Positions 1 to 64,000 of a stretch of DNA of 64,000 nt are shown in pieces. The translations under genes and the position numbers were made by a program. Position 1 is the first letter of the stretch, and each line of letters starts with the position of its first letter. Source of the DNA: an uncultured bacterium. Its GTDB lineage: Bacteria; Acidobacteriota; Thermoanaerobaculia; Multivoradales; JAHZIX01. Where the stretch lies: NCBI GenBank assembly GCA_965368975.1, contig CBDUPA010000019.1, forward strand, positions 1 to 64,000, written 5' to 3'. Below the pieces are notes generated by a model. The model had not been told where the DNA came from. It did no database searches and saw nothing but the letters and a program-made list of their open reading frames with translations.

Positions 1-166
1 GCTGGCGAGTCTCGTCAAACTCCATCGCGAAGTCGGTGACACCGAGGCTGCGAAGCGGCTGGAGCGAGAACTCGAATCCTTGCCTGCCGAAGCCGGCGAC
101 TCTGCCGAGCCTGGGATCGTGCTAATTGGCGAGGCGCCAGAATGGGAGGTTGGGGATCGGGATTGA
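1..166 (+). CDS. 3' end of an upstream Ser/Thr kinase-TPR gene copy (partial, truncated by window edge)
   Basis: 1..166 is identical to 2363..2528, the 3' end and TGA stop of the 222..2528 kinase-TPR gene (...GEAPEWEVGDRD*). Confidence 0.8.
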   Translation, partial: LASLVKLHREVGDTEAAKRLERELESLPAEAGDSAEPGIVLIGEAPEWEVGDRD

Positions 167-221
167 TACAGCCTCGGTATCTCGGGAGGACCAGTCGATC
201 TCTGAACTACCATAGAGCCCC

Positions 222-2528
222 ATGACCGAGCAGAAGCAGCCGGCCAAGCACATCGGTCCCTACCGCATCCTCGATACCCTGGGCGAAGGCGGCATGGGCA
301 TCGTCTACCTGGCCGAACAAACCGAACCGATCGAGCGTCAGGTCGCGATCAAGGTCACGCGGCAGCCTCGGCAGCAGTCGGAGCGGTTGCACATGCGATT
401 CGAGTTGGAGCGACGCATCTTGGCCCGCATGGCCCATCCCAACATCGCGCGCGTCTACGAGGCTGGTGATCTCGACGATGGTAGCCCCTACCTGGTCATG
501 GAGTACGTGCAAGGCGTACCGCTCGACCAGTACTGTGATCAAGGGCACCTCGATCTCGACACCCGGCTGGAGCTCTTTCTCCAGATCTGCGCGGGCATTC
601 ACCATGCGCACCAGAAAGGCGTCGTGCATCGCGACATCAAGCCAGCGAACTTGCTGGTTCAGGAACAAGATGGTCAACCCATCGTCAAGATCCTGGACTT
701 CGGCATCGCCAAAGATCTCGATACACCTGTCGACCAGAATTTGACTGTCGGCATGCTCATGGGCACACCTGCCTTCGCCAGCCCCGAGCTGGCCGCGCAG
801 GGAACCGGCGGTGAGGACGGGAGCATCGACATCCGTTCAGACGTCTACGCGTTGGGTGTCCTCCTGTACTCGCTGGTCGTCGGGCAACTACCACATGCCG
901 AAGTCGACATCGGCTTACTGGAGTACATGGAGCGCGTGGCCCACCGAGAACCGGCTCTGGCGAGTTCCCGCCTCGGACAACTGCCCGTGGACCGACAGGT
1001 CGAGGTAGCACGGCAGCGATCCACGACGGCTTCTCGCCTTCGCCACCGGCTCAGAGGCGATCTAGACAGCGTCCTGGCAACTGCTCTGGCTCGCGAACGC
1101 GACCAGCGCTACGGGTCGGTGACAGCCTTGGCCGACGACATCCGTCGTCATCTCGCCTTCGAGCCGATCCAGGCGGCCTCCGCCGGCAGACTCTATCGAG
1201 TACGGAAGTTCGTGCGCCGGCATCGGACCGCCGCTTCTGTGGCCGTGTTGATCCTGATGATCCTGGTCGGCGGCCTCGTCGCGCGCGACTACGAAGCACG
1301 CAAGGCACATCGCGCGCAGCTGGAAGCCCAGACCGTGACCGATTTCTTGCTTGGACTGTTCGCCGATGCCAAGCCAGCGGGTTCCGAAGCGGAAGAGGTG
1401 ACCCTGCGCCAAGTCCTCGATCGTGGCACGGAACGTCTTGACAACCGCTTCACCGAAGAACCGGAACTGCGGGCGCGCTTGCTGGCAACCATGGGCCGGG
1501 TGCACGTCGCGCTGGGCTCCTATGATCTGGCCCTAGACTTGCTACTCGAGGCCGAGGAGCTATACCAGGAACTCGTGCCGGAAAAACCACTGGATCAAGC
1601 GGACAATCTGCTCTGGTTGGGTAAGGCACAGAGCAAAGAACAGCACCTCGAAGACGCCGAGGTATCCCTGCGAAAGGCGGTTCGCCTCCATCACGAGCAC
1701 CTGCCAGCGGACCACCCCCGCGTCTCCGAGAGTCTCCTCCAACTAGCGCAGTTCTTCCAGTTCGTCCACCGACTCGACGAAGCCACGGCAGGCTACAAGG
1801 AACTCCTCGAACTGAATCCCGAGACCTCCTCGGACGGCGCCCTGATGCGGGCCAAAGCACAGACTGGACTGGGGATTGCATACGTTCGACTCGGTCAGGT
1901 CGAAGAGGGTGCCCGGCTGCTGCACCAAGGGGTCCAGGGGATGATCGCGTCCCTGGGCCCGGATCACTTGGACCTGGCACGCCCCATGAACTTGCTAGCC
2001 GAAGCCCGTTTCGAGCTAGGCGAACCAGAAGAGGCAGTGCGACTCCGCAGGCACCGCCTGGAGATCGAGCAAGCTTTGCTGCCCGCGGACCATCCAGAAC
2101 TCGCCAGCTCACACACCAACCTCGGTGTCCTCTTGGCTGAGATGGGCCGTGTTTCCGAGGCAGAGACCCACTTCCACAGAGCCGTGAAGATCCGGCACTC
2201 ATCCCTGGGACCGGATCATCCGTCCTTGGCGGCGGGATACTGGAATCTCGCGCGCGCTGCCCTGATCCTCCATGGTCCCAGGGAGGCCATCGTCCACCAG
2301 GAAGAGGCGCTGCGGATCTACCGGCTTCAGCCGACTTCGAGCCTCGAGCAGATTCGCGAAGCGCTGGCGAGTCTCGTCAAACTCCATCGCGAAGTCGGTG
2401 ACACCGAGGCTGCGAAGCGGCTGGAGCGAGAACTCGAATCCTTGCCTGCCGAAGCCGGCGACTCTGCCGAGCCTGGGATCGTGCTAATTGGCGAGGCGCC
2501 AGAATGGGAGGTTGGGGATCGGGATTGA
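222..2528 (+). CDS. Hanks-type Ser/Thr protein kinase with TM helix and C-terminal TPR repeats (768 aa)
   Basis: Motifs LGEGGMGIVY, VAIK, HRDIKPAN, DFG, GTPAFASPE, DVYALG; hydrophobic segment TAASVAVLILMILVGGLVA; repeated LGPDHP/LPADHP TPR units. Confidence 0.95.
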   Translation: MTEQKQPAKHIGPYRILDTLGEGGMGIVYLAEQTEPIERQVAIKVTRQPRQQSERLHMRFELERRILARMAHPNIARVYEAGDLDDGSPYLVMEYVQGVPLDQYCDQGHLDLDTRLELFLQICAGIHHAHQKGVVHRDIKPANLLVQEQDGQPIVKILDFGIAKDLDTPVDQNLTVGMLMGTPAFASPELAAQGTGGEDGSIDIRSDVYALGVLLYSLVVGQLPHAEVDIGLLEYMERVAHREPALASSRLGQLPVDRQVEVARQRSTTASRLRHRLRGDLDSVLATALARERDQRYGSVTALADDIRRHLAFEPIQAASAGRLYRVRKFVRRHRTAASVAVLILMILVGGLVARDYEARKAHRAQLEAQTVTDFLLGLFADAKPAGSEAEEVTLRQVLDRGTERLDNRFTEEPELRARLLATMGRVHVALGSYDLALDLLLEAEELYQELVPEKPLDQADNLLWLGKAQSKEQHLEDAEVSLRKAVRLHHEHLPADHPRVSESLLQLAQFFQFVHRLDEATAGYKELLELNPETSSDGALMRAKAQTGLGIAYVRLGQVEEGARLLHQGVQGMIASLGPDHLDLARPMNLLAEARFELGEPEEAVRLRRHRLEIEQALLPADHPELASSHTNLGVLLAEMGRVSEAETHFHRAVKIRHSSLGPDHPSLAAGYWNLARAALILHGPREAIVHQEEALRIYRLQPTSSLEQIREALASLVKLHREVGDTEAAKRLERELESLPAEAGDSAEPGIVLIGEAPEWEVGDRD

Positions 2529-2583
2529 TACAGCCTCGGTATCTCGGGAGGACCAGTCGATCTCTGAACTACCATAGAGCCCC

Positions 2584-4890
2584 ATGACCGAGCAGAAGCA
2601 GCCGGCCAAGCACATCGGTCCCTACCGCATCCTCGATACCCTGGGCGAAGGCGGCATGGGCATCGTCTACCTGGCCGAACAAACCGAACCGATCGAGCGT
2701 CAGGTCGCGATCAAGGTCACGCGGCAGCCTCGGCAGCAGTCGGAGCGGTTGCACATGCGATTCGAGTTGGAGCGACGCATCTTGGCCCGCATGGCCCATC
2801 CCAACATCGCGCGCGTCTACGAGGCTGGTGATCTCGACGATGGTAGCCCCTACCTGGTCATGGAGTACGTGCAAGGCGTACCGCTCGACCAGTACTGTGA
2901 TCAAGGGCACCTCGATCTCGACACCCGGCTGGAGCTCTTTCTCCAGATCTGCGCGGGCATTCACCATGCGCACCAGAAAGGCGTCGTGCATCGCGACATC
3001 AAGCCAGCGAACTTGCTGGTTCAGGAACAAGATGGTCAACCCATCGTCAAGATCCTGGACTTCGGCATCGCCAAAGATCTCGATACACCTGTCGACCAGA
3101 ATTTGACTGTCGGCATGCTCATGGGCACACCTGCCTTCGCCAGCCCCGAGCTGGCCGCGCAGGGAACCGGCGGTGAGGACGGGAGCATCGACATCCGTTC
3201 AGACGTCTACGCGTTGGGTGTCCTCCTGTACTCGCTGGTCGTCGGGCAACTACCACATGCCGAAGTCGACATCGGCTTACTGGAGTACATGGAGCGCGTG
3301 GCCCACCGAGAACCGGCTCTGGCGAGTTCCCGCCTCGGACAACTGCCCGTGGACCGACAGGTCGAGGTAGCACGGCAGCGATCCACGACGGCTTCTCGCC
3401 TTCGCCACCGGCTCAGAGGCGATCTAGACAGCGTCCTGGCAACTGCTCTGGCTCGCGAACGCGACCAGCGCTACGGGTCGGTGACAGCCTTGGCCGACGA
3501 TCTCCACCGCTTTCTGGCCTTCGAGCCCGTACACGCAGCCTCACCTGGCAAGCTCTATCTTGCCAAGAAGTTCGCGCGGCGCCACCGGACCGCCGTTGCC
3601 GTATCCGCATTGATCCTGACGATCTTTGTCGGAAGTCTGATCGCCCGCGATCACGAGGCTCGCAGGGCACGGCGCGCGCAATTGGAAGCACAATCCGTGA
3701 CGGACTTCTTGTTGGGCTTGTTCGCTGACGCCAAGCCGGCCGGATCCGCGGAGGAAGAAGTAACCCTACGTCAGGTGCTCGATCGTGGCACGGAACGTCT
3801 CGAGGGGCGCTTCACGGAGGAGCCGGAGCTTCGAGCACGCTTGCTGGAAACCATGGGCAAGGTTCATGTCGCGCTGGGCTCGTACGAATTGGCGCTGGAT
3901 TTACTGCTGGAGGCCGAGGAGCTGCACCTTCAAGTCGTCCCTGAAGCTCCGGAGGAGCATGCGTACCGTCTGCTCTGGCTCGGCACCGCCCAAAACGAAC
4001 TGCATCAGCTGGAGGAAGCCGAGACGTCACTCCGACACGCGGTTCGGCTGCATCGTGAGCATCTGCCCAACGAGCGCGCGGACATTTCCGGGAGTCTTCA
4101 TCAGCTAGCACAGTTCCTCCTCCGAACTCACCGACTCGAAGAAGCCGCGACGACCTACGAGGAACTGCTGAAACTGAACCTCGAGACCTCGGACGAAGCG
4201 GCGCTGATGCATGCCAGAGCGAAGACCGGTCTGGGAACCACATACGTGCGACTCGGCCAATTCGCTGAAGGCGCTGCGCTTCTCGAACAAGGAATGGAAG
4301 GCATGATCGCCTTCCTGGGCCCGGATCACTTGGACCTGGCAGGTCCGCTAACGTCCCTGGCACAGGCTCGTTTCCAGCTTGGCGAACCAGAAGTAGCCGT
4401 GCGCCTGGCCCGGCGCAACCTGGAGATCAAAGAAGCAGTCTTGCCTCCGAACCACCCCAAACTCGCCAGTTCGAACAGCAATATCGGCGTGTTCTTGGCC
4501 CAGATGGGCCGGGTCTCGGAGGCAGAGCCCTACTTCGAACGAGGCCTAGCGGTCCAGCGATCTTCGTTGGGGCCAGATCACCCTTCCTTAGCGCCCAAAC
4601 TTGAGAATCTGGCACTCGTCGCGATAAGGCTCGACAAGACGGCGGAGGCGATCACCCACCAGGAAGAGGCCCTGCGGATCTACCAAGCTCAGGAAACGCC
4701 GAACCTCGGGCGCATCCGCAAGCTGCTGGGGAGTCTCCTCGAACTCCATCGCGCAGTCGGGAGCACCGAGGCGGCGGCGTGGCTGGAGCGGGAACTCGCC
4801 TCCTTGCCTGTTGAAGCGAGAGATTCTGCTGAGCCTGGGATTGTGAGTATTGGCGAGACGGAGGAACGGGAGGAGAGCAGTTTGCTCTGA
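2584..4890 (+). CDS. Hanks-type Ser/Thr protein kinase with TM helix and TPR repeats (768 aa), paralog of 222..2528
   Basis: First ~306 aa identical to the previous gene; TM and TPR region diverged but collinear and of the same total length. Confidence 0.95.
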   Translation: MTEQKQPAKHIGPYRILDTLGEGGMGIVYLAEQTEPIERQVAIKVTRQPRQQSERLHMRFELERRILARMAHPNIARVYEAGDLDDGSPYLVMEYVQGVPLDQYCDQGHLDLDTRLELFLQICAGIHHAHQKGVVHRDIKPANLLVQEQDGQPIVKILDFGIAKDLDTPVDQNLTVGMLMGTPAFASPELAAQGTGGEDGSIDIRSDVYALGVLLYSLVVGQLPHAEVDIGLLEYMERVAHREPALASSRLGQLPVDRQVEVARQRSTTASRLRHRLRGDLDSVLATALARERDQRYGSVTALADDLHRFLAFEPVHAASPGKLYLAKKFARRHRTAVAVSALILTIFVGSLIARDHEARRARRAQLEAQSVTDFLLGLFADAKPAGSAEEEVTLRQVLDRGTERLEGRFTEEPELRARLLETMGKVHVALGSYELALDLLLEAEELHLQVVPEAPEEHAYRLLWLGTAQNELHQLEEAETSLRHAVRLHREHLPNERADISGSLHQLAQFLLRTHRLEEAATTYEELLKLNLETSDEAALMHARAKTGLGTTYVRLGQFAEGAALLEQGMEGMIAFLGPDHLDLAGPLTSLAQARFQLGEPEVAVRLARRNLEIKEAVLPPNHPKLASSNSNIGVFLAQMGRVSEAEPYFERGLAVQRSSLGPDHPSLAPKLENLALVAIRLDKTAEAITHQEEALRIYQAQETPNLGRIRKLLGSLLELHRAVGSTEAAAWLERELASLPVEARDSAEPGIVSIGETEEREESSLL

Positions 4891-4925
4891 CCAAGATCGG
4901 GGAACCTCGCGAGAACTCCTCGGGC

Positions 4926-5702
4926 TCACTCACAACTGCGATACAGCACCACCGCGACCGCCGTCGCCAAGTTCAAACTCGACACCCCCTCCCGCATCGG
5001 AATCGCGACCTTCCGCTCCACCCGCGCCAACATCCCCTCACTCAACCCCCGGCTCTCCGACCCGAACACCAGCACCGTCCCACCCAAATCTGTCCCCCTC
5101 CCCAACGGCTCCCCCTCCGGATGCACCGCCACCAACGGACGTCCCATCCGCGACGGCAATTCCTCGACGCGCACGCACGGTACCGCGAACTGCAAGCCGG
5201 CGCCGCCACGGACTGCCGTCGGATGCCAGGGATCCTGCTTACCAACGACCACGACCCCGCCCGCCGCCGCAGCTGCGGCCACTCGGACCACCGCTCCCAC
5301 GTTGCCCAGATGCGACGGAGTCTCCAAGACCACCACGGGCGCGGCACTCCCCTTCTCATCTCCACCGTTCCCCTCCCCACCATTCCAGAGCGCCTCCGAA
5401 TCCACCGACGGCCGCCGCGCCAGCGAGATCACACCACTCGGCGGTGCGGCTGGGGCCAGGCTCTCGAAGTCTGACGCCGGCATGACCACGGCTCGCCGCT
5501 GCACCTCCGCCACCAGCTCCGGCGCCACGTGCCCGACAATCGCCTCGATCTCGACGTCCGCGCGCACCACAACGTCTTCCACATCTCCACCGAAGCGCAG
5601 GGCATGCTTGAGCGGATGCACACCTTCCAGCACGACGAGCCCGTCATCTCGACGGGCAGCATAGAAACGGGCAGCGAGCGCGGAAGCGGAGAGAGACGTC
5701 AT
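4926..5702 (-). CDS. SpoU/TrmH-family RNA 2'-O-methyltransferase
   Basis: SPOUT motifs VVLETPSHLGNVGAVVR, LVFGSESRGL, IPMREGVSSLNLATA. Start placed at ATG 5702 (MTSLSAS) because the extension to 6062 overlaps the divergent gene. Confidence 0.88.
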   Translation of the reverse strand: MTSLSASALAARFYAARRDDGLVVLEGVHPLKHALRFGGDVEDVVVRADVEIEAIVGHVAPELVAEVQRRAVVMPASDFESLAPAAPPSGVISLARRPSVDSEALWNGGEGNGGDEKGSAAPVVVLETPSHLGNVGAVVRVAAAAAAGGVVVVGKQDPWHPTAVRGGAGLQFAVPCVRVEELPSRMGRPLVAVHPEGEPLGRGTDLGGTVLVFGSESRGLSEGMLARVERKVAIPMREGVSSLNLATAVAVVLYRSCE

Positions 5703-5820
5703 GGTGCAGGCATTCTGCCAGAAGCACGGCGTCGCGGTACAAGCAACTCCGGAGGCCGGGCAACGTATCCTTGGTGAACCCAGCCCAACCGTTCCAACAC
5801 GCAGCCCAGGGAGACACGAC

Positions 5821-6642
5821 ATGTTGCAAGGATTTTCCCGCCGCCGTCTGCTCACCGCTCTACCTGTCCTCAGCGCCGCACCGGCGGTCTTGTGGCGCCA
5901 GGAGACGCAGGCCCAGGAAGGAAGAGAAGAAGCGGCCACGGCTGCGGTGCATGCGAGCTTTCCAGCGCAGGACCCAGACCGGGTGCGCGCGATCGTCGGC
6001 GCTTCACATGGCAACCTGGAGCGGGTGCAAGAACTGATCACGGAGAGTCCGGACCTGGCCAAGGCGGTGTGGGATTGGGGCTATGGTGACTGGGAGACGG
6101 CGCTGGGCGCGGCATCGCACACCGGGCAGCGGGAGATCGCGCAGCTCTTGATGGCGCACGGCGCGCGACCAGATCTGTTCACCTTCGCCATGCTCGGCTA
6201 TCTCGACGTGGTCAAGGCCTACGTCGCGGCACAGCCAGGGATCCAGCGCATCCCGGGGCCGCATGGCTTGACGCTACTGCACCACGCGCGCACCGGCGGT
6301 GAGGCTTCGGAACCCGTGGTGGCGTTCCTGGAAGAGCTCGGAGATGCCGACATGCGCCAGATCTCCGAGCCCATGAGCAACGAGGACAAGGCCTGCTACG
6401 AGGGCAACTACCGCTTCGGACCGGGCGAGGCGAATGTGCTGAAGGTCGAAATCGGCCGAGGTGACCTGCTCGGGATTACGCTGGCGGACGACTTCCCGCG
6501 CACACTTTTCTATGTCGGCGAGCATGCCTTCGAGCCCGCCGGTACGCGTGGCTCGCGGGTGCAGTTCGAGGTGGTGGACGGCAAGGCGGTGAGCTTGACG
6601 GTGTTGGACGGAGCACCGGTGGTGACGGCCAAAAGGTTCTAA
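5821..6642 (+). CDS. Tat-exported ankyrin-repeat-like protein
   Basis: ATG 5821 preceded by GGGAG; twin-arginine signal FSRRRLL followed by a hydrophobic stretch; ankyrin-like motifs ASHGNLERVQELI, ETALGAASHTGQREIAQLLMAHGA, LTLLHHA. Confidence 0.75.
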   Translation: MLQGFSRRRLLTALPVLSAAPAVLWRQETQAQEGREEAATAAVHASFPAQDPDRVRAIVGASHGNLERVQELITESPDLAKAVWDWGYGDWETALGAASHTGQREIAQLLMAHGARPDLFTFAMLGYLDVVKAYVAAQPGIQRIPGPHGLTLLHHARTGGEASEPVVAFLEELGDADMRQISEPMSNEDKACYEGNYRFGPGEANVLKVEIGRGDLLGITLADDFPRTLFYVGEHAFEPAGTRGSRVQFEVVDGKAVSLTVLDGAPVVTAKRF

Positions 6643-6675
6643 CGGCGCGATTCTGACGGAAAGAGAGCGTCTCCA

Positions 6676-6717
6676 AAGAAAACGGCCGGCAGGGTTCACC
6701 CGCCGGCCGTTTCTCTT
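6676..6717. terminator. Bidirectional intrinsic terminator between convergent genes
   Basis: Stem AAACGGCCGGC..GCCGGCCGTTT with inner GGG/CCC, flanked by A-rich and T-rich tracts, between the stops at 6642 (+) and 6740 (-). Confidence 0.8.
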
Positions 6718-6739
6718 GTCTACCGTCCTCGGACGGGGA

Positions 6740-9700
6740 TCAGGGTTGGCTGGTCGCTTGACTGGCCGCTTGACTGGCCGCCGACACCCAGTTCTGCATG
6801 GCACCGACGCTGCAACCGAACTTGCGGTGGCCATTGCCGAGGCCGAGGGCATCGATGATCTGCTCGCAGGAGCAGCCGGCGGTGTCTTCAGTGGTGAAGC
6901 TGACCTGCGGCCCGACCCCATTAGGGGCGTTGGTGTCGAAGGTCGTGTCGCCGTCGACCAGGGCGAAGCGGTTGACGCCCAAGCCGCTGGTTGGCACGTT
7001 CTCGGGGATCGACGTGCCGGGACACTGATCGTCGGCTTCGGCGATGCCGTCACCGTCGCAGTCGGCGGCCAGGTAGAGGACAAAGCCATCGTGGTCGGAC
7101 GAGCGCAGGGCGCCACCGCCGTTGATCAGGTCGCCATTGATCAGGTCGACCGCCGCATCGGCGTTGCCGCGACCATAGGCGAAGCCGCGCACCCAGGGCT
7201 CGGCTGCGGCCGAGGTGAGGGCGTGGTCGAGCACCTGGGCGGTGCCGCGGAAAATGAACGAGTAGCGGTCCGTGGGATCGAGACTCAGCACCCGGTTGCT
7301 CAGGTTCGGCTCGACGAGATCGGGGCCAGAGAGCAGGTTGTCCGCCGGCACGGCGGTACCCTGGATCTGGCCGATGACGTCGACGTAACCGTCGGTGAAC
7401 TCATAGGCGTTGAAGTCACCCACCACGACCAGCGGCCGCGTCGGATTCGTCGTCTGGTACGACTGCACGATCGTCGCAATGCTCTGCGCCTGTTCGAGAC
7501 GCTTCTGGCGTACGCGCGGACCGTCGGAGGCATCGTCGATGCGACTGAGGGAGCGGTTGTGCACCACCAGCACGGCGACCGGGAAGCCGCCGCCAAGAGC
7601 ACAGGTAGCACGCGCTTCGAGCAGCAGCGGCGGACGATCGTGCAGCAGGCTGTTGTCGAAGGTCAGCAACTCGCTGGCGGCGAACTGCGTCACGGCATCG
7701 ACGGCGACGGTGTCGCGCACCAGGAAGCCGACGTCGATACCGCCGACATCGTTGCCCTCGACCAGATAGGCGCTGTAGCTGACGGCCGGGTCATCGGCCG
7801 CGATCTGCGCCGCCAGATCTTCGAGCACGCCCAGCTTCTCCACTTCCTGCACACCCAGAATGTCCGGGCTGTCCAGAACCTCGCGGATGTAGCTGCTGAA
7901 CTTGGCCAGACGCAAGGCGTACCCGGCGCTCGACACCACCGTCTCGCCGCCGTCGCTGACGTCGTCGAACAGACGGAAGAGGTTGAGCGAACCCACGGTG
8001 AACTCACCTTCGCCACGCGCCGCGACGGCGGTCGGCAGGGTGGCCGGGGTGACGGTAAGTGCTGTCGGCCATAGCTCGTAGCCACCGAACTCGTAGCCGA
8101 GCACGCCGGTAGCGCTGAAGGTCGAACCAGCTGGGATCACCTGGTTGGGCAGGCCCAGCTTGTCGGGGTCGAGTTCGAAGACCTCGGGATTGCCATCCCA
8201 GACAGGCAGGCCAATTTCACCCGGAAACTGAATACCCGGCTCGCGGAAGGCGCGGCCCGGACGGGCAACGATATGCACTTCGGCGATCGGATCGGTGCCG
8301 AAGCGCTGGTTGGGTCCGCTGACGCTGCCAGCGGCGATGTCGATCAGCATGCCTTCGTAGCACTCGTACTCGATGCTGCAGCTGGGCGTAGACGGATCAG
8401 GCGACGGCACGGCGGCGTTGAAGGCAACGGCCGGCGGTATGGTCTCGGCGCCAGTGACCACGACGCTGGAGCCGCCAGTGAACTCGGTGAAGTCGAAAAA
8501 CTCGACCACCGTACCGGTGACGGTCACCTGGTCACCGACGGCGACGGCCGGCGCCGTGCCGGTGAAGACGAAGATGCCGTCCGAGGTATCGACGCTGCCG
8601 TCGCTGCGGGCGCTCGGCGTCTGCACGAAGAAACCATCGGGAGCCAGCGCCGTGACCACGTTGTCGACCGTGCTCACCGTCTGGTCCTCGAACGGCGAGG
8701 TCAGGCCGGTGCCCTGGATCTCGTAGATCTCGCGCTCGGGGCCGAACGGACCGCAGCCATCCGTGGCCGAGGTGTTGGAGCGGCCTGGCGTGATGCAGGC
8801 GTTGCGCAGGTCGACGTTGTTCTGATCCGTATCGGTGCCATCCGGGAAACGGCCGATGCCGCGGAAGTCCTGGCCGCTGGAGCCGGAGTCGAAGAGACCG
8901 TCGCCGCTGCCCTCGGTGTAGGGCGCACCGACCGAGCCTTCGTAGCTGACGGCGTCCAGGATCTCGCCAGCGACCACCAGCGCAACGGCGTCGGGCGCCC
9001 CGTTCTGGATCGACGACAGCACGTCGAGGTCGCATTCGGCGACGGTGGCGACATCGGCACACAGCACGAAGTAGTCGCCGGCCGCCAGCGTCACCGCGGG
9101 CAGCACGAACGAGCTGTAAGCCGCGCCGCCGTTGCCGTTGATCAGCTCGACGGTGACGGTGCTCAGGTCGAGATCGCCATCACCGGTGTTCTTCAGCTCG
9201 ATGAACTCGGCGGTGTCCGAGCCGGGCTGGTCGTAGTCGATCTCGTTGATCACCAGCGCCGGACGAGTCGGCTTGGGGCAATCCGCGTCGGCGGTGGTGT
9301 TGGCCGAGCCCGGGGTGATGCAGCGCAGCGAGAAGTCGGCGCTGTTGTCGTCGGTGTCGTTGCCGTCGGGCAGACGCGACAAGCTCTTGTTCTCGTTCGG
9401 GCCGCCCGTGCCGCCCGAGGAGTTGTCGCTCCCCGCTCCGCTACCTTCCGTGTAGGGCGCGGCGACGGAACCTTCGTAGCTCAGCGCGTCGACGACGGTG
9501 CCGTTCAGCACGATGGCGACCGCGTCCGGTGCGCCATTCTGCACCAGGTTGCTGTCCGGGCTGACATCGAGATCACAGCCGAGGACCTCGTCGCTGTCGC
9601 CGCAGATGACAAAGTAATCGCCGGCCGCCAGCGACACCGCCGGTAGATCGATCGTCTTGTAGACGGAGTCGCCGTTGCCGTTGACCAGCACAACCTGGTA

Positions 9701-10495
9701 GGGGGCGAGGTCGACGGCCTCACTGCCGTTGTTGCGCAGCTCGATGAATTCGGCGAAGTCGGTGCCCGGCTGATCGTAGTCGACCTCGTTGATCACCAGC
9801 TCGGCCAGATCGGTCGGCGGCGGCGGATCGACAGGACCGCAGGCGTTGGCGGCCCCCGGGGTGTCGTCGCCACCGGCGGGATCGAAGGCACCGATCTGCC
9901 AGCCATCAGCTCCGGCGGCGCAGCGGAAGGCATGCGCGGGCACGAAGGAACCGTCGGGACCGACGGTCGTGCCGCAGTAGGTGAAATCGCCTGAGCCCAC
10001 GCTCTCGATCAGCGCCACACAGTCGACCACGGCGCTCCACGGCGTCACGTCGAGCGCGCCGTCGTCGTTGCTGTCCAGGTCATCACCGGAGGTGCCGGTG
10101 AAGCCAGAGACCAGCAGGTGCGTCACGTTATCGCTGTTCTCGAAGTTGAGGTTGACGAACAGGTCCGGCCCCGCCCAGCCAGCAGAGGCGAGCGAGAAGG
10201 TGCCCTCGGCGGCAACAAAGAAGCCGTTGCCGTCCAGGTTCAGGCCCCCCAGGTCGACGGTGCTCTCGATCACGCCGCTGCCGGCGGCACCGTCGCCGAT
10301 CACCACGTAGCTCAACCCGTCGAGCGAGGCACCAGCGGTGCCCGTCAGCTCGAAGTACTCGTCGTTGTCGGTGCTCGGCTGATCGATGCGGATCTCACTC
10401 AGGGAAACTTGCGCGGATACGCACAAGGGCGTCAAGACCAGAACGCTCAGGAGCGCCAAGAGCGACCCCCTGCATAGAGTTTTCATGATCGACAC
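6740..10495 (-). CDS. Secreted ExeM/NucH-like extracellular nuclease: signal peptide, three lamin-tail-like domains, OB-fold, EEP domain, Cys-rich tail (1251 aa)
   Basis: Signal peptide; three repeats of the type INEVDYDQPGTD.AEFIEL; IYEIQG..GFFVQ..DGIFVF..VGDQVTVTGTV OB-fold; EEP motifs GSLNL, GVQEVE, VVGDFN, LDH, SDHD; SD AGGAGA 5 nt before GTG 10495. Confidence 0.88.
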   Translation of the reverse strand: MSIMKTLCRGSLLALLSVLVLTPLCVSAQVSLSEIRIDQPSTDNDEYFELTGTAGASLDGLSYVVIGDGAAGSGVIESTVDLGGLNLDGNGFFVAAEGTFSLASAGWAGPDLFVNLNFENSDNVTHLLVSGFTGTSGDDLDSNDDGALDVTPWSAVVDCVALIESVGSGDFTYCGTTVGPDGSFVPAHAFRCAAGADGWQIGAFDPAGGDDTPGAANACGPVDPPPPTDLAELVINEVDYDQPGTDFAEFIELRNNGSEAVDLAPYQVVLVNGNGDSVYKTIDLPAVSLAAGDYFVICGDSDEVLGCDLDVSPDSNLVQNGAPDAVAIVLNGTVVDALSYEGSVAAPYTEGSGAGSDNSSGGTGGPNENKSLSRLPDGNDTDDNSADFSLRCITPGSANTTADADCPKPTRPALVINEIDYDQPGSDTAEFIELKNTGDGDLDLSTVTVELINGNGGAAYSSFVLPAVTLAAGDYFVLCADVATVAECDLDVLSSIQNGAPDAVALVVAGEILDAVSYEGSVGAPYTEGSGDGLFDSGSSGQDFRGIGRFPDGTDTDQNNVDLRNACITPGRSNTSATDGCGPFGPEREIYEIQGTGLTSPFEDQTVSTVDNVVTALAPDGFFVQTPSARSDGSVDTSDGIFVFTGTAPAVAVGDQVTVTGTVVEFFDFTEFTGGSSVVVTGAETIPPAVAFNAAVPSPDPSTPSCSIEYECYEGMLIDIAAGSVSGPNQRFGTDPIAEVHIVARPGRAFREPGIQFPGEIGLPVWDGNPEVFELDPDKLGLPNQVIPAGSTFSATGVLGYEFGGYELWPTALTVTPATLPTAVAARGEGEFTVGSLNLFRLFDDVSDGGETVVSSAGYALRLAKFSSYIREVLDSPDILGVQEVEKLGVLEDLAAQIAADDPAVSYSAYLVEGNDVGGIDVGFLVRDTVAVDAVTQFAASELLTFDNSLLHDRPPLLLEARATCALGGGFPVAVLVVHNRSLSRIDDASDGPRVRQKRLEQAQSIATIVQSYQTTNPTRPLVVVGDFNAYEFTDGYVDVIGQIQGTAVPADNLLSGPDLVEPNLSNRVLSLDPTDRYSFIFRGTAQVLDHALTSAAAEPWVRGFAYGRGNADAAVDLINGDLINGGGALRSSDHDGFVLYLAADCDGDGIAEADDQCPGTSIPENVPTSGLGVNRFALVDGDTTFDTNAPNGVGPQVSFTTEDTAGCSCEQIIDALGLGNGHRKFGCSVGAMQNWVSAASQAASQATSQP

Positions 10496-10645
10496 AGAAT
10501 TCTCCTCTTTCCTGTGATGTCAGTTCGATAGCGGAACCTGCTGCAAAGTCAGGACTCCGCACTGGATGGGATGGACTAGCGAGGATGGGATGGAATGTGA
10601 AAGGCGCTCGGCGGCTCAGAACAGAGCACGGACCGAGCGCCTAAG

Positions 10646-10674
10646 AAGATAGCACTGTGTCGATATGGAGGGAA
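10646..10674 (-). promoter_or_regulatory. Putative sigma70 promoter of the nuclease gene
   Basis: Minus strand TTCCCT-17 nt-TATCTT with extended -10 (TGcTATCTT); weak -35. Confidence 0.4.
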
Positions 10675-10680
10675 GCGGAT

Positions 10681-10699
10681 GTCACCCGTGCCGGGTGAC
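10681..10699 (-). terminator. Hairpin downstream of the Fe-ADH gene (possible terminator or pause site)
   Basis: Perfect 8-bp stem GTCACCCG-tgc-CGGGTGAC about 30 nt after the stop at 10729; no U-tract. Confidence 0.3.
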
Positions 10700-10728
10700 G
10701 TCAGCGTGACAGAGGCGCTGCCCTGCTG

Positions 10729-11877
10729 TCAGCCCAGCGTGGTGCGCGCGATCACTTCGGCATCGGCGCGGGTGATCGGTACCGGGTTGAGGCCGAGGTG
10801 GAACTCGTCCTGCATCACGTAGTCGACCAGGGCCCCGAGGTCGTCATCCTTGACGCCCAGATCGCGCAGGGTCGGCGTCTTGGCTTCCTCGACCAGATCA
10901 CGCACGGCCTGGATGCCCTCGCGCGCCAGCTGCTCGGTGCCTTGACCGGTGTCGGCCACCCCCATCGCCTTGGCGATGGCGGCGTAGCGCTCGGGCACGG
11001 TGCTCAGGTTGTAGTCCATGACGTCGGCCAGGAAGATCGCGCAGGCGACGCCATGGTGCACCTTGTGCAGCACGTTGACGCCGTGCGCGAAGGCGTGCTC
11101 GCCGCTGCCGCCGCCCTTCATCGAGATACCGGCGGTGAGCGCGGCGACCATCAGCCAGCCGCGTGCCTCCCGGTCACTCGGGTCGTTGACCGCGCGCATC
11201 AGCCACTTCTTCACCAGCTCGATGGCGTACAGAGCGTAGGCATCGGCTAGCGGCTGATTCTCCACCGAGACGTAGGCACCGACGGCATGCGACAACGCGT
11301 CGAGACCGGTGGCGGCGGTGACGTGCACCGGCAGGCTGAAGGTGAGCTCGGGGTCGCACAGGGCAACATGACCGGGCACCGCAACGATGTGCATCTTGAA
11401 CTGGCGGTCGGTGTCGATGATGATCGTGCCACCGACCACCTCACTACCGGTGCCGGCAGTGGTCGGGATGAACATCAGCGGGTCGTGCGGCTCGGTGACC
11501 AACTTGGCACCGTCCTCGTAGTCACGAATGTGGCCGCCACCTGTCACCACCGCGGCGGCACTCTTGGCGACGTCCATCGGGCTGCCACCACCGAGACCGA
11601 TCATGCCGTCGCAGTTGGCCGCCTTGTAGGCTTCGGCGGCTGCCATCACCATGATGTCGTCGGGGTTGGTGGCGACGTCGGTGAACAGGGTGGTTTCGAG
11701 GCCGGCTTCCTTGAGCGACTCGAGCACCGGATCGCAGACGCCGGCGTCGAGTACACCCTTGTCGGTGACCACCAACGGCCGCTTGCAGCCGAGTTTCTTC
11801 ATCTCGGGACCGGCGAGGCGCGCGGCCCCGTCGCCGTAGTGCAGGGCGGGAACAAGGTGGAAGAAGTTGAGGTTCAT
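10729..11877 (-). CDS. Iron-containing (type III) alcohol dehydrogenase
   Basis: Motifs GLGGGSPMDVAK, IPTTAGTGSE, metal ligands DALSH, EHAFAH, VHHG; SD GGAGGAG. Confidence 0.92.
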   Translation of the reverse strand: MNLNFFHLVPALHYGDGAARLAGPEMKKLGCKRPLVVTDKGVLDAGVCDPVLESLKEAGLETTLFTDVATNPDDIMVMAAAEAYKAANCDGMIGLGGGSPMDVAKSAAAVVTGGGHIRDYEDGAKLVTEPHDPLMFIPTTAGTGSEVVGGTIIIDTDRQFKMHIVAVPGHVALCDPELTFSLPVHVTAATGLDALSHAVGAYVSVENQPLADAYALYAIELVKKWLMRAVNDPSDREARGWLMVAALTAGISMKGGGSGEHAFAHGVNVLHKVHHGVACAIFLADVMDYNLSTVPERYAAIAKAMGVADTGQGTEQLAREGIQAVRDLVEEAKTPTLRDLGVKDDDLGALVDYVMQDEFHLGLNPVPITRADAEVIARTTLG

Positions 11878-12101
11878 GGGTTCTCCTCCGAATGAGCTGC
11901 TGGCTCAGAAGCTAGCTCAGGGAAATGGTCAATGGATCGATCTGATGGACCATTCAAATGGAACTACGCCAGATGCACGAAGGATGACGGCGTCGGGCGC
12001 GCAAAGATGAGCGGAGTCTACTGCATTCGAGGGGCAGGATACGTACCGTGCCGCGCTATAGACGACAATCGGCGATTGTGTTGCGATGGTACGCGATGCC
12101 T

Positions 12102-12620
12102 CTAGTCGACTGTCAGTAGCGGTAGCGTAGCGACGGGCTTACGGGCGTCAAAGGTCAGCGACACTTGCATCTCTCCAAGACGCAGCAGCACGGTATTCAC
12201 CTGCCGTGGCTCGTAGTCGAAGAGAACGCGGTTCTCGAGGCTCCATCGCAGCTTCGGATCGATCACGACCTCGAAGTAGAGCCAGGCGGCACGATGTGAG
12301 ACCTCTTTACCCAGCCACTGCAGCGCCGGCGAGGATGCCTGGTCGGTGAGTAGACGGAAGGTCTCGTTCAGGTAGGCAACGATGAGCTCATCGACCTTGT
12401 CTGTCGCGTCCAGGTTGACCGGCTTGCCCGCCCTCTCGGACAGCACTGCTTCCAACTCCTCGGGCAACACGCGCAACGCTATCTCCAAGCTGCGTCGCTC
12501 CGGGTTGTACTCGGCCTCGGCCAGACTGGCATGGTAGGGATGCGCCGCTACAGCCCCAGGCAGCAGAATGGGCAGCAGCAGTACTAGGCGAACCAGCCAG
12601 CCGACCGTGCATCGACTCAC
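12102..12620 (-). CDS. Exported DUF6702-like protein, typical partner of M1 peptidases
   Basis: Signal peptide followed by HPYHASLAEAEYN; W.G.E, WLYFE and Q.N motifs; 4-bp overlap with the peptidase stop. Confidence 0.7.
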   Translation of the reverse strand: MSRCTVGWLVRLVLLLPILLPGAVAAHPYHASLAEAEYNPERRSLEIALRVLPEELEAVLSERAGKPVNLDATDKVDELIVAYLNETFRLLTDQASSPALQWLGKEVSHRAAWLYFEVVIDPKLRWSLENRVLFDYEPRQVNTVLLRLGEMQVSLTFDARKPVATLPLLTVD

Positions 12621-15010
12621 TCTTCCCCACCCCCTCGAGCGTCGGGATCTTGGCGCACCATCGGGTTCGGCGGCTCCTTGGCCTTGAACAACTGGAAGCG
12701 ACTGCGCGCCGGCTCAGGCGGGTACACATTGTCGCCACGCTCCGCGTCGCCCAACTGCAAGTACGGATCGAGTTCGACCTTGACGATGTCCTGATCACTG
12801 ATGAAGAGCTTGGAAACGCGCTCGGCGTTGGTACGCCAGATTTCTGCCGGCAGCGTCATTGACTCGACGCTGCCGTCTTCGTAGGTCACGCGCAACGGCA
12901 GTGGCATGGGCAAGCCACCTATGTTCTCGAAGTCGACGACGATGAGCTTCTTGTTCATCGCCAACACTTCCTTATCGCGACCGTCGAGGCTGTCCAGATA
13001 CGCTTGGTGCTGCGCGTAGTCCCAGGGCGTAACGGCAAACTCGTCATACTCGTTGTAGAAGTCCGCCAAGGCCGGATAGCGATCGAGACGGCGCTCCATG
13101 CCCTCGTTGCGCTGCTCGCTCAGCGTCACCGGGCCTTCGGCTTCCTCCCGACGCGCCCGAGCCTTCTCCACCTCCGGATCGCGCGTGTCGAGGTCATAGC
13201 GGGTGATGCCGGTGACCGCGATGTCGACGTGGTGCGTGCCGTAGAACCAACCGCGCCAGAACCAGTCGAGGTCGACACCGGAGGCGTCTTCCATGGTGCG
13301 GAAGAAATCCGCCGGTGTTGGCCGCTTGAAGCGCCAGCGGCGAGCGTATTCGCGGAAGGCGAAGTCGAAGAGTTCGCGACCGAGGACCGTCTCGCGCAGC
13401 ACGTTGAGTGCGGTCGCCGGCAGCGCGTAGGCGTTGTTGCCAAACTGCAGCAGCGACTCGGAGTTGGTCATGATCGGCACCCGGCGGTCACTGATCATGT
13501 ACGAGACCATCTCCTGTGGTTCCCCTCGACGCGACGGATAGTCCTCTTCCCAAGCCTGCTCAGCGAGGAACTGCAGGAACGAGTTGAGCCCCTCGTCCAT
13601 CCACGTCCACTGCCGTTCGTCCGAGTTGACGATCATCGGGAAGTAGTTGTGCCCGACCTCGTGAATAATCACCGAGATCAAACCGTACTTACTGCGCTCC
13701 CAGGTGCGATCATCTCGACTCTGGCGGGCGTCCCAATAGGTGCCGTCCGGGTAAGGACGCGGCTTGTTGAAGGTGATCATCGGGTATTCCATGCCGCCAA
13801 TTGGACCGTTGACCGAGATGGAAACGGGGTACGGATACTCGAAGGTGAAGCTCGAATAGGTCTCGAGCGTGTGGATGATGGCATGCGTCGAGTAGCTGCT
13901 CCACAGTGGTTCCGCCTCGTTGGGGTAGAACGACATGGCCATCACCCGGCCCTCGTCGTCAGCCAGCTCCGCAGCCTGTGAGCGATGGCCCATGGCGTCC
14001 CAGATGAACCTGCGCGACGAGGCGAAGGCGAAGTCTCGGACATTGTCGGCCTGAAAGACCCAGGTCTTGGTCCCGGTGGCAGGCGTCTCCTGGTTTCGCT
14101 TCGCTTCCTCCGGCGTCACCACAAAGACTGGTGAGTCTGCGTCGACTGCCTCTTCCAGACGCTGGCGCTGTGCCTCGGTGAGGACCTCGTCGACATTCTG
14201 TAACACGCCGGTAGCAGCCACGATGTGATCGTCCGGCACCGTGATCTCAACCCGGTAATCGCCCAGCTCGAGCGTGAACTCACCACGGCCGAGAAACTGC
14301 TTGTGCTGCCAACCCTGGTAGTCCGTGTAAGCCACCATGCGCGGGTACCACTGCGAGATCTCGTAGATGTAGTTGCCATCCGCCTCGAAGTACTCGTAGC
14401 CGCCACGCGCACGGGCACGCACGGCGTCAATGACGTTGTGCTGCCAGTCGATGTGCAATTCGAATGCCTCTCCTGGAGCCAGAGGTCTCGGCAGATCCAC
14501 GCGCATCATGGTCTTGACGATGGTGTGCTTCAGGGAGCTACCTTGCCCATCATCAACACGCGTGATCTCGAAGCCACCCTCGAAGTCCGAGCGCTCCAAG
14601 TACTCCCCCAGCTTGCGATAGCTCAGCTTGTCGAAGTTCGGCGCCGTCAGCGTGAGCATCTCGTCCGAATCGCGGCGGAAGCGATTCTGGTCGAGTTGCA
14701 ACCACAGGTAGCGGAGCACGTGCGGTGAACGGTTATGGTACGTGATCGTTCCCGAGCCGACGATGCGCTGGTTCTGATCGTCCAGTTCGACCTGGATCTG
14801 GTAGTCGGCGCGCTGCTGCCAGTAGCCCGGTCCGGGTGCCCCGGAAGCGGTGCGATCAGCGCCGGGCGTCGGTAGCAGGTAGTCGAGCTGCGCGAAGGCA
14901 TCGGCACCGGTACCTTCGCCGGGTTCGTTCTCGGCGGCGTGAGCTGCACTCAGCGGGAAGATAAGAACGAGCAGGCAAGCGAGCGCAAACCGGCGACGAA
15001 GCTGGAACAT
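12617..15010 (-). CDS. Secreted M1-family zinc aminopeptidase
   Basis: GGMEYP motif, HEVGH followed by WMDEG (HExxH-x18-E), N-terminal PGYWQQRADY; signal peptide; SD GGAGGAG before ATG 15010 (ORF track starts at 15067). Confidence 0.92.
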   Translation of the reverse strand: MFQLRRRFALACLLVLIFPLSAAHAAENEPGEGTGADAFAQLDYLLPTPGADRTASGAPGPGYWQQRADYQIQVELDDQNQRIVGSGTITYHNRSPHVLRYLWLQLDQNRFRRDSDEMLTLTAPNFDKLSYRKLGEYLERSDFEGGFEITRVDDGQGSSLKHTIVKTMMRVDLPRPLAPGEAFELHIDWQHNVIDAVRARARGGYEYFEADGNYIYEISQWYPRMVAYTDYQGWQHKQFLGRGEFTLELGDYRVEITVPDDHIVAATGVLQNVDEVLTEAQRQRLEEAVDADSPVFVVTPEEAKRNQETPATGTKTWVFQADNVRDFAFASSRRFIWDAMGHRSQAAELADDEGRVMAMSFYPNEAEPLWSSYSTHAIIHTLETYSSFTFEYPYPVSISVNGPIGGMEYPMITFNKPRPYPDGTYWDARQSRDDRTWERSKYGLISVIIHEVGHNYFPMIVNSDERQWTWMDEGLNSFLQFLAEQAWEEDYPSRRGEPQEMVSYMISDRRVPIMTNSESLLQFGNNAYALPATALNVLRETVLGRELFDFAFREYARRWRFKRPTPADFFRTMEDASGVDLDWFWRGWFYGTHHVDIAVTGITRYDLDTRDPEVEKARARREEAEGPVTLSEQRNEGMERRLDRYPALADFYNEYDEFAVTPWDYAQHQAYLDSLDGRDKEVLAMNKKLIVVDFENIGGLPMPLPLRVTYEDGSVESMTLPAEIWRTNAERVSKLFISDQDIVKVELDPYLQLGDAERGDNVYPPEPARSRFQLFKAKEPPNPMVRQDPDARGGGEE

Positions 15011-15080
15011 GGGGTCTCCTCCAGGGGTCGAATCCGAAATCAGAACCGGCAGCAGAAGGGAAAGCAACTACAACCGTCGG

Positions 15081-15110
15081 AGATTACCAGCTCTCGACTC
15101 ACTGTGCCAA
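15081..15110 (-). promoter_or_regulatory. Putative sigma70 promoter of the M1 peptidase operon
   Basis: Minus strand TTGGCA-18 nt-TAATCT with extended TG (TGgTAATCT). Confidence 0.5.
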
Positions 15111-15156
15111 CGCCAAATCCCGTGCCCACCCAGCGATAGGGAGATCCCGCGGCGAT

Positions 15157-16164
15157 CTATAGCAACGCCAGGTCCGCGAGTAAGTCTTCTTCGCCGGTCG
15201 CTTCGGCACCGGCCGCGAAAGCCTCGACAAACTGAACCGCTGGGTCTTTCTGCTCGTCGAAGAGGGCCGCGGCCTTCAGCTCTGCCTCCAGCGTCTCTCG
15301 CATCGAGACCAGCAAGGGATCGACGAATTGCCGGGACATCAGGCAATAGGGCTCCTCGGCTCGCCGGTACTCCAGCAGTATGCAGAGCGCATCCGCCAGG
15401 TCCTGCCGATGGAGTTCGTTCCCAGGTGCCGCACGCAAGCGCTTGAAGAACTTGATGGCTGACTTGCCGTGGCCCAGTAGCTTCAACCGCCGTTCGCCGC
15501 GCACCGAGACCAGGCCAGATCGTCGCAGCCCATAGACTTCGATCGACTGCTTGGCCATCGCCTGCTGGAACGGTCCCGCCTCCGGATGCGGCCTGACGAC
15601 GCCTTGCTTCGTGAACTCCAATACCTGTGCAGGGTCGTCGCGGCAGGGATGTAGGAGCAGCGGCCGTTCTTGCGCCTCGGCATCCGGCTTCTCGGCTCGC
15701 TTCCCTTCTTCGTGCAATGGGAACAAGTTCTGCTTACCCAGGGACGCCTCTTCCCCATCCTCGAAGCGCTGCGTGCGCCTGCGGTTGCAGTCGATGCAGG
15801 AAGGCAGCAAGTTGTCCCAATCCGCCGCGAGCCACCAGTACCCGGGTTGCTTCAAGAGCTTCTTGCCCCCCTCTTCGACGACATAACCACCTTTGGGCCG
15901 GTAGTGCTCGACATCCATCGGCTGGGTCGCCTCGTAGGTGCTCTCGCAATAGGCACACTTGCCATGGAACAATTCGTTCAGGCGATCTTTGATCTCGAGG
16001 TCGCGGTAGACCTCGAAGTCATAGTTCTTGAACTTGCCATCTTTCTTGAACTTCGCCGGATCAGCATAGAAGGCTGCAGCTTTCTGGCGCTCCTGTTCAC
16101 CCTTCGAATCGACACCATCGAGGACGGCAGGAACGGCAACCCGAGTACGATCGACCTGAATCAC
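15157..16164 (-). CDS. HNH endonuclease, Septu PtuB / retron-effector-like
   Basis: FHGKCAYCE, DVEHYRPK, YWWLA.DW.NLLPSCIDCN, K.N.FP, PLLLHPC.DDP; SD GGGAGAGG before GTG; 10 bp downstream of the ATPase gene. Confidence 0.88.
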   Translation of the reverse strand: MIQVDRTRVAVPAVLDGVDSKGEQERQKAAAFYADPAKFKKDGKFKNYDFEVYRDLEIKDRLNELFHGKCAYCESTYEATQPMDVEHYRPKGGYVVEEGGKKLLKQPGYWWLAADWDNLLPSCIDCNRRRTQRFEDGEEASLGKQNLFPLHEEGKRAEKPDAEAQERPLLLHPCRDDPAQVLEFTKQGVVRPHPEAGPFQQAMAKQSIEVYGLRRSGLVSVRGERRLKLLGHGKSAIKFFKRLRAAPGNELHRQDLADALCILLEYRRAEEPYCLMSRQFVDPLLVSMRETLEAELKAAALFDEQKDPAVQFVEAFAAGAEATGEEDLLADLALL

Positions 16165-16174
16165 CCACCTCTCC

Positions 16175-18583
16175 CTAGGTCACATCCAGGATCCGTTGCA
16201 GCTGGCGATCCAGCGCCAGCTTGGGATCCTCGATCTCATCGACACCCAGCGCGGCAGCTTCCCGCGCCAGGTACAGGTCGATCGCCGTCAACATCAGCCG
16301 TTCCCGGCGCGTCTGGCCGAGCAGATGGAAGCTGCGCAAGTCCCGTTGCAGGTCACGCAGGCGCTCGCTCTGCTCATCACTGCGCTGGTCGAGCGCCAGC
16401 AACTCGTAATACTCCTCCAGCAAACGCGCCGACTCGGGATCTTGCGTGCTCGACATCCCAAAATGCTCGGACGTCAACAACTGGTCGACGCGCAGCGCCT
16501 TCACCGGCGGCAGGTCTCGTACCTGCACGATCTGCTGCCGGCTATTGCGACGCAGCACCACAACGTCCCCGTCTTCCAGCCCACGCAAGCACAGCGGATC
16601 GTGCGTCGTGGCGAGAAATTGCACCGCCGGGAAGGCCTTGCGTAGGCTAGAGACGATCTGCATCTTCCACTTCGGATGCAGGTGCGAGCCGAGCTCGTCG
16701 AGCAGCACGATACCTTCAGCGACCGCCATGTCCGACCAGCGATCGAGCAAGATGGACATCACCTCCGCGGTCAACGCCACCACCGTCTGGTACCCATCGC
16801 TGAGCTGTGTCAACGACACCTCAGTGCCGAAGAGCTGAACGTCGATGCGCTCCTCGGCATGGTTCTGACGCAGATCGTCCTCGTCACCCAGGTTGAGCAA
16901 CGCCTTGAACGATGGCTTGAGGTTGTCGAACTCGGCCGCCTCCAACCCAAGCAACCAGCGCTGGGCGTCTTCGAGTGGCTGGAAGGGATCAAAGAGATTG
17001 TGTGCGCGGGCAAAGTCGGTACCGTAGGATCCGTCCGCTTGGTGCGGCGACGCACGCGGGCGCGGCAGCAAGCGGGTGGCGCCGTAGGCGAGCAGCAGAA
17101 CTTTGGGTTCTTGGGCGCCTTCGAAGGCTTCGCTGTCCTGGTGGAAGTCGAGCTGGATTGGCTCGTTCATGCCGGAGAGAAACACGCGCACGAAGCCGAT
17201 GCCGTCACTGCCCCGGCGCACGAAGTCGCGGGCGTCGAGGTCGAGCGATTCACGGTAGCGTCGCCCCACCAGCGCCAAGGCCACCGCTTGCAGTACCGAC
17301 GACTTGCCCGCCCCGTTCTCCCCCAGTAGCACCGTCCACGGCCCTTCGCGTCGCGGCAGCTCGATGTCCAGATGTTCGATGCCGCGGAAGTTGTGCAGCA
17401 CGACGCGCTCGACGGTGCGGCTGCGCTCGTAATAGCTCTCCTTCGCGCCGGGCGCCGTTTCGCCCGACTTCTGGTCGAGCGAGTAGCTCTGCTGCACCGC
17501 CTGGGCGACCGAGAAGTCCTCAGCGATCTTGGCTTGCTCGTCCAAGGGCACAAAGCGGGTGTGCGCGAAGATGTCAGGTTCTTCCTCGCCGTCGAGGTAG
17601 ACAGGCCCTCGGTCCACCGGAGCCTCGAAACTCACGGGCGGACCTCCGAGGCCACGCCGCCGGTCGTCGCGCTCTCCGGAGGCGTGCTCTCCGGAGAGGC
17701 TCTCTTCGAAAGTCCTGCGGCTGGGTTCTCCCCGTTTGGGGCCTCCACGGCCAGGTCCCAGGTGTTTAGGGCCTCCGCGGCTGGGGCCTCGCGTCGGTCG
17801 TCGGGGACTCCTGCCAGGTATCCCCAACTCATCGAGACTCGCTTCTTCCGAGAAGCGGCGCACCACCTGCCGGCACATTCCGGCAAATTCAGCCCTGTCA
17901 CTCAGCATCGGCTCGATCCGAGACCACAACCGCGGAGCCTCGGACGGCGGCAGACTCGCAAGCACCTCCAACCAACGGTTCAGCCGCACCGAAACTTCGC
18001 GCCGCGCATCTCGCAGCGGCTCTCGATTGAGGTCGAACAACTCGATCGTGATGCGGCCGGGCTCGGTGTCGCTGGTCACCAAGCCATCGTCGGTATAGAC
18101 CAGGTGCTCTTCCGGGTTGTCAACTTGCGCGCACGGATCGAGCAGCAGGGGCCGCTCTTCGTCCAGGGCCTTGCCGGTGGCCTCCGGCTCGCAACGAGAA
18201 CCCCTGATGGGAAAGCGGTTGCGCTTGGTGGAATTGCAGACCTGGCAAGCCAGGTAGAGGTTGGACCACTCCCCGCTCAACCACCAGTAGTGGAGTGGAA
18301 AGTGCTCACCGTGGAGGTTTACGGTGTTCTGCCTGGGCCGGAAGAGCTCGATGCTCTCTGATGGCAGCACCAGGATCGACTCACAGAAAGCACACTTTCC
18401 ATGGAAGAGTTCGCGCAGGGCCTGCTTGACCTCCGGGTGTCGGTAGGCGCTGAATTGGAACCGCTCCTGACCTGAACTGCCGGCTTCCGTCTGGAAGAAC
18501 TCGCGAGCACGTTCGCGCTCGCGAGACCAGATGTCCTCGAGCTCAGGAGGCGCCGCGACGCGGTTGCGGTTGACGTGAATCAT
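16175..18583 (-). CDS. Fusion of a degenerate HNH domain with an ABC-type ATPase (Septu PtuA-like)
   Basis: N-terminal FHGKCAFCE..IELFRPR..NLYLACQVCN; C-terminal Walker A GENGAGKS, signature LSDGYQ, Walker B VLLDE, D-loop HLHP, H-switch TTHDP. Start at ATG 18583 (MIHV aligns with MIQV of the HNH); alternative GTG 18610. Confidence 0.88.
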   Translation of the reverse strand: MIHVNRNRVAAPPELEDIWSRERERAREFFQTEAGSSGQERFQFSAYRHPEVKQALRELFHGKCAFCESILVLPSESIELFRPRQNTVNLHGEHFPLHYWWLSGEWSNLYLACQVCNSTKRNRFPIRGSRCEPEATGKALDEERPLLLDPCAQVDNPEEHLVYTDDGLVTSDTEPGRITIELFDLNREPLRDARREVSVRLNRWLEVLASLPPSEAPRLWSRIEPMLSDRAEFAGMCRQVVRRFSEEASLDELGIPGRSPRRPTRGPSRGGPKHLGPGRGGPKRGEPSRRTFEESLSGEHASGERDDRRRGLGGPPVSFEAPVDRGPVYLDGEEEPDIFAHTRFVPLDEQAKIAEDFSVAQAVQQSYSLDQKSGETAPGAKESYYERSRTVERVVLHNFRGIEHLDIELPRREGPWTVLLGENGAGKSSVLQAVALALVGRRYRESLDLDARDFVRRGSDGIGFVRVFLSGMNEPIQLDFHQDSEAFEGAQEPKVLLLAYGATRLLPRPRASPHQADGSYGTDFARAHNLFDPFQPLEDAQRWLLGLEAAEFDNLKPSFKALLNLGDEDDLRQNHAEERIDVQLFGTEVSLTQLSDGYQTVVALTAEVMSILLDRWSDMAVAEGIVLLDELGSHLHPKWKMQIVSSLRKAFPAVQFLATTHDPLCLRGLEDGDVVVLRRNSRQQIVQVRDLPPVKALRVDQLLTSEHFGMSSTQDPESARLLEEYYELLALDQRSDEQSERLRDLQRDLRSFHLLGQTRRERLMLTAIDLYLAREAAALGVDEIEDPKLALDRQLQRILDVT

Positions 18584-18698
18584 GGAGAATCCAGACCCGG
18601 CCAGACTCACTCTGGATGCAAGATACAGAACTCACTTCGATAAGCTGACCTTGAGACGTAGCTTACCAGACACCCAACTTTCCACCCCGCCGCACGGC

Positions 18699-19427
18699 TC
18701 AGTACCCCGCTGGACGCAACCTCCCCCCCATCAGGAAGTCGAGCAGCGTCAGACCGTCGTAGACCGGCAGCCGCAGCTCGTTGCGCACAGCCTGGCTGCA
18801 CGGCGGCAGTAGGGTGCACTCGCAGATGAAAGCGCCGACGTCGTCGTGGGCATCGAGGATCTTCTGGGCGGCACCGATCAAGTCCGCGGCCATGGCGGCT
18901 TCTCGTTCCGGTGTCAGTTCCTTGGTACGCAGGAATTCCAGCCACGACTCGCACTCGCCGATGCCCTCGACGGTGATCGGGATGTCGTTCTCGCTCCAGC
19001 CGCATTCCTGGTAGTGCCATTCGCCTAGATCGGGAGCAAAGAAAGTCAGGATACCGATGCGCTTGTCGGGCATCAGGCGGTGCAGGGTGGGTACCCACAG
19101 CAAGGGCGACATGGCCACCGGCACGTTGACGGCGTTGGACATGGCGCGCTGCAAGTGGATCATGCGGCCGTTGCAGTTCTCGGTGATGGCGATGGCGCCC
19201 TCGGCTTCGAGCTGCTTGGCAGCGGCAACGTAGTCGGCTTCCATGGCCATGGCGGCTTCCTGGCTGCCGGGGCCGGTGGCGCCTTTGACGGTGCGGTGGA
19301 CCACCGGATAGGGGAAGCTGAGCGGCGTGGCGATGGCGCCAGGGATCTTAGCCATGTTGCCATCGAGCAAGAGGATACCGAGGAAAGGCTCGCGCCCTTC
19401 CCCGGCTCCCGAAGTGCCTGTACCCAT
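18699..19427 (-). CDS. Asp/Glu racemase-superfamily protein, copy 2
   Basis: LGILLL..IPG..FPYPV; Cys pair ITENCNG and ICECTLLPP; LPVYD; clear paralog of 19431..20183, 3 bp downstream of it. Confidence 0.8.
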   Translation of the reverse strand: MGTGTSGAGEGREPFLGILLLDGNMAKIPGAIATPLSFPYPVVHRTVKGATGPGSQEAAMAMEADYVAAAKQLEAEGAIAITENCNGRMIHLQRAMSNAVNVPVAMSPLLWVPTLHRLMPDKRIGILTFFAPDLGEWHYQECGWSENDIPITVEGIGECESWLEFLRTKELTPEREAAMAADLIGAAQKILDAHDDVGAFICECTLLPPCSQAVRNELRLPVYDGLTLLDFLMGGRLRPAGY

Positions 19428-19430
19428 GGA

Positions 19431-20183
19431 TCAGGCTCCGACGGCGGCCAGCTGCGGTGCAACACCGCGGCCGAGGTCGGCGGGACGGTAGTAGCCGCTC
19501 ATGGTCAGGTCGAGCAGCGTCAGGATGTCGTAGACCGGCATGCGGACGGCCTCCCGCACGGCGGGTAGGCAGGTCGGCAGCATGGTGCACTCGGAGACGA
19601 AGCAGCCGATGTCCGGGTTCTCATCCAGCAGCCGCTTGGCGGAAGCAATCAGGTCAGCTTCGAGCTGTGGCCGCAAGGTATCGGGAATCTCCTTGGTCGC
19701 CAAGAACTCGAGCCAGGACTCACACTCACCGATACCTCCGAGAGCGATTGGGATTTCCTTCTCGCTCCAGCCCGAGGCGTTGTAGTTGCGCTCGCTGACG
19801 GCGTGCGTGTGGAAGGTGAGAATACCGATGCGCTTGTCGGGCATCATGCGGTGCAGCGACGGTACCAGCAGCAAACCAGAGGTGACGATCGGTACCTTGA
19901 CGGCAGCGGACAGCTCCTTGTGCAGCAGCGCGATCAGCCCGCAGTTGGCGGTCATGGCGCCGACGCCCTTGGCTTCGAGTTGCTTCGCGGCGTCGAGGTA
20001 GAGCGGCAGCATGTTCCAGGCGTCATCGGCGTAGGTCGGGGTCTTGGATCCCTTCACCGTGTGTCGAATGACCGGGTACGGCCAGGTATCGGGGCAGGCC
20101 ATGCAGCCGGGTTCGACGGACATCTTGCCTTCCAGCATCAGGATGCCCAGCGGCGGACGGTCGGTAGCGGTGATCGCGGTCAT
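19431..20183 (-). CDS. Asp/Glu racemase-superfamily protein, copy 1
   Basis: LGILML..PG..TWPYPV; Cys pair MTANCG and VSECTMLP; MPVYD; SD GAGGAG; 76 bp after the NRPS stop. Confidence 0.82.
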   Translation of the reverse strand: MTAITATDRPPLGILMLEGKMSVEPGCMACPDTWPYPVIRHTVKGSKTPTYADDAWNMLPLYLDAAKQLEAKGVGAMTANCGLIALLHKELSAAVKVPIVTSGLLLVPSLHRMMPDKRIGILTFHTHAVSERNYNASGWSEKEIPIALGGIGECESWLEFLATKEIPDTLRPQLEADLIASAKRLLDENPDIGCFVSECTMLPTCLPAVREAVRMPVYDILTLLDLTMSGYYRPADLGRGVAPQLAAVGA

Positions 20184-20259
20184 CGGTAGTTCTCCTCAAT
20201 TGAAGGTAGGTTCAACACAAGGTATTCATCTTCTCATGACTCGGTGAGTCTGTCCCTGC

Positions 20260-23200
20260 TCAAGACGCCTCGGTGTCCTCCGGCTGCAGGCTGGCGAGCA
20301 CGGGCTCCAAGGGGATGCCCTCGGCCTCGCACGCTTCGGTCAGCAGAGCCGCCAGCTGGTCGACGCGGGGGTTCTCGAAGAGTTCCACCACCGGCACTTC
20401 CAGCTCCAGCAGTTCCCCGAGCTGGAAGCACAGTTGCGTCGCCAGCATCGAGTGTCCACCGAGGTCGAAGAAGTGCCCTTCGGCGGACACCGAGTCCAAG
20501 CTCAGGAGGCGCGCGTAGAGCCCCGCCACCAAGCGTTCCGCTGGGGTCTCTGGTTTTCGAGCCTCGGCAGCTTCCAAACTCTCGGCCTCGGTCGACAAAG
20601 GCCGCGAGGCCAGGGCACGGCGGTCGAACTTGCCACTCGGAGTGCGCGGCAGCTCGTCGAGCGGGACATAGCGAGACGGCAGCATGTAGACGGGTAGGCT
20701 GCGCGCCAGGAGGGTCTGGAGCTGGCGCCCATCCGCCGTGCCGCAGATCCAGGCCACCAGCTGTCTGTCACGGTGCACCACGACGGCTTCGCTGACCTCC
20801 GGATGGGTCAGCAGCGCCGCTTCGATCTCGCCCGGCTCCACCCGGAAGCCGCGCACCTTGACCTGGTCGTCGACGCGGCCCAGGAACTCGAGGTCTCCAC
20901 TGGCCAGCCGGCGGACCAGGTCGCCGCTGCGGTAGACGCGCCTGCCGCCGTCGGCGACGAAGCGCTCCGCCGTCAAGGCAGCACGCCGCCAGTAGCCGAG
21001 GGCGACGCCGGCACCATCGATCCACAATTCGCCGGCAACCGCCAGCGGCACCAGAGCGCCGCGGGGATCGTGCACCGTCAGGCCGACGCCCTCCAGGGGA
21101 CGACCGAGCAACGACGGTGGCTCCTCTTGTGAGGGCACACGGTAGGCAGCGGCCAGAATGGTTCCTTCGGTGGGGCCGTAGAGCACCCAGGATTGCGCCC
21201 ACGGCCAGCACGCGCGTACCTGCCGCAGGAGCTCGGCCGGTACGCGGTCGCCGCCGACGAAGACGTGACGCAAGCCCAAGGGCACCACGCCCGTCGCCAT
21301 CGCGGCCTGCAGCACCTGGCCGAGCAGTGCTGGTACCGCGTGCAGACGGGTGAAGCGCGGCAATGCTTGCACCAGTGCGCCAACATCGAGCGTCGGCGTC
21401 AACGCCACGAGCTCCGCCGTCGCACCGGCCAGCAGCGGCGCCAGTAGCTCGAAGGCGAAGATGTCGAAAGACGCCTGCGCCAGCACCGGCATGCGCTCAC
21501 CGGGTGCGAAGTCGAAGCGCCGTTGTGCCGAGGCCAGGGTTGAGGCCAGGCCAGCGCGCCGTACCACGACCGCCTTCGGCTTGCCGGTGCTGCCGGAGGT
21601 GTAGATCAGATAGGCGGGCTGGGAAGCTTGTGCTTCTCCAGCCTGTCCCGCAGTGCGAGAAACTGGCCTTGGCTTGGCGGATTCCAGGTCCTCGAACATC
21701 AGGACCCGGGTCCTGCCGTTTCCTCCCGGCACCGTCTCCAAGGACTGAAGTGCAGAGTCTAGGCCGGTCGACTGGAACTCCGCCGCCACCGAGCGCTCGG
21801 TCAGCAGCAGATGTGCCGCGGCATCGCGCAGCAGGTAGGTCAAGCGCTCGGCGGGCAGCGAGGTATCGAGCGGCAGGTAAGCGACACCCGCCCGCAACGC
21901 CGCCAGAAGCCCCACGGCGAGACGGGGCGTGCGGTCGAGGGCCAGAACCAACAGGTGACTGTCCGTTGCGGGATCGGCAGGGCCATCCAGGTACTTCTCT
22001 AGGTTGGCCGCCAGATCAGCTGAACGCGCAGCCAGCGTGGCAAAACTCAGATGCTGGACGCCACTCACCACCGCCACGGCGTTGGGGCGCACAGCGACTT
22101 GTGCCTCGAAGGTGGCCAGGACGTCGGGAATGCGAGGAACACCGGGGATCTCGGTGCGCACGGAGCGCCGCGTAGCGTTCCACTCGTGGCGTAGCTGGTG
22201 CTCCTCGGCCGCATCGAGCCACGGTAGTTCGAGCGGTGCCCGGGTCGGCGTCGCGACGGCCGAGACCAGCAACCGCCGCCAGTGACGCGCCAGGCGTCGG
22301 GCCGTGGTGGCGTCGAAGAGATCCGACCTGAAGTTGAGCGTTCCGACCACCTCCGAGGACGGGGCCCCCTCGGATGGGGTCGTTTCTTGCAACGACCAGC
22401 TCAGCTCGAAGCGTGCCAGCTGTGACTCACCGCCGAGGCGACTCCAGCGCGCATCGGTGAGATCCAGCGTCTCGCGCGGCACATTCTGCAAAGCCAGCAT
22501 GACCTGGAAAAGCGGTGAGCGCGAAAGATCCCGCTCCGGCTCCAAGTCCTCTACCAGCCGGTCGAAGGGGATGTCTTGATGCTCGTAGGCCTCCAGCGTC
22601 CGCGCCTTGACCTGCTCCAGCAGGTCGCTGAAGCTAGCGGCTGCGGCGGGATCGGCACTCAGCACCAGCGTGTTGACGAACAGTCCGATCAAGGCTTCCA
22701 GGTCGACCTGGACCCGGCCGGCGATGGGAGTTCCGAGCGTGACGCTGCCTTCTTGCTCGGCCTCGTGGGTGCCGCTGGCATAACGCACGAGCAGGGTGTG
22801 CAGGCCGGCCTGCAAGATCATGAACAGCGTCGCGCCGTGCGCCGAGGCCAGCTGGCGCAAGCCGGCAACTTCAGCCGCTTGCAGCCTCACCGGCACGCTG
22901 GCCCCACGGTCGCCGCCCAGTGGCGGCCGTGGCCGGTCGGTCGGCAAGGCCAACTGCCGCGTACCTTGCAGGCGCTGGCGCCAGTAGGCCAGTTGACGCT
23001 GCATTTCGGCGCCGCCGTCGCGCTCCAACCAGGTCCGTTGCCAGGCCGCGTAGTCGGCATATTGCACCGGTAGCGGCGGCAGTTCCCGCGACACGCCGGT
23101 GCGGTGGACCTCGTACAAGCGGCTCAACTCGCGCGTCAGGATGCCTAGCGACCAGCCGTCACCGACGATGTGGTGCAGCGTCACCGCCAGCACCCATTCA

Positions 23201-26200
23201 GCTTTCGCGAGACGCAGGCGTAAGCCGCGCAGCAGCGGTCCGCGACCGAGGTCGAAGGGACGCCCCGCCTCGCGAGACAGAAGCCGGCGCAGCCACGCCT
23301 CGCGCACCTGCGGCGGCAGGCGTCCCAGGTCGACTTCGGGCCAGACTTCTTCGTCGCTCGCCGGCACGCGTTCGAGCACCACCTGGGAGGGCGAACCACC
23401 TTGCTCCACCAGACGGATCCGCAGGCTCTCATGCCGGTTGCGCAAGTCGGTGACCGCCGCCGCCAGGGCGCGCGGATGCAGGTCGCCGTGGATGCGCAGC
23501 GCGGTCGGCATGTTGTAGATCGCCGACCCGGGCCGCAGACGCTCCAGGAACCACATGCGTTGCTGCGCGTAGGACAGCGGCAAGGCCTGAGATTCACGGC
23601 GGCCGGGAACCCCCTGCCACACGCGCGGCTGCGCCGACACCGGCGGCGGCGAGGCTACTGGCGTCTCCTCGGCCTCTGCTTCGAGCTCCGCTTCCCGTGC
23701 CTCCAAGCGAGCGGCCATGGCGCGCACCGTCGGTGCCTGGAAGATCTCGGACACCGACACCACGAAGCTGAGTTCTTCGCTCAGGCGCGTGGTGACCTGG
23801 GTCGCGAGCAGAGAATGCCCGCCCAGGTCGAAGAAGTGGCTGTCGGCGAAGACCTCGGGCAGCTGCAGGATCTCCTGGAACACCTCGGCGACGAATTCCT
23901 CGGCTGGTGTCTCGAGCGGCGCGTTGCCGGTGACGATCTCCGGCTCGGGCAGGGCACGGCGATCCAGCTTGCCGCTGGCGGTCAGCGGTAGCGAGTCGAG
24001 GATCAGCACGCGTGCCGGCACCAGGTGCGCCGGCAGACGCTGCGCGAGCGCGTCGCGCAACCGGCTCTCGTCGACCTGCCCTTGCACCTCTTCCTGCGGG
24101 TGGGAGGCCGGCGCCTCCAGAACCACCCAGGCGATCAGACGATCCCGGCGCACCTGCACCACCGCCTGTGCGACCGCGGGCAGATCGGCGAGGGCGGCCT
24201 CGACTTCCCCGGGCTCGACGCGGAAGCCGCGCACCTTGACCTGCTGATCGGCACGACCCAGGAACTGCAACTCGCCATCGGACGTCCAGCGGGCCAGGTC
24301 ACCAGTGGCATAGAGGCGCTCACCCGCGCCGCCGCTGCACGAGTCCGGCAGGAAGCGCTCGGCGGTGAGTGCCGGACGCTGGTGATAAGACGAAGCCAGG
24401 CAACCACCTCCCAGGTACAACGGTGCGCTGGCGCCCAAGAGTGCCGGCTGCCAGCCGCTCGCGCCCTCCTGGCCCCTGCTCTCCTGACCGCTGGCCATAT
24501 ACCCCTGTAACAAGTAGACGCGGGCCCCGTCCACAGGTCGACCGATCGGCGGCAGCGTCGGCCAGGTCTCCGGGGCGCCGGAGAGCGTGTGCGCGGTCAC
24601 CACGTGGCTTTCCGACGGACCGTAGTGGTTCTCCAGCGTGCACTCGGGCAGGGCCTGGAACAAGGCCGCCACCTCGGCGGTGACCTGCAGCTGCTCGCCG
24701 GCGGTGATCAGCGAGCGCAGCGGCAAGGCGACCGCTGAACGGCCTCCACCTTCCGCCGCGCGGCGGGCTTCGGCGACAGCTACCTCGGCCAGCTGACGCA
24801 GCGCGACGAAGGGCAGGAACAGCCGTTCGACGCGCAGGCGGACGAGCCGCGGCAGCAGCGCCGCCGGATCTCGCCGCAGCTCCTCCTCCACCACCACCAG
24901 CGTGCCGCCAGCGCCCCAGGTGACGAACAACTCCTGGAAGGAGACGTCGAAGCTGAGCGGCGCGAAGTGCAGGGTCCGCAGCGGCTGGCGACTCTGCTTC
25001 GCGACGCTGCGCGGTCGCCCAGTCGAGCGGCGCAGCTGCCAGGCGAAGAGATCGGCGAGCACCGCGTGCGGCATAGTCACACCCTTGGGGGTGCCGGTGG
25101 AACCGGAGGTGTAGATCAGGTAGGCCGGGTGCCACGGGCTGATCGAGGTCTCGGTGGCTAGCGACTCAGGGGCTGCCGGTACCGGACCTGAAACCGGCCG
25201 CGACGGCTCCAGCTGAAGGCGCGGCAAGGCCTGTGCCCACGCGGCGTCGAGGACTTCCAGACCCGCGCTCGTGAGCAGCAGTCGGAGTCCCGAGTCCTGC
25301 GCCAGGAAGCGGAGGCGCTCGGCCGGATAGGACGGGTCCAGCGGTACACAGGTAGCACCCGCGCGCAGCACGCCGAGCACGGCGACGGCAGTACTCAACG
25401 AGCGGGGCAGGCAGATGCCGACCGCGTCGCCGGGGCGTACGCCCGCGGCTCCCAGCTGGGTCGCCAGAGTGGCGGATTGACGTTGCAGTTCGGCGTAACT
25501 GAGATGGCGCCGACCGTGCACGACCGCGATGGCCTCGGCGGCTCGCAGCACACCGGCGGCGAAGCAAGCCCCCAGGGTTCGCTCCTGCTTCGCTGCCGGG
25601 GGAACAGCTGGAGTGTGGTTCCACTCGCGCAGCAGCTGTGCCCGCTGGGGACGACTCAGCAGGCTCAGCTCGCCGAGCTGCTGCCGGGGATCTGCCGTCA
25701 CCGCCGCGAGCAGCTGCCGCAGGGCGGTGCTCACGCGCCGGACCGTCGTGGCGTCGAACAGGTCGCGGTTGTACTCCCAGCGTGCCACCAGCACATCCTC
25801 GCCGTCGACACTGCGCCGCCGACCGAGGAACAGCGACAGCTCGAACTTGGCGGTATCGCTGGTCAGCGGCATGGGCGTCAGCTCCAGCTCCGCCTCGTCG
25901 ACGCTGCTCTGTGTCTGCAGGTTCTGCAGCGCGAAGAAGGCCTGGAACAGCGGCGAACGACTCGGATCACGGCGCGGCTCCAACTCGTCGACGAGCTTCT
26001 CGAAGGGCAGGTCTTGGTGCGCGTAGGCATCCAGGCACACCGTGCGCACCGCCGCCAGCAGGTCCAGGAAGCTCAGCCCCGGCTGCGGCTCGGCACTCAG
26101 CACCAGCGTATTGACGAAGAAACCGATCAGATTCTCAGTGCCCAGGTGACCGCGACCGGCCACCGGCGTGCCAACGGGCACGTGGTAGCCACCGGTGCCG

Positions 26201-29200
26201 GCCGAGCGTGCCAGACGACCGAGCACGACCTGGAAGGCCGCCAGGGCGGTCATGAAGGGCGTGGTTCCGGCCTGTCGGCCCAATTCCAGCAGTGGCTGCG
26301 CTAGCTCCGGCCCGAGGACCTCGAGCCACTCCGCTCCGCGGTCGGTCAAGACTGCCGGACGTGGCCGATCGATTGGCAGTTCGAGCACCGGCAACTGGCC
26401 CTCGGCGTCGGTCAACCGCTGGCGCCAGAAGTCGACCTCGGCTTGCAGGCGCGACCCGGTGAGCCAGCCTCGCTGCCAGATCGCATAGTCGGCGTACTGT
26501 AGCGGTAGCGCCTCCAAGCCAGAACCGTCTGCACCCGAGCTGGTACCGGCTGCGACCCCGTCTCGAACAAGAGCACGAGCAGCGTGGTAACCGGAGGTCA
26601 GCTCGCGCACCAGCACGCCCGACGACCAGCCATCGCTGATCACGTGATGCTGGTTGAGCAGCAAGGCGTGCGCGTCGCGCGACAGGCGCAACAGCGCCGC
26701 GCGCAGCAGAGGACCACGGGCCAGGTCGAAGGGCCGCCGGGCGTGCCGCTGTGCCAGATTCTCCGCCAGTCCCGTCGCCAGCCCGTCAGCGCCGGTCACC
26801 CGGCTCAGATCGACACACGGCAGCAGTGAGCGCGCCGCCGACCTCGACAGCGGAGCGGCGACCACCTGCATGGGCACGCCGTCGACGACCTGGAAGCGGG
26901 TGCGCAGACTCTCGTGCCGCGCTACCAGCGCCGCCAAGGAGTCCGCCAGGGCCCGCAAGTCCAGGTCTCCACCCAGGCGCAGAGCGCTGGGGATGTTGTA
27001 GGCGGCGGACGTCGGATCCAGCCGGTGCAGGAACCACAGGCGCTGCTGGGCGAAGGAGACCGGCAGCGGCTCCGAGTGACGACCCGAAGTGCTGTCGAGC
27101 CACTGGCGTGGTTGGGCCACCAGGGGTGGTGGCGAGGCACCGCCACCGCGACGCAGGGCGTCGACCGCCGCGGCCTGCGCGGCCAGCGTCGGCGCATCGA
27201 AGACGGTGCGCACCGGCACTTCAACGTCGAGCGTCCCCGTGAGCCGGTTCACCAGCCGGGTGGCGACCAGCGAATGGCCGCCCAGCTCGAAGAAGTCGGC
27301 AGCGCGGTCCAGTGGCCGCTCGGCGTCGAGGCCCAAGAGTTCGCCCCACAGCTCGGCCACCAACTCCTCCATCGGCGTCACCGGGCCACTGCCGGCGGAC
27401 GCGGCCGTGGCCACCGGCAGCACTGCCAGTGCCCGCCGGTCCACCTTGCCGCTGGCCGTCTGCGGCAGAGAGTCCAGCGTCCCCAAGGACGCCGGCACCA
27501 TGTAGTCCGGCAAGCGCTGCGCCAGGAAGGAGCGCAGCTCGGAGGAGGTAGGTGCGCTGGCTCCTTCCGCCGCCACGACCCAGCCAGCCAGGCGCTTGCC
27601 GGCGGCACTGCCTGGGGTAATGCCAGCGGTAGTGTCGACAGCCACCACTGCCGCCGCCCGTAGCGCCGGATGAGCGCCGAGCACGGTCTCGATCTCCGCC
27701 AGCTCGATACGGAAGCCGCGGACTTTGACCTGGGCGTCGCGGCGGCCAACGAACTCGAGCTCGCCCTCGCCGCTCCAGCGCACGAGGTCACCGGTGCGGT
27801 ACAGCCGCTCACCGGCGGTGCCCCAGGCACGGCTCGCCATGTCGGGCACGAAGACCTCAGCGGTGCGCGCAGCCTGTCCCAGGTAGCCGCGCGCCAGCCC
27901 CTGGCCACCCAGCGTCAGTTCGCCGACCACGCCAAGCGGCAGGAGTCGCAGGCGACGATCGAGAACGACTGCACGGCTCCCGGGCAGGACGCGACCGATG
28001 GGCAGGGTCGTCGCGCCTGGCGGCACGCGCCAGCCGGTCGAATAGGTGGTGTCCTCCGACGGTCCGTAAAGGTTCCACAGCACCAGGCCGGGATGCTGCC
28101 GGTGCAGGCGTTCGGCCAGAGCATGCGGCAGTGCCTCGCCCGCCAGATTGACCGTGGTCACCGACGGCGGCAATCCGCCGGTATCGGAAGCGACCAGCTC
28201 GCTGAGCACCGACGGAACGGTGTTGACCAGTCGCACCCGAGGTGCCGCCAAGGCTGTCTTCAAGGCCAAAGCATCGCGCAGCAGCACCACCGTACCCCCC
28301 GCCGCCAGCGGCGCGAACAGCTCGAACACCGACAGGTCGAAACTCACCGACGTCGCCGCGGCCACCCCGGCCAGCTCGTGGGCACTGTAGGTCGACAACG
28401 CCCAGTCCACCAAGGCACGGCCGGCACCATGACGGATAGCGACACCCTTGGGCCGCCCGGTCGAACCGGAGGTGTAGAGAACATAGGCCAGGCGTCGTTC
28501 GTCCGCGGGCACCGGCAAGATCGAGCACAGCGGAGCTTCGGCGGAAGCCTCGGGAGAGGTCTGCGCCTCAGGCTCGAGAGCTTCCAGCAGCAGACAGCCC
28601 GCGTGCAGCTCGGTGGGCACGCGTTCCAGGGTCGCTGCTTCCGCCAGCACCACTGGCGCGGCCATGGATGCGGCCGCGTCCCGGGTCAGGCTGTCCTCGA
28701 CGATCCAGCGCAGGCGCTCGGCCGGATACGCCGGGTCCAAAGCCACGTAGACACCGCCGGCCGCCAGCACCCCGAGCAGGGCCTCGACCAGCCGTGGTGT
28801 GCGCCGCAAGCAGATAGCCACTCGCGTCTCGTCGTGGCACTCGACGCCAGCCTCGGCCAAGCGCGCCGCCAGCGCCAGGGCTCGGCGTGCCAGCTCGCCA
28901 TAGCTCAAGTGTTGGTGCCCGTGGACCAGGGCTATGCGCTCCGGCAACTCGGCACTGCGCAGGAAGAACGGGCTGTGCAGGCCGTTTTCGTCGCCCATTT
29001 CAGGAACCGGCGACAGGAGCTCCGGCGACGCGACGGGATGACTGCTCCACTCCACCAACAACTGCTGCCGCTCGGCGCTGGAAGGTTGATCCAGGGTTTC
29101 CAGCAGCGCGTCCGAAGCGTGTGCCAGCTCGGCCAGCAGGCGCTCGAAGCGGCCCGCCCAGCGACGCGCGGTGGTGGCATCGAACAGATCGGCGTTGTAG

Positions 29201-32200
29201 GCGAGCGTACCGGCCAGCCCATCGGGTGTCTCGACCAGGCTCCAGCTGAGCTCGAAGCGCGCCGGCGGGGCCCCCACGGACACAGTGCGCAGCGCCAGCG
29301 GCGCGTCGCCCTCCGCCGCCAGGCGCAACTCGGTCGGTGGCAGGTTCTGCAAGCTGAGCATGACCTGGAACAACGGCGTCCGGCGCGTATCGCGTGCGGG
29401 CTCCAGCTCCTCCACCAACCTCTCGAAGGGGACCTCCTGGTGCGCAAAGGCCTCCAGCGTGCGCGCGCGGGCCTGAGTCAGCAGCGCGCCAAAGGTGCGC
29501 AGCCCTCGCAGCTCGCCGCGCAGCACCAGGTTGTTGACGAAGAAGCCGATCAGCCCTTCGATCTCCCACCGGTCGCGACCGGCGGACGGGGTGCCAATGG
29601 TGAGATCGTCCTGACCCGACGTGCGTGCCAGCAACACCTGCAGGGCCGCCAGCAAGACCATGAAGAGGGTGGCACCCTGGTCTCGAGCGAGTCGCCGCAG
29701 CGCATCGGTGACAGCCATCGGTAGTACCACCGGAATGTGGCCACCGCGACTGGTCACCAGCGCCGGCCGTGGCCGGTCCGTCGGCAACTCCAGCGCGCTG
29801 GAGCCGCTCAAGCGCCGCCGCCACAGGTCGAGTTCCTGGACCAGCACGTCCGGCGTCAAACGCTGCCGCTGCCAGGTGGCGTAGTCGGCGTATTGAAGGG
29901 CCAGCGGTGGCAAGGCGCGCTGCTGGTACAGGTCGCTCAGCTCGCGCACCAGCACACTGGTCGACCAGCCATCGGTGATGATGTGGTGCAGGGTCAGCAC
30001 GACCGCGTGATCGTCGTCGCCCAGGCACAGGAACAGCACGCGCAGCAAGGGTCCGCGCTTCAAATCAAAGGGCGCAAAGGCCTCGCGCGCGACCAGGTCC
30101 GGCAGTAAGGCTTCGACAACCGAGGCATCCCGCCGGCCGAGGCCAGACAGGTCGAGGCTGCGCAGGCCCAGACGAACCCGCGGGCTGATCATCTGCAGCG
30201 GCTCGCCTTCCGCACGCTTCCCAGCGGAGACCGCGACCGTAAACGTGGTGCGCAGGCTTTCATGACGCGTCACCAGCGCCGCCAGGCTGGCGAGCAGCCT
30301 GTGGCGGTCGAGGGGACCTTGCAGGCGCAGGGCGGCCGGAACGTTGTAGGCCCCGGAACCGGGCAGCAGCTGGTCGAGCAACCACAGGCGTCCTTGCGCC
30401 AGGGATGCCGGCGGCGGCGTCAGGGGGATACCGGCGGTGTCGCGGGGCAGGGGCTTCAAGGGCACGTCCAAGCGCGCGTCTCGATCCGTCCCGCCCGTCT
30501 GCTGTGAGACCGTCTGCTGTGAGACCGTCTGCTGCGCGACCCTCTGCTGCGTGATCCACGACGCCAGACGGGCCGGCGTCGGAGCCTCGAACAGGGCTCG
30601 CACCGGCAGCTCGACGTCGAGCAGCGTGCGCAAGCGGGCCACGGCTTGTGTCGCCAGCAGCGAATGGCCGCCGAGCTGGAAGAAGTCGGCATCGCGGCTG
30701 ACGGTCTCGCTACCGAGCAATTGCGCCCACACCCCGGCGATCAGTTCTTCCGTCGGTGAGGCCGCCGACGGTGCCAGCAATGCTGCCTCGGCGTCCCCGA
30801 CGGTCGGCCCCGCATCGGCGGGCAAGGCGCGCGCCGCCAGGGCTCGGCGATCGAGCTTGCCGGCGACGGTGCGCGGAAGCACGTCGAGGAGCACCAGGTG
30901 ACTGGGGATCAGCGCCGTCGACAGCCGCTCGGCCAAGAAGGCCCGCAGGATGTTCGGCTCCAGGGGTGCCGCGTCCGTCCGGGCCCTGGCGATCCATGCC
31001 ACCAAGCGATCCGCTGCGTCCCCGCCACGACGCGCGCCGCCTCGTTCACCACGGAGTTCAACGACCGCCCGACGCACCAGCGGATGGGCTTCCAGCGCCG
31101 CCTCGATCTCGCCCAACTCGACGCGCAGACCGCGCACCTTGACCTGGTGGTCGATGCGGCCGAGGAACTCCAGCTCGCCGTCCGCGCGCCAGCGCACCAG
31201 GTCGCCGCTGCGGTACAGGCGTGCACCGACGATGCCTTGGGCCCCACTCGCCGGGTCGGGAACGAAGCGTTCGGCAGTCAGCGCCGGACGTCGCAGATAG
31301 CCGCGCGCGACGCCGGCACCAGCGATCCCCAGCTCACCGATGGCCCCCAACGGTACCGGTGTGCCGTGGCGACCCAGCACGCGCAAGGCGACGTGCGCCA
31401 GCGGCCGGCCGAGGGACGGCTGATCACCGCTGACCCGCCGCACCGTCGCATCCACCGTCGTTTCCGTTGGACCGTACACGTTGAAGGTCGCAGTAAAGGT
31501 CGCAGTGAAGGGTGCAGTGCCGCCACGCGCCGAGAGCTGCGCCAGGTGTCGCCACAGCTCGGGCGCCAGGGCTTCACCACCGACCAGCAAGCGGCGCAGC
31601 CTCGGCAAGCGCGCCACTGCGTCCAGCGTCAAGCTCAACCAGCTGGGCGTCGCATCCACCGCCTCGACACCGTCGCGGGCCAGCCAGTCCGCCCAGGCCG
31701 CCGGATCGCGGCGCGCCTCGTCGCCGGCCAGGCACAGCGTGTGCCCCTCCGCCAGCTGCAACCACTGCTTCACCGATGCGTCGAACACCGCCGCTGCGGT
31801 CATGCCGACACGCAGGCCCGCCTCGGCATCGGCATAGACCGGAGCGCGCAAACCACGCAGCAACTCGAGGACACTGCCCTGCACCACCGAAACGCCCTTC
31901 GGGCGGCCGGTCGAGCCGGAGGTGTAGAGCACGTAGGCCAGGCTCTCGGGCACCAGGGCTGGCAGGCCTTCGAGGGGAGCCTCCATCGCATTCGCCTCGG
32001 CCAGCGTCAGCACCGGCACTGTGTCCCTGGCGTCGGCAGTGTCCCCGGCCGGTGATCGGTCCGTCAGCAGCACCACCGGCGCGGCCTCGTGCAACACATC
32101 GCGTCGACGTGCCGAGGGCCAGCCGGCATCGACGGGAACGAACGCGCCGCCAGTGCGCAGCACGGCTAGGATCGCCAGTGGCAGCTCCAGGCGTCGACCC

Positions 32201-35200
32201 AGCTCCAGGGCGACGAGCCTCTCTGGCCCGGCACCCCGCTGCCTCAACACGGCCGCCAGGGCAGCGGTTCGACGCTCCAGCTCGCCGAAACTGAGGCAAC
32301 GACGGCCGCGCACCACGGCCACGGCATCGGGTCGCCGTGCCGCCTGGGCCTGGAAAAGGGCAGAGACCGAGGTGAAGCCCTGAGGCACTCCAAGCTCCAC
32401 CTGAGTCGACGGCCAGCCACCCCACTCGTGCAGCACCTGCTGGCGCTCGGCCGGGCTCCACCACTGCAAGCTCCACAGATCACCCTCGGGAGACGCCAGC
32501 AGCTCGCTCAGGAGCCGTGGCAGCGCCGCCGCCAGGCGCTGGGCGGTGCTGGCATCGTAGAGACCGGCATCGTAGGTCAAGGCTCCCGCCAGCTCTTCGT
32601 CCACTGTGCCCGGTGCCTCGACCAGCACCCAGCTGAGATCGAAGCGTGCCGCCGCAGGCCCGCTGTCGACAGGGGTCCAGCGAGTCTCGCCCGGCTGCTC
32701 GCCGAGTTGCAATTGGGCACGCGGCTGATTCTGCACATTCAGCATCACCTGGAAGAGCGGCGGTCGATCCAGGTCACGCTCGGTTTCCAGCCTCTCGACC
32801 AGCTGCTCGAAGGGCACGTCTTGGTGCGCGAACGCCTCCAGGCTGCGCTCCCGGGATTGTGCCAGCAGCTGCACGAAGCTCGTACCTACCGGCAGCACGC
32901 CGCGCAGCACCAGGGTGTTGATGAAGAAACCGATCAAGCCTTCCAGCTCGCTGCGACCGCGGCCCGCCACGGCAGTACCGACGGTGAGATCGTGCTGATC
33001 CGCCAGGCGTGCCAGCAGCGTTTGCAAAGCAGCCAACAAGCCCATAAAGACCGTACCGCCGCGCTCGCGCACGAAGGCACGCAGCGCGGCCGTGGTGGTC
33101 GCGGGAATGGTCAACGGCACGCTGCCACCCCGACTGGTATCCCGCTTGGCACGCTGACCGCTTCGCGGCCGGTCGGTCGGTAGTTGCAATGACTGCAGGC
33201 CGGCCAGGCGCTGTTGCCAGACCGCCAGGTGCTGCTCGAGCTGTGCGCCGCCGAGGTGGCGGTCCTGCCAGGCCGCGAAGTCGGCGTACTGCACCGGCAG
33301 CGGTGCCAGGACGGCTTGACGTTCGGATGTCGCAGCCTGGTACAGCGCGCCCAGTTCGCGCACCAGGATACCCATCGACCAACCGTCGGTGACGATGTGG
33401 TGCAGCGTCAGAACCGCCACGTGGTCGTCCGTCTGCAGCCTCAGAAGACGCAGACGCAGCAGCGGTCCCACGGCCAGGTCGAAAGGACGCGCACGCTCAC
33501 GCGCCACCAGGTCGCTCACCAGGGTTTGACGCACATCGTCGGCGATTCGCGTCACGTCGACCAGGGTCGGGGCCAATGAGTCAGCCAGCGAGCCAGCTTG
33601 CTCGGTGGCGGACTGCACCACCTGCACCGGCTCTCCCTCGGCACTCTGCGTGAAGACTGTGCGCAGACTCTCGTGCCGCACCACCAGGGCCTGTAGCGCG
33701 GACGCCAGGGCCGCCAGGACCAGCGGTCCTTCCAAGCGCAGAGCGGCGGCGATGTGGTAGGCAGGCGAGCCCGGCAGCAGACGGTCGAGCAACCACAGAC
33801 GACGTTGCGCGATCGAGGCCGGCACCGGCGCCAGCAGCCTTCCCGCGCGGTCGCGAGGCAAGGGCTCGATCGCAGGCAGCGCCGCCGTGGTGTTTTGCTG
33901 CGCGGACAGCCAGCGGCTCAGGCGTGCCGGGGTCGGGTGTTCGAATAGCACCGGCAGCGGCACCTCGACGCCGAGCACGGTGCGCAGCCTGGCAACCGCC
34001 CGCATGGCCAGCAGCGAGTGACCACCGAGTTCGAAGAAATCACCGTCTGCGGCCACCGGCATTTGCAGCTCTAGCACGTGTGCCCAGGCGTCGGCGACCA
34101 GCTCCTCGAGCGGCGAGCGTTCGCCGGCTGGCATTGCTCGTTCGGAGCCTCCCTCCTCAGCCAACGACGGGCCAGCCAGCGATAGGGCCGCCAGCGCTTG
34201 CCGGTCCACCTTGCCGCTGACGTTCACCGGCAGCGCCTCCAGGACCGAGATGTGCGACGGCACCAGGTGCGCCGGCAGCTCTTCCCTCAGAGCTTCGCGC
34301 AGCGCCGAGCCCAGACCCGAGCCCAGACCCGAGTTCAGCCCACCTCCATCAGTCTGGTCGCTTTCCACCCAGGCCACTAGCTGTGCCGCCTCGCCTTGCC
34401 CGCGCAGCTGCGCCACCGCGCGCCGGGCCTGCGGCTGGCGTTCGAGAGCCGCTTCGACTTCTCCGAGTTCGACCCGGAAACCGCGCACCTTCACCTGCAT
34501 GTCGAGACGGCCGAGGAAGTCCAGGCTGCCGTCGGCACGCCAGCGCACCAGGTCTCCGGTGCGGTACTCGCGCGCGCCGTCGCCACCACGTGCGGCCGGC
34601 ACGAAGGCGGCAGCGGTCAAGGCGGGCTGTCCGCGGTAGCCACGAGTCACCTGTGGACCGCTCACCCGCAGCTCACCGGCCACGCCAACGGGTACCGAGG
34701 CCCCCGTACGGTCAACAACCTCCAGGCCGACACCATCCAGGGGATAGCCGATCGGCAACACGTCGCCGCCCCGGTAATGCCAAACACTAGCGCAGATGGT
34801 CGTCTCGGTGGGACCGTAGCCGTTGATCAACCGCCGCCCGACAGCCCAGACTGCAGCCACCGACGGCGGGCAGGCCTCGCCGGCCGTGATCACCGTGCGC
34901 AGCGCCGGCCAGCTCGCGGCTCGCGGTGCCAGCGCCGCCAGCAAGGACGGCGGCAGAATCGCTGCACTGATCTGCTGCCGCGCCAGCAAGGCCTCGAGAC
35001 CGGACGCACCACCGCTGGGCAGCAGCTGCTCGCGCGGCGCCAGTACCAGGGTCGCACCGGTGGTCAGAGTCATCGCCACCTCGGCCGCCGCGGCGTCGAA
35101 CGACAGGGCGGCGAATTGCAGCACCCGATCCGCAGGTTGCAGGTCGAAAGCGGCCCGCATCGCGACCGCCAGGCGGCCATAGCCGCGGTGCGGCACCACG

Positions 35201-38200
35201 ACGCCCTTGGGCCGTCCGGTCGAACCGGAGGTGTAGATCAGGTACGCGGGATTCGCCAGATCCAGTTCCACCGACGTTACTGCAGGCTCTGCAGTTCCAT
35301 CTTCGAGCCAGGCAGAGAGGGTTCGCGCGGGCGCCTCCGCCTCGACCTGGGACGCAACGCCGTGGCGGTCGGTCAGCACCAGCTCCGCTCCCGCGTCGCG
35401 CACCATCAGAGCCAGTCGGGAACCCGGATAGGCGCGGTCCAGCGGAAGGTAGGCGGCGCCCGCCTGCAGCACGCCGAACAACGCCAGCATCAGCTCCGTG
35501 GAACGTTCGAAGCACAGGCCCACCACGCTCTCTGGCCCTATTCCCTCGCGCGTCAGGCGATCCGCCAGGACGCGGCCTCGCCGCACCAGCTCACCGTAGC
35601 TCAGGTGCTGCCTGCCAGCCGCCACGGCCACCGCTTCCGGATGCCGCGCGGCAACGACCGCCACCTGCGCATGTACCGGCGGCGGGTCTACCACCTCACT
35701 GGCCAGCCTCGTCTCGGTCATCAACCGAGCCTGACCGCTCCACTCCCAGAGCAGCTGATGGTGCTCGGCGGAGCCCAGCCACGGCACACCGTGCAGAGCC
35801 GTCCCAGGCTGCTCCACCAGCCGCGCCAACCAGTGCTCGAAGCGCCGTACCAGACGCTGCGCGGAGGTGGCGTCGTAGAGGTCGGCGTTGTAGCTCAGGG
35901 CACCGTTGAGCACCGGCTCGCCGCTCTCATCCACCGTCTCGCCGAAGGTCCAGGCGAGCTCGAAACGTGCCGGCGGCACCCCGGTACCCAACCACTCCAA
36001 CTGCACCTCGTCCTCCAGCTGCAGCTGCGATCGCGGCACGTTCTGCAGCGCCAGCATGACCTGGAACAGCGGTGAGCGGCTCGGATCCCGGGCCGGCTCC
36101 AGCTCCTCCACCAGTCGCTCGAAGGGCACAGCCTGGTGAGCAAAGGCTTCCAGCGTGCGCTGCCGGGCCTGGGTCAGCATGTCAGCAAACGTCGCACCCG
36201 GTGGCAGCTCGGCGCGCAACACCAGCGTGTTGACGAAAAAGCCGATCAGGCCCTCGACTTCCTGCCGATCGCGGCCGGCCACCGGCGTGCCGACGGTGAG
36301 ATCGTCCTGATCCGCCAGCCGCGCCAGCAGCATCTGCAGAGCGGCCAGCAACGCCATGAAGAGCGTCACGCCGTGCTCTCGGCAGACCCTGTGCAGCGCC
36401 GCCAGCACCGGTGACGGGACGCTCAGCGCCTGCAGTCCACCGCGCTGCGTCGCGACGCTGGGCCGCGGCCGATCGGTCGGCAGCTGTAGCGGCCTGACCT
36501 CGGCCATCCCCGCTTGACCTAACCGTTGGCGCCAGAAGTCGAGATGCCGCTGCATGCCGTCACCGCTCAACCAGCGGTGCTGCCAGGCGGCGAAGTCCGC
36601 GTACTGCAAGGGCAGAGGCGGCAGCTCGCGCTGGGCATAGAAGTCGCTCAACTCGCGCACCAGGATGCCGGTGGACCAGCCGTCGGTGACGATGTGGTGC
36701 AGAGTCAGCACTGCCGCCAGGCTGTGCGCGGCCAGCGGCAGCAGCAGAACACGCAGCAAGGGGCCGCGGTGTAACTCGAAGGGCCGTGCCGCCTCGGTCT
36801 GCACCAAGGCCGCGAGCTGGGCCTCTCGGTGCGCAGGCTGCAGGCGGGTGAGATCGACGCAGCTCAGCCCGGTGCTGGCGTCTGCCGAGATCTGCTGCAC
36901 CGGATCTCCGTTGGCCTGCACCGCGAAGGTGGTGCGCAGGGTCTCGTGGCGCGCCACCACCTGGGCCAGGGCCGATAGCAGGCGACGGCGGTCGAGCGGG
37001 CCTTCGAAACGCAGGGCCACCGGCATGTTGTAGGCTGAGCTCGCGGGCTGGAGCTGGTCGAGCAGCCACAGCCGGCGCTGCGCGAACGACAGCGGCGGCG
37101 CGTCCAGCGGCACACCGCGACTGTCCCGCGCGAGGGCTTCCAGAGGCGCCGTGACGGCGGCGGGACCGAGGCCGGCCACGCGACGCGCCAGGGCTGCCGG
37201 GGTCGGGGCTTCGAAGAGCATCGCCACCGGCACCTCGACGCCGAGCAGCGTGCGCAAGCGAGCTGTGGCGCGGGTCGCCAGCAATGAGTGCCCACCGAGG
37301 TCGAAGAAGTCGGCGTCGCGCGCCACCAGTCCTGAACCCAACTCGGCACCCAGCAACTCGGCACCCAGCAATTCGGCCCAGACACCGGCGATCAGCTCCT
37401 CGGTCGGCGACACCGCCGGCTCGGCCAACGACACCACGCTCGCCGGATGCACGGCCGGCAGATCGTGCCCGGACAGCGCGCGTCGGTCGACCTTGCCGGC
37501 GACCGTGCGCGGCAGGGCTTCCAGTTCGACCAGGCGTGCCGGGCTCAAGGCTGCCGGCAGACGCTCGGCGAGGAAGGCGCGCAGCTCGTCGACGTCCACG
37601 CGGACGTCTCCCGCGGCCTCCAGCCACGCCACCAGGAAAGCTCGGTCCCCTTCGCCGCGCAGTTCGACCACCGCACGCTGGACGTCGGGATGCGCCTCCA
37701 GGGCCGCCTCGATCTCGCCCAGCTCGACGCGCAGACCGCGTACTTTGACCTGGTGATCCAGCCGGCCCAGGAACTCCAGTTCACCATCGGCGCGCCAGCG
37801 CGCCAGATCGCCGGTGCGGTAGTGACGCGCGCCGGGATCGGCCAGCGGATCGGGCTGGAACTTGGACGCGGTCAGCGCCGGCCGTCCCAGGTAGCCCCGG
37901 GCCACGCCGTGGCCCCCGATCACCAGCTCACCGGCGGCGGCCAGCGGCACTGGCTGCGCCGCGCGCCCGAGGATCTGCAAGCTGACGTGCGCCAGCGGTC
38001 GCCCGAGCACGGGTACGCTGCCGGCAACCCGGCGCACAGTGGCATCGACCGTGGCTTCGGTAGGTCCATAGACGTTGAAAGCCCGCCAGTCGCGCCGCGA
38101 CGCCAGCCAACGCCAGGGCTCGTGAGAGATCGCTTCTCCGCCCAACAACAGGAAGCGCGGTCGGGCAAACTCCGCTGGCGACAGCGAGGTGCTCGCCTGC

Positions 38201-41200
38201 GCCCACCAGCTGGGGGTCGCATCCACCACCTCGACGCCGGCAGCTTCGAGCCAGGCAGCCCAGACCGCCGGATCGCGGCGGGCCTCGTCGCCCGCCAGGC
38301 ACAGCGTGTGACCGTGTGCCAGCTGGATCCACTGCTTGACCGAGGCATCGAAGACCGCCGACGCGGTCATGCCGACGCGCAGCGCTCGCGGAGTCGACGA
38401 GCTCTCGGAAAACAAAATCCGTGTAGGGGCAGGCCCATGTGCCTGCCCTCCCGGGTGGAAGGTGGCATTGCCGTACACTGCCGTCCGCAGGCTATCGAGC
38501 AGCGCGCTCAGTCCCCTGTGCGGGACGACGACGCCCTTCGGCGTGCCGGTGGAGCCCGAGGTGTACAGGATGTACGCCGCCTGTCGAGGATCGATCGCCG
38601 GTACCGTCGAGGCGGTGCCAATCGCGGGCAAGGCGGTCGAGGGCACGGTGCCAGTCGCGGGCAAGTCGTCGGTGGCAGCCAAGTCGCGCAGGTCGGCCCG
38701 GGTCAGAATGGGGACACCACCCGGCACCGCCGGCTGCCAGGCTTCGGCGGACGCGGCCAGCACGACGCGCGGCGCCACCTCGTCGAGCACCTGCTGTCGA
38801 CGTGCCGCCGGCCAGGCGTCGTCGAGTGGTACGAAGGCGGCGCCGCAGCGCAGCACGGCGAGCAGGGCGAGCGGCAGCTCGGGAGCGCGCCCCAGAGCCA
38901 GCGCGACGGTCGACTCTGGACCGGCGCCCAGCCGCTGCAGGTGCTGCGCCAGCAACGCCGTGCGTCGTTCCAGCTCGCGGAAGCTCAAGTGCCAGGCGGG
39001 AGTCACATCGCCGGCACCATCTCCGGCATCGTCGCCCAGGCCGCCACGACCCGCCACCACCGCGATGCGCTCCGGCGCCAGCGCCGCCTGCGCGTGCACG
39101 AGTTGCACGATCGAGATGAAGGCTGACGGCTGGGTCGGCTTCTGAACCGACACACCGTGACCACCCCACTCCACCAACACCTGCTGCCGCTCGGCGGGCG
39201 ACCACCACTCGACCTCCCAGAGATCGCGGTTCGGCGCCGCCAGCAGAGCCGCCAGCAGGCGCGGGAAGGCCAGGGTCAGGCGTTGGATGCTGGTCGCGTC
39301 GAACAGGTCGGCATCGTAGGCAACGCTACCGGCGATGCGGGCAGCGCCACCCGTTCCCGGCGGCGTCTCCTGCAACGACCAGCTGAGGTCGAAGCGCGAG
39401 CCGCCCGGCTGCAAAGGCAGCATCTGCCAGCGCACGTCGCCCAGCTGCAGCTCCGAGCGAGGGACGTTCTGCAGGCTGAGCAGGACCTGGAACAGCGGCG
39501 TGCGGCTGAGATCGCGCTCCGGCGCGACCGCCTCGACCAGCTGCTCGAAGGGCACTTCCTGGTGGGCGAACGCCTCCAGCGTGCGCGCGCGCTGCTCGGC
39601 CAGCAGATCCTCGAAGCTCGTGCCGGGTGGCAGCTGGCCCCGCAGCACCAGCGTGTTGACGAAAAGACCGATCAGACCTTCCAGCTCACCGCGCGTGCGA
39701 CCGGCGATCGTCGTTCCCACGGTGACGTCCGGCTGCTGCGCGAAGCGTGCCAGCAGCACCTGCAAGACCGACGACAGCACCATGAACGGCGTCAGTTCCG
39801 CCTCGCGGCACAAGCCGTAGAGCGCTTCGCAGGTGGCCTCGTCGACCGCCAGCGGCAGGCGTCCGCCCTGGTGACCACGCACCAGTGGTCGCGGTCGATC
39901 GGTCGGCAGACGCAGCGGCTCGACACCGTCCAGCCGCTGGCGCCAGACCTCGACCATGGACTCCAGCACCTCGCCTTGCAGGCGCTGGCGCTGCCAGACG
40001 GCGAAGTCCGCGTAGGCCACGGGCGGCGCCGGCAGGCGTCGTGGATTCGCCTCTCGGATACCCTGATAGAAGGCACTGAGCTCGCGCATGAGAATGCCCA
40101 TCGACCAGCCGTCACTGACGATGTGGTGCTGGGTCAGACTGGCGGCATGTTCCTCGTCGGCGTGGATCAGCAGCAACGCGCGCAGCAGGGGACCGCGCTC
40201 CAGGTCGAAGGGTCGCCGTGCCTCGCGGCTCAGCAGACCCGCGGCCAGCGACTCTCGCTCTTCGGCCGAAATCGCGCGCAGGTCGATCACCGGCCAGGTG
40301 ACGTCCGCGCGGGCGGCGATGACCTGGACCGGCACGCCGCCCTGCTCCTGGAAGGTGGTGCGCAGGCTCTCGTGGCGCGCCAGCAGGGCCGCCAGGGCGG
40401 CACGCAGGGCGCGGCGATCGAGCGGACCTTCGAAGCGCAAGGCGGCCGGCATGTTGTAGAGGTCGGTCGCTCCCTGCAGCTGCTCGAGGAACCACAGCCG
40501 TTGCTGCGCGAACGACAGCGGCGGTGCTTCGAGCGGCACACCGGCGGCGTCGCGCGGCAGTGGTTCGATCGGCTGCGGCGCAGACAACCCCTGTTGCTGG
40601 CGCCGGGCTTCTTCCAGCCAGGCGGCCAGGGCCACCACGCGCGGCTGCTCGAAGACGGCCAGCACCGGCACTTCGAGTTCGAACAGGTCGCCGAGGCGCG
40701 AGGTGAGCTGGGTCGCCAGCAGCGAATGGCCTCCCAACTCGAAGAAATGACTGGCGGCGCCAACCTGGTCGATGGCGAGCAACTCCGCGAACAGAGCCGC
40801 CACCAGCTGCTCGGTCGGCCCCTGCACTTCACGGCCGATCAGCTCAGCGGCCATGTCCTCCTGTGACTCGGTCAGCGACTCGGTGTCCTGCACCCCGGCG
40901 TCCAGCAACAAGCCGCGCAGCGCCTGGCGATCGACCTTCTCGTTGGCGGTAAGCGGCAGCCGCTCGAGCCGCTGGTAGCGCGCGGGCAGCATGTAGGCGG
41001 GCAGCCTCTCGGCCAGGAAACCGCGCAGCTCTTGCACCTCCAGCGCCGCCGCACCCCCGGCCACCACCCAGGCGACCAGCTGCTCCCGGTACACCAGCAC
41101 GGCGGCCTCGCGCACGTCCGGGTGGGCCGTCAGCGCGGCCTCGATCTCGCCCAATTCGATCCGGAAACCTCGCACCTTGACCTGGTGATCGATACGACCC

Positions 41201-44200
41201 AGGAAGTCGAGCTCACCGTCGACATGCCAGCGCACCAGATCGCCCGTCCGGTATAGGCGAGAACCTGTGTCCGCCGAGGCGCCCGCATCCGGCACGAAGG
41301 CCTCTGCCGTCAGGCTGGGACGATCCAGGTAGCCGCGCGCCAGCTGACCGCCGCCGAGCACCAGCTCACCGGCGACGCCGACCGGCTGCGGCTGCAGCCG
41401 CGCATCGACAACGCGGGCGTCGACCCCCGGCAAGGGACGGCCGATCGAGGGGGGCCGCTGCTGGCCGTCCGCCGATCCCGGAGCCTCCGGACGGACGCGG
41501 CTAGCACTGGCGACCACCGTGTTCTCGGTCGGCCCGTAGTGGTTCCACAAGGCAAACGGCACGCGCGCCCGCGGCCGGCGGCGCAGCCGGTCGCCGCCGG
41601 TCAGCACGTGACGCAGAGTCGGCGCCGCGGAGCCGGCGAGCGCCGCCCAGTCGAGGTCGAGCATCAGCTCCAGAATCGGCGTCGCCAGAAAACCGCTCTC
41701 GATGCGTTCGGCGATCAGCCAGGCGGCCAGGCGATCGGCGCGCGCCCGGTCGACGGCGTCCGGCAGGCAGACGCAGGCACCGTGGGCCAGACCTGACCAC
41801 AGCTCCCACACCGTCGCGTCGAAGGCCAGACCGGCGACCGCTGACGTCCGCTTCCCCGGCCCCGGCGCGTAGGCTGCCCGGTGCCAGGTCATCAAGTGCT
41901 GCAGGGTGCCATGCTGGACCGCCACACCCTTGGGACGGCCGGTGGAGCCGGAGGTATAAATGACGTAGGCGAGCTGCTCGGGGTGGACGGCCTTGAACTG
42001 AAGAGTCTCGAGCTGAAGAGTCTCGAGCTCGGCACCCGTGGCAGCCAGCGCGTACAGGCCTTCGAGCGTCTGCACACGCACCGCCGGTGGCAGCACCTCG
42101 GACCAGGACTCGGCGTCCTCGGCATCGACCACCACCAGCGACTCCGAAGCCTGCGCACCCGGTGCGGCCTGCTGAGAATCCTGCACCTGGAAGGCCAGCC
42201 GCGCGGCCGGTGTGTCCGGATCCAGCGGCACGTAGGCTGCACCGGCCAGCAGCACGGCCTGGACGGCAACCGCCAGCTCCGGCGAGCGCTGCATCAGCAC
42301 CGCGACGCGCTGTTCTGGAGCCACCCCGAGACGGCGTAAACCGGCCGCCGCCAGCGCTGCCCGCTGCTGCAAGACCCCATAGGTCAGGGCCTCGACCGTG
42401 CCGTCGGCTCGCCGTGCCGACACCGCCACGGCATCGGCCTGGCGCGTCGCCCAGGCAGCGACCTGCTGGTGCACCGGCAGCTGAGCCGCCTCGATCGCCG
42501 GCGGCGCACCGATGGTCGTGTTCCACTCGCACAGCAAGGCGTGACGCTCCGCCGCGCCGAGCAGACCGATCGTCGCCAGCGGCAGATCCGGTGCCGCCAC
42601 CGCGGCGCACAGCAGCTCGTCCAGGTGGTGCAGCAGACGGTCGATGGTCGTGCCGTCGAACAGCGCGCTGGCATAGTTGGCACCGGCGACCAGACCGTCC
42701 GGCGTCTCACCGACCACCAGCGTGAGATCGAACTTGGCCGCGCCGGTCGACGCCGGCAGCTCTTCCAGCTGCAGCCCGGAACCAGCGGCCGCGGCGACTC
42801 CGGAACCCGCGCCAGGCAACACGGCCGTGCCGGCACTCTGCAACGCGAAAACCACCTGGAACAGGGGGGTGTGGGCAGTGTCGCGCTGCGCCGCCAGCGC
42901 TTCGACCAGCTTGTCGAAAGGCACGTCCTGGTGCGCGAACGCTTCCAGGACGTCGTCACTCAGCGCCCGCAACCGCTGGCGCAGGCCGTCCTCGGGGTGA
43001 CGCCGGGCAGGCAAGGCCAGCGTGTTGACGAAGAAACCGATCAGCGGTTCGAGCTGGACGTGGCTGCGGCCGGCGACCGGCGTACCGATCGTCAGACGAC
43101 GGCGGCCGGCGTGGCGGCCCAGCAGTTCCTGGACGGCGGTCAGCAGCAGCAAGAAGAGGGTGGCACCTTCTGCCTGTGCCAGCTCTCCGACGGCCGTGGC
43201 ATCGACGCGCAAGGCACGCTGACGGTCCGCCCCCACCTGCGACTGCACCGCGCCGCGCGGACGGTCGGTCGGCAGATCCAGGGCCGGCGGTACGCCTTCG
43301 TCACCGCCCAGCAGCTGGCGCCAGAACTCGATCTCGGCTTGCAGCGTCTCGCCGTGCAGCCAGGAGCGCTGCCACAAGGCATAGTCGGCGTACTGGACCG
43401 GCAATTGAGCTGGTAAGGGTGCCAGCTCGCCCTCGGCCGCGTAGAGGGTCGTCAGCTCCTGTACCAGCACCTGCAGCGACCAGCCATCCCCGGCGATGTG
43501 GTGCAGGGTCAGCAGCAGCGCGTGTTGACGCTCGTCCAGGCGCAGCAGCCGCGCCCGCAGCACCGGGCCGCGCTGCAGATCGAACGGCTGGCGGGCCTCG
43601 GCCTGCGCCAGCTCGAGCGCCTGCGCTTCGGCCTGTGGCGCCGGCACGGTGGAGAGATCGACCAGCGGCAACGAGAAGTGCCGGTCCGCCGTCGCGATCA
43701 CCTGCACCGGCTGCCGGCCCGCGCCAACTTCAACTTCGCTGAAGGTCGTGCGCAGAACCTCGTGCCGGCGCACGATCCCGGCCAAGCTGCGCGCCAGCCG
43801 CGCCGGGTCCAAGTCGCCTCGCAGACGCACCGCCTGCGGCAGGTTGTAGGCGGCGCTGCCGGGCACCAGGCGATCGAGGAACCACAGACGTTGCTGGGCG
43901 AAAGACAAGGGCAGCCACGCGGGCCGCGCTTGCCGCGTCAGCGGTGGTGCCGCCAAGGCCGGTACTGGTACACCTGGTAACGGCGGCGCTGCGTCGGACG
44001 TCCGCTCGGCCCCCGCCTCGTCGACGCGCTGCGCCAGGGCCGCGACGGTCGGTGCCTGGAAGATGGCCCGCACCGGTAGCTCGACCTCGGCCCGTTCCCG
44101 GATGCGCGCCACCAACTGCGTCGCCAGCAGCGAGTGCCCCCCGAGCTCGAAGAAATTCTCGGTCGTGCCGACCTTCTCGATCCCCAACAACTCGGTCCAC

Positions 44201-47200
44201 AGCGCGGCCAGGAGCAGTTCCGTCGCCGTCGTCGGCGGCACGAACTCCTTGCGCTGGATCTGGCCGCGCGCCTCCTCGACCGAGGGTAAGGCGTCGCGGT
44301 TGACCTTGCCGTTGAGCGTCAGCGGCAGGCGGCGCAGGTGGACGAAAAGCTGCGGCACCGTGTCGCCGAGCAAGCGCTCGCCCAAGAACGCGTTGAGCTC
44401 GGCCGGCTCGACCGCCTTGCGGGCGGCATAGTACGCGACCAGCAGATCGTTGCCCTGTGCATCGTGGCGCAGCAGCACCGCGCTGCTCTTGACCTGCGGA
44501 TGCTCGTCGAGGGCACTCTGGATGCCTTCGAGCTCGACGCGGTAGCCGTGGAACTTGACCTGCGCGTCACGGCGGCCCAGGAACTCGATCCCGCCGCCGG
44601 GCAACCAGCGCGCCAGGTCGCCACTGAGGTACATCCGCTCGCCTCCCCCGGCGAAAGAGCCAGCCCTCTCGGCGGCGTCGGCCGCCTCAGACGATCCTGC
44701 GAGGAAGGGACAAGGCAAGAAACGCTCGGCGGTCAGGGCCGGCCGGCCGACGTAACCGCGAGCCAGGCCGCGGCCGGCGATGAACAGCTCGCCGGTGACG
44801 TTGTCAGCGACCGGCCTCAGGTCGCCGTCGGCACCGGCAGCGAGCAGGTAGATCCGGGTGTTGCCTGCCGGCAGGCCGATCGGCACCGTTGCGCGCAGAT
44901 CGCGCTCGGGGTCGAAGCGGTGGATCATGCAGCCGACGGTCGCCTCCGTGGGTCCGTATTCGTTGACCACCTCCAGGTCCTGGCGCCGGCCGGCGGCTTG
45001 CTGCAGGATGCCGCGCGCCAGCTCGGTGCTCAGCGCTTCGCCCCCCAGCACCAGGCGACGTAGACCGGCCCGCGCCAGGTCTCCTTCCTGCAGCAGGGCC
45101 AGGTGACTGGGGGTCAGCTTGAGCAGATCAGCGCGCCCATCGGCCAACACGTCGAGCACCACGGGCTCGTCTCCGCGCTGGCGATAGACGTGCACCGGTC
45201 GCCCCGCCAGCAGCGCTGGATAGAGGGCGGTCACCGTCAGGTCGAAGGACAGCGACGAGTAGAGCGCCGAGGTCAACTGCTGGCCGTCGAGATACGAGCG
45301 CTGGGCCCAGGCCACGTAGTTGGTCAGTGCACCGTGGTGCACTTCGACGCCCTTGGGTTTGCCGGTGGAACCCGAGGTGTAGATGATGTAGGCGCTGTCG
45401 AGCGACGACGGCAGACGCTGCCCCTGGACGCTCTGGTCGCCCTGGCCGCCCGCGTCGGCGCCAGCGCGTACTCGCTGCCACAGATCGCGGTCGTCGAGAT
45501 CGAGCAGCGGCGGCAAGTCCTCGGCCTCCAGGCGGGCCGCGAGCGTGCCGCGAGTGACCAGCAGCACGACGCCGGCGTCGGCCAGCATGTAGGCGGTCAG
45601 CCTCGGCGGATGTCCGGGATCGAGCGGTACGTAGGCGGCCGCCGCTTCGAGCACGGCCAGCAGGGCGATCACCGTCCGCGGCGAGTGGTCGAGATAGAGG
45701 CCGACCCGAGCGCCCGGTCCGACGCCCCGGGTGCGCAGCTTGGCGGCCAGGCCGCGCACCTGCCCCGCAACGGAACGCAGCGTCACGTGGCGACGGCCGG
45801 CAACCAGCGCGATGGCGTCGGGACTCTCGAGTGCGCACGCCTGCAGCTGAGCAGAAACGGTCGGAATGCCGGCATCGGACTCGAAGTACTCCTCGGTGGT
45901 GGCGTTGGGTTGCTCCAGCAGCTGCCGCATCTCGCTGTCGTCGAGCAAGGGCAAGCTGTCGATCGGCGTCTCGGGGGACCGTACGGCGGCTTCTAGCAGG
46001 CGCCGCAGGTGATGCAGCAGACGCTCGGCGGTGTGCGCGTCGAACAGGTCGCTGCTGTACTCCAGACTGCCGACTAACCCGACGTCCGCGTCCGAAACCT
46101 CCCCCATCGACAGGTTGAGATCGAACTTGGCACTACCGCCCGCCGTACCGGCCGGCTCGAGCGTCAGCTCTTCGAGCACCAGCTGTTCGTCCGGCGTGTT
46201 CTGCAACACGAACCACACCTGGAACAGCGGCATGTAGCTCAGGCTGCGCTCCGGCTGCAACTCCTCGACCAGCTTGTCGAACGCCAGATCCTGGTGCGCG
46301 TGACCTTCGAGCGCGACGTCGCGGACACGGCGCAGCAACTCCTCGAATGTCGGCTGCCCCCCGAGGTGGGTGCGCAGCACCAGCGTGTTGATGAAGAAAC
46401 CGATCAGGTTCTCGATCTCCAGCCGGTTGCGGCCGGCCACCGGCGTGCCGACGCACACGTCGCGCTGCCCGGCCCAGCGGCCGAGAACCAGCTGGAAGCC
46501 CGCGAGCAGAACCATGAACAGGGTCGCGCCGCCGCGGTGCCCGAGGCCGCGCAGCGCGTCGGCCGTATCCCGATCGAACACCAGCTCCGCGGTGCCACCT
46601 CGGAAGCTCGGGATCGGCGGCCGCGGCCGGTCAGTCGGTAGTTCTAGCAACGGCGGAGCCCCCGCCAGCTGGCGGCGCCAGTAGGCGAGTTGCCCCTCGA
46701 TCACTTCGCCTTCGAGCCAGCGTCGCTGCCACCAGGCGTAGTCGGCGTACTGCACCGGCAGGGCCGGCAAGCTCGGCTCGCCGCCCTGCACGCCGGCGCG
46801 GTAGAACTCGGCCAGCTCGCGCACCAGCAGACCACCGGACCAGCCGTCACTGACGATGTGGTGCTGGTTGAACACCGCCGTGTGATCGTCGGTGGCGCGG
46901 CGCAGCAGCAGCGCGCGCGACAGCGGTCCCTCGGCCAGACGGAAAGGACGCTGTACTTCGGCGGCGGTCAAGCGCTGTAACACCTCGGTCGCCCGATCCG
47001 TCTGCAGGCCGCTCACTTCCTCTGGATCGTTGACGTCCCGTAAACCGCTGAGATCGACCACCGGCAGCGGCACCGGGGCCGGCGCATGAATATGTTGCAG
47101 CGGTTTGCCGTCGCGGCTCGGGAAGACGGTGCGCAGCACCTCGTGACGAGCCACGATGCCGGTCAAGGCCGCGGCCAGCTTGCCAGCGTGCAGCGGACCG

Positions 47201-50200
47201 CGCAGGCGCACGGCGCTGGGGATGTTGTAGAACGGATTCTCGGGCTCCAGCTGGTCGAGGAACCACAGCCGCTGCTGGGCGAAGGAGAGCGGAATCTCCT
47301 CCTCGACACCGGCGTCTACCGTCACCGGTCGCGGCTCGATGTCCGGCAGGGACAGACCGCTCCCCTGCTGGCGCGCCTCCTCGACCACCGCGGCGAGCGC
47401 TGCCGGCGTCGCGGCTTCGAACACCTGGCGCAAGTCCAACTCGACGCTGAGCAAGCGACGGATCTGCGACACCAGGCGCGTGGCCAGTAGCGAGTGACCA
47501 CCGAGCTCGAAGAAGTCCGAGTCACCGGCGACCCGCTCGACGCCCAACAAGCGGCTGAACATGCCGGCCAGCAGTTCTTCCAGCTGGCTGCCCGCAGCCG
47601 TGGCAGCCACGCCGGCGCTGGAGGACTTCCCGCCATACAGCGGTGCCTGCGCCATGTCGGTCAAGGCCCGGCGGTCGACCTTGCCGTTGGGGGTCACGGG
47701 CAATGCCGGCAGCACCAGCACCGCCGACGGCACCATGTACTCGGGCAGTTGCTGACGCAGCGCCCGGCGCAGACGGCTCGGCAGGTCGCCATCGGCGAGG
47801 GCACCGGCATCGCGCGGCTCGACGAAGGCGGCCAACCGGGGCTCGCCGCCCTCGCCGCCGTCCACCACCATCGCGACCGCCGCCCGCACCTCGTCCCGCC
47901 GCTCCATCCAGGCCTCGATCTCGCCCAACTCGATCCGGAAGCCACGGATCTTGACCTGGTGGTCGAGGCGGCCGAGGTAGTCGAGGCGGCCATCGGCCAG
48001 GCGGCGCACCAGGTCACCCGTGCGGTAGAGGCGCCGGCCGGCCTCACCGCCCGACGTGCAGCCATCGGGCACAAAGCGCTCAGCGGTCAGGGCAGGACGG
48101 CCGAGGTAGCCACGGGCCAGCCCCTCGCCGCCGATCAGCAATTCACCGGGCACCTCGAGCGGCACCAGCGCGCCGCGACGGTCGAGCAGGTGGATCTGCG
48201 TCGCCGCCAGGGGTCGACCGATGTCGACCGTCGGGCCGGTGACCCGGCCGAGCGTCGACCAGACGGTGGTCTCGGTCGGTCCGTAGAGGTTCCACAGCGG
48301 CCCGGCCGTCTGCTGCAAGCGCACCGCCAGGGCCGGCGGCAAGGCCTCACCGGTGCTGAAGACACGCGGCCGCGGGCTTGCTGGTGGATGCAGGTCCGAC
48401 GCACCGTCCCAGGCACTCTCGAGCAGCAGACGCCAGGTGACCGGCGTCGCTTGTACCACGTCGGCAGCCGAGGTCTCCAGCCGGCGTCCGAGGCGGGCGC
48501 CATCGGCGGCGACGGCCGTGCTCACCAGGACGCAGCAAGCCCCGCTGACCAGCGGCAAGAACAGCTCGACGACCGCGATGTCGAAGGCCAGGGTGGTCAG
48601 CGCGGTCATGCGCTCCCCGGCCGCCAGACCCGGCAACTCGCGCACCGAGAGCAACAGGTTGGCCAGTGCCCCCTGCGGCACCGCCACGCCCTTCGGACGC
48701 CCCGTGGACCCGGAGGTGTAGAGAATGTAGGCCAGCTGACGCTCGTCGGGAACCTGGGCTGGCGGCACCTCGACGGCGGGTACGCCACTCTGAGAAGCAC
48801 TAGCCGACCGCTCCAACCAGCTCAGCGCCCCCAGACGCAGAATCGGCAGCGTCGCCGCCCGCTCGCCCAAAGCCTCCAGCACACCCGCGTCCAGGTCCGC
48901 TTCGGTGATCAGCGCGTCCAGGCCGGCATCCCGGGCGACGTACGCCAGGCGCTCGGCCGGATGGCTCGGGTCCAGCGGTACGTAGGCCGCGCCCGCCAGG
49001 TGCACGGCGAGCAACACCGCTGGCAGGTCGGCGCGGCGGCGCAGCAAGACGCCGCACAGGGCCTCGCCCTGGCGCGCTGGGCCGAGCGTTTCCCGCAGCT
49101 GCTGCTGCAACTCGAGTGTCCGCTGCCAGAGCCAGGCGTAGCTCAGGTGGATCGAACCGCTGCTGACAGCGATGGCCTGCGGTCGCGCCTGCACCTGGGC
49201 CGCCACCTGCAGCACCAAGGGAAGCTCGCCAGGGACCCGGGTCGCGAGCAGCGTGGGAGCCGGGCCTTGCTGCTCGTGGAGCAGCGCGTGCCGTTCGGCC
49301 GAGGACAGCAGGTCGAGCGAGCCGACGACCCGCTCACCGATCGACCGCTCCCCGGCCTCCCTGTCGCCCTCCTCGTGCACCGGCGCGACCATCGAGGTCA
49401 GAAGCTGCCCCAGGTGACCGAGCATGCGCTGCACGGAACTACCGTCGAAGCGACCGCGCTGGAAGGCCAGCTTCAGGTGCAGGCGAACACCGGGCGTCGC
49501 CACGACGGTCAAGGGATAGTTGGTCTGTTCCTGGAACTCCATGCCCGCGACGCCGAGGCGGGTGCCGGTTTGCCGTTGCAGCGTCTCGCGCACCGGGTAG
49601 TTCTCGAACGCCATGATGCTCTCGAACAGCTGCGCGCGCGGCGGCAGGTCGCTCCATCCCTGGACCTGCGCCAGTGGACTGTGCTCGTACTGGCGGGCTT
49701 CCGCCTGCCCCTCCTGCAGCTGGCGCAACCAGGGCACCAAGGAACGCTCGGGCGAGGCATCGACGCGCGCCGGCAGCGTGTTGAGAAACAGCCCCAGCAT
49801 GCCGTCGATGCCCTGCAGCGGGGCGGCACGGCCGGAGGTGACGGCACCGAAGACGACGTCCGGCTCGCCGCTGTAGCGCGCCAGCAGCAGGCCCCAGGCC
49901 GCCTGCACCAGGGTGTTGAGCGTGACGCCAGCCTGCCGTGCCAGCTGCTGCAGCTCACCGCTGACCGCCTCCGGCAGCAGCAGCTCGCGCGCGCCGGGAC
50001 CGACGTGCTCGCGATCCGCCGGGGCCTCGGAGGTGATCGCGCGGTCGACCACCAGCGGCGTCGGCGCCCGGAAACCCGCGAGGTAGCGACGCCAGAAGGC
50101 CTCCGCCTCGGCCAGGTCTTGCCCCTGCAACCAGCGGATGTAGTCGCCATAGGGCCGTACCGGTGGCAGCGGCGCCTCGTCGCCCCGCTGCAAGCCGCCG

Positions 50201-53200
50201 CCGCGGTAGGCATCGTAGCTTTCCAGCAGCTCCCCCAGCAGCAACGGCAGCGACCAGCCGTCGATCAGCACATGGTGGAAGCTCCAGACAAAGTGGTGCA
50301 GATCCGGGGCGAAGCGCACCAAGGTCAGGCGCAGCGGCGGCGCGGCGGCAACGTCGAAGCCGTACCGGCGGTCGGCATCCAACAAGGCACGCAGGCGCGC
50401 TTGCCGCTCCTCTGGCCGCACCCGCTGCCAGTCGAGCAGGCGCCAGGGGCTCGGAGGATGCTGCCACACGCGTTGCAGCGGTGGCTCGTGCTCGAACAGG
50501 AAGGACGTCCGGAGCACTGAGTGGCGGCGCAGCATGCGCTTCCAGGCGGCCAGGAAGGCCGGCATGTCGAGGGCATCGTCCAGGTGCAGCCCCAACTGCT
50601 CGACGTAGACGCCCGAGTGCGGCTGGTGCAGCGTGTGGAAGAGCATGCCCTGCTGCGCCGGCGCCAGCGGATACAGGTCGACCGGCGGCTCAGCCCCACC
50701 GGGCCGCTGGACGGTGAGCGCGTCGAGGGTCTCCTGGTCGACCTCGGCGAGCGGGAAATCGGACGGCGTCCGGCCGGCGATCCCGGGCGTCGCACAGTGC
50801 TCGATCAGCGCGTCGAGCCGAGCCTCGAAGCTCTCCGCCAGCGCCTCGATGGTCGCCGGGCGATGGCGCCGCTCGCTGTACGTGAAGCGCACGTGCAATC
50901 TCTCGCCGGCCACCTGCGCCGACACTTCGAGCAGGTAGAGCCGCTGCTGGCGCGCATCGCGCATGGGTCCAGACGACTCGGGAGCACCGCGCCAGGGACT
51001 ATCGGCAGCGACCGCGCGGTCGAGCTGACCGAGGTAGTTGAAGACGACCGACGGCCGGGGTAGATCGCGCAGTCCGAGATCGTCGCGCTCGGCGTAGCGC
51101 AAAGCGCCGAAGGCCGCACCGCCGCCCAGGCCTCCGGCCAGCTGTGGTGACGCCGCGGCGCGCACCTGCTCCTTGACGCGCTTGAGCACGCTGCCGAGAT
51201 CCTCCTCGCCGCCTTCCCCAGTCTGCGCAGCCTCCCGTTCTGGCAGCTCCAGCGCTACCGGGTACAGCGCCGTGAACCAGCCGGCGGTACGGCTGGGATC
51301 GAGTTCGTCGGCGACCTCTCCACCGACACTCAAGGCGTCGCGGCCGTGGCCCTCCATCTCGACCAGCAGGCGCGGCCGGCCGGTCCAGGCGCCGACCGCT
51401 TGCAGCAGCGCCGCCAGCAGGACCTCGGGCACGCCAGTGCGGTAGGCCCGCGGCACCTGCTGCAGCAGTGTGCGGGTGCGCTCCGGCGTCAGCGAGATCT
51501 CGACGTCGCGGGCGGCACTCAACAGATCCTTGCCAGCCTTGAAGTCGACCGGAAGCAGGCTCGATGCCGAAGCCAGGCGACGGCGCCAGGCTTCGGCCAG
51601 CTGCACCGCCCGCGGCGCCTGAGCAAAGGTGTCGAGCGCCTCGCCCCAGGCCTGCAGCGTCACCGGCGACGCCATCGGCCGTGGTGATTGGCCGCTCGTC
51701 AGCTGTTCCAGCACGACGGTCAAGTCGTCGAGCAGCACGCGCCAGGTGACGCCGTCGACCACCAGGTGGTGCAAGATCAACAACACGCGGTCGACCTCCG
51801 GCGAGCCTCCGGGCGGCGTGCTTTCCAAGACGAAGAACAACGCGCGCAGCACGCGGGCCTGCGTCGGATCGAGACTCGCCTGGGCCGCGGCGGCCAAGCG
51901 CTCGTGCTCGGGCTGGCGTGCCCCCTCGATCAGCCGCGACAGGTCGAGCACGGCACCAGCCGGACCGGCCAGGCGTCGTGCCTCGGCCGCGCTCAGGATC
52001 TCCTGCGTCGACTTGGCCGGTGCTTCCAGGTCGACCGAGAAGCGGCTACGCAGCGCGCCATGGTGTCGACGTAGCGTTTCGACCGCGCGGTCGAGCAGCA
52101 CGACCGGCGGCCGCGTGTCGCCGGCTGGACGTAATTGCACCGCCTGGTTGAAGTGCCACCAGCCTTCCAGCCGCTGCTCGAAGAACCAGCGCTGCGCCGG
52201 AGTCAGGGCGGCCGGCCCCTGGTCGGACTGCGCACTTCCGGCTCCGTCGGCGACGCCCGCGACCGCCGCCAGGCCGGCCACCGTCGGCGCCTCGAACAGC
52301 TGTCGTGGCGACAGCGTGATGCCATCGCGGCCGGCGCGCGAGATCACCTGGATGCTCAGGATCGAGTCGCCGCCGAGCTCGAAAAAGTTGTCGTCGACCG
52401 CCACGTCGGAAACGCCGAGCACCTCCTCGAACACCGCCACCAACTTCCGTTCGAGCGGCGTGCCGGGAGCGCGTCGCTCCTGGCTCACGTGGCGCCAGCG
52501 CGGCGCCGGCAGGGCACCGCGGTCGACCTTGCCGTTGGAGCTCAGCGGGAAGCTCTGCAAGTAAACGAAGTGGCTGGGCACCATGTAGCCCGGCAAGTGT
52601 TCGAGCAGCTGGGCGGTCAACTGGGCACTGATCGCGTCCTGCAACTCCTCCGAGTCCCAGCGCACCGTGCTCGACGGCAGCACGTAGCCGACCAGGGTGC
52701 GCGAGCCGGTGTTGTCCTCGCGCACCACGCACACGGCTTCCTCGACCTGCGGATAGCCGAAGAGCACGGCCTCGATCTCGCCCAGTTCGATGCGGAAACC
52801 CCGCACCTTGACCTGGTGGTCGGCACGACCGAGGAACTCGATCAGGCCGTCGTCGCGGAAGCGCCCCAGGTCGCCCGTGCGGTAGAGGCGTTCGCCAGTC
52901 TGGGCATCGTGGCGGAAGGCCGCGCGCGTCTTCTCGTCGTCGGCCCAATAGCCGAGGGCGACGCCGATGCCGCCGATGAACAACAAGCCGGGCAGACCGA
53001 ACGGCCGCGGCTCCAGGTTCTCTTCCAGGATGTGGAAGCTCTGGTTGCGCATCGGCCGGCCATAGGGGATCGACGTCCAGTCCGCCTTGACCTCGCCGAT
53101 CGGATAGCAGATCGACCAGATCGACGCCTCCGTGGCACCCCCACCGCTGTACACCGTACATGCCGGCCACAGCCGGCGGATGCGATCGGGCAGCGACACC

Positions 53201-56200
53201 GGCAGCCAGTCACCGCTCATCAGCACACCGCGCAGGTCCGGCGGCGGCGCCACGTCGTGCAGTTCGAGCTGCCCCTCCAGGTACTCGACGTACATCTCCA
53301 TCAGCGCCGGCACCGAGTCCCAGAAGGTGACCCGGTGCTGACGGCACAAGCGCTCCCAGGTCGCCGGATCGCGGCGCGCGGCGATCGGCAGATTGACCAC
53401 CGCGCCGCCGGTCATCAGCAAGCCGAAGATGTCGTAGACGCTCAGATCGAAGGCCAGCGACGAGATGGCCAGCACGCGGGAGTCGGCGTCGATATCGAAG
53501 CGGTCGTTGACGTCGAGCAGCGTGTTGACGGCGCCGCGATGGTCGATCACCACGCCCTTGGGGCGGCCGGTCGAGCCGGAAGTGAAGATGATGTAGGCGA
53601 CGTGGTCCGGCTGGCTCAGCGACGGCAGCGCGGTCGTCTCCTCCTGCCACCAAGCGGGCTCCTCGCCATCGGCGGAGCGATCCAACCACAGTACCGGCGG
53701 GCACGACTCGGGCAGATTGTCGACCAGGGCATGCTGCGCCAGCACGAAGCGCGCATCCTCGACCATGAAGCCCAGGCGCTCGCGCGGATAGGTCGGGTCC
53801 ATCGGGATATAGGCACCCCCAGCCTTGAGGATGCCGTACAGCCCGGTGACGGTGTCAAACGACGGCTCGGTACACAGACCGACCAGCACGCCCGGCCCAA
53901 CGCCCTGCGCGCGCAGCGTGTGCGCCAGCTGGTTGGAGCGTGCGTCGAGTTCACCGTAGGTCCACTCGCGGGCCGCGTCGCCCTCGCCGTCGATCACCGC
54001 CACGCGCTGCGGCGCGGCCGCCGCCTGCGCTTCGAACAGCGCTTGCAGTGACGGCACCTTGGGTGTCTCCCAGGCGGTGTCGTTCCACTCGCGCAACTGG
54101 TGCCGCTCGGCACGGGTGAGCAGCGGCAGGCGCGACAGGGCCGTCCCCGGCGTCTGCACACCGCCCCCGAGCAGCACCTCGAAGTGGCGCAGCAGACGCT
54201 CGGCGGTGGTGGCGTCGAAGATGTCGGAGGCGAACTCCAGGCTGCCGAAGAAACCATCGGCGTCTTCGAGCAGGATCAGGCTGAAGTCGAACTTGGCGGT
54301 GCCATCGGCCAGACCCATGCCGGCGGCGGCCAGGCCACCGGCGGGCGCGCCGTCCTCGATCCCCGCGGTACCCGAGGCCGCCTCGATGCCTTCCTGCATC
54401 TCCAGCGCCAGTTCCTGCGGGATGTTCTGCAACGCCAACAGCGCCTGGAACAGCGGCGAATGGCTGAGACTGCGCTGCGGCGACAGCTCGGCGACCAGCT
54501 TCTCGAACGGCACATCCTGGTACGCGTGCGCATCGAGACTGATCTCGCGCACGCGGCGCACCACCTCGGCGAAGTCCGGGTCGCCGGTCAGCGGCGTGCG
54601 CAACACCAGGGTGTTGATGAAGAAACCGATCAGCGGCTCGATCTCGATACGGTTGCGTCCCGCCACCGGCGTGCCGACGCTGACGTCGGGCTGGCCGGTG
54701 TAGCGACCGAGCAAGGCCTGGAAGGCGGCCATCAGCACCATGAACGGCGTCGCGCCGGAACCGCGTGCCAGCCGGTGCACGCCCTGCGACACCGCCTGCG
54801 ACATGCGCAGGCTGCGATAGGCCCCCTGGAAGCTCTGCACCGGTGGCCGTGGACGGTCGGTCGGGAACTCGAGCAGCGGCGGTGCGCCCTCCAGATGCTG
54901 GCGCCACCAGCTGAGCTGCGCCTCGAGCAGGTCTCCGGTCAACCAGCGGCGTTGCCAGGCGGCAAAGTCGGCATACTGCACACGCAGAGGCGCCAGGGGC
55001 GAGCGGCGGCCCTGGCGGAAGGCATCGTAGAGCACCCGCACCTCGCGCCGCAGAACCGCCGACGACCAGCCATCGCTGGCGATATGGTGCATGGTCGACA
55101 GGGCAATGTGGCGCCCCTCTGTCTGGCGTAACAAGAGCGCGCGTAGCAGCGGATCACGGCCGAGCACGAAGACGCGCATGCCTTCGCGTCCTGCCAGCCG
55201 CCGTCCCTCGAGATCGCCAGCGGCGGTACCCAGGCCGGCGAGGTCGATCACAGGCATTCGGTAGCGGCGGGGTGGCGGCGCCACGCGCTGCATCGGCTTG
55301 CCGTCGACCTCCGGGTACGTGGTGCGCAGGACCTCGTGGCGGCGGATGATCTCCCCGACCGCGCGCTCCAGCGCCGCCACGTCGAGTTCCTCACCGTCGC
55401 CACCGAGCACGAAGGCATTGCCGATGTTGTACGCGGCGTTGTCGGGCACCAGGTGATCGAGGAACCACAAGCGTTCCTGCGAGAACGACAGCGGCGGTGG
55501 CTCGACCGGCACGCCGTGCTGGCGCGGCAGCGGCTCGATGTCCGGGATCTCGGGCTGGTGACCACCTCGGTGCAACTGCTCGATCAGCCGTCCGAGCGCC
55601 GCCGGGTGCGGCGCCTCGAAGACCCCGCGCACCGGCACCTCGACACCGAAGCTGGCGCGCACGCGCGACACCAGCTGCACCGCCAGCAAGGAGTGGCCGC
55701 CGAGGTCGAAGAAGCTGTCACCGCGACCGGCCTCGGGTACTTGCAGCAGATCCGTGTAGATCTCGATCAGGAGTTCTTCCGTCGCCGTGCGCGCCGGCTC
55801 GGCCCCCGGACGGTGCTCCCAGGCCGGCGCCGGCAAGGCCTTACGGTCGAGCTTGCCGTGCGCCGTACGGGGTAGCACGTCGAGATAGACGAGGGCCGAG
55901 GGCACCATGTAGTCGGGCACGGCCGCTTGCAGGTGGGCGCGCAACTCGGCTTCGCGCGGCGCGGCTTCCGACGCCAACGCCAGGACGTAGGCCACCAAGC
56001 GGGTGACGCCGGTGGGATCTTCGAGCGCCAGCACCACCGCCTGGCGCACCCGTGGATGCGCCGCCAGCGCCGCTTCGATCTCGCCCAGCTCGATGCGCAG
56101 GCCGCGGATCTTGACCTGGTGGTCGCGGCGAGAGAGAAACTCGACCTGCCCGTCCTGGAGGTGGCGCACCAGGTCACCGGTGGCGTAGAGCCGGTCGCCC

Positions 56201-59090
56201 GCCGAGGCTGACGACGGATCGGAAAGAACAGAGTCCGGCGGAAACGAATCCGCAGAATACGGATCCGGAAGATACGCCGCCGCCGTCTGGGCCGGACGTC
56301 CCAGGTAGCCACGGGTAACGAAGCTGCCCCCCAGGAACAGCTCGCTGGTGACCCCGGACGGGGCCGGCTGCAACTCGGCATCGAGCACGTAGGCGCGCGC
56401 CCCCACAAGGGGTCGCCCAAGCGACGAGGTGCGCGACGGACCGCTGCCGAGACCTTCATCGACCCGCCGTGCCAGCGCACCGACCGTCGCCTCGGTCGGA
56501 CCGTAGTGGCTGAAGGCCTTGCCTGGGGCCATCCATGCGGCCTGGCGCAAGGCCCAGGCGCGGGTGCTGGCCTCGCCGCCGAAAACGAGCCAAGTGGCCG
56601 GCAGCACGGCGCGCGGGTCAGCACTGCCCTGCAAAGCGGTCAAGTGCGAGGGCGCGATCTTGAGGCCGTCGACCCGGAAGCGCTGCAAGTAGTCCGCGAT
56701 GCCGGCGGCGTCGAGGGCCCGGTCCTCCGACATCGGATGCAGGGTACTGCCCCCCAGCAGGGGCGGATAGAGCGCCGTCTTGCAGGCGTCGACGGTCAGC
56801 GGCTGCACCATCAGCGCGCTACCGCCGGCTGCCGGGCCGAGCAGGCGGAAGATCGCGTCCAGGTACGCGAGGATCTGGCGATGCTCGACGATCACGCCCT
56901 TGGGCACGCCCGTGGAGCCCGAGGTGTAGAGCACGTAGGCGGCAGCCGCGGGGGACGCCGACAGCGTCAGGGGACCGGTCGCGGCCTGGCGCCACGGCCG
57001 TTGCCGCCAGGGCACCGTGGTGTCAACCACGTGGCCCTGGAAGGCCAGCAGCTTCGGTGTCTTGGCGCCGGCCAGCAAGACGCTCGCACCCGCGTCTTCG
57101 AGTACCGCCAGCAGGCGGGCCGGCGGCTGGGTCGGATCGAGCGGCAGGTAGGCGGCACCGGCTTTGAGGGTGGCGAGCACGCCGAGCACCTGCGCGATGC
57201 CGCGGCGCAGCGCCACCGCGACGCGCGGCTCCTCGACGCTGCCGAAGTGGCAGCGCAGGTGGCGCGCCAGACGCTCAGCCTCGGCGTGCAGATAGCCGTA
57301 GCTGAGGAAGTGGCCGACATACCCTCCACCCTGCGGCTCATCCTGCAACACTTCCTCCACAGCCGCGATCGCGTCCGGCGACTCCGCGGCCGTTGCTTCC
57401 AGTCGACCGTGCAGGAAGGCGTCGCGTGCGGCCTCGATACGCCGCGTCGACGCCTGCGCACAACCGCTCCACTCCCACAGCAGCTGGTGCCGTTCGGCGC
57501 TGCTGAGCAGGGGCAAACGCGTCCACGGCAGCGCCGGCGTCGCGGCGGCAGCTTCGAGCAGGCGCCCGTAGGCACCGAGCATGCGGCGGACGGTGGCCCG
57601 ATCGAAGAGGTCGCGATGGAATTCGAAGCTGGCGAACCAGCCTTCGGGGCTGGCGATGAGCGTGACCGTCAGATCGAATTTGGGCACCGGCGGCGGCAGC
57701 TCCATCGGCTCGACCTGCAAGCCCTCGCCTGCTTTCGAACCGGCCGTTCTCGAACCCGCATTCGCACCTTGACCGCCACGGCTCCCAGCCTGACCGCTGC
57801 TCTCCGCCTGCTGCAGCACGAACAACACCTGGAACAAGGGCGATTGGTCCAGGCGGCGCTCGGGGCGCAGTTCCTCGACCAGCTTCTCAAACGGCAAGTC
57901 GCCGTGTGCCTGGGCATCGACCATCGCCTGGCGCGTACGCGCCAGCAGCGTCCCGAAGCCGGGCTGGGCCGCGGCACTGTCTTCACCGGCACCGTCTTCA
58001 CCGGCACCGTCTTCATTGGCACCGTCTTCATTGGCACCCAGATCGAGGCGCAGTACCAGGGTGTTGACGAAACAGCCGATCAGATTCTCGATCTCTTCGC
58101 GGCTGCGTCCGGCCACGGGTGTACCGATGGCGACGTCACGACTGCCGCACAGCCGGCCGAGCAGCACCAGGACGGCACCGGCGAAGGTCATGAAGTCGGT
58201 CGCCCCGCTCGCCTTGCCGAAGGCCAGAAGCGGGCCGGTGACCGTCGCCGGCAACAATCTCTCGACGCGACCGCCAGCGTCACCGCGACGAGCGCTGCCC
58301 TCGCGTGGATGGTCGACCGGCAGCGCCAGGGGTTCCAGGCCGTCGAGGCGCTGGCGCCAGTAGTCCAGCTGCGCGGCCAGGCGCTCGCCACTCAACCAGC
58401 GACGCTGCCACACCGCATAGTCAGCGTACTGCACCCCCAGCTTGGGCAGCACCTGGCGCGCCTGCTGGCGGTCGGCATAGAAAGCGACCAGCTCACGCAC
58501 CAGCAACTCCATCGACCAGCCATCGCTGACGATGTGATGCTGGGTCAGAAAGAGCGCCGTGCGTGTCCTCTCGGTGGTGTGCTCAGCTGGCGGCAAGCGC
58601 ACCAGGGCGGCGCGTAGAAGGGGGCCTGTCTCGAGATCAAAAGGGCGCAGCGCCTCGCGTGCCGCCAACTCGCGCGCGCAGTGCTGGGCCCGTGCCGCGG
58701 GCAAGTTGCGCAGGTCGACCACCGGCAGCGACCAGCGCGGCGGTGCCTCGCCGACACGCTGGCGTGGCTCGCCCGCCACCTCCACGAAGGTCGTGCGCAG
58801 CGCCTCGTGACGGCGCACCACGGCGAGGAACGCCGCCGCCAGGCGAGCGCTGTCGAGCTGGCCGTCGAGAATCACCGCGGTCGCGACGTTGTAGAGCGGA
58901 TTGCCCGGTAGCAGGCGATCCAGGAACCACAAACGCTGCTGAGCGAACGCCAGGGGCTCTCCCTGCGGATCCGGCTCCCGCGGCAACACGACGTTCTGCT
59001 CGAGGTCCACCCCCTGCCGTCGCAACATCCCCTCGAGCAGGCGCCGCCGCTCCGGCGACAGGCCCGCGATCGTCTTGGCCAGATCGGTCA

Positions 59091-59091
<1 letters not shown>
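20260..59091 (-). CDS. Giant NRPS, 12,943 aa, 11 modules: C-A-T, C-A-T-E, then nine C-A-T; no TE or R domain
   Basis: 11 C domains with HHxxxDG, 11 A domains with (Y/F)TSGSTG and the terminal catalytic Lys, 11 carrier motifs near 55695, 52370 (GGDS), 47495, 44135, 40730, 37290, 34020, 30665, 27275, 23815, 20455; one E domain followed by a DCL-type C (YPLAPAQQGMLFH). Confidence 0.97.
30495..30550. repeat. 15-nt in-frame tandem repeat (QQRVAQQTVSQQTVSQQT) in the T8-C9 linker
   Basis: Unit ccgtctgctgtgaga, two perfect plus two degenerate copies. Confidence 0.85.
50750..52210 (-). other. Epimerization domain of NRPS module 2 (approximate bounds)
   Basis: Motifs LTPAQRWFF, HHLVVDGVTW, EGHGRD, RTAGWFTALYP, FNYLGQ, TPSDFPL; preceded by a GGDSI carrier. 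Confidence 0.92.
57973..58038. repeat. 15-nt in-frame tandem repeat, ~4.4 copies (GANEDGANEDGAGEDGAGEDS)
   Basis: Unit ggcaccgtcttca(cc/tt) within NRPS C1. Confidence 0.9.

Positions 59092-64000
<4,909 letters not shown>

Follow-up and report, generated by a model that had tools for sequence, protein, structure and literature searches.

The gene pair at positions 15157 to 18583 of the window, that is, of the whole 64,000-nucleotide stretch of DNA analysed here, raises the question of why the ATPase of a putative defence system would carry a second copy of the nuclease encoded next to it, and whether that copy can still cut. The reading favored here, with a probability of roughly three in four, is that the two genes form a Septu type I pair in which the domain fused to this PtuA is non-catalytic and the separate PtuB is the sole nuclease. 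The ORF listing places ptuA and ptuB where the original prediction had them, as two open reading frames in the same orientation on the minus strand. The ptuA gene (16175..18583, minus strand) runs, by ORF and translation, from an ATG at 18583 to a stop codon at 16175..16177 and encodes 802 aa; a GTG further upstream in the same frame, at 18610, is less likely to be the start because homologues begin MIxVxR. The ptuB gene (15157..16164, minus strand) has a GTG start and encodes a stand-alone HNH nuclease of 335 aa whose catalytic residues (E86, H87, N118 and N127) are intact. Direct reading of the DNA gives a spacer of 10 nt between the two genes (16165..16174, minus strand), which includes the Shine-Dalgarno-like GGAGAGG. 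Scans of 14900..18900 for promoters and terminators and for tandem repeats yielded nothing useful.

The type of system is indicated by profile searches. PtuA matches the PADLOC PtuA1 model PDLC00292 at E 7e-220, with model positions 1-245 matched by 17849..18583 and positions 272-697 by 16241..17542, and the stand-alone PtuB also matches positions 2-255 of this model. PtuB in turn matches the PADLOC PtuB1 model PDLC00328 (E 6e-77) and scores 59.2 bits against TIGR02646, for which the cut-off is 52.15. As in Septu type I of E. coli (PtuA-PtuB; PDB 8EE4, 8EE7 and 8EEA), an ATPase with ABC/SMC-type motifs is followed directly downstream by an intact HNH PtuB in a two-gene operon with no reverse transcriptase, and the C-terminal helical region of PtuA lies in the same position. 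The PtuA and PtuB proteins of retron type I-A (= Septu type II; Ec78/Eco7 and Ec83) are likewise homologous to this pair; however, the adjacent retron reverse transcriptase of those systems has no counterpart here. A PF00078 search found no reverse transcriptase on the contig, which rules out a retron reading, and all five matches in the genome sit on other contigs. The NCBIfam retron equivalogs also score far under their cut-offs (131.7 against 500 for PtuA and 66.7 against 150 for PtuB), and retron PtuA is reported to carry its own, unrelated N-terminal extension for binding of the reverse transcriptase (PMC12819146; PMC12804668). The PADLOC matches and the contig without a reverse transcriptase bear out the original prediction of a Septu-type pair without a retron, and the locus would be a stand-alone (type I, retron-free) anti-phage Septu operon belonging to a large subfamily with fused PtuA.

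This PtuA consists of a PtuB-like N-domain, a linker predicted to be disordered, an ABC ATPase and, at the C-terminus, a helical region. The solved E. coli PtuA, in contrast, has 465 aa, matches only residues 588-677 here (E 8e-19) and is without a PtuB-like N-domain or a long linker; PtuA of the fused type has no solved structure in the PDB, whose PtuA chains match the ATPase part only. The N-domain (17819..18583, minus strand; aa 1-255) is predicted to adopt the PtuB-like fold in full, comprising an HNH-like core and, at its C-terminal end, a helical subdomain. The suggestion that this N-terminus is a paralogue of the neighboring PtuB is well supported. More specifically, a single pairwise BLASTP comparison of PtuA 1-209 with PtuB 1-231 gave 35% identity over 243 columns (E 3e-30), and all of the motifs on which the suggestion had been based align (ELFHGKCAFCES/ELFHGKCAYCES, YWWL..W.NL..C..CN, K.N.FP and ERPLLL.PC). 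The AF2 model of the N-domain has a pLDDT of 94.8 and a pTM of 0.91, and 11 of its 11 Foldseek matches in the PDB at E ≤ 0.001 are PtuB chains (probability 1.00); the best are Ec78 PtuB chains (9nnb_J, 9u9y_H and others), and the E. coli type I PtuB matches as well (8eea_G, E 1.3e-4). These alignments span about 205-300 columns and thus cover both the HNH part and the helical subdomain.

The HNH-like zinc-binding core of the N-domain (18203..18406, minus strand; aa 60-127) is marked, in the columns of 310 fused homologues, by C64, C67, C113, C116, R82, P83, N108, N117, K120 and F124. Both CxxC pairs (C64/C67 and C113/C116) are kept, as had been stated, and supply the Cys4 zinc site; the Foldseek matches to PtuB chains support the beta-beta-alpha fold, and the acid and Asn residues E79, N108 and N117 are retained in this protein. 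Beyond the second CxxC the stand-alone PtuB is longer than the fused domain by about 14 residues; the short C116-F124 loop was considered as a deletion in the N-domain and this was rejected, since by the counts it is the partner PtuB subfamily that carries an insertion.

The DNA of the N-domain reads atc gag ctc ttc cgg ccc, or I-E-L-F-R-P, against D-V-E-H-Y-R-P-K in PtuB. By direct reading the CTC codon at 18344..18346 (minus strand) encodes Leu80, which aligns with PtuB H87, the catalytic His, and the N-domain therefore lacks the general-base His. The His87 codon of PtuB lies at 15904..15906 (minus strand). A phmmer search of PtuB against the PDB returned nothing at E ≤ 0.001, but the profile of alignment A2 did align Ec78 PtuB, setting DvEHyRPK against IEHFRPRG, in which H is residue 57, and E86 and H87 of this PtuB against the catalytic E56 and H57. 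With H57A, and also with E56A, Ec78 PtuB is reported to lose defence, toxicity or plasmid cleavage (PMC12819146; PMC13376987), and an Asn73 has been published for the same protein (PMC12804668). Among stand-alone PtuB homologues, E, H and N are kept in 120 of 120. Both halves of the original observation, a Leu at the catalytic His of the fused copy and an intact neighboring HNH (E86, H87 and N127), withstand this comparison. It could be supposed that the N-domain still cuts, with another residue as general base, given that it retains N108, N117, E79 and the zinc site; however, Leu cannot serve as a general base. In addition, replacement of His by Ala at the equivalent PtuB position is reported to kill activity in three retron-Septu studies (PMC12819146; PMC12475279; PMC13376987). 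An active N-domain is the least credible of the explanations considered, and PtuB is probably the only nuclease of the system.

The original prediction had treated the dead HNH as the mark of a variant, to be judged by the residue at the His position in homologous fusions. This held for the decay but not for the leucine. A sample of 310 fused homologues from several phyla comprises 252 from protein searches and 58 from fetched loci, and the N-domain is present in 252 of the 253 long homologues from two protein searches. In this sample, the protein part of which consists of the best-scoring relatives of this PtuA and is non-random, His80 is kept in 155 of 310, the set of acid79, His80 and Asn117 in 66 of 310, and at least one of the three is missing in 244 of 310. 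The commonest replacements of His80 are R, Q, L and N. Codons for each of these residues lie one base from a His codon. The structural residues are nevertheless kept in the His-less members (n=152), with C64 in 152, C67, C113 and C116 in 149 each, and R82, Y99, N108 and F124 in all 152 each. Reciprocally, the downstream PtuB has E-H and N intact in 58 of 58 fused loci, although 52 of these come from one metagenome scan in which one of the two patterns demanded a His in some HNH copy. Twenty-eight of the 80 metagenome loci were left uncounted, 25 with the upstream gene cut by a contig end, two with split frames (L090 and L100) and one unclear (L080). A contig scan with the full-length alignment A1, whose patterns are generic to ATPases, gave the fused type in 4 of 43 loci among the matches listed, and a phylum-wide search with PDLC00292 found 12 of 401 genomes at E ≤ 1e-40, with the fused type in only two besides the genome studied here.

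Model and alignments together show a fused domain with the whole predicted PtuB fold and the zinc site kept and with catalytic residues degenerate in most of the family. Judged by these columns, catalytic decay is a family-wide trait of the fused domain. The full catalytic set is present in 66 of the homologues, P0007 among them, and therefore the domain may still cut, and so remain a nuclease, in part of the family.

Leu80 itself, by the same alignment, is private to this lineage, as the 12 nearest tree relatives (P0003-P0010, P0014, P0122, then P0127 and P0128) all have His80. This finding favors a defect that arose recently in this lineage alone, or an error in base calling, such that both HNH copies would normally cut and no special biology would be involved, and CAC to CTC is indeed a single-base change, as was recognized at the outset. 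The CTC codon is read from the assembly, no sequencing run having been found, and there is no near copy to confirm it: the system was not found in five of five same-family genomes searched, and the closest relatives in the protein search are only 52-54% identical. However, the catalytic set is incomplete in the four closest relatives (P0003-P0006) too, Asn117 being gone in four of four (V, L, L and L) and the acid at position 79 in three of four, and the 244 fused domains counted above speak against a defect confined to one lineage. Moreover, neither gene is broken, and none of the structural residues has been lost. A private defect or error is thus unlikely, and a non-catalytic domain that is typical of its family remains the preferred reading.

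The trees and substitution rates are consistent with an old domain under constraint. An ATPase-domain tree with 305 tips shows 66 changes between His and non-His, as compared with 101 ± 5 (minimum 86) in 500 label shuffles, and pure His-less clades comprise up to 11 tips. On the HNH tree, one side of a branch holds 123 of 125 fused domains and 2 of 161 stand-alone ones. The N-domain was compared in eight close pairs, few in number and six of them drawn from a single cluster of near relatives; its dN/dS lies at 0.17-0.40 (two pairs without the His have 0.186 and 0.165), as against 0.09-0.15 for the ATPase part. A single ancient duplication of ptuB, followed by fusion, may have produced the fused copy, which would then have lost the need to cut and been maintained by purifying selection for a non-catalytic job. 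The HNH tree also bears on the proposal that the dead HNH is a decoy that absorbs phage inhibitors directed at PtuB. While the domain is a close structural copy of PtuB and part of the same complex, a decoy would be expected to follow the surface of PtuB, and the domain is only 35% identical with its own partner. The fused domains form an old clade of their own, and it is the catalytic residues that vary, not surface patches generally. A decoy function is accordingly very improbable.

The linker of PtuA (17549..17818, minus strand; aa 256-345) is rich in Gly, Pro and Arg, and its residues 262-333 are predicted to be disordered (pLDDT < 50 in the full-length AF2 model). The ABC-type ATPase core (16484..17416, minus strand; aa 390-700) contains Walker A (G421-S428), the signature (L594-Q599), Walker B (D629-E630) and the H-loop (H661), and has Pfam matches to AAA_21 (E 1.8e-17), AAA_23, AAA_15 and SMC_N. 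Across 48 aligned fusions the columns of these four motifs are invariant or nearly so, with G421, N423, G426, K427, G597, D629 and H661 strictly invariant. The C-terminal helical region (16178..16471, minus strand; aa 705-802), with helices predicted at 716-729, 736-751, 759-777 and 781-801 in the full-length AF2 model, occupies the place of the PtuA C-terminal extension that is reported to hold PtuB in Septu and retron I-A complexes of solved structure (PMC12819146; PMC12804668; PMC12475279), and from its position it may hold PtuB here. The full-length model has a pTM of 0.82 despite a disordered linker of 72 residues, a value that is hard to imagine without confident placement of the N-domain on the ATPase; this indirect argument suggests that the N-domain is docked against the ATPase. 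The fused subfamily would share this order in PtuA, with a flexible linker joining the PtuB-derived domain to the ABC ATPase and with the helical region at the C-terminus, and its PtuA would be translationally coupled to a separate PtuB.

The preferred, though tentative, assignment makes the fused domain an arm that holds nucleic acid or substrate, is docked on the body of the ATPase and would present DNA or tRNA to PtuB, or sense it. Alternatively, as a second and more doubtful choice that takes up the docking, inhibition or licensing originally proposed, the domain may be a built-in regulator, in which the tethered dead copy occupies the PtuB docking site on PtuA's C-terminal region, or pairs with PtuB, and thereby restrains, licenses or positions the nuclease. 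The N-domain keeps the entire PtuB fold by Foldseek, helical subdomain included, and it is this helical subdomain of PtuB that two PtuA C-terminal extensions are reported to grip in solved complexes (PMC12819146; PMC12804668). The L.LNR..L...R motif, with which the subdomain begins, shows little or no variation in the fused domain and in PtuB alike, and a published AlphaFold3 model of low confidence joins an HNH dimer through this C-terminal part (PMC12475279). However, PtuB keeps its own C-terminal subdomain, such that the two copies would compete for one site. The wider idea of a pseudo-enzyme switch, in which the tethered dead PtuB paralogue fills the docking site, pairs with PtuB or captures DNA or tRNA and so sets when and on what PtuB cuts, is possible but similarly doubtful.

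The PADLOC PtuA1 models PDLC00292, PDLC00288 and PDLC00291 (726-773 positions) already include the fused architecture, PDLC00292 spanning the whole fusion, and are filed plainly as PtuA of Septu type I; nevertheless, the fusion is not catalogued as a separate subtype. As far as consulted, the PADLOC paper distinguishes no fused subtype and makes no comment on a dead active site. A search of the literature found no description of a PtuB-like domain on PtuA and no phage-tested member of the fused subfamily, although published supplements may list the fusion.

Public records name these proteins only 'AAA family ATPase' and 'hypothetical protein', and the fused layout is therefore of interest for annotation as well. 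The control that keeps stand-alone Septu off and turns it on is debated, and published accounts differ, naming inhibition by ATP, triggering by a phage tail fibre, and either DNA or tRNA as what is targeted (PMC12819146; PMC12804668; PMC12475279; PMC13376987). The fused layout, which is common to hundreds of relatives, may throw light on target handling by Septu or on the control of its nuclease. A large natural subfamily with a second, mostly dead nuclease copy on its ATPase is a ready-made experiment, and indicates that cutting is not the only function of the PtuB fold. If the idea of a pseudo-enzyme switch were true, the repeated and independent decay of the active site would be a record of a regulator evolving from an effector in a defence system, and would offer a handle on how stand-alone Septu stays silent and is then triggered.

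The two reverse-strand genes examined here encode an ATPase protein and a stand-alone HNH nuclease. The first gene, ptuA (16175..18583, -), encodes 802 residues from an ATG at 18583 to a TAG stop; this start is favoured over an in-frame GTG at 18610, since its relatives start with MIxVxR. The second, ptuB (15157..16164, -), encodes 335 residues from a GTG start. As the genes are co-oriented and, in the DNA, only 10 nt including GGAGAGG separate the ptuA TAG from the ptuB GTG, they form an operon. The Septu-like identity put forward in the original prediction is borne out by PADLOC, which names the products PtuA (PDLC00292, E 7e-220) and PtuB (PDLC00328, E 6e-77). In Pfam, the ABC-ATPase families AAA_21, AAA_23, AAA_15 and SMC_N are found within PtuA residues 390-664, and the HNH matches of both proteins are sub-threshold only. 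PtuB also exceeds the cut-off of NCBIfam TIGR02646, 'retron system putative HNH endonuclease' (59.2 bits vs 52.15). A type I-A retron is rejected: the NCBIfam equivalogs of retron Ec78 score far below their cut-offs (131.7 vs 500 for PtuA and 66.7 vs 150 for PtuB), and all five reverse transcriptase matches in the 7.1-Mb genome lie on contigs other than that of the pair. Given these results and the PADLOC names, the gene pair is a stand-alone Septu system.

The system was not found in any of the five same-family genomes searched, and a few same-order genomes carry it at 43-44% identity; this distribution fits a mobile module of patchy spread. Its neighbours do not amount to a defence island; among them are an M1 peptidase, a DUF6702 protein, an Fe-alcohol dehydrogenase, a lamin-tail/EEP protein, two kinase-TPR genes, a SpoU methylase and a giant NRPS. 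In both of two tandem 768-aa paralogues (222..2528, + and 2584..4890, +), TPR repeats follow a Ser/Thr protein kinase domain. The NRPS is a single ORF (20260..59091, -; 12,943 aa) of repeated condensation, adenylation and carrier-like sequence that occupies most of the window, and it exceeds the Septu pair in G+C content (~0.70 vs ~0.61-0.67). Two tandem paralogous ORFs lie between it and the Septu pair (18699..19427, -, 242 aa and 19431..20183, -, 250 aa), both without a Pfam match at E ≤ 1e-5.

The N-terminal part of PtuA had been described as an aligned copy of the neighbouring HNH protein, and BLASTP confirms this: PtuA residues 1-209 align with PtuB 1-231 at 35% identity (E 3e-30), with all the motifs originally quoted inside the alignment. 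An AlphaFold2 model of the N-domain (residues 1-255), built on an alignment of 44 natural N-domains, has a pLDDT of 94.8 and a pTM of 0.91. With this model Foldseek finds 11 PDB matches at E ≤ 0.001, each with probability 1.00 and each a PtuB chain of either the E. coli Septu complex or the Ec78/Ec83 retron complexes. As the alignments span ~205-300 columns, they take in the helical C-terminal subdomain as well as the HNH part, and the fused N-domain is predicted to be a whole PtuB.

The substituted codon is likewise as first claimed: within atc gag ctc ttc cgg ccc, the Leu codon CTC (18344..18346) stands opposite the His in E-H-Y-R-P of PtuB. This His is the general base of beta-beta-alpha-Me nucleases. 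The motif DvEHyRPK in a profile of 51 stand-alone PtuB relatives lines up with IEHFRPRG of Ec78 PtuB, in which the His is residue 57. According to the respective reports, H57A in Ec78 PtuB abolishes defence and toxicity (PMC12819146), plasmid cleavage is abolished by E56A and by H57A (PMC13376987), the catalytic dyad is His57 and Asn73 (PMC12804668), and H71A serves as the dead-nuclease control in an Ec83-type retron (PMC12475279). Aligned to a residue whose mutants lose activity, Leu80 of the fused domain is thus placed by homology at an experimentally validated catalytic position.

When all HNH-like regions are aligned to one profile, the residue at this position (fused family numbered as in this PtuA) varies widely. 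It is His in 135, Gln in 27, Arg in 25, Leu in 14, Asn in 13, Ser in 10 and Met in 7 of the 252 fused proteins from protein searches, the rest being scattered; the 58 fused genes from fetched loci have Arg in 21, His in 20, Leu in 5, Gln in 3 and Asn in 2, with other residues single and two gaps. Both His80 and Asn117 are kept in 85 of 310 fused domains, and these two together with an acid at 79 in 66. Residues that define the fold are constant: the 152 His-less members all keep C64, R82, Y99, N108 and F124, and 149 keep each of C67, C113 and C116. The stand-alone PtuB homologues (best 120 of 2,447) have His at this position in all 120 cases, and E, H and N are all kept in 120 of 120. In 58 of 58 fused-PtuA loci, the gene directly downstream encodes a stand-alone PtuB whose E-H and N are intact; 52 of these loci stem from a metagenome scan that used PtuB relatives as seeds, four from genome contigs and two from a phylum search. 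One of the two scan patterns demanded His in some HNH copy; this is a caveat, although it leaves the state of the other copy unbiased when the match is the stand-alone PtuB. Of the 80 metagenome loci, 28 are unscored (25 with the upstream gene cut by a contig end, two frame-split and one ambiguous).

PtuB residues 128-143 (15730..15790, -) fall in a stretch that separates the second CxxC from the FP motif and is 21 residues long in 87 of 120 homologues, with near-invariant R128, R130, Q/H132 and G143. The same stretch has seven residues in 263 of 305 fused domains and likewise in some canonical short PtuBs. The stand-alone partner thus looks to have acquired a conserved basic loop.

The original prediction had asked whether homologous fusions mostly retain His. 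Family-wide they do not (155 of 310), whereas all 12 tips nearest to this PtuA in the ATPase-part tree have His80, so that Leu is private to this lineage. As it is also a single-base change, read from the assembly alone, Leu80 might be a recent defect or base error without further meaning. None of the four closest relatives (52-54% identity) has Asn117 (V, L, L, L instead), and an acid at 79 is missing from three of them. Because these relatives are degenerate by a route other than His, the sub-clade as a whole had already lost an intact active site, and a meaningless defect or error is quite unlikely.

On a FastTree phylogeny of the ATPase part of 305 distinct fusions, the His/non-His state requires at least 66 changes, compared with 101 ± 5 (minimum 86) in 500 shuffles; it is therefore inherited within clades yet has flipped many times. 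Pure His-less clades include up to 11 tips at depths exceeding one substitution per site, and the four cysteines are intact in 10/11, 11/11 and 10/10 members of such clades. In a tree built from 286 HNH regions, a branch of modest support (64) sets apart 123 of 125 fused domains, accompanied by just 2 of 161 stand-alone copies, of which one is from the split locus L090; this grouping points to one old duplication and fusion of ptuB. From a His codon, each of the most frequent replacements (R, Q, L, N) can be reached by a single base change, which fits an ancestral His followed by loss. In eight pairs close enough to measure, few and non-independent, dN/dS is 0.17-0.40 for the N-domain vs 0.09-0.15 for the ATPase part, and two His-less pairs give N-domain values of 0.186 and 0.165; by this measure the N-domain is clearly not freely decaying.

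These proteins represent a real, large Septu subfamily, as yet without a solved structure, whose PtuA carries a pseudo-nuclease domain. The N-domain is present in 252 of 253 distinct long relatives from two protein searches (best 120 of 209 and best 150 of 1,278 at E ≤ 1e-30), the exception being a 594-aa protein. Among the named sources are Rhizobium, Bacillus thuringiensis, Actinoplanes, Tessaracoccus, Vicinamibacterales and Thermoanaerobaculia, and Kordia, Roseovarius, Sphingomonadaceae and Chitinophagales are represented in the fetched loci. Matches also lie on plasmids of Rhizobium, Sinorhizobium and Bacillus, and a Bacillus cereus plasmid pair is annotated merely as 'AAA family ATPase' and 'hypothetical protein'. 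Since stand-alone PtuB matches positions 2-255 of PDLC00292 and PtuA covers positions 1 to 697 in two pieces, the PADLOC Septu type I HMMs were built in part from fused proteins. The architecture is thus already catalogued, an outcome the original prediction had allowed for, in that it lies inside the PDLC00292 span, but it is filed as PtuA of Septu type I with no separate subtype. Good descriptions exist of Septu type I and of the retron-linked type II; the full text of the articles searched nowhere mentions a PtuB-derived domain on PtuA or its dead active site. The solved PtuA chains, all 456-552 aa, match only the ATPase part of this PtuA, and the PDB copy searched holds no fused-type structure; the N-terminus of retron PtuA is different, having a lineage-specific extension according to two reports (PMC12819146, PMC12804668).

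Variants of the architecture also occur. Two metagenome loci (L090:1699-4724 and L100:1-3184) place the HNH-like part and the ATPase part in separate frames that overlap, ahead of a normal PtuB, giving three ORFs in the order HNH, ATPase, HNH. The arrangement could reflect a frameshift, decay of the copy or a true split form; on the tree, the L090 upstream HNH clusters with the fused domains. At L152 (Rhizobium ruizarguesonis plasmid pRlX3, 3001..5273), the record gives the ATPase just 477 aa, beginning at 3843; tblastn similarity to the N-domain begins at 3001, and the annotation puts a small gene on the opposite strand within that stretch. This could be a fused PtuA that is disrupted or wrongly annotated. 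Longer fused relatives are P0017 (941 aa), P0215 (866 aa) and P0236 (1042 aa), and TPR-repeat Pfam families precede the HNH-like and ATPase parts of P0017, so a further N-terminal module is present on the same scaffold. This PtuA and its four closest relatives are 786-811 aa, compared with ~730 aa for most fusions. Its linker (residues 256-345; 17549..17818, -) is unusually long, Arg/Gly/Pro-rich and RGG-like, with near-repeats GPSRGGPK and GPGRGGPK.

The full-length PtuA model (pLDDT 85.5, pTM 0.82) has residues 262-333 disordered. With such a linker, this pTM would be hard to reach unless the 255-residue N-domain were confidently placed, and we infer that the domain is docked in cis against the ATPase body. 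The basic residues beside the dead site are conserved (K63 in 231 of 252, R82 in 251, K or R at 120 in 248, R or K at 123 in 228), which inclines us to view the fused N-domain as a nucleic-acid or substrate-holding arm, at a probability of roughly 45%. A built-in PtuB mimic could instead regulate the real PtuB through the shared helical subdomain, the part gripped by PtuA C-terminal extensions in solved complexes (PMC12819146, PMC12804668); the conserved basic residues make us lean to the substrate-holding arm, and such regulation is the more doubtful of the two, both weightings being judgement and not measurement. Across the family, the catalytic residues of the zinc-binding, full-length PtuB-like domain on PtuA are shown to be dispensable, and those of the partner PtuB are never lost. 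PtuB would be the only nuclease of the system, and the job of the fused copy would need the PtuB fold but not its chemistry.

Follow-up and report, generated by a model that had tools for sequence, protein, structure and literature searches.

Genes at the Locus

The window, that is, the whole stretch of 64,000 nucleotides that was analysed, carries two small adjacent genes, racA and racB, immediately behind a very large NRPS gene, N5 (Table 1). The description of two paralogs 3 bp apart, situated 76 bp after the NRPS, is exact: the N5 stop codon (TGA) occupies 20262-20260 and the racA ATG begins at 20183, while the racA stop (19433-19431) and the racB ATG (19427) leave a gap of 3 nt. The two proteins share 120 of 228 aligned residues (53%; E 3e-82 by BLASTP), a similarity far beyond chance. 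On the minus strand, the consensus scan picked up nothing resembling a terminator in the spacer between N5 and racA, and the promoter/terminator scan together with RNA folding of the racB 3' region was uninformative (z-score -0.6).

Table 1. Features of the window around racA and racB.
Feature	Position	Strand	Description
FeADH1	10729..11877	-	Fe-alcohol dehydrogenase, cassette member; 6.8 kb off, behind the inserted block
Block between racB and FeADH1	12102..18610	-	Not seen in related cassettes
DUF6702 gene	12102-12620	-	Within the inserted block
M1 peptidase gene	12617-15067	-	Within the inserted block
PtuB-like HNH gene	15157-16164	-	Within the inserted block
Fused PtuB-like/PtuA-like gene	16175-18610	-	Within the inserted block
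racB	18699..19427	-	242 aa; B-type paralog (TENCNG with one-residue insertion ... CECTL)
racA	19431..20183	-	250 aa; A-type (TANCG ... SECTM); uncharacterised PRK07475-like branch of the racemase superfamily
Spacer, NRPS stop to racA	20184..20259	-	76 nt; GAGGAG 7 nt upstream of the ATG
N5	20260..59091	-	12,943-aa NRPS; 11 C-A-T modules, E after module 2, no TE
N4, C-terminal part	59091..63998	-	Two-module NRPS; full gene C19:59091-66134

N5 is the last gene of a FAAL-NRPS-PKS line, N3-N4-N5, in which the N4 stop overlaps the N5 start. It ends in a T domain, about 66 residues past the last T-domain serine, so that its description as TE-less holds. The PF00975 model has 11 matches in the genome, and the sole one on this contig lies in another synthetase, N2. 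With regard to the other domains, the preliminary description was right in part. It had the NRPS without E domains, and this is true of the modules of A1, A4, A6 and A8, while N5 as a whole has one. The acidic A domains are likewise recovered from the extracted codes, with A1 and A4 Asx-like and A6 and A8 Glu-like, except that A11 (DIFHFGLILK) is not acid-like; these are the substrates that we take the codes to indicate. The Glu-like code DAKDLGVVDK is found in N5 A6 and A8, in N1 A2, in N2 A4 and in a stand-alone A-T-C protein. The C domains that follow these four group with the LCL domains, as had been proposed for those after the acidic modules, and apart from the clade of the post-E C domains; the four concerned come after A1, A4, A6 and A8.

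Fold and Family Placement

Membership of RacA and RacB in the Asp/Glu/hydantoin racemase superfamily, with both candidate catalytic Cys intact, had been proposed from the sequence alone, and it is borne out by the fold, by Pfam and NCBIfam, by Foldseek and by profile alignment. The AF2 model of Rac (pLDDT 90.8, pTM 0.84) has the two pseudo-symmetric alpha/beta domains of the superfamily. Foldseek returned 204 PDB matches at E<=0.001. Among known superfamily members (probability 1.00, TM 0.55-0.70) the best is the hydantoin racemase 2eq5 (E 4e-9, TM 0.62/0.70), with MurI, the Asp racemase 1jfl and arylmalonate decarboxylase as other top matches, all at no more than 19% identity. Among the matches listed are hydantoin, Glu and Asp racemases, arylmalonate and malonate decarboxylases and one hypothetical protein; the structures of the Gly74Cys mutant of arylmalonate decarboxylase, 3ixm and 3ixl, are among them.

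A PDB sequence search with RacA alone found only 2eq5, at E 0.04, and it took a profile search to align C81 with the residue in first catalytic position in 2eq5, in 1jfl and in the G74C mutant of arylmalonate decarboxylase. The second cysteine, C199 of the ECT motif, is invariant; its putative assignment to the second catalytic position comes from the motif and from the internal repeat. Both candidate catalytic cysteines are present in each paralog and conserved across homologs: N80-C81-G82 and E198-C199-T200 are invariant in an alignment of 26 sequences, and in a larger set made up of RacA, RacB and 119 homolog matches, NC(N)G is kept in 120 of the 121 proteins and EC[TS] in all 121.

The likeness to the superfamily lies in the two-domain fold and the first-position Cys, with the second Cys, in an xCT motif, as a putative further match. 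The differences from its solved members are the low identity, the scores below cut-off, a conserved A/B tandem and an N-terminal segment (LGILMLEGKM..PGCM) that the alignment shows, together with a TKE motif, to be specific to the rac family. The only Pfam model that either protein matches is PF01177, and the TE domain PF00975 is absent from both; the PF01177 scores (22.0 bits for RacA, 23.4 bits for RacB) are under the gathering threshold of 31, with E-values (1.5e-4 and 5.6e-5) that are still significant. NF005679 (PRK07475, "hypothetical protein") gives 175.8 and 174.6 bits, under its curated cut-off of 231. By these profile scores, RacA and RacB are placed as a sister branch of the PRK07475 subfamily, outside its membership. 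In an NCBIfam scan of the two proteins at E up to 10, only PRK07475 and CuyB were listed; the Asp racemase model TIGR00035 (asp_race) matched neither of them in that range, and a Lentzea homolog reached it only at E 0.072. The ESM Atlas yielded only "Asp/Glu racemase family" clusters for rac, and several rac homologs have been automatically named "maleate cis-trans isomerase".

Pairing of RacA and RacB

Tree and alignment point to a single, ancient A/B duplication, after which both clades share the same catalytic and polar invariants. The predicted RacA-RacB complex has a score of 0.94, against 0.00 for the best of three controls, no homodimer being among them. As a benchmark, 58 of 80 solved complexes attain this mark, as against 2 of 110 mismatched pairs; because the prediction used our own alignments, these figures apply only roughly here. 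The separate runs have at least 89% of the contacts in common, with a partner pLDDT of at least 90. Because the superfamily has solved homodimers and the controls include none, the high score may reflect the mutual likeness of the two proteins only. In addition, 28 loci carry a single rac gene, so that there a homomer must suffice. The suggestion of a heterodimer is supported as a structural model only, by the ancient duplication and by a predicted complex that exceeds its controls, and RacA and RacB most likely form a heteromer.

The rac Genes Belong to a Cassette

The genes around rac in other genomes place the pair in a different light. The synteny set comprises 59 related loci, with the upstream neighbour assessable in 46 and the downstream one in 40; those assessed come from Acidobacteriota, Actinomycetota and one alphaproteobacterium. 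Directly upstream of rac stands the gene for a transketolase C-terminal subunit (TKC1) in 43 of the 46, and an NRPS in none (0/46). A Fe-alcohol dehydrogenase gene follows rac in 38 of 40. The full cassette consists of an AMP-ligase, an aldehyde dehydrogenase (AldDH), an M24 hydrolase, a sugar-type, Fic25-like aminotransferase, a split transketolase, rac, a Fe-alcohol dehydrogenase (Fe-ADH), a second TKC and a second Fe-ADH. No relevant description of it was found in the literature searched.

In this genome the cassette is split. An 86-kb FAAL-NRPS-PKS trio, N3-N4-N5, separates racA from the gene for the transketolase C subunit, with TKC2-DegT-TKN-TKC1 directly before N3, and it is this separation that leaves the rac pair 76 bp after an NRPS that ends in a T domain. 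The AMP-ligase, AldDH, M24 and FeADH2 genes and two ADOP permease genes are carried by another contig, C29. The cassette genes here flank two assembly lines on one strand, and their proteins are 60-75% identical to those of a related locus (L001), but the ADOP permeases only 46-47%. GC3 is alike (0.81-0.87) for rac, the cassette genes and the NRPSs, and gives no sign of a recent transfer of the NRPS block.

A special tie of the pair to a TE-less NRPS, a question raised by the preliminary description, finds no support in these loci: besides the count of 0/46, wherever a related Thermoanaerobaculia locus extends far enough upstream (3 of 3), the intact cassette stands immediately behind an NRPS with a TE or TE-like end, about 10 kb upstream of rac. 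The cassette-adjacent NRPSs of two of the related genomes (G036 and G062) were considered as orthologs of those found here and rejected, being 36-44% identical to every N protein. The relatives' cassette-adjacent NRPSs share no unusual A code, the codes being mostly of hydrophobic types (DAW-IGTVLK), and none of the A-domain codes connects what the cassette makes with any one NRPS module. Elsewhere the surroundings vary. Lentzea-type loci have C-T, A-T and type-II TE genes, one locus (L014) has a C-A-T gene, and a Geminicoccaceae genome carries the cassette and not a single C domain.

More distant members of the rac family occur in 46 of 301 genomes of the class to which one further genome (G063) belongs, several of them as tandem pairs. 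Their neighbours are M24 and M20 hydrolases, FAD (DAO-type) oxidoreductases, a class-III aminotransferase and EamA transporters, a neighbourhood of small-molecule amino-acid chemistry. The preliminary description had named closest homologs in catabolic operons unlinked to NRPSs as a finding that would speak against it. The close homologs are not so placed; the distant alphaproteobacterial ones do lie in loci that look catabolic.

Comparison with Known Pathways

In the PDB, the aminotransferase of the cassette is matched best by 8GYH/8GYI/8GYJ (E 4.9e-107, 362 bits, residues 1-425 of 444), followed by SerTA at 225 bits and by perosamine synthases at 216 bits; 8GYJ is Fic25, the DADH-making enzyme of ficellomycin biosynthesis (PMC11726168). 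The DADH route combines the transketolase AziC5/C6 with an aminotransferase (PMC9570651). The cassette resembles the DADH pathway of azinomycin, ficellomycin and vazabitide in having a split transketolase beside a DegT-family, Fic25/Vzb9-type aminotransferase: PF00456 and PF02779/PF02780 lie on adjacent genes next to the aminotransferase gene, an arrangement conserved in the loci examined. Unlike the known DADH routes, the cassette has no AmCP (LysW), since TIGR01206 had no match in three genomes (G000, G036 and G062) in which the controls responded, and neither N-acetylglutamate kinase nor an ArgC-type reductase is among its annotated genes. It has in addition an AMP-ligase, AldDH, M24, two Fe-ADHs, a second transketolase C subunit and rac. 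No racemase was found for this pathway in the DADH literature searched, and the word does not occur in PMC11726168.

Two other systems invite comparison. The M24 hydrolase of the cassette is closest to DoeA (6twk, E 4e-61), although its NF038259 score of 337 bits is under the cut-off of 575. The co-occurrence of an M24 hydrolase with racemase-fold proteins recalls ectoine/hydroxyectoine catabolism (DoeA/EutD), where the racemase-like EutA is presumably the parallel to rac. The cassette differs in an M24 that scores under the DoeA cut-offs, in the presence of transketolase and aminotransferase and in the NRPSs nearby; RacA and RacB themselves may also differ from EutA, their NCBIfam matches at E up to 10 being PRK07475 and CuyB. 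The second system is microcystin biosynthesis, whose McyF belongs to the same superfamily and is encoded beside NRPS genes. Rac differs from it in having no TIGR00035 match and in its constant partners, which are transketolase and Fe-ADH genes rather than an NRPS.

What Could the Pair Do?

As part of a conserved tailoring cassette that happens to be split here, the rac pair most likely shapes a small building block and does not release a peptide. We consider it probable, if some way from certain, that RacA and RacB form a PLP-independent two-Cys epimerase or racemase, probably heteromeric, that acts on a free small amino-acid intermediate of a DADH-like cassette. On the model of DADH biosynthesis, an acid would be reduced to its aldehyde, which the transketolase would lengthen by two carbons; the aminotransferase would aminate the resulting ketone, and the remaining cassette steps would then set the oxidation state and the stereochemistry. 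What the cassette makes probably serves the NRPS lines nearby or ends up in a small peptide. The earlier proposal that the pair supplies D- or non-proteinogenic monomers survives when taken broadly, given that rac is part of a conserved cassette with a split transketolase and a Fic25-like aminotransferase; in the simple sense of D-Asp or D-Glu it is weakened by the LCL-type C domains and the missing TIGR00035 match.

Might the pair perform another chemistry within the same cassette, such as a maleate-isomerase-like reaction via a Cys adduct, a decarboxylation, or the racemisation of a cyclic substrate before its opening by M24, in the logic of hydantoin racemase and hydantoinase? The automatic names of several homologs and the high rank of arylmalonate decarboxylase and hydantoin racemase in the fold comparison fit this idea, as does the joint occurrence of rac and M24, seen in the cassette and again in the distant alphaproteobacterial loci. 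Arylmalonate decarboxylase, however, has a single Cys, whereas both are conserved in Rac, and no sequence-level match to a characterised member separates the options. We regard this alternative as unlikely.

Somewhat harder to sustain is a McyF-like role, in which RacA and RacB would provide D-Asp, D-Glu or a related acid in free form, to be activated directly by A domains of the adjacent NRPS. The superfamily fold and the dyad suit such a role, as do the Asx-like A1 and A4, the Glu-like A6, A8 and others, and their modules without E domains. It is nevertheless distinctly unlikely, given the LCL placement of the C domains after A1, A4, A6 and A8, the failure of both proteins to match TIGR00035, and partners that are a transketolase subunit and a Fe-ADH across phyla, beside non-orthologous NRPSs or none.

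Another question is whether the cassette is a bystander, an independent and possibly catabolic pathway that shares a gene-cluster-rich island with the NRPSs. Transketolase and transaminase reactions are reversible, the Geminicoccaceae genome combines the cassette with no C domain, and the distant relatives lie beside genes that look catabolic. Against this stand the TE/TE-like-ended NRPSs of the three Thermoanaerobaculia loci, the C-T, A-T, type-II TE and C-A-T genes of the Lentzea-type loci and L014, the position of the cassette genes here around two assembly lines, and an aminotransferase closest to a biosynthetic enzyme, so that this explanation seems improbable to us.

Finally, that the pair was recruited to the TE-less line after the NRPS trio was inserted, its heteromer acting on the T11-tethered, ~23-module lipopeptide to invert the C-terminal residue in trans or to release the chain via a Cys thioester, is suggested by the T-domain end of N5, by the lack of any release domain in the line N3-N5, by the nearest TE lying in N2 and by the short same-strand spacer before racA, in which no terminator-like site was found, but it is very improbable in view of upstream neighbours that are never an NRPS (0/46) and nearly always TKC (43/46), of relatives that pair the cassette with NRPSs having their own TE or TE-like ends, of one cassette-bearing genome with 0 C domains, and of a fold that differs from every known release enzyme. 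We know of no precedent for chain release in this superfamily; if true, the chain would leave a TE-less megasynthetase by a route that needs no thioesterase.

The appealing but unsupported notion of NRPS release by a racemase fold gives way to a testable one. The uncharacterised cassette is widespread among soil Acidobacteriota and actinomycetes and has the look of a DADH-type route that yields chain-extended amino acids but does without the carrier protein. One of its fixed components is a conserved two-Cys enzyme of the racemase fold, often duplicated to an A/B pair. If the epimerase reading is correct, it would provide the first function for the PRK07475-like branch of the racemase superfamily and a new stereochemical step in amino-acid biosynthesis by transketolase and aminotransferase.

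A last point concerns the assembly lines themselves. A continuation of N5 into the other line was considered and rejected, since the first domains of N0 are a T and a starter-type C domain, so that N0 begins a line of its own. If the reading given above is confirmed, it would also point to a probable 185-kb supercluster of ~40 modules in a Thermoanaerobaculia-related genome.

The racA-racB pair and the synthetase before it

The twin minus-strand genes racA and racB follow N5, an 11-module nonribosomal peptide synthetase (NRPS), as the preliminary description had it: their coordinates, the two spacings and the T-domain end of N5 were all confirmed. RacA and RacB are identical at 120/228 positions (53%, E 3e-82). 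In motif scans, N5 comprises 11 C-A-T modules and ends ∼66 residues beyond its last T-domain serine. The same scans place a single E domain after module 2, so that the earlier statement that the modules have none must be corrected. The genome holds 11 PF00975 thioesterase (TE) domains, and the only one on contig C19 belongs to another synthetase, N2; the line formed by N3, N4 and N5 is truly without a release domain.

Specificity codes of the A domains were obtained by alignment to motif anchors. Those of A1 (DATKVGHVGK) and A4 (DLTKVGEVGK) we take to be Asx-like, and the one shared by A6 and A8 (DAKDLGVVDK) is presumably Glu-like; the code of A11 (DIFHFGLILK), which had also been counted as acidic, is in our reading not acid-like. 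The C domains after A1, A4, A6 and A8 had been proposed to be of the LCL type, and a tree built from 42 C and E domains does place them in the large LCL clade, apart from the clade of post-E C domains.

Features in the window and in related loci (window positions unless a contig or locus is named)
Feature	Position or length	Strand	Description
Two tandem Ser/Thr protein kinase-TPR genes	222-2528, 2584-4890	+	768 aa each; near-identical Pfam profiles
SpoU-type methylase	4926-6062		adjoins the gene of the 1,251-aa lamin-tail protein
1,251-aa protein	6740-10495	-	lamin-tail and endonuclease/exonuclease/phosphatase domains
Septu-like defence pair: fusion gene and PtuB-like gene	15157-18610	-	immediately after racB
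racB	19427-18699	-	242 aa; 3 nt past racA stop; motifs TENCNG, CECTL
racA	20183-19431	-	250 aa; motifs TANCG, SECTM
Spacer, N5 stop to racA	76 nt	-	carries GAGGAG
N5	20260-59091	-	12,943-aa ORF; stop at 20262-20260
LeuRS editing (CP1) protein	L021 (C29) 7166-8908	-	also L011 1920-2987 (+), L079, L091
Apparently interleaved region	G000 C29:1-37820 + C19:106044-148153		outside the window

A divergent two-cysteine branch of the racemase superfamily

The assignment of both proteins to the Asp/Glu-racemase superfamily holds. Their sole Pfam match is PF01177, at 22.0 bits for RacA and 23.4 for RacB, short of the threshold of 31. In NCBIfam, PRK07475 ("hypothetical protein") scores 175.8 and 174.6 bits, under its cut-off of 231, and RacA has an additional faint cysteate-racemase match; the Asp-racemase model matches neither protein at E up to 10. 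An AlphaFold model (pLDDT 90.8, pTM 0.84, from a 26-sequence alignment) finds its best PDB match in hydantoin racemase 2eq5 (E 4e-9, TM 0.62/0.70), the other top matches being MurI, Asp racemase 1jfl and arylmalonate decarboxylase (AMDase), all at no more than 19% identity. In a profile search, C81 falls on the first catalytic position of 2eq5, of 1jfl and of the AMDase Gly74Cys mutant, and the second Cys lies within an invariant ECT; NC(N)G is kept in 120/121 proteins and EC[TS] in 121/121. Arylmalonate decarboxylase is a single-Cys enzyme, and the presence of two Cys favours a two-base epimerase or isomerase over a decarboxylase. Because the family scores are sub-threshold, the fold matches racemases and both Cys are conserved, RacA and RacB constitute a divergent and so far uncharacterised two-Cys branch of the superfamily.

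The rac tree contains one ancient A/B duplication, with the B type marked by an NCNG insertion and single actinobacterial genes nested inside the A clade; the invariant catalytic and polar residues are identical in the two clades (T, N-C, S, K-E, E-C-T, R, D, D, R). The suggestion that the pair acts as a heterodimer gains from a predicted RacA-RacB complex, which scored 0.94 against 0.00 for the best of three controls, with contact agreement of at least 89% and partner pLDDT of at least 90 over the runs. The score mark was reached by 58/80 solved complexes and 2/110 mismatched pairs, counts that are only roughly valid here because the prediction used its own alignments. The model supports binding of RacA to RacB but does not show it: homodimers of this fold have been solved and the comparison covered RacA-RacB and the three controls, so mere likeness of the two proteins may explain the pass.

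A transketolase cassette around rac

The cassette proteins of this genome were mapped onto 59 related loci, 19 from reference genomes and 40 from metagenomes (collections that may overlap and thus hold duplicates), one of which lacks a usable rac match. Immediately upstream of the first rac stands TKC1, a subunit of a split transketolase, in 43/46 assessable loci; the others have a LeuRS-editing-like gene (one, L091) or another gene or none (two). An Fe-alcohol dehydrogenase (Fe-ADH) immediately follows the last rac in 38/40 loci assessable on that side. The rac gene forms a tandem pair in 20 loci, is single in 28 and cannot be judged in 10, and the "pair" of L100 may be one frameshifted gene. 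Among 60 relatives of this genome, only G036, a member of the same taxonomic order, has the racA-racB pair.

When complete, the cassette runs in the order AMP-ligase, ADOP permease, aldehyde dehydrogenase (AldDH), M24 hydrolase, DegT aminotransferase, the transketolase subunits TKN and TKC1, racA, (racB), FeADH1, TKC2 and FeADH2. Its hosts are Thermoanaerobaculia and other Acidobacteriota MAGs, a Geminicoccaceae MAG, and Lentzea and other actinomycetes. Lentzea-type loci have further genes, for C-T, A-T and LeuRS-editing-like proteins, a type-II TE, an M20 peptidase, a P450 and an MFS transporter. The free-standing LeuRS editing (CP1) domain protein is found repeatedly, within the cassette or next to it: in this genome, in Lentzea and at two metagenome loci. 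It may serve self-protection from an amino-acid analogue, or else a step linked to tRNA.

Likeness to the DADH pathway

The best solved relatives of the DegT aminotransferase are 8GYH, 8GYI and 8GYJ (E 4.9e-107, 362 bits, residues 1-425 of 444), followed by SerTA (225 bits) and perosamine synthases (216 bits). 8GYJ is Fic25, which in the ficellomycin pathway is described as making the non-proteinogenic amino acid DADH from ADOH, the product of the transketolase (PMC11726168); for azinomycin, the split transketolase AziC5/C6 is described as adding two carbons to N-acetyl-Glu-5-semialdehyde, with amination next (PMC9570651). The cassette retains the core of this route, a split transketolase and a Fic25-like aminotransferase, but the amino-group carrier protein is missing (TIGR01206 in 0/3 genomes, where controls responded) and no kinase/reductase pair was seen in it. 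No cassette of this kind was found described in the literature, in which supplementary DADH gene tables might list a comparable gene.

Judging from gene content, the AMP-ligase and aldehyde dehydrogenase could supply the aldehyde in place of a kinase and reductase, the newly formed hydroxymethyl group could be adjusted by the Fe-ADHs, and ring opening or the removal of a protecting group could fall to the M24 hydrolase, whose best PDB match is the ectoine hydrolase DoeA (E 4e-61). A stand-alone A-T-C protein lies immediately upstream of the AMP-ligase here, with no conserved counterpart at other loci; its code is presumably Glu-like, which fits a Glu-derived pathway.

A split cassette among giant synthetases

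In this genome, of 7.1 Mb in 59 contigs and with the window at C19:1-64000, every part of the cassette is present, but scattered. Upstream of N5 on the same strand are the two-module N4 and N3 (13,272 aa: an FAAL-type AMP-binding domain, C-A-T, C-C-A-T, KS-AT-ACP, then further modules), and immediately before N3 come TKC2, DegT, TKN and TKC1. Beyond these lie a plus-strand FGE-like gene and a second line, N1-N2, with a TE at its end. FeADH1 is 6.8 kb past the rac pair, across a block of Septu-like, M1-peptidase and DUF6702 genes that was not seen in related cassettes.

The remaining parts are on contig C29, where they are followed by the synthetase N0, whose first domains are a T domain and a starter-type C domain. 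N0 leaves the C29 start just past an A3 motif, and N1 enters the C19 end, on the same strand, 33 residues ahead of an A5 motif; since both contigs thus break in an A domain, they probably abut and would then form one co-oriented region of ∼185 kb and ∼40 modules. Its order reads A(Glu-like)-T-C, AMP-ligase, AldDH, M24, FeADH2, LeuRS-editing-like gene, two ADOP permeases, N0+N1, N2, FGE-like gene, TKC2, DegT, TKN, TKC1, N3, N4, N5, racA, racB, so that cassette genes appear to alternate with two giant assembly lines.

Because TKC1-rac adjacency spans three phyla, the contiguous cassette is by parsimony taken as the ancestral state; here an 86-kb N3-N4-N5 block keeps TKC1 and racA apart. The splitting event cannot be dated from composition, as GC3 is 0.81-0.87 throughout. 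Near residue 9459 of N3 (on C19, outside the window) is a C domain with an HHAIIDG motif that groups next to the post-E (DCL) clade, as its sister. A T domain with LGGDSI, after a Ser-like module, precedes it; it has no E domain before it, and may be a dual E/C domain.

Role of the pair

The broader rac family is common among deeper, alphaproteobacterial relatives: 46/301 genomes of the class of G063 have it (E<=1e-10), with tandem pairs in several. M24 paralogs stand beside rac in 5/12 fetched loci of that class. Other neighbours include EamA transporters, a class-III aminotransferase, DAO-type FAD oxidoreductases and an M20 peptidase; enzymes that work on free amino-acid derivatives keep such company. 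Distant tandem pairs (27-38% identity; L052-L054, L061, L062) often adjoin an M20 peptidase, DAO-type oxidoreductases and between one and four M24 (creatinase/DoeA-like) paralogs, so that the rac-M24 association seems to predate the transketolase cassette. Such a neighbourhood resembles the logic of hydantoin racemase and hydrolase, and that of EutA/DoeA.

With moderate confidence, we read RacA/RacB as a heteromeric two-Cys epimerase for an acidic or diamino-acid intermediate or product of the DADH-like pathway; speculatively, a diamino-diacid product would offer two alpha centres, one per paralog. There is a small chance that the same fold performs some other chemistry inside the cassette. 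Supply of free D-Asp or D-Glu is unlikely: the LCL-type C domains speak against it, as do the transketolase and Fe-ADH genes that constantly accompany rac. It is rather improbable that the cassette is an unrelated or catabolic bystander.

The cassette is usually NRPS-associated, with NRPSs that in relatives are non-orthologous to those here (36-44% identity); PF00668 has no match in the cassette-bearing Geminicoccaceae genome, whose completeness is not given. A tie to TE-less NRPSs, about which the preliminary description had asked, is not borne out. No NRPS immediately precedes rac in the 46 assessable related loci, and in G036, G062 and L001 rac lies ∼10 kb from an NRPS carrying its own TE or TE-like release domain. 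The cassettes of G036 and G062 begin within ∼20 nt of the NRPS stop; the last ∼270-300 residues of that NRPS can be aligned with the TE end of N2 and contain GWSxG as well as GNHETLLQEP- or GDHYTLLQEP-type motifs. For L001, PF00975 scores 131.8 bits on the end of the upstream NRPS. Among related loci, only this genome has the cassette at a T-domain end. Recruitment of the pair to a peptide bound to T11, the last T domain of N5, for epimerisation or for the proposed Cys-mediated chain release is very improbable and has no comparative support among these loci, although the line does lack a release domain. The sequence facts and the family assignment of the preliminary description thus stand, while its mechanistic inference is unsupported. 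There remains an uncharacterised racemase-fold branch fixed in an uncharacterised, carrier-free DADH-like cassette, which here stands interleaved with two giant assembly lines.

Other genes in the window

The first gene of the Septu-like defence pair encodes an 811-aa fusion, PtuB-like over residues 56-217 (an HNH region) and PtuA-like over 400-753 (an ATPase), and a separate 335-aa PtuB-like gene follows it; all scores of the pair are under the NCBIfam cut-offs.
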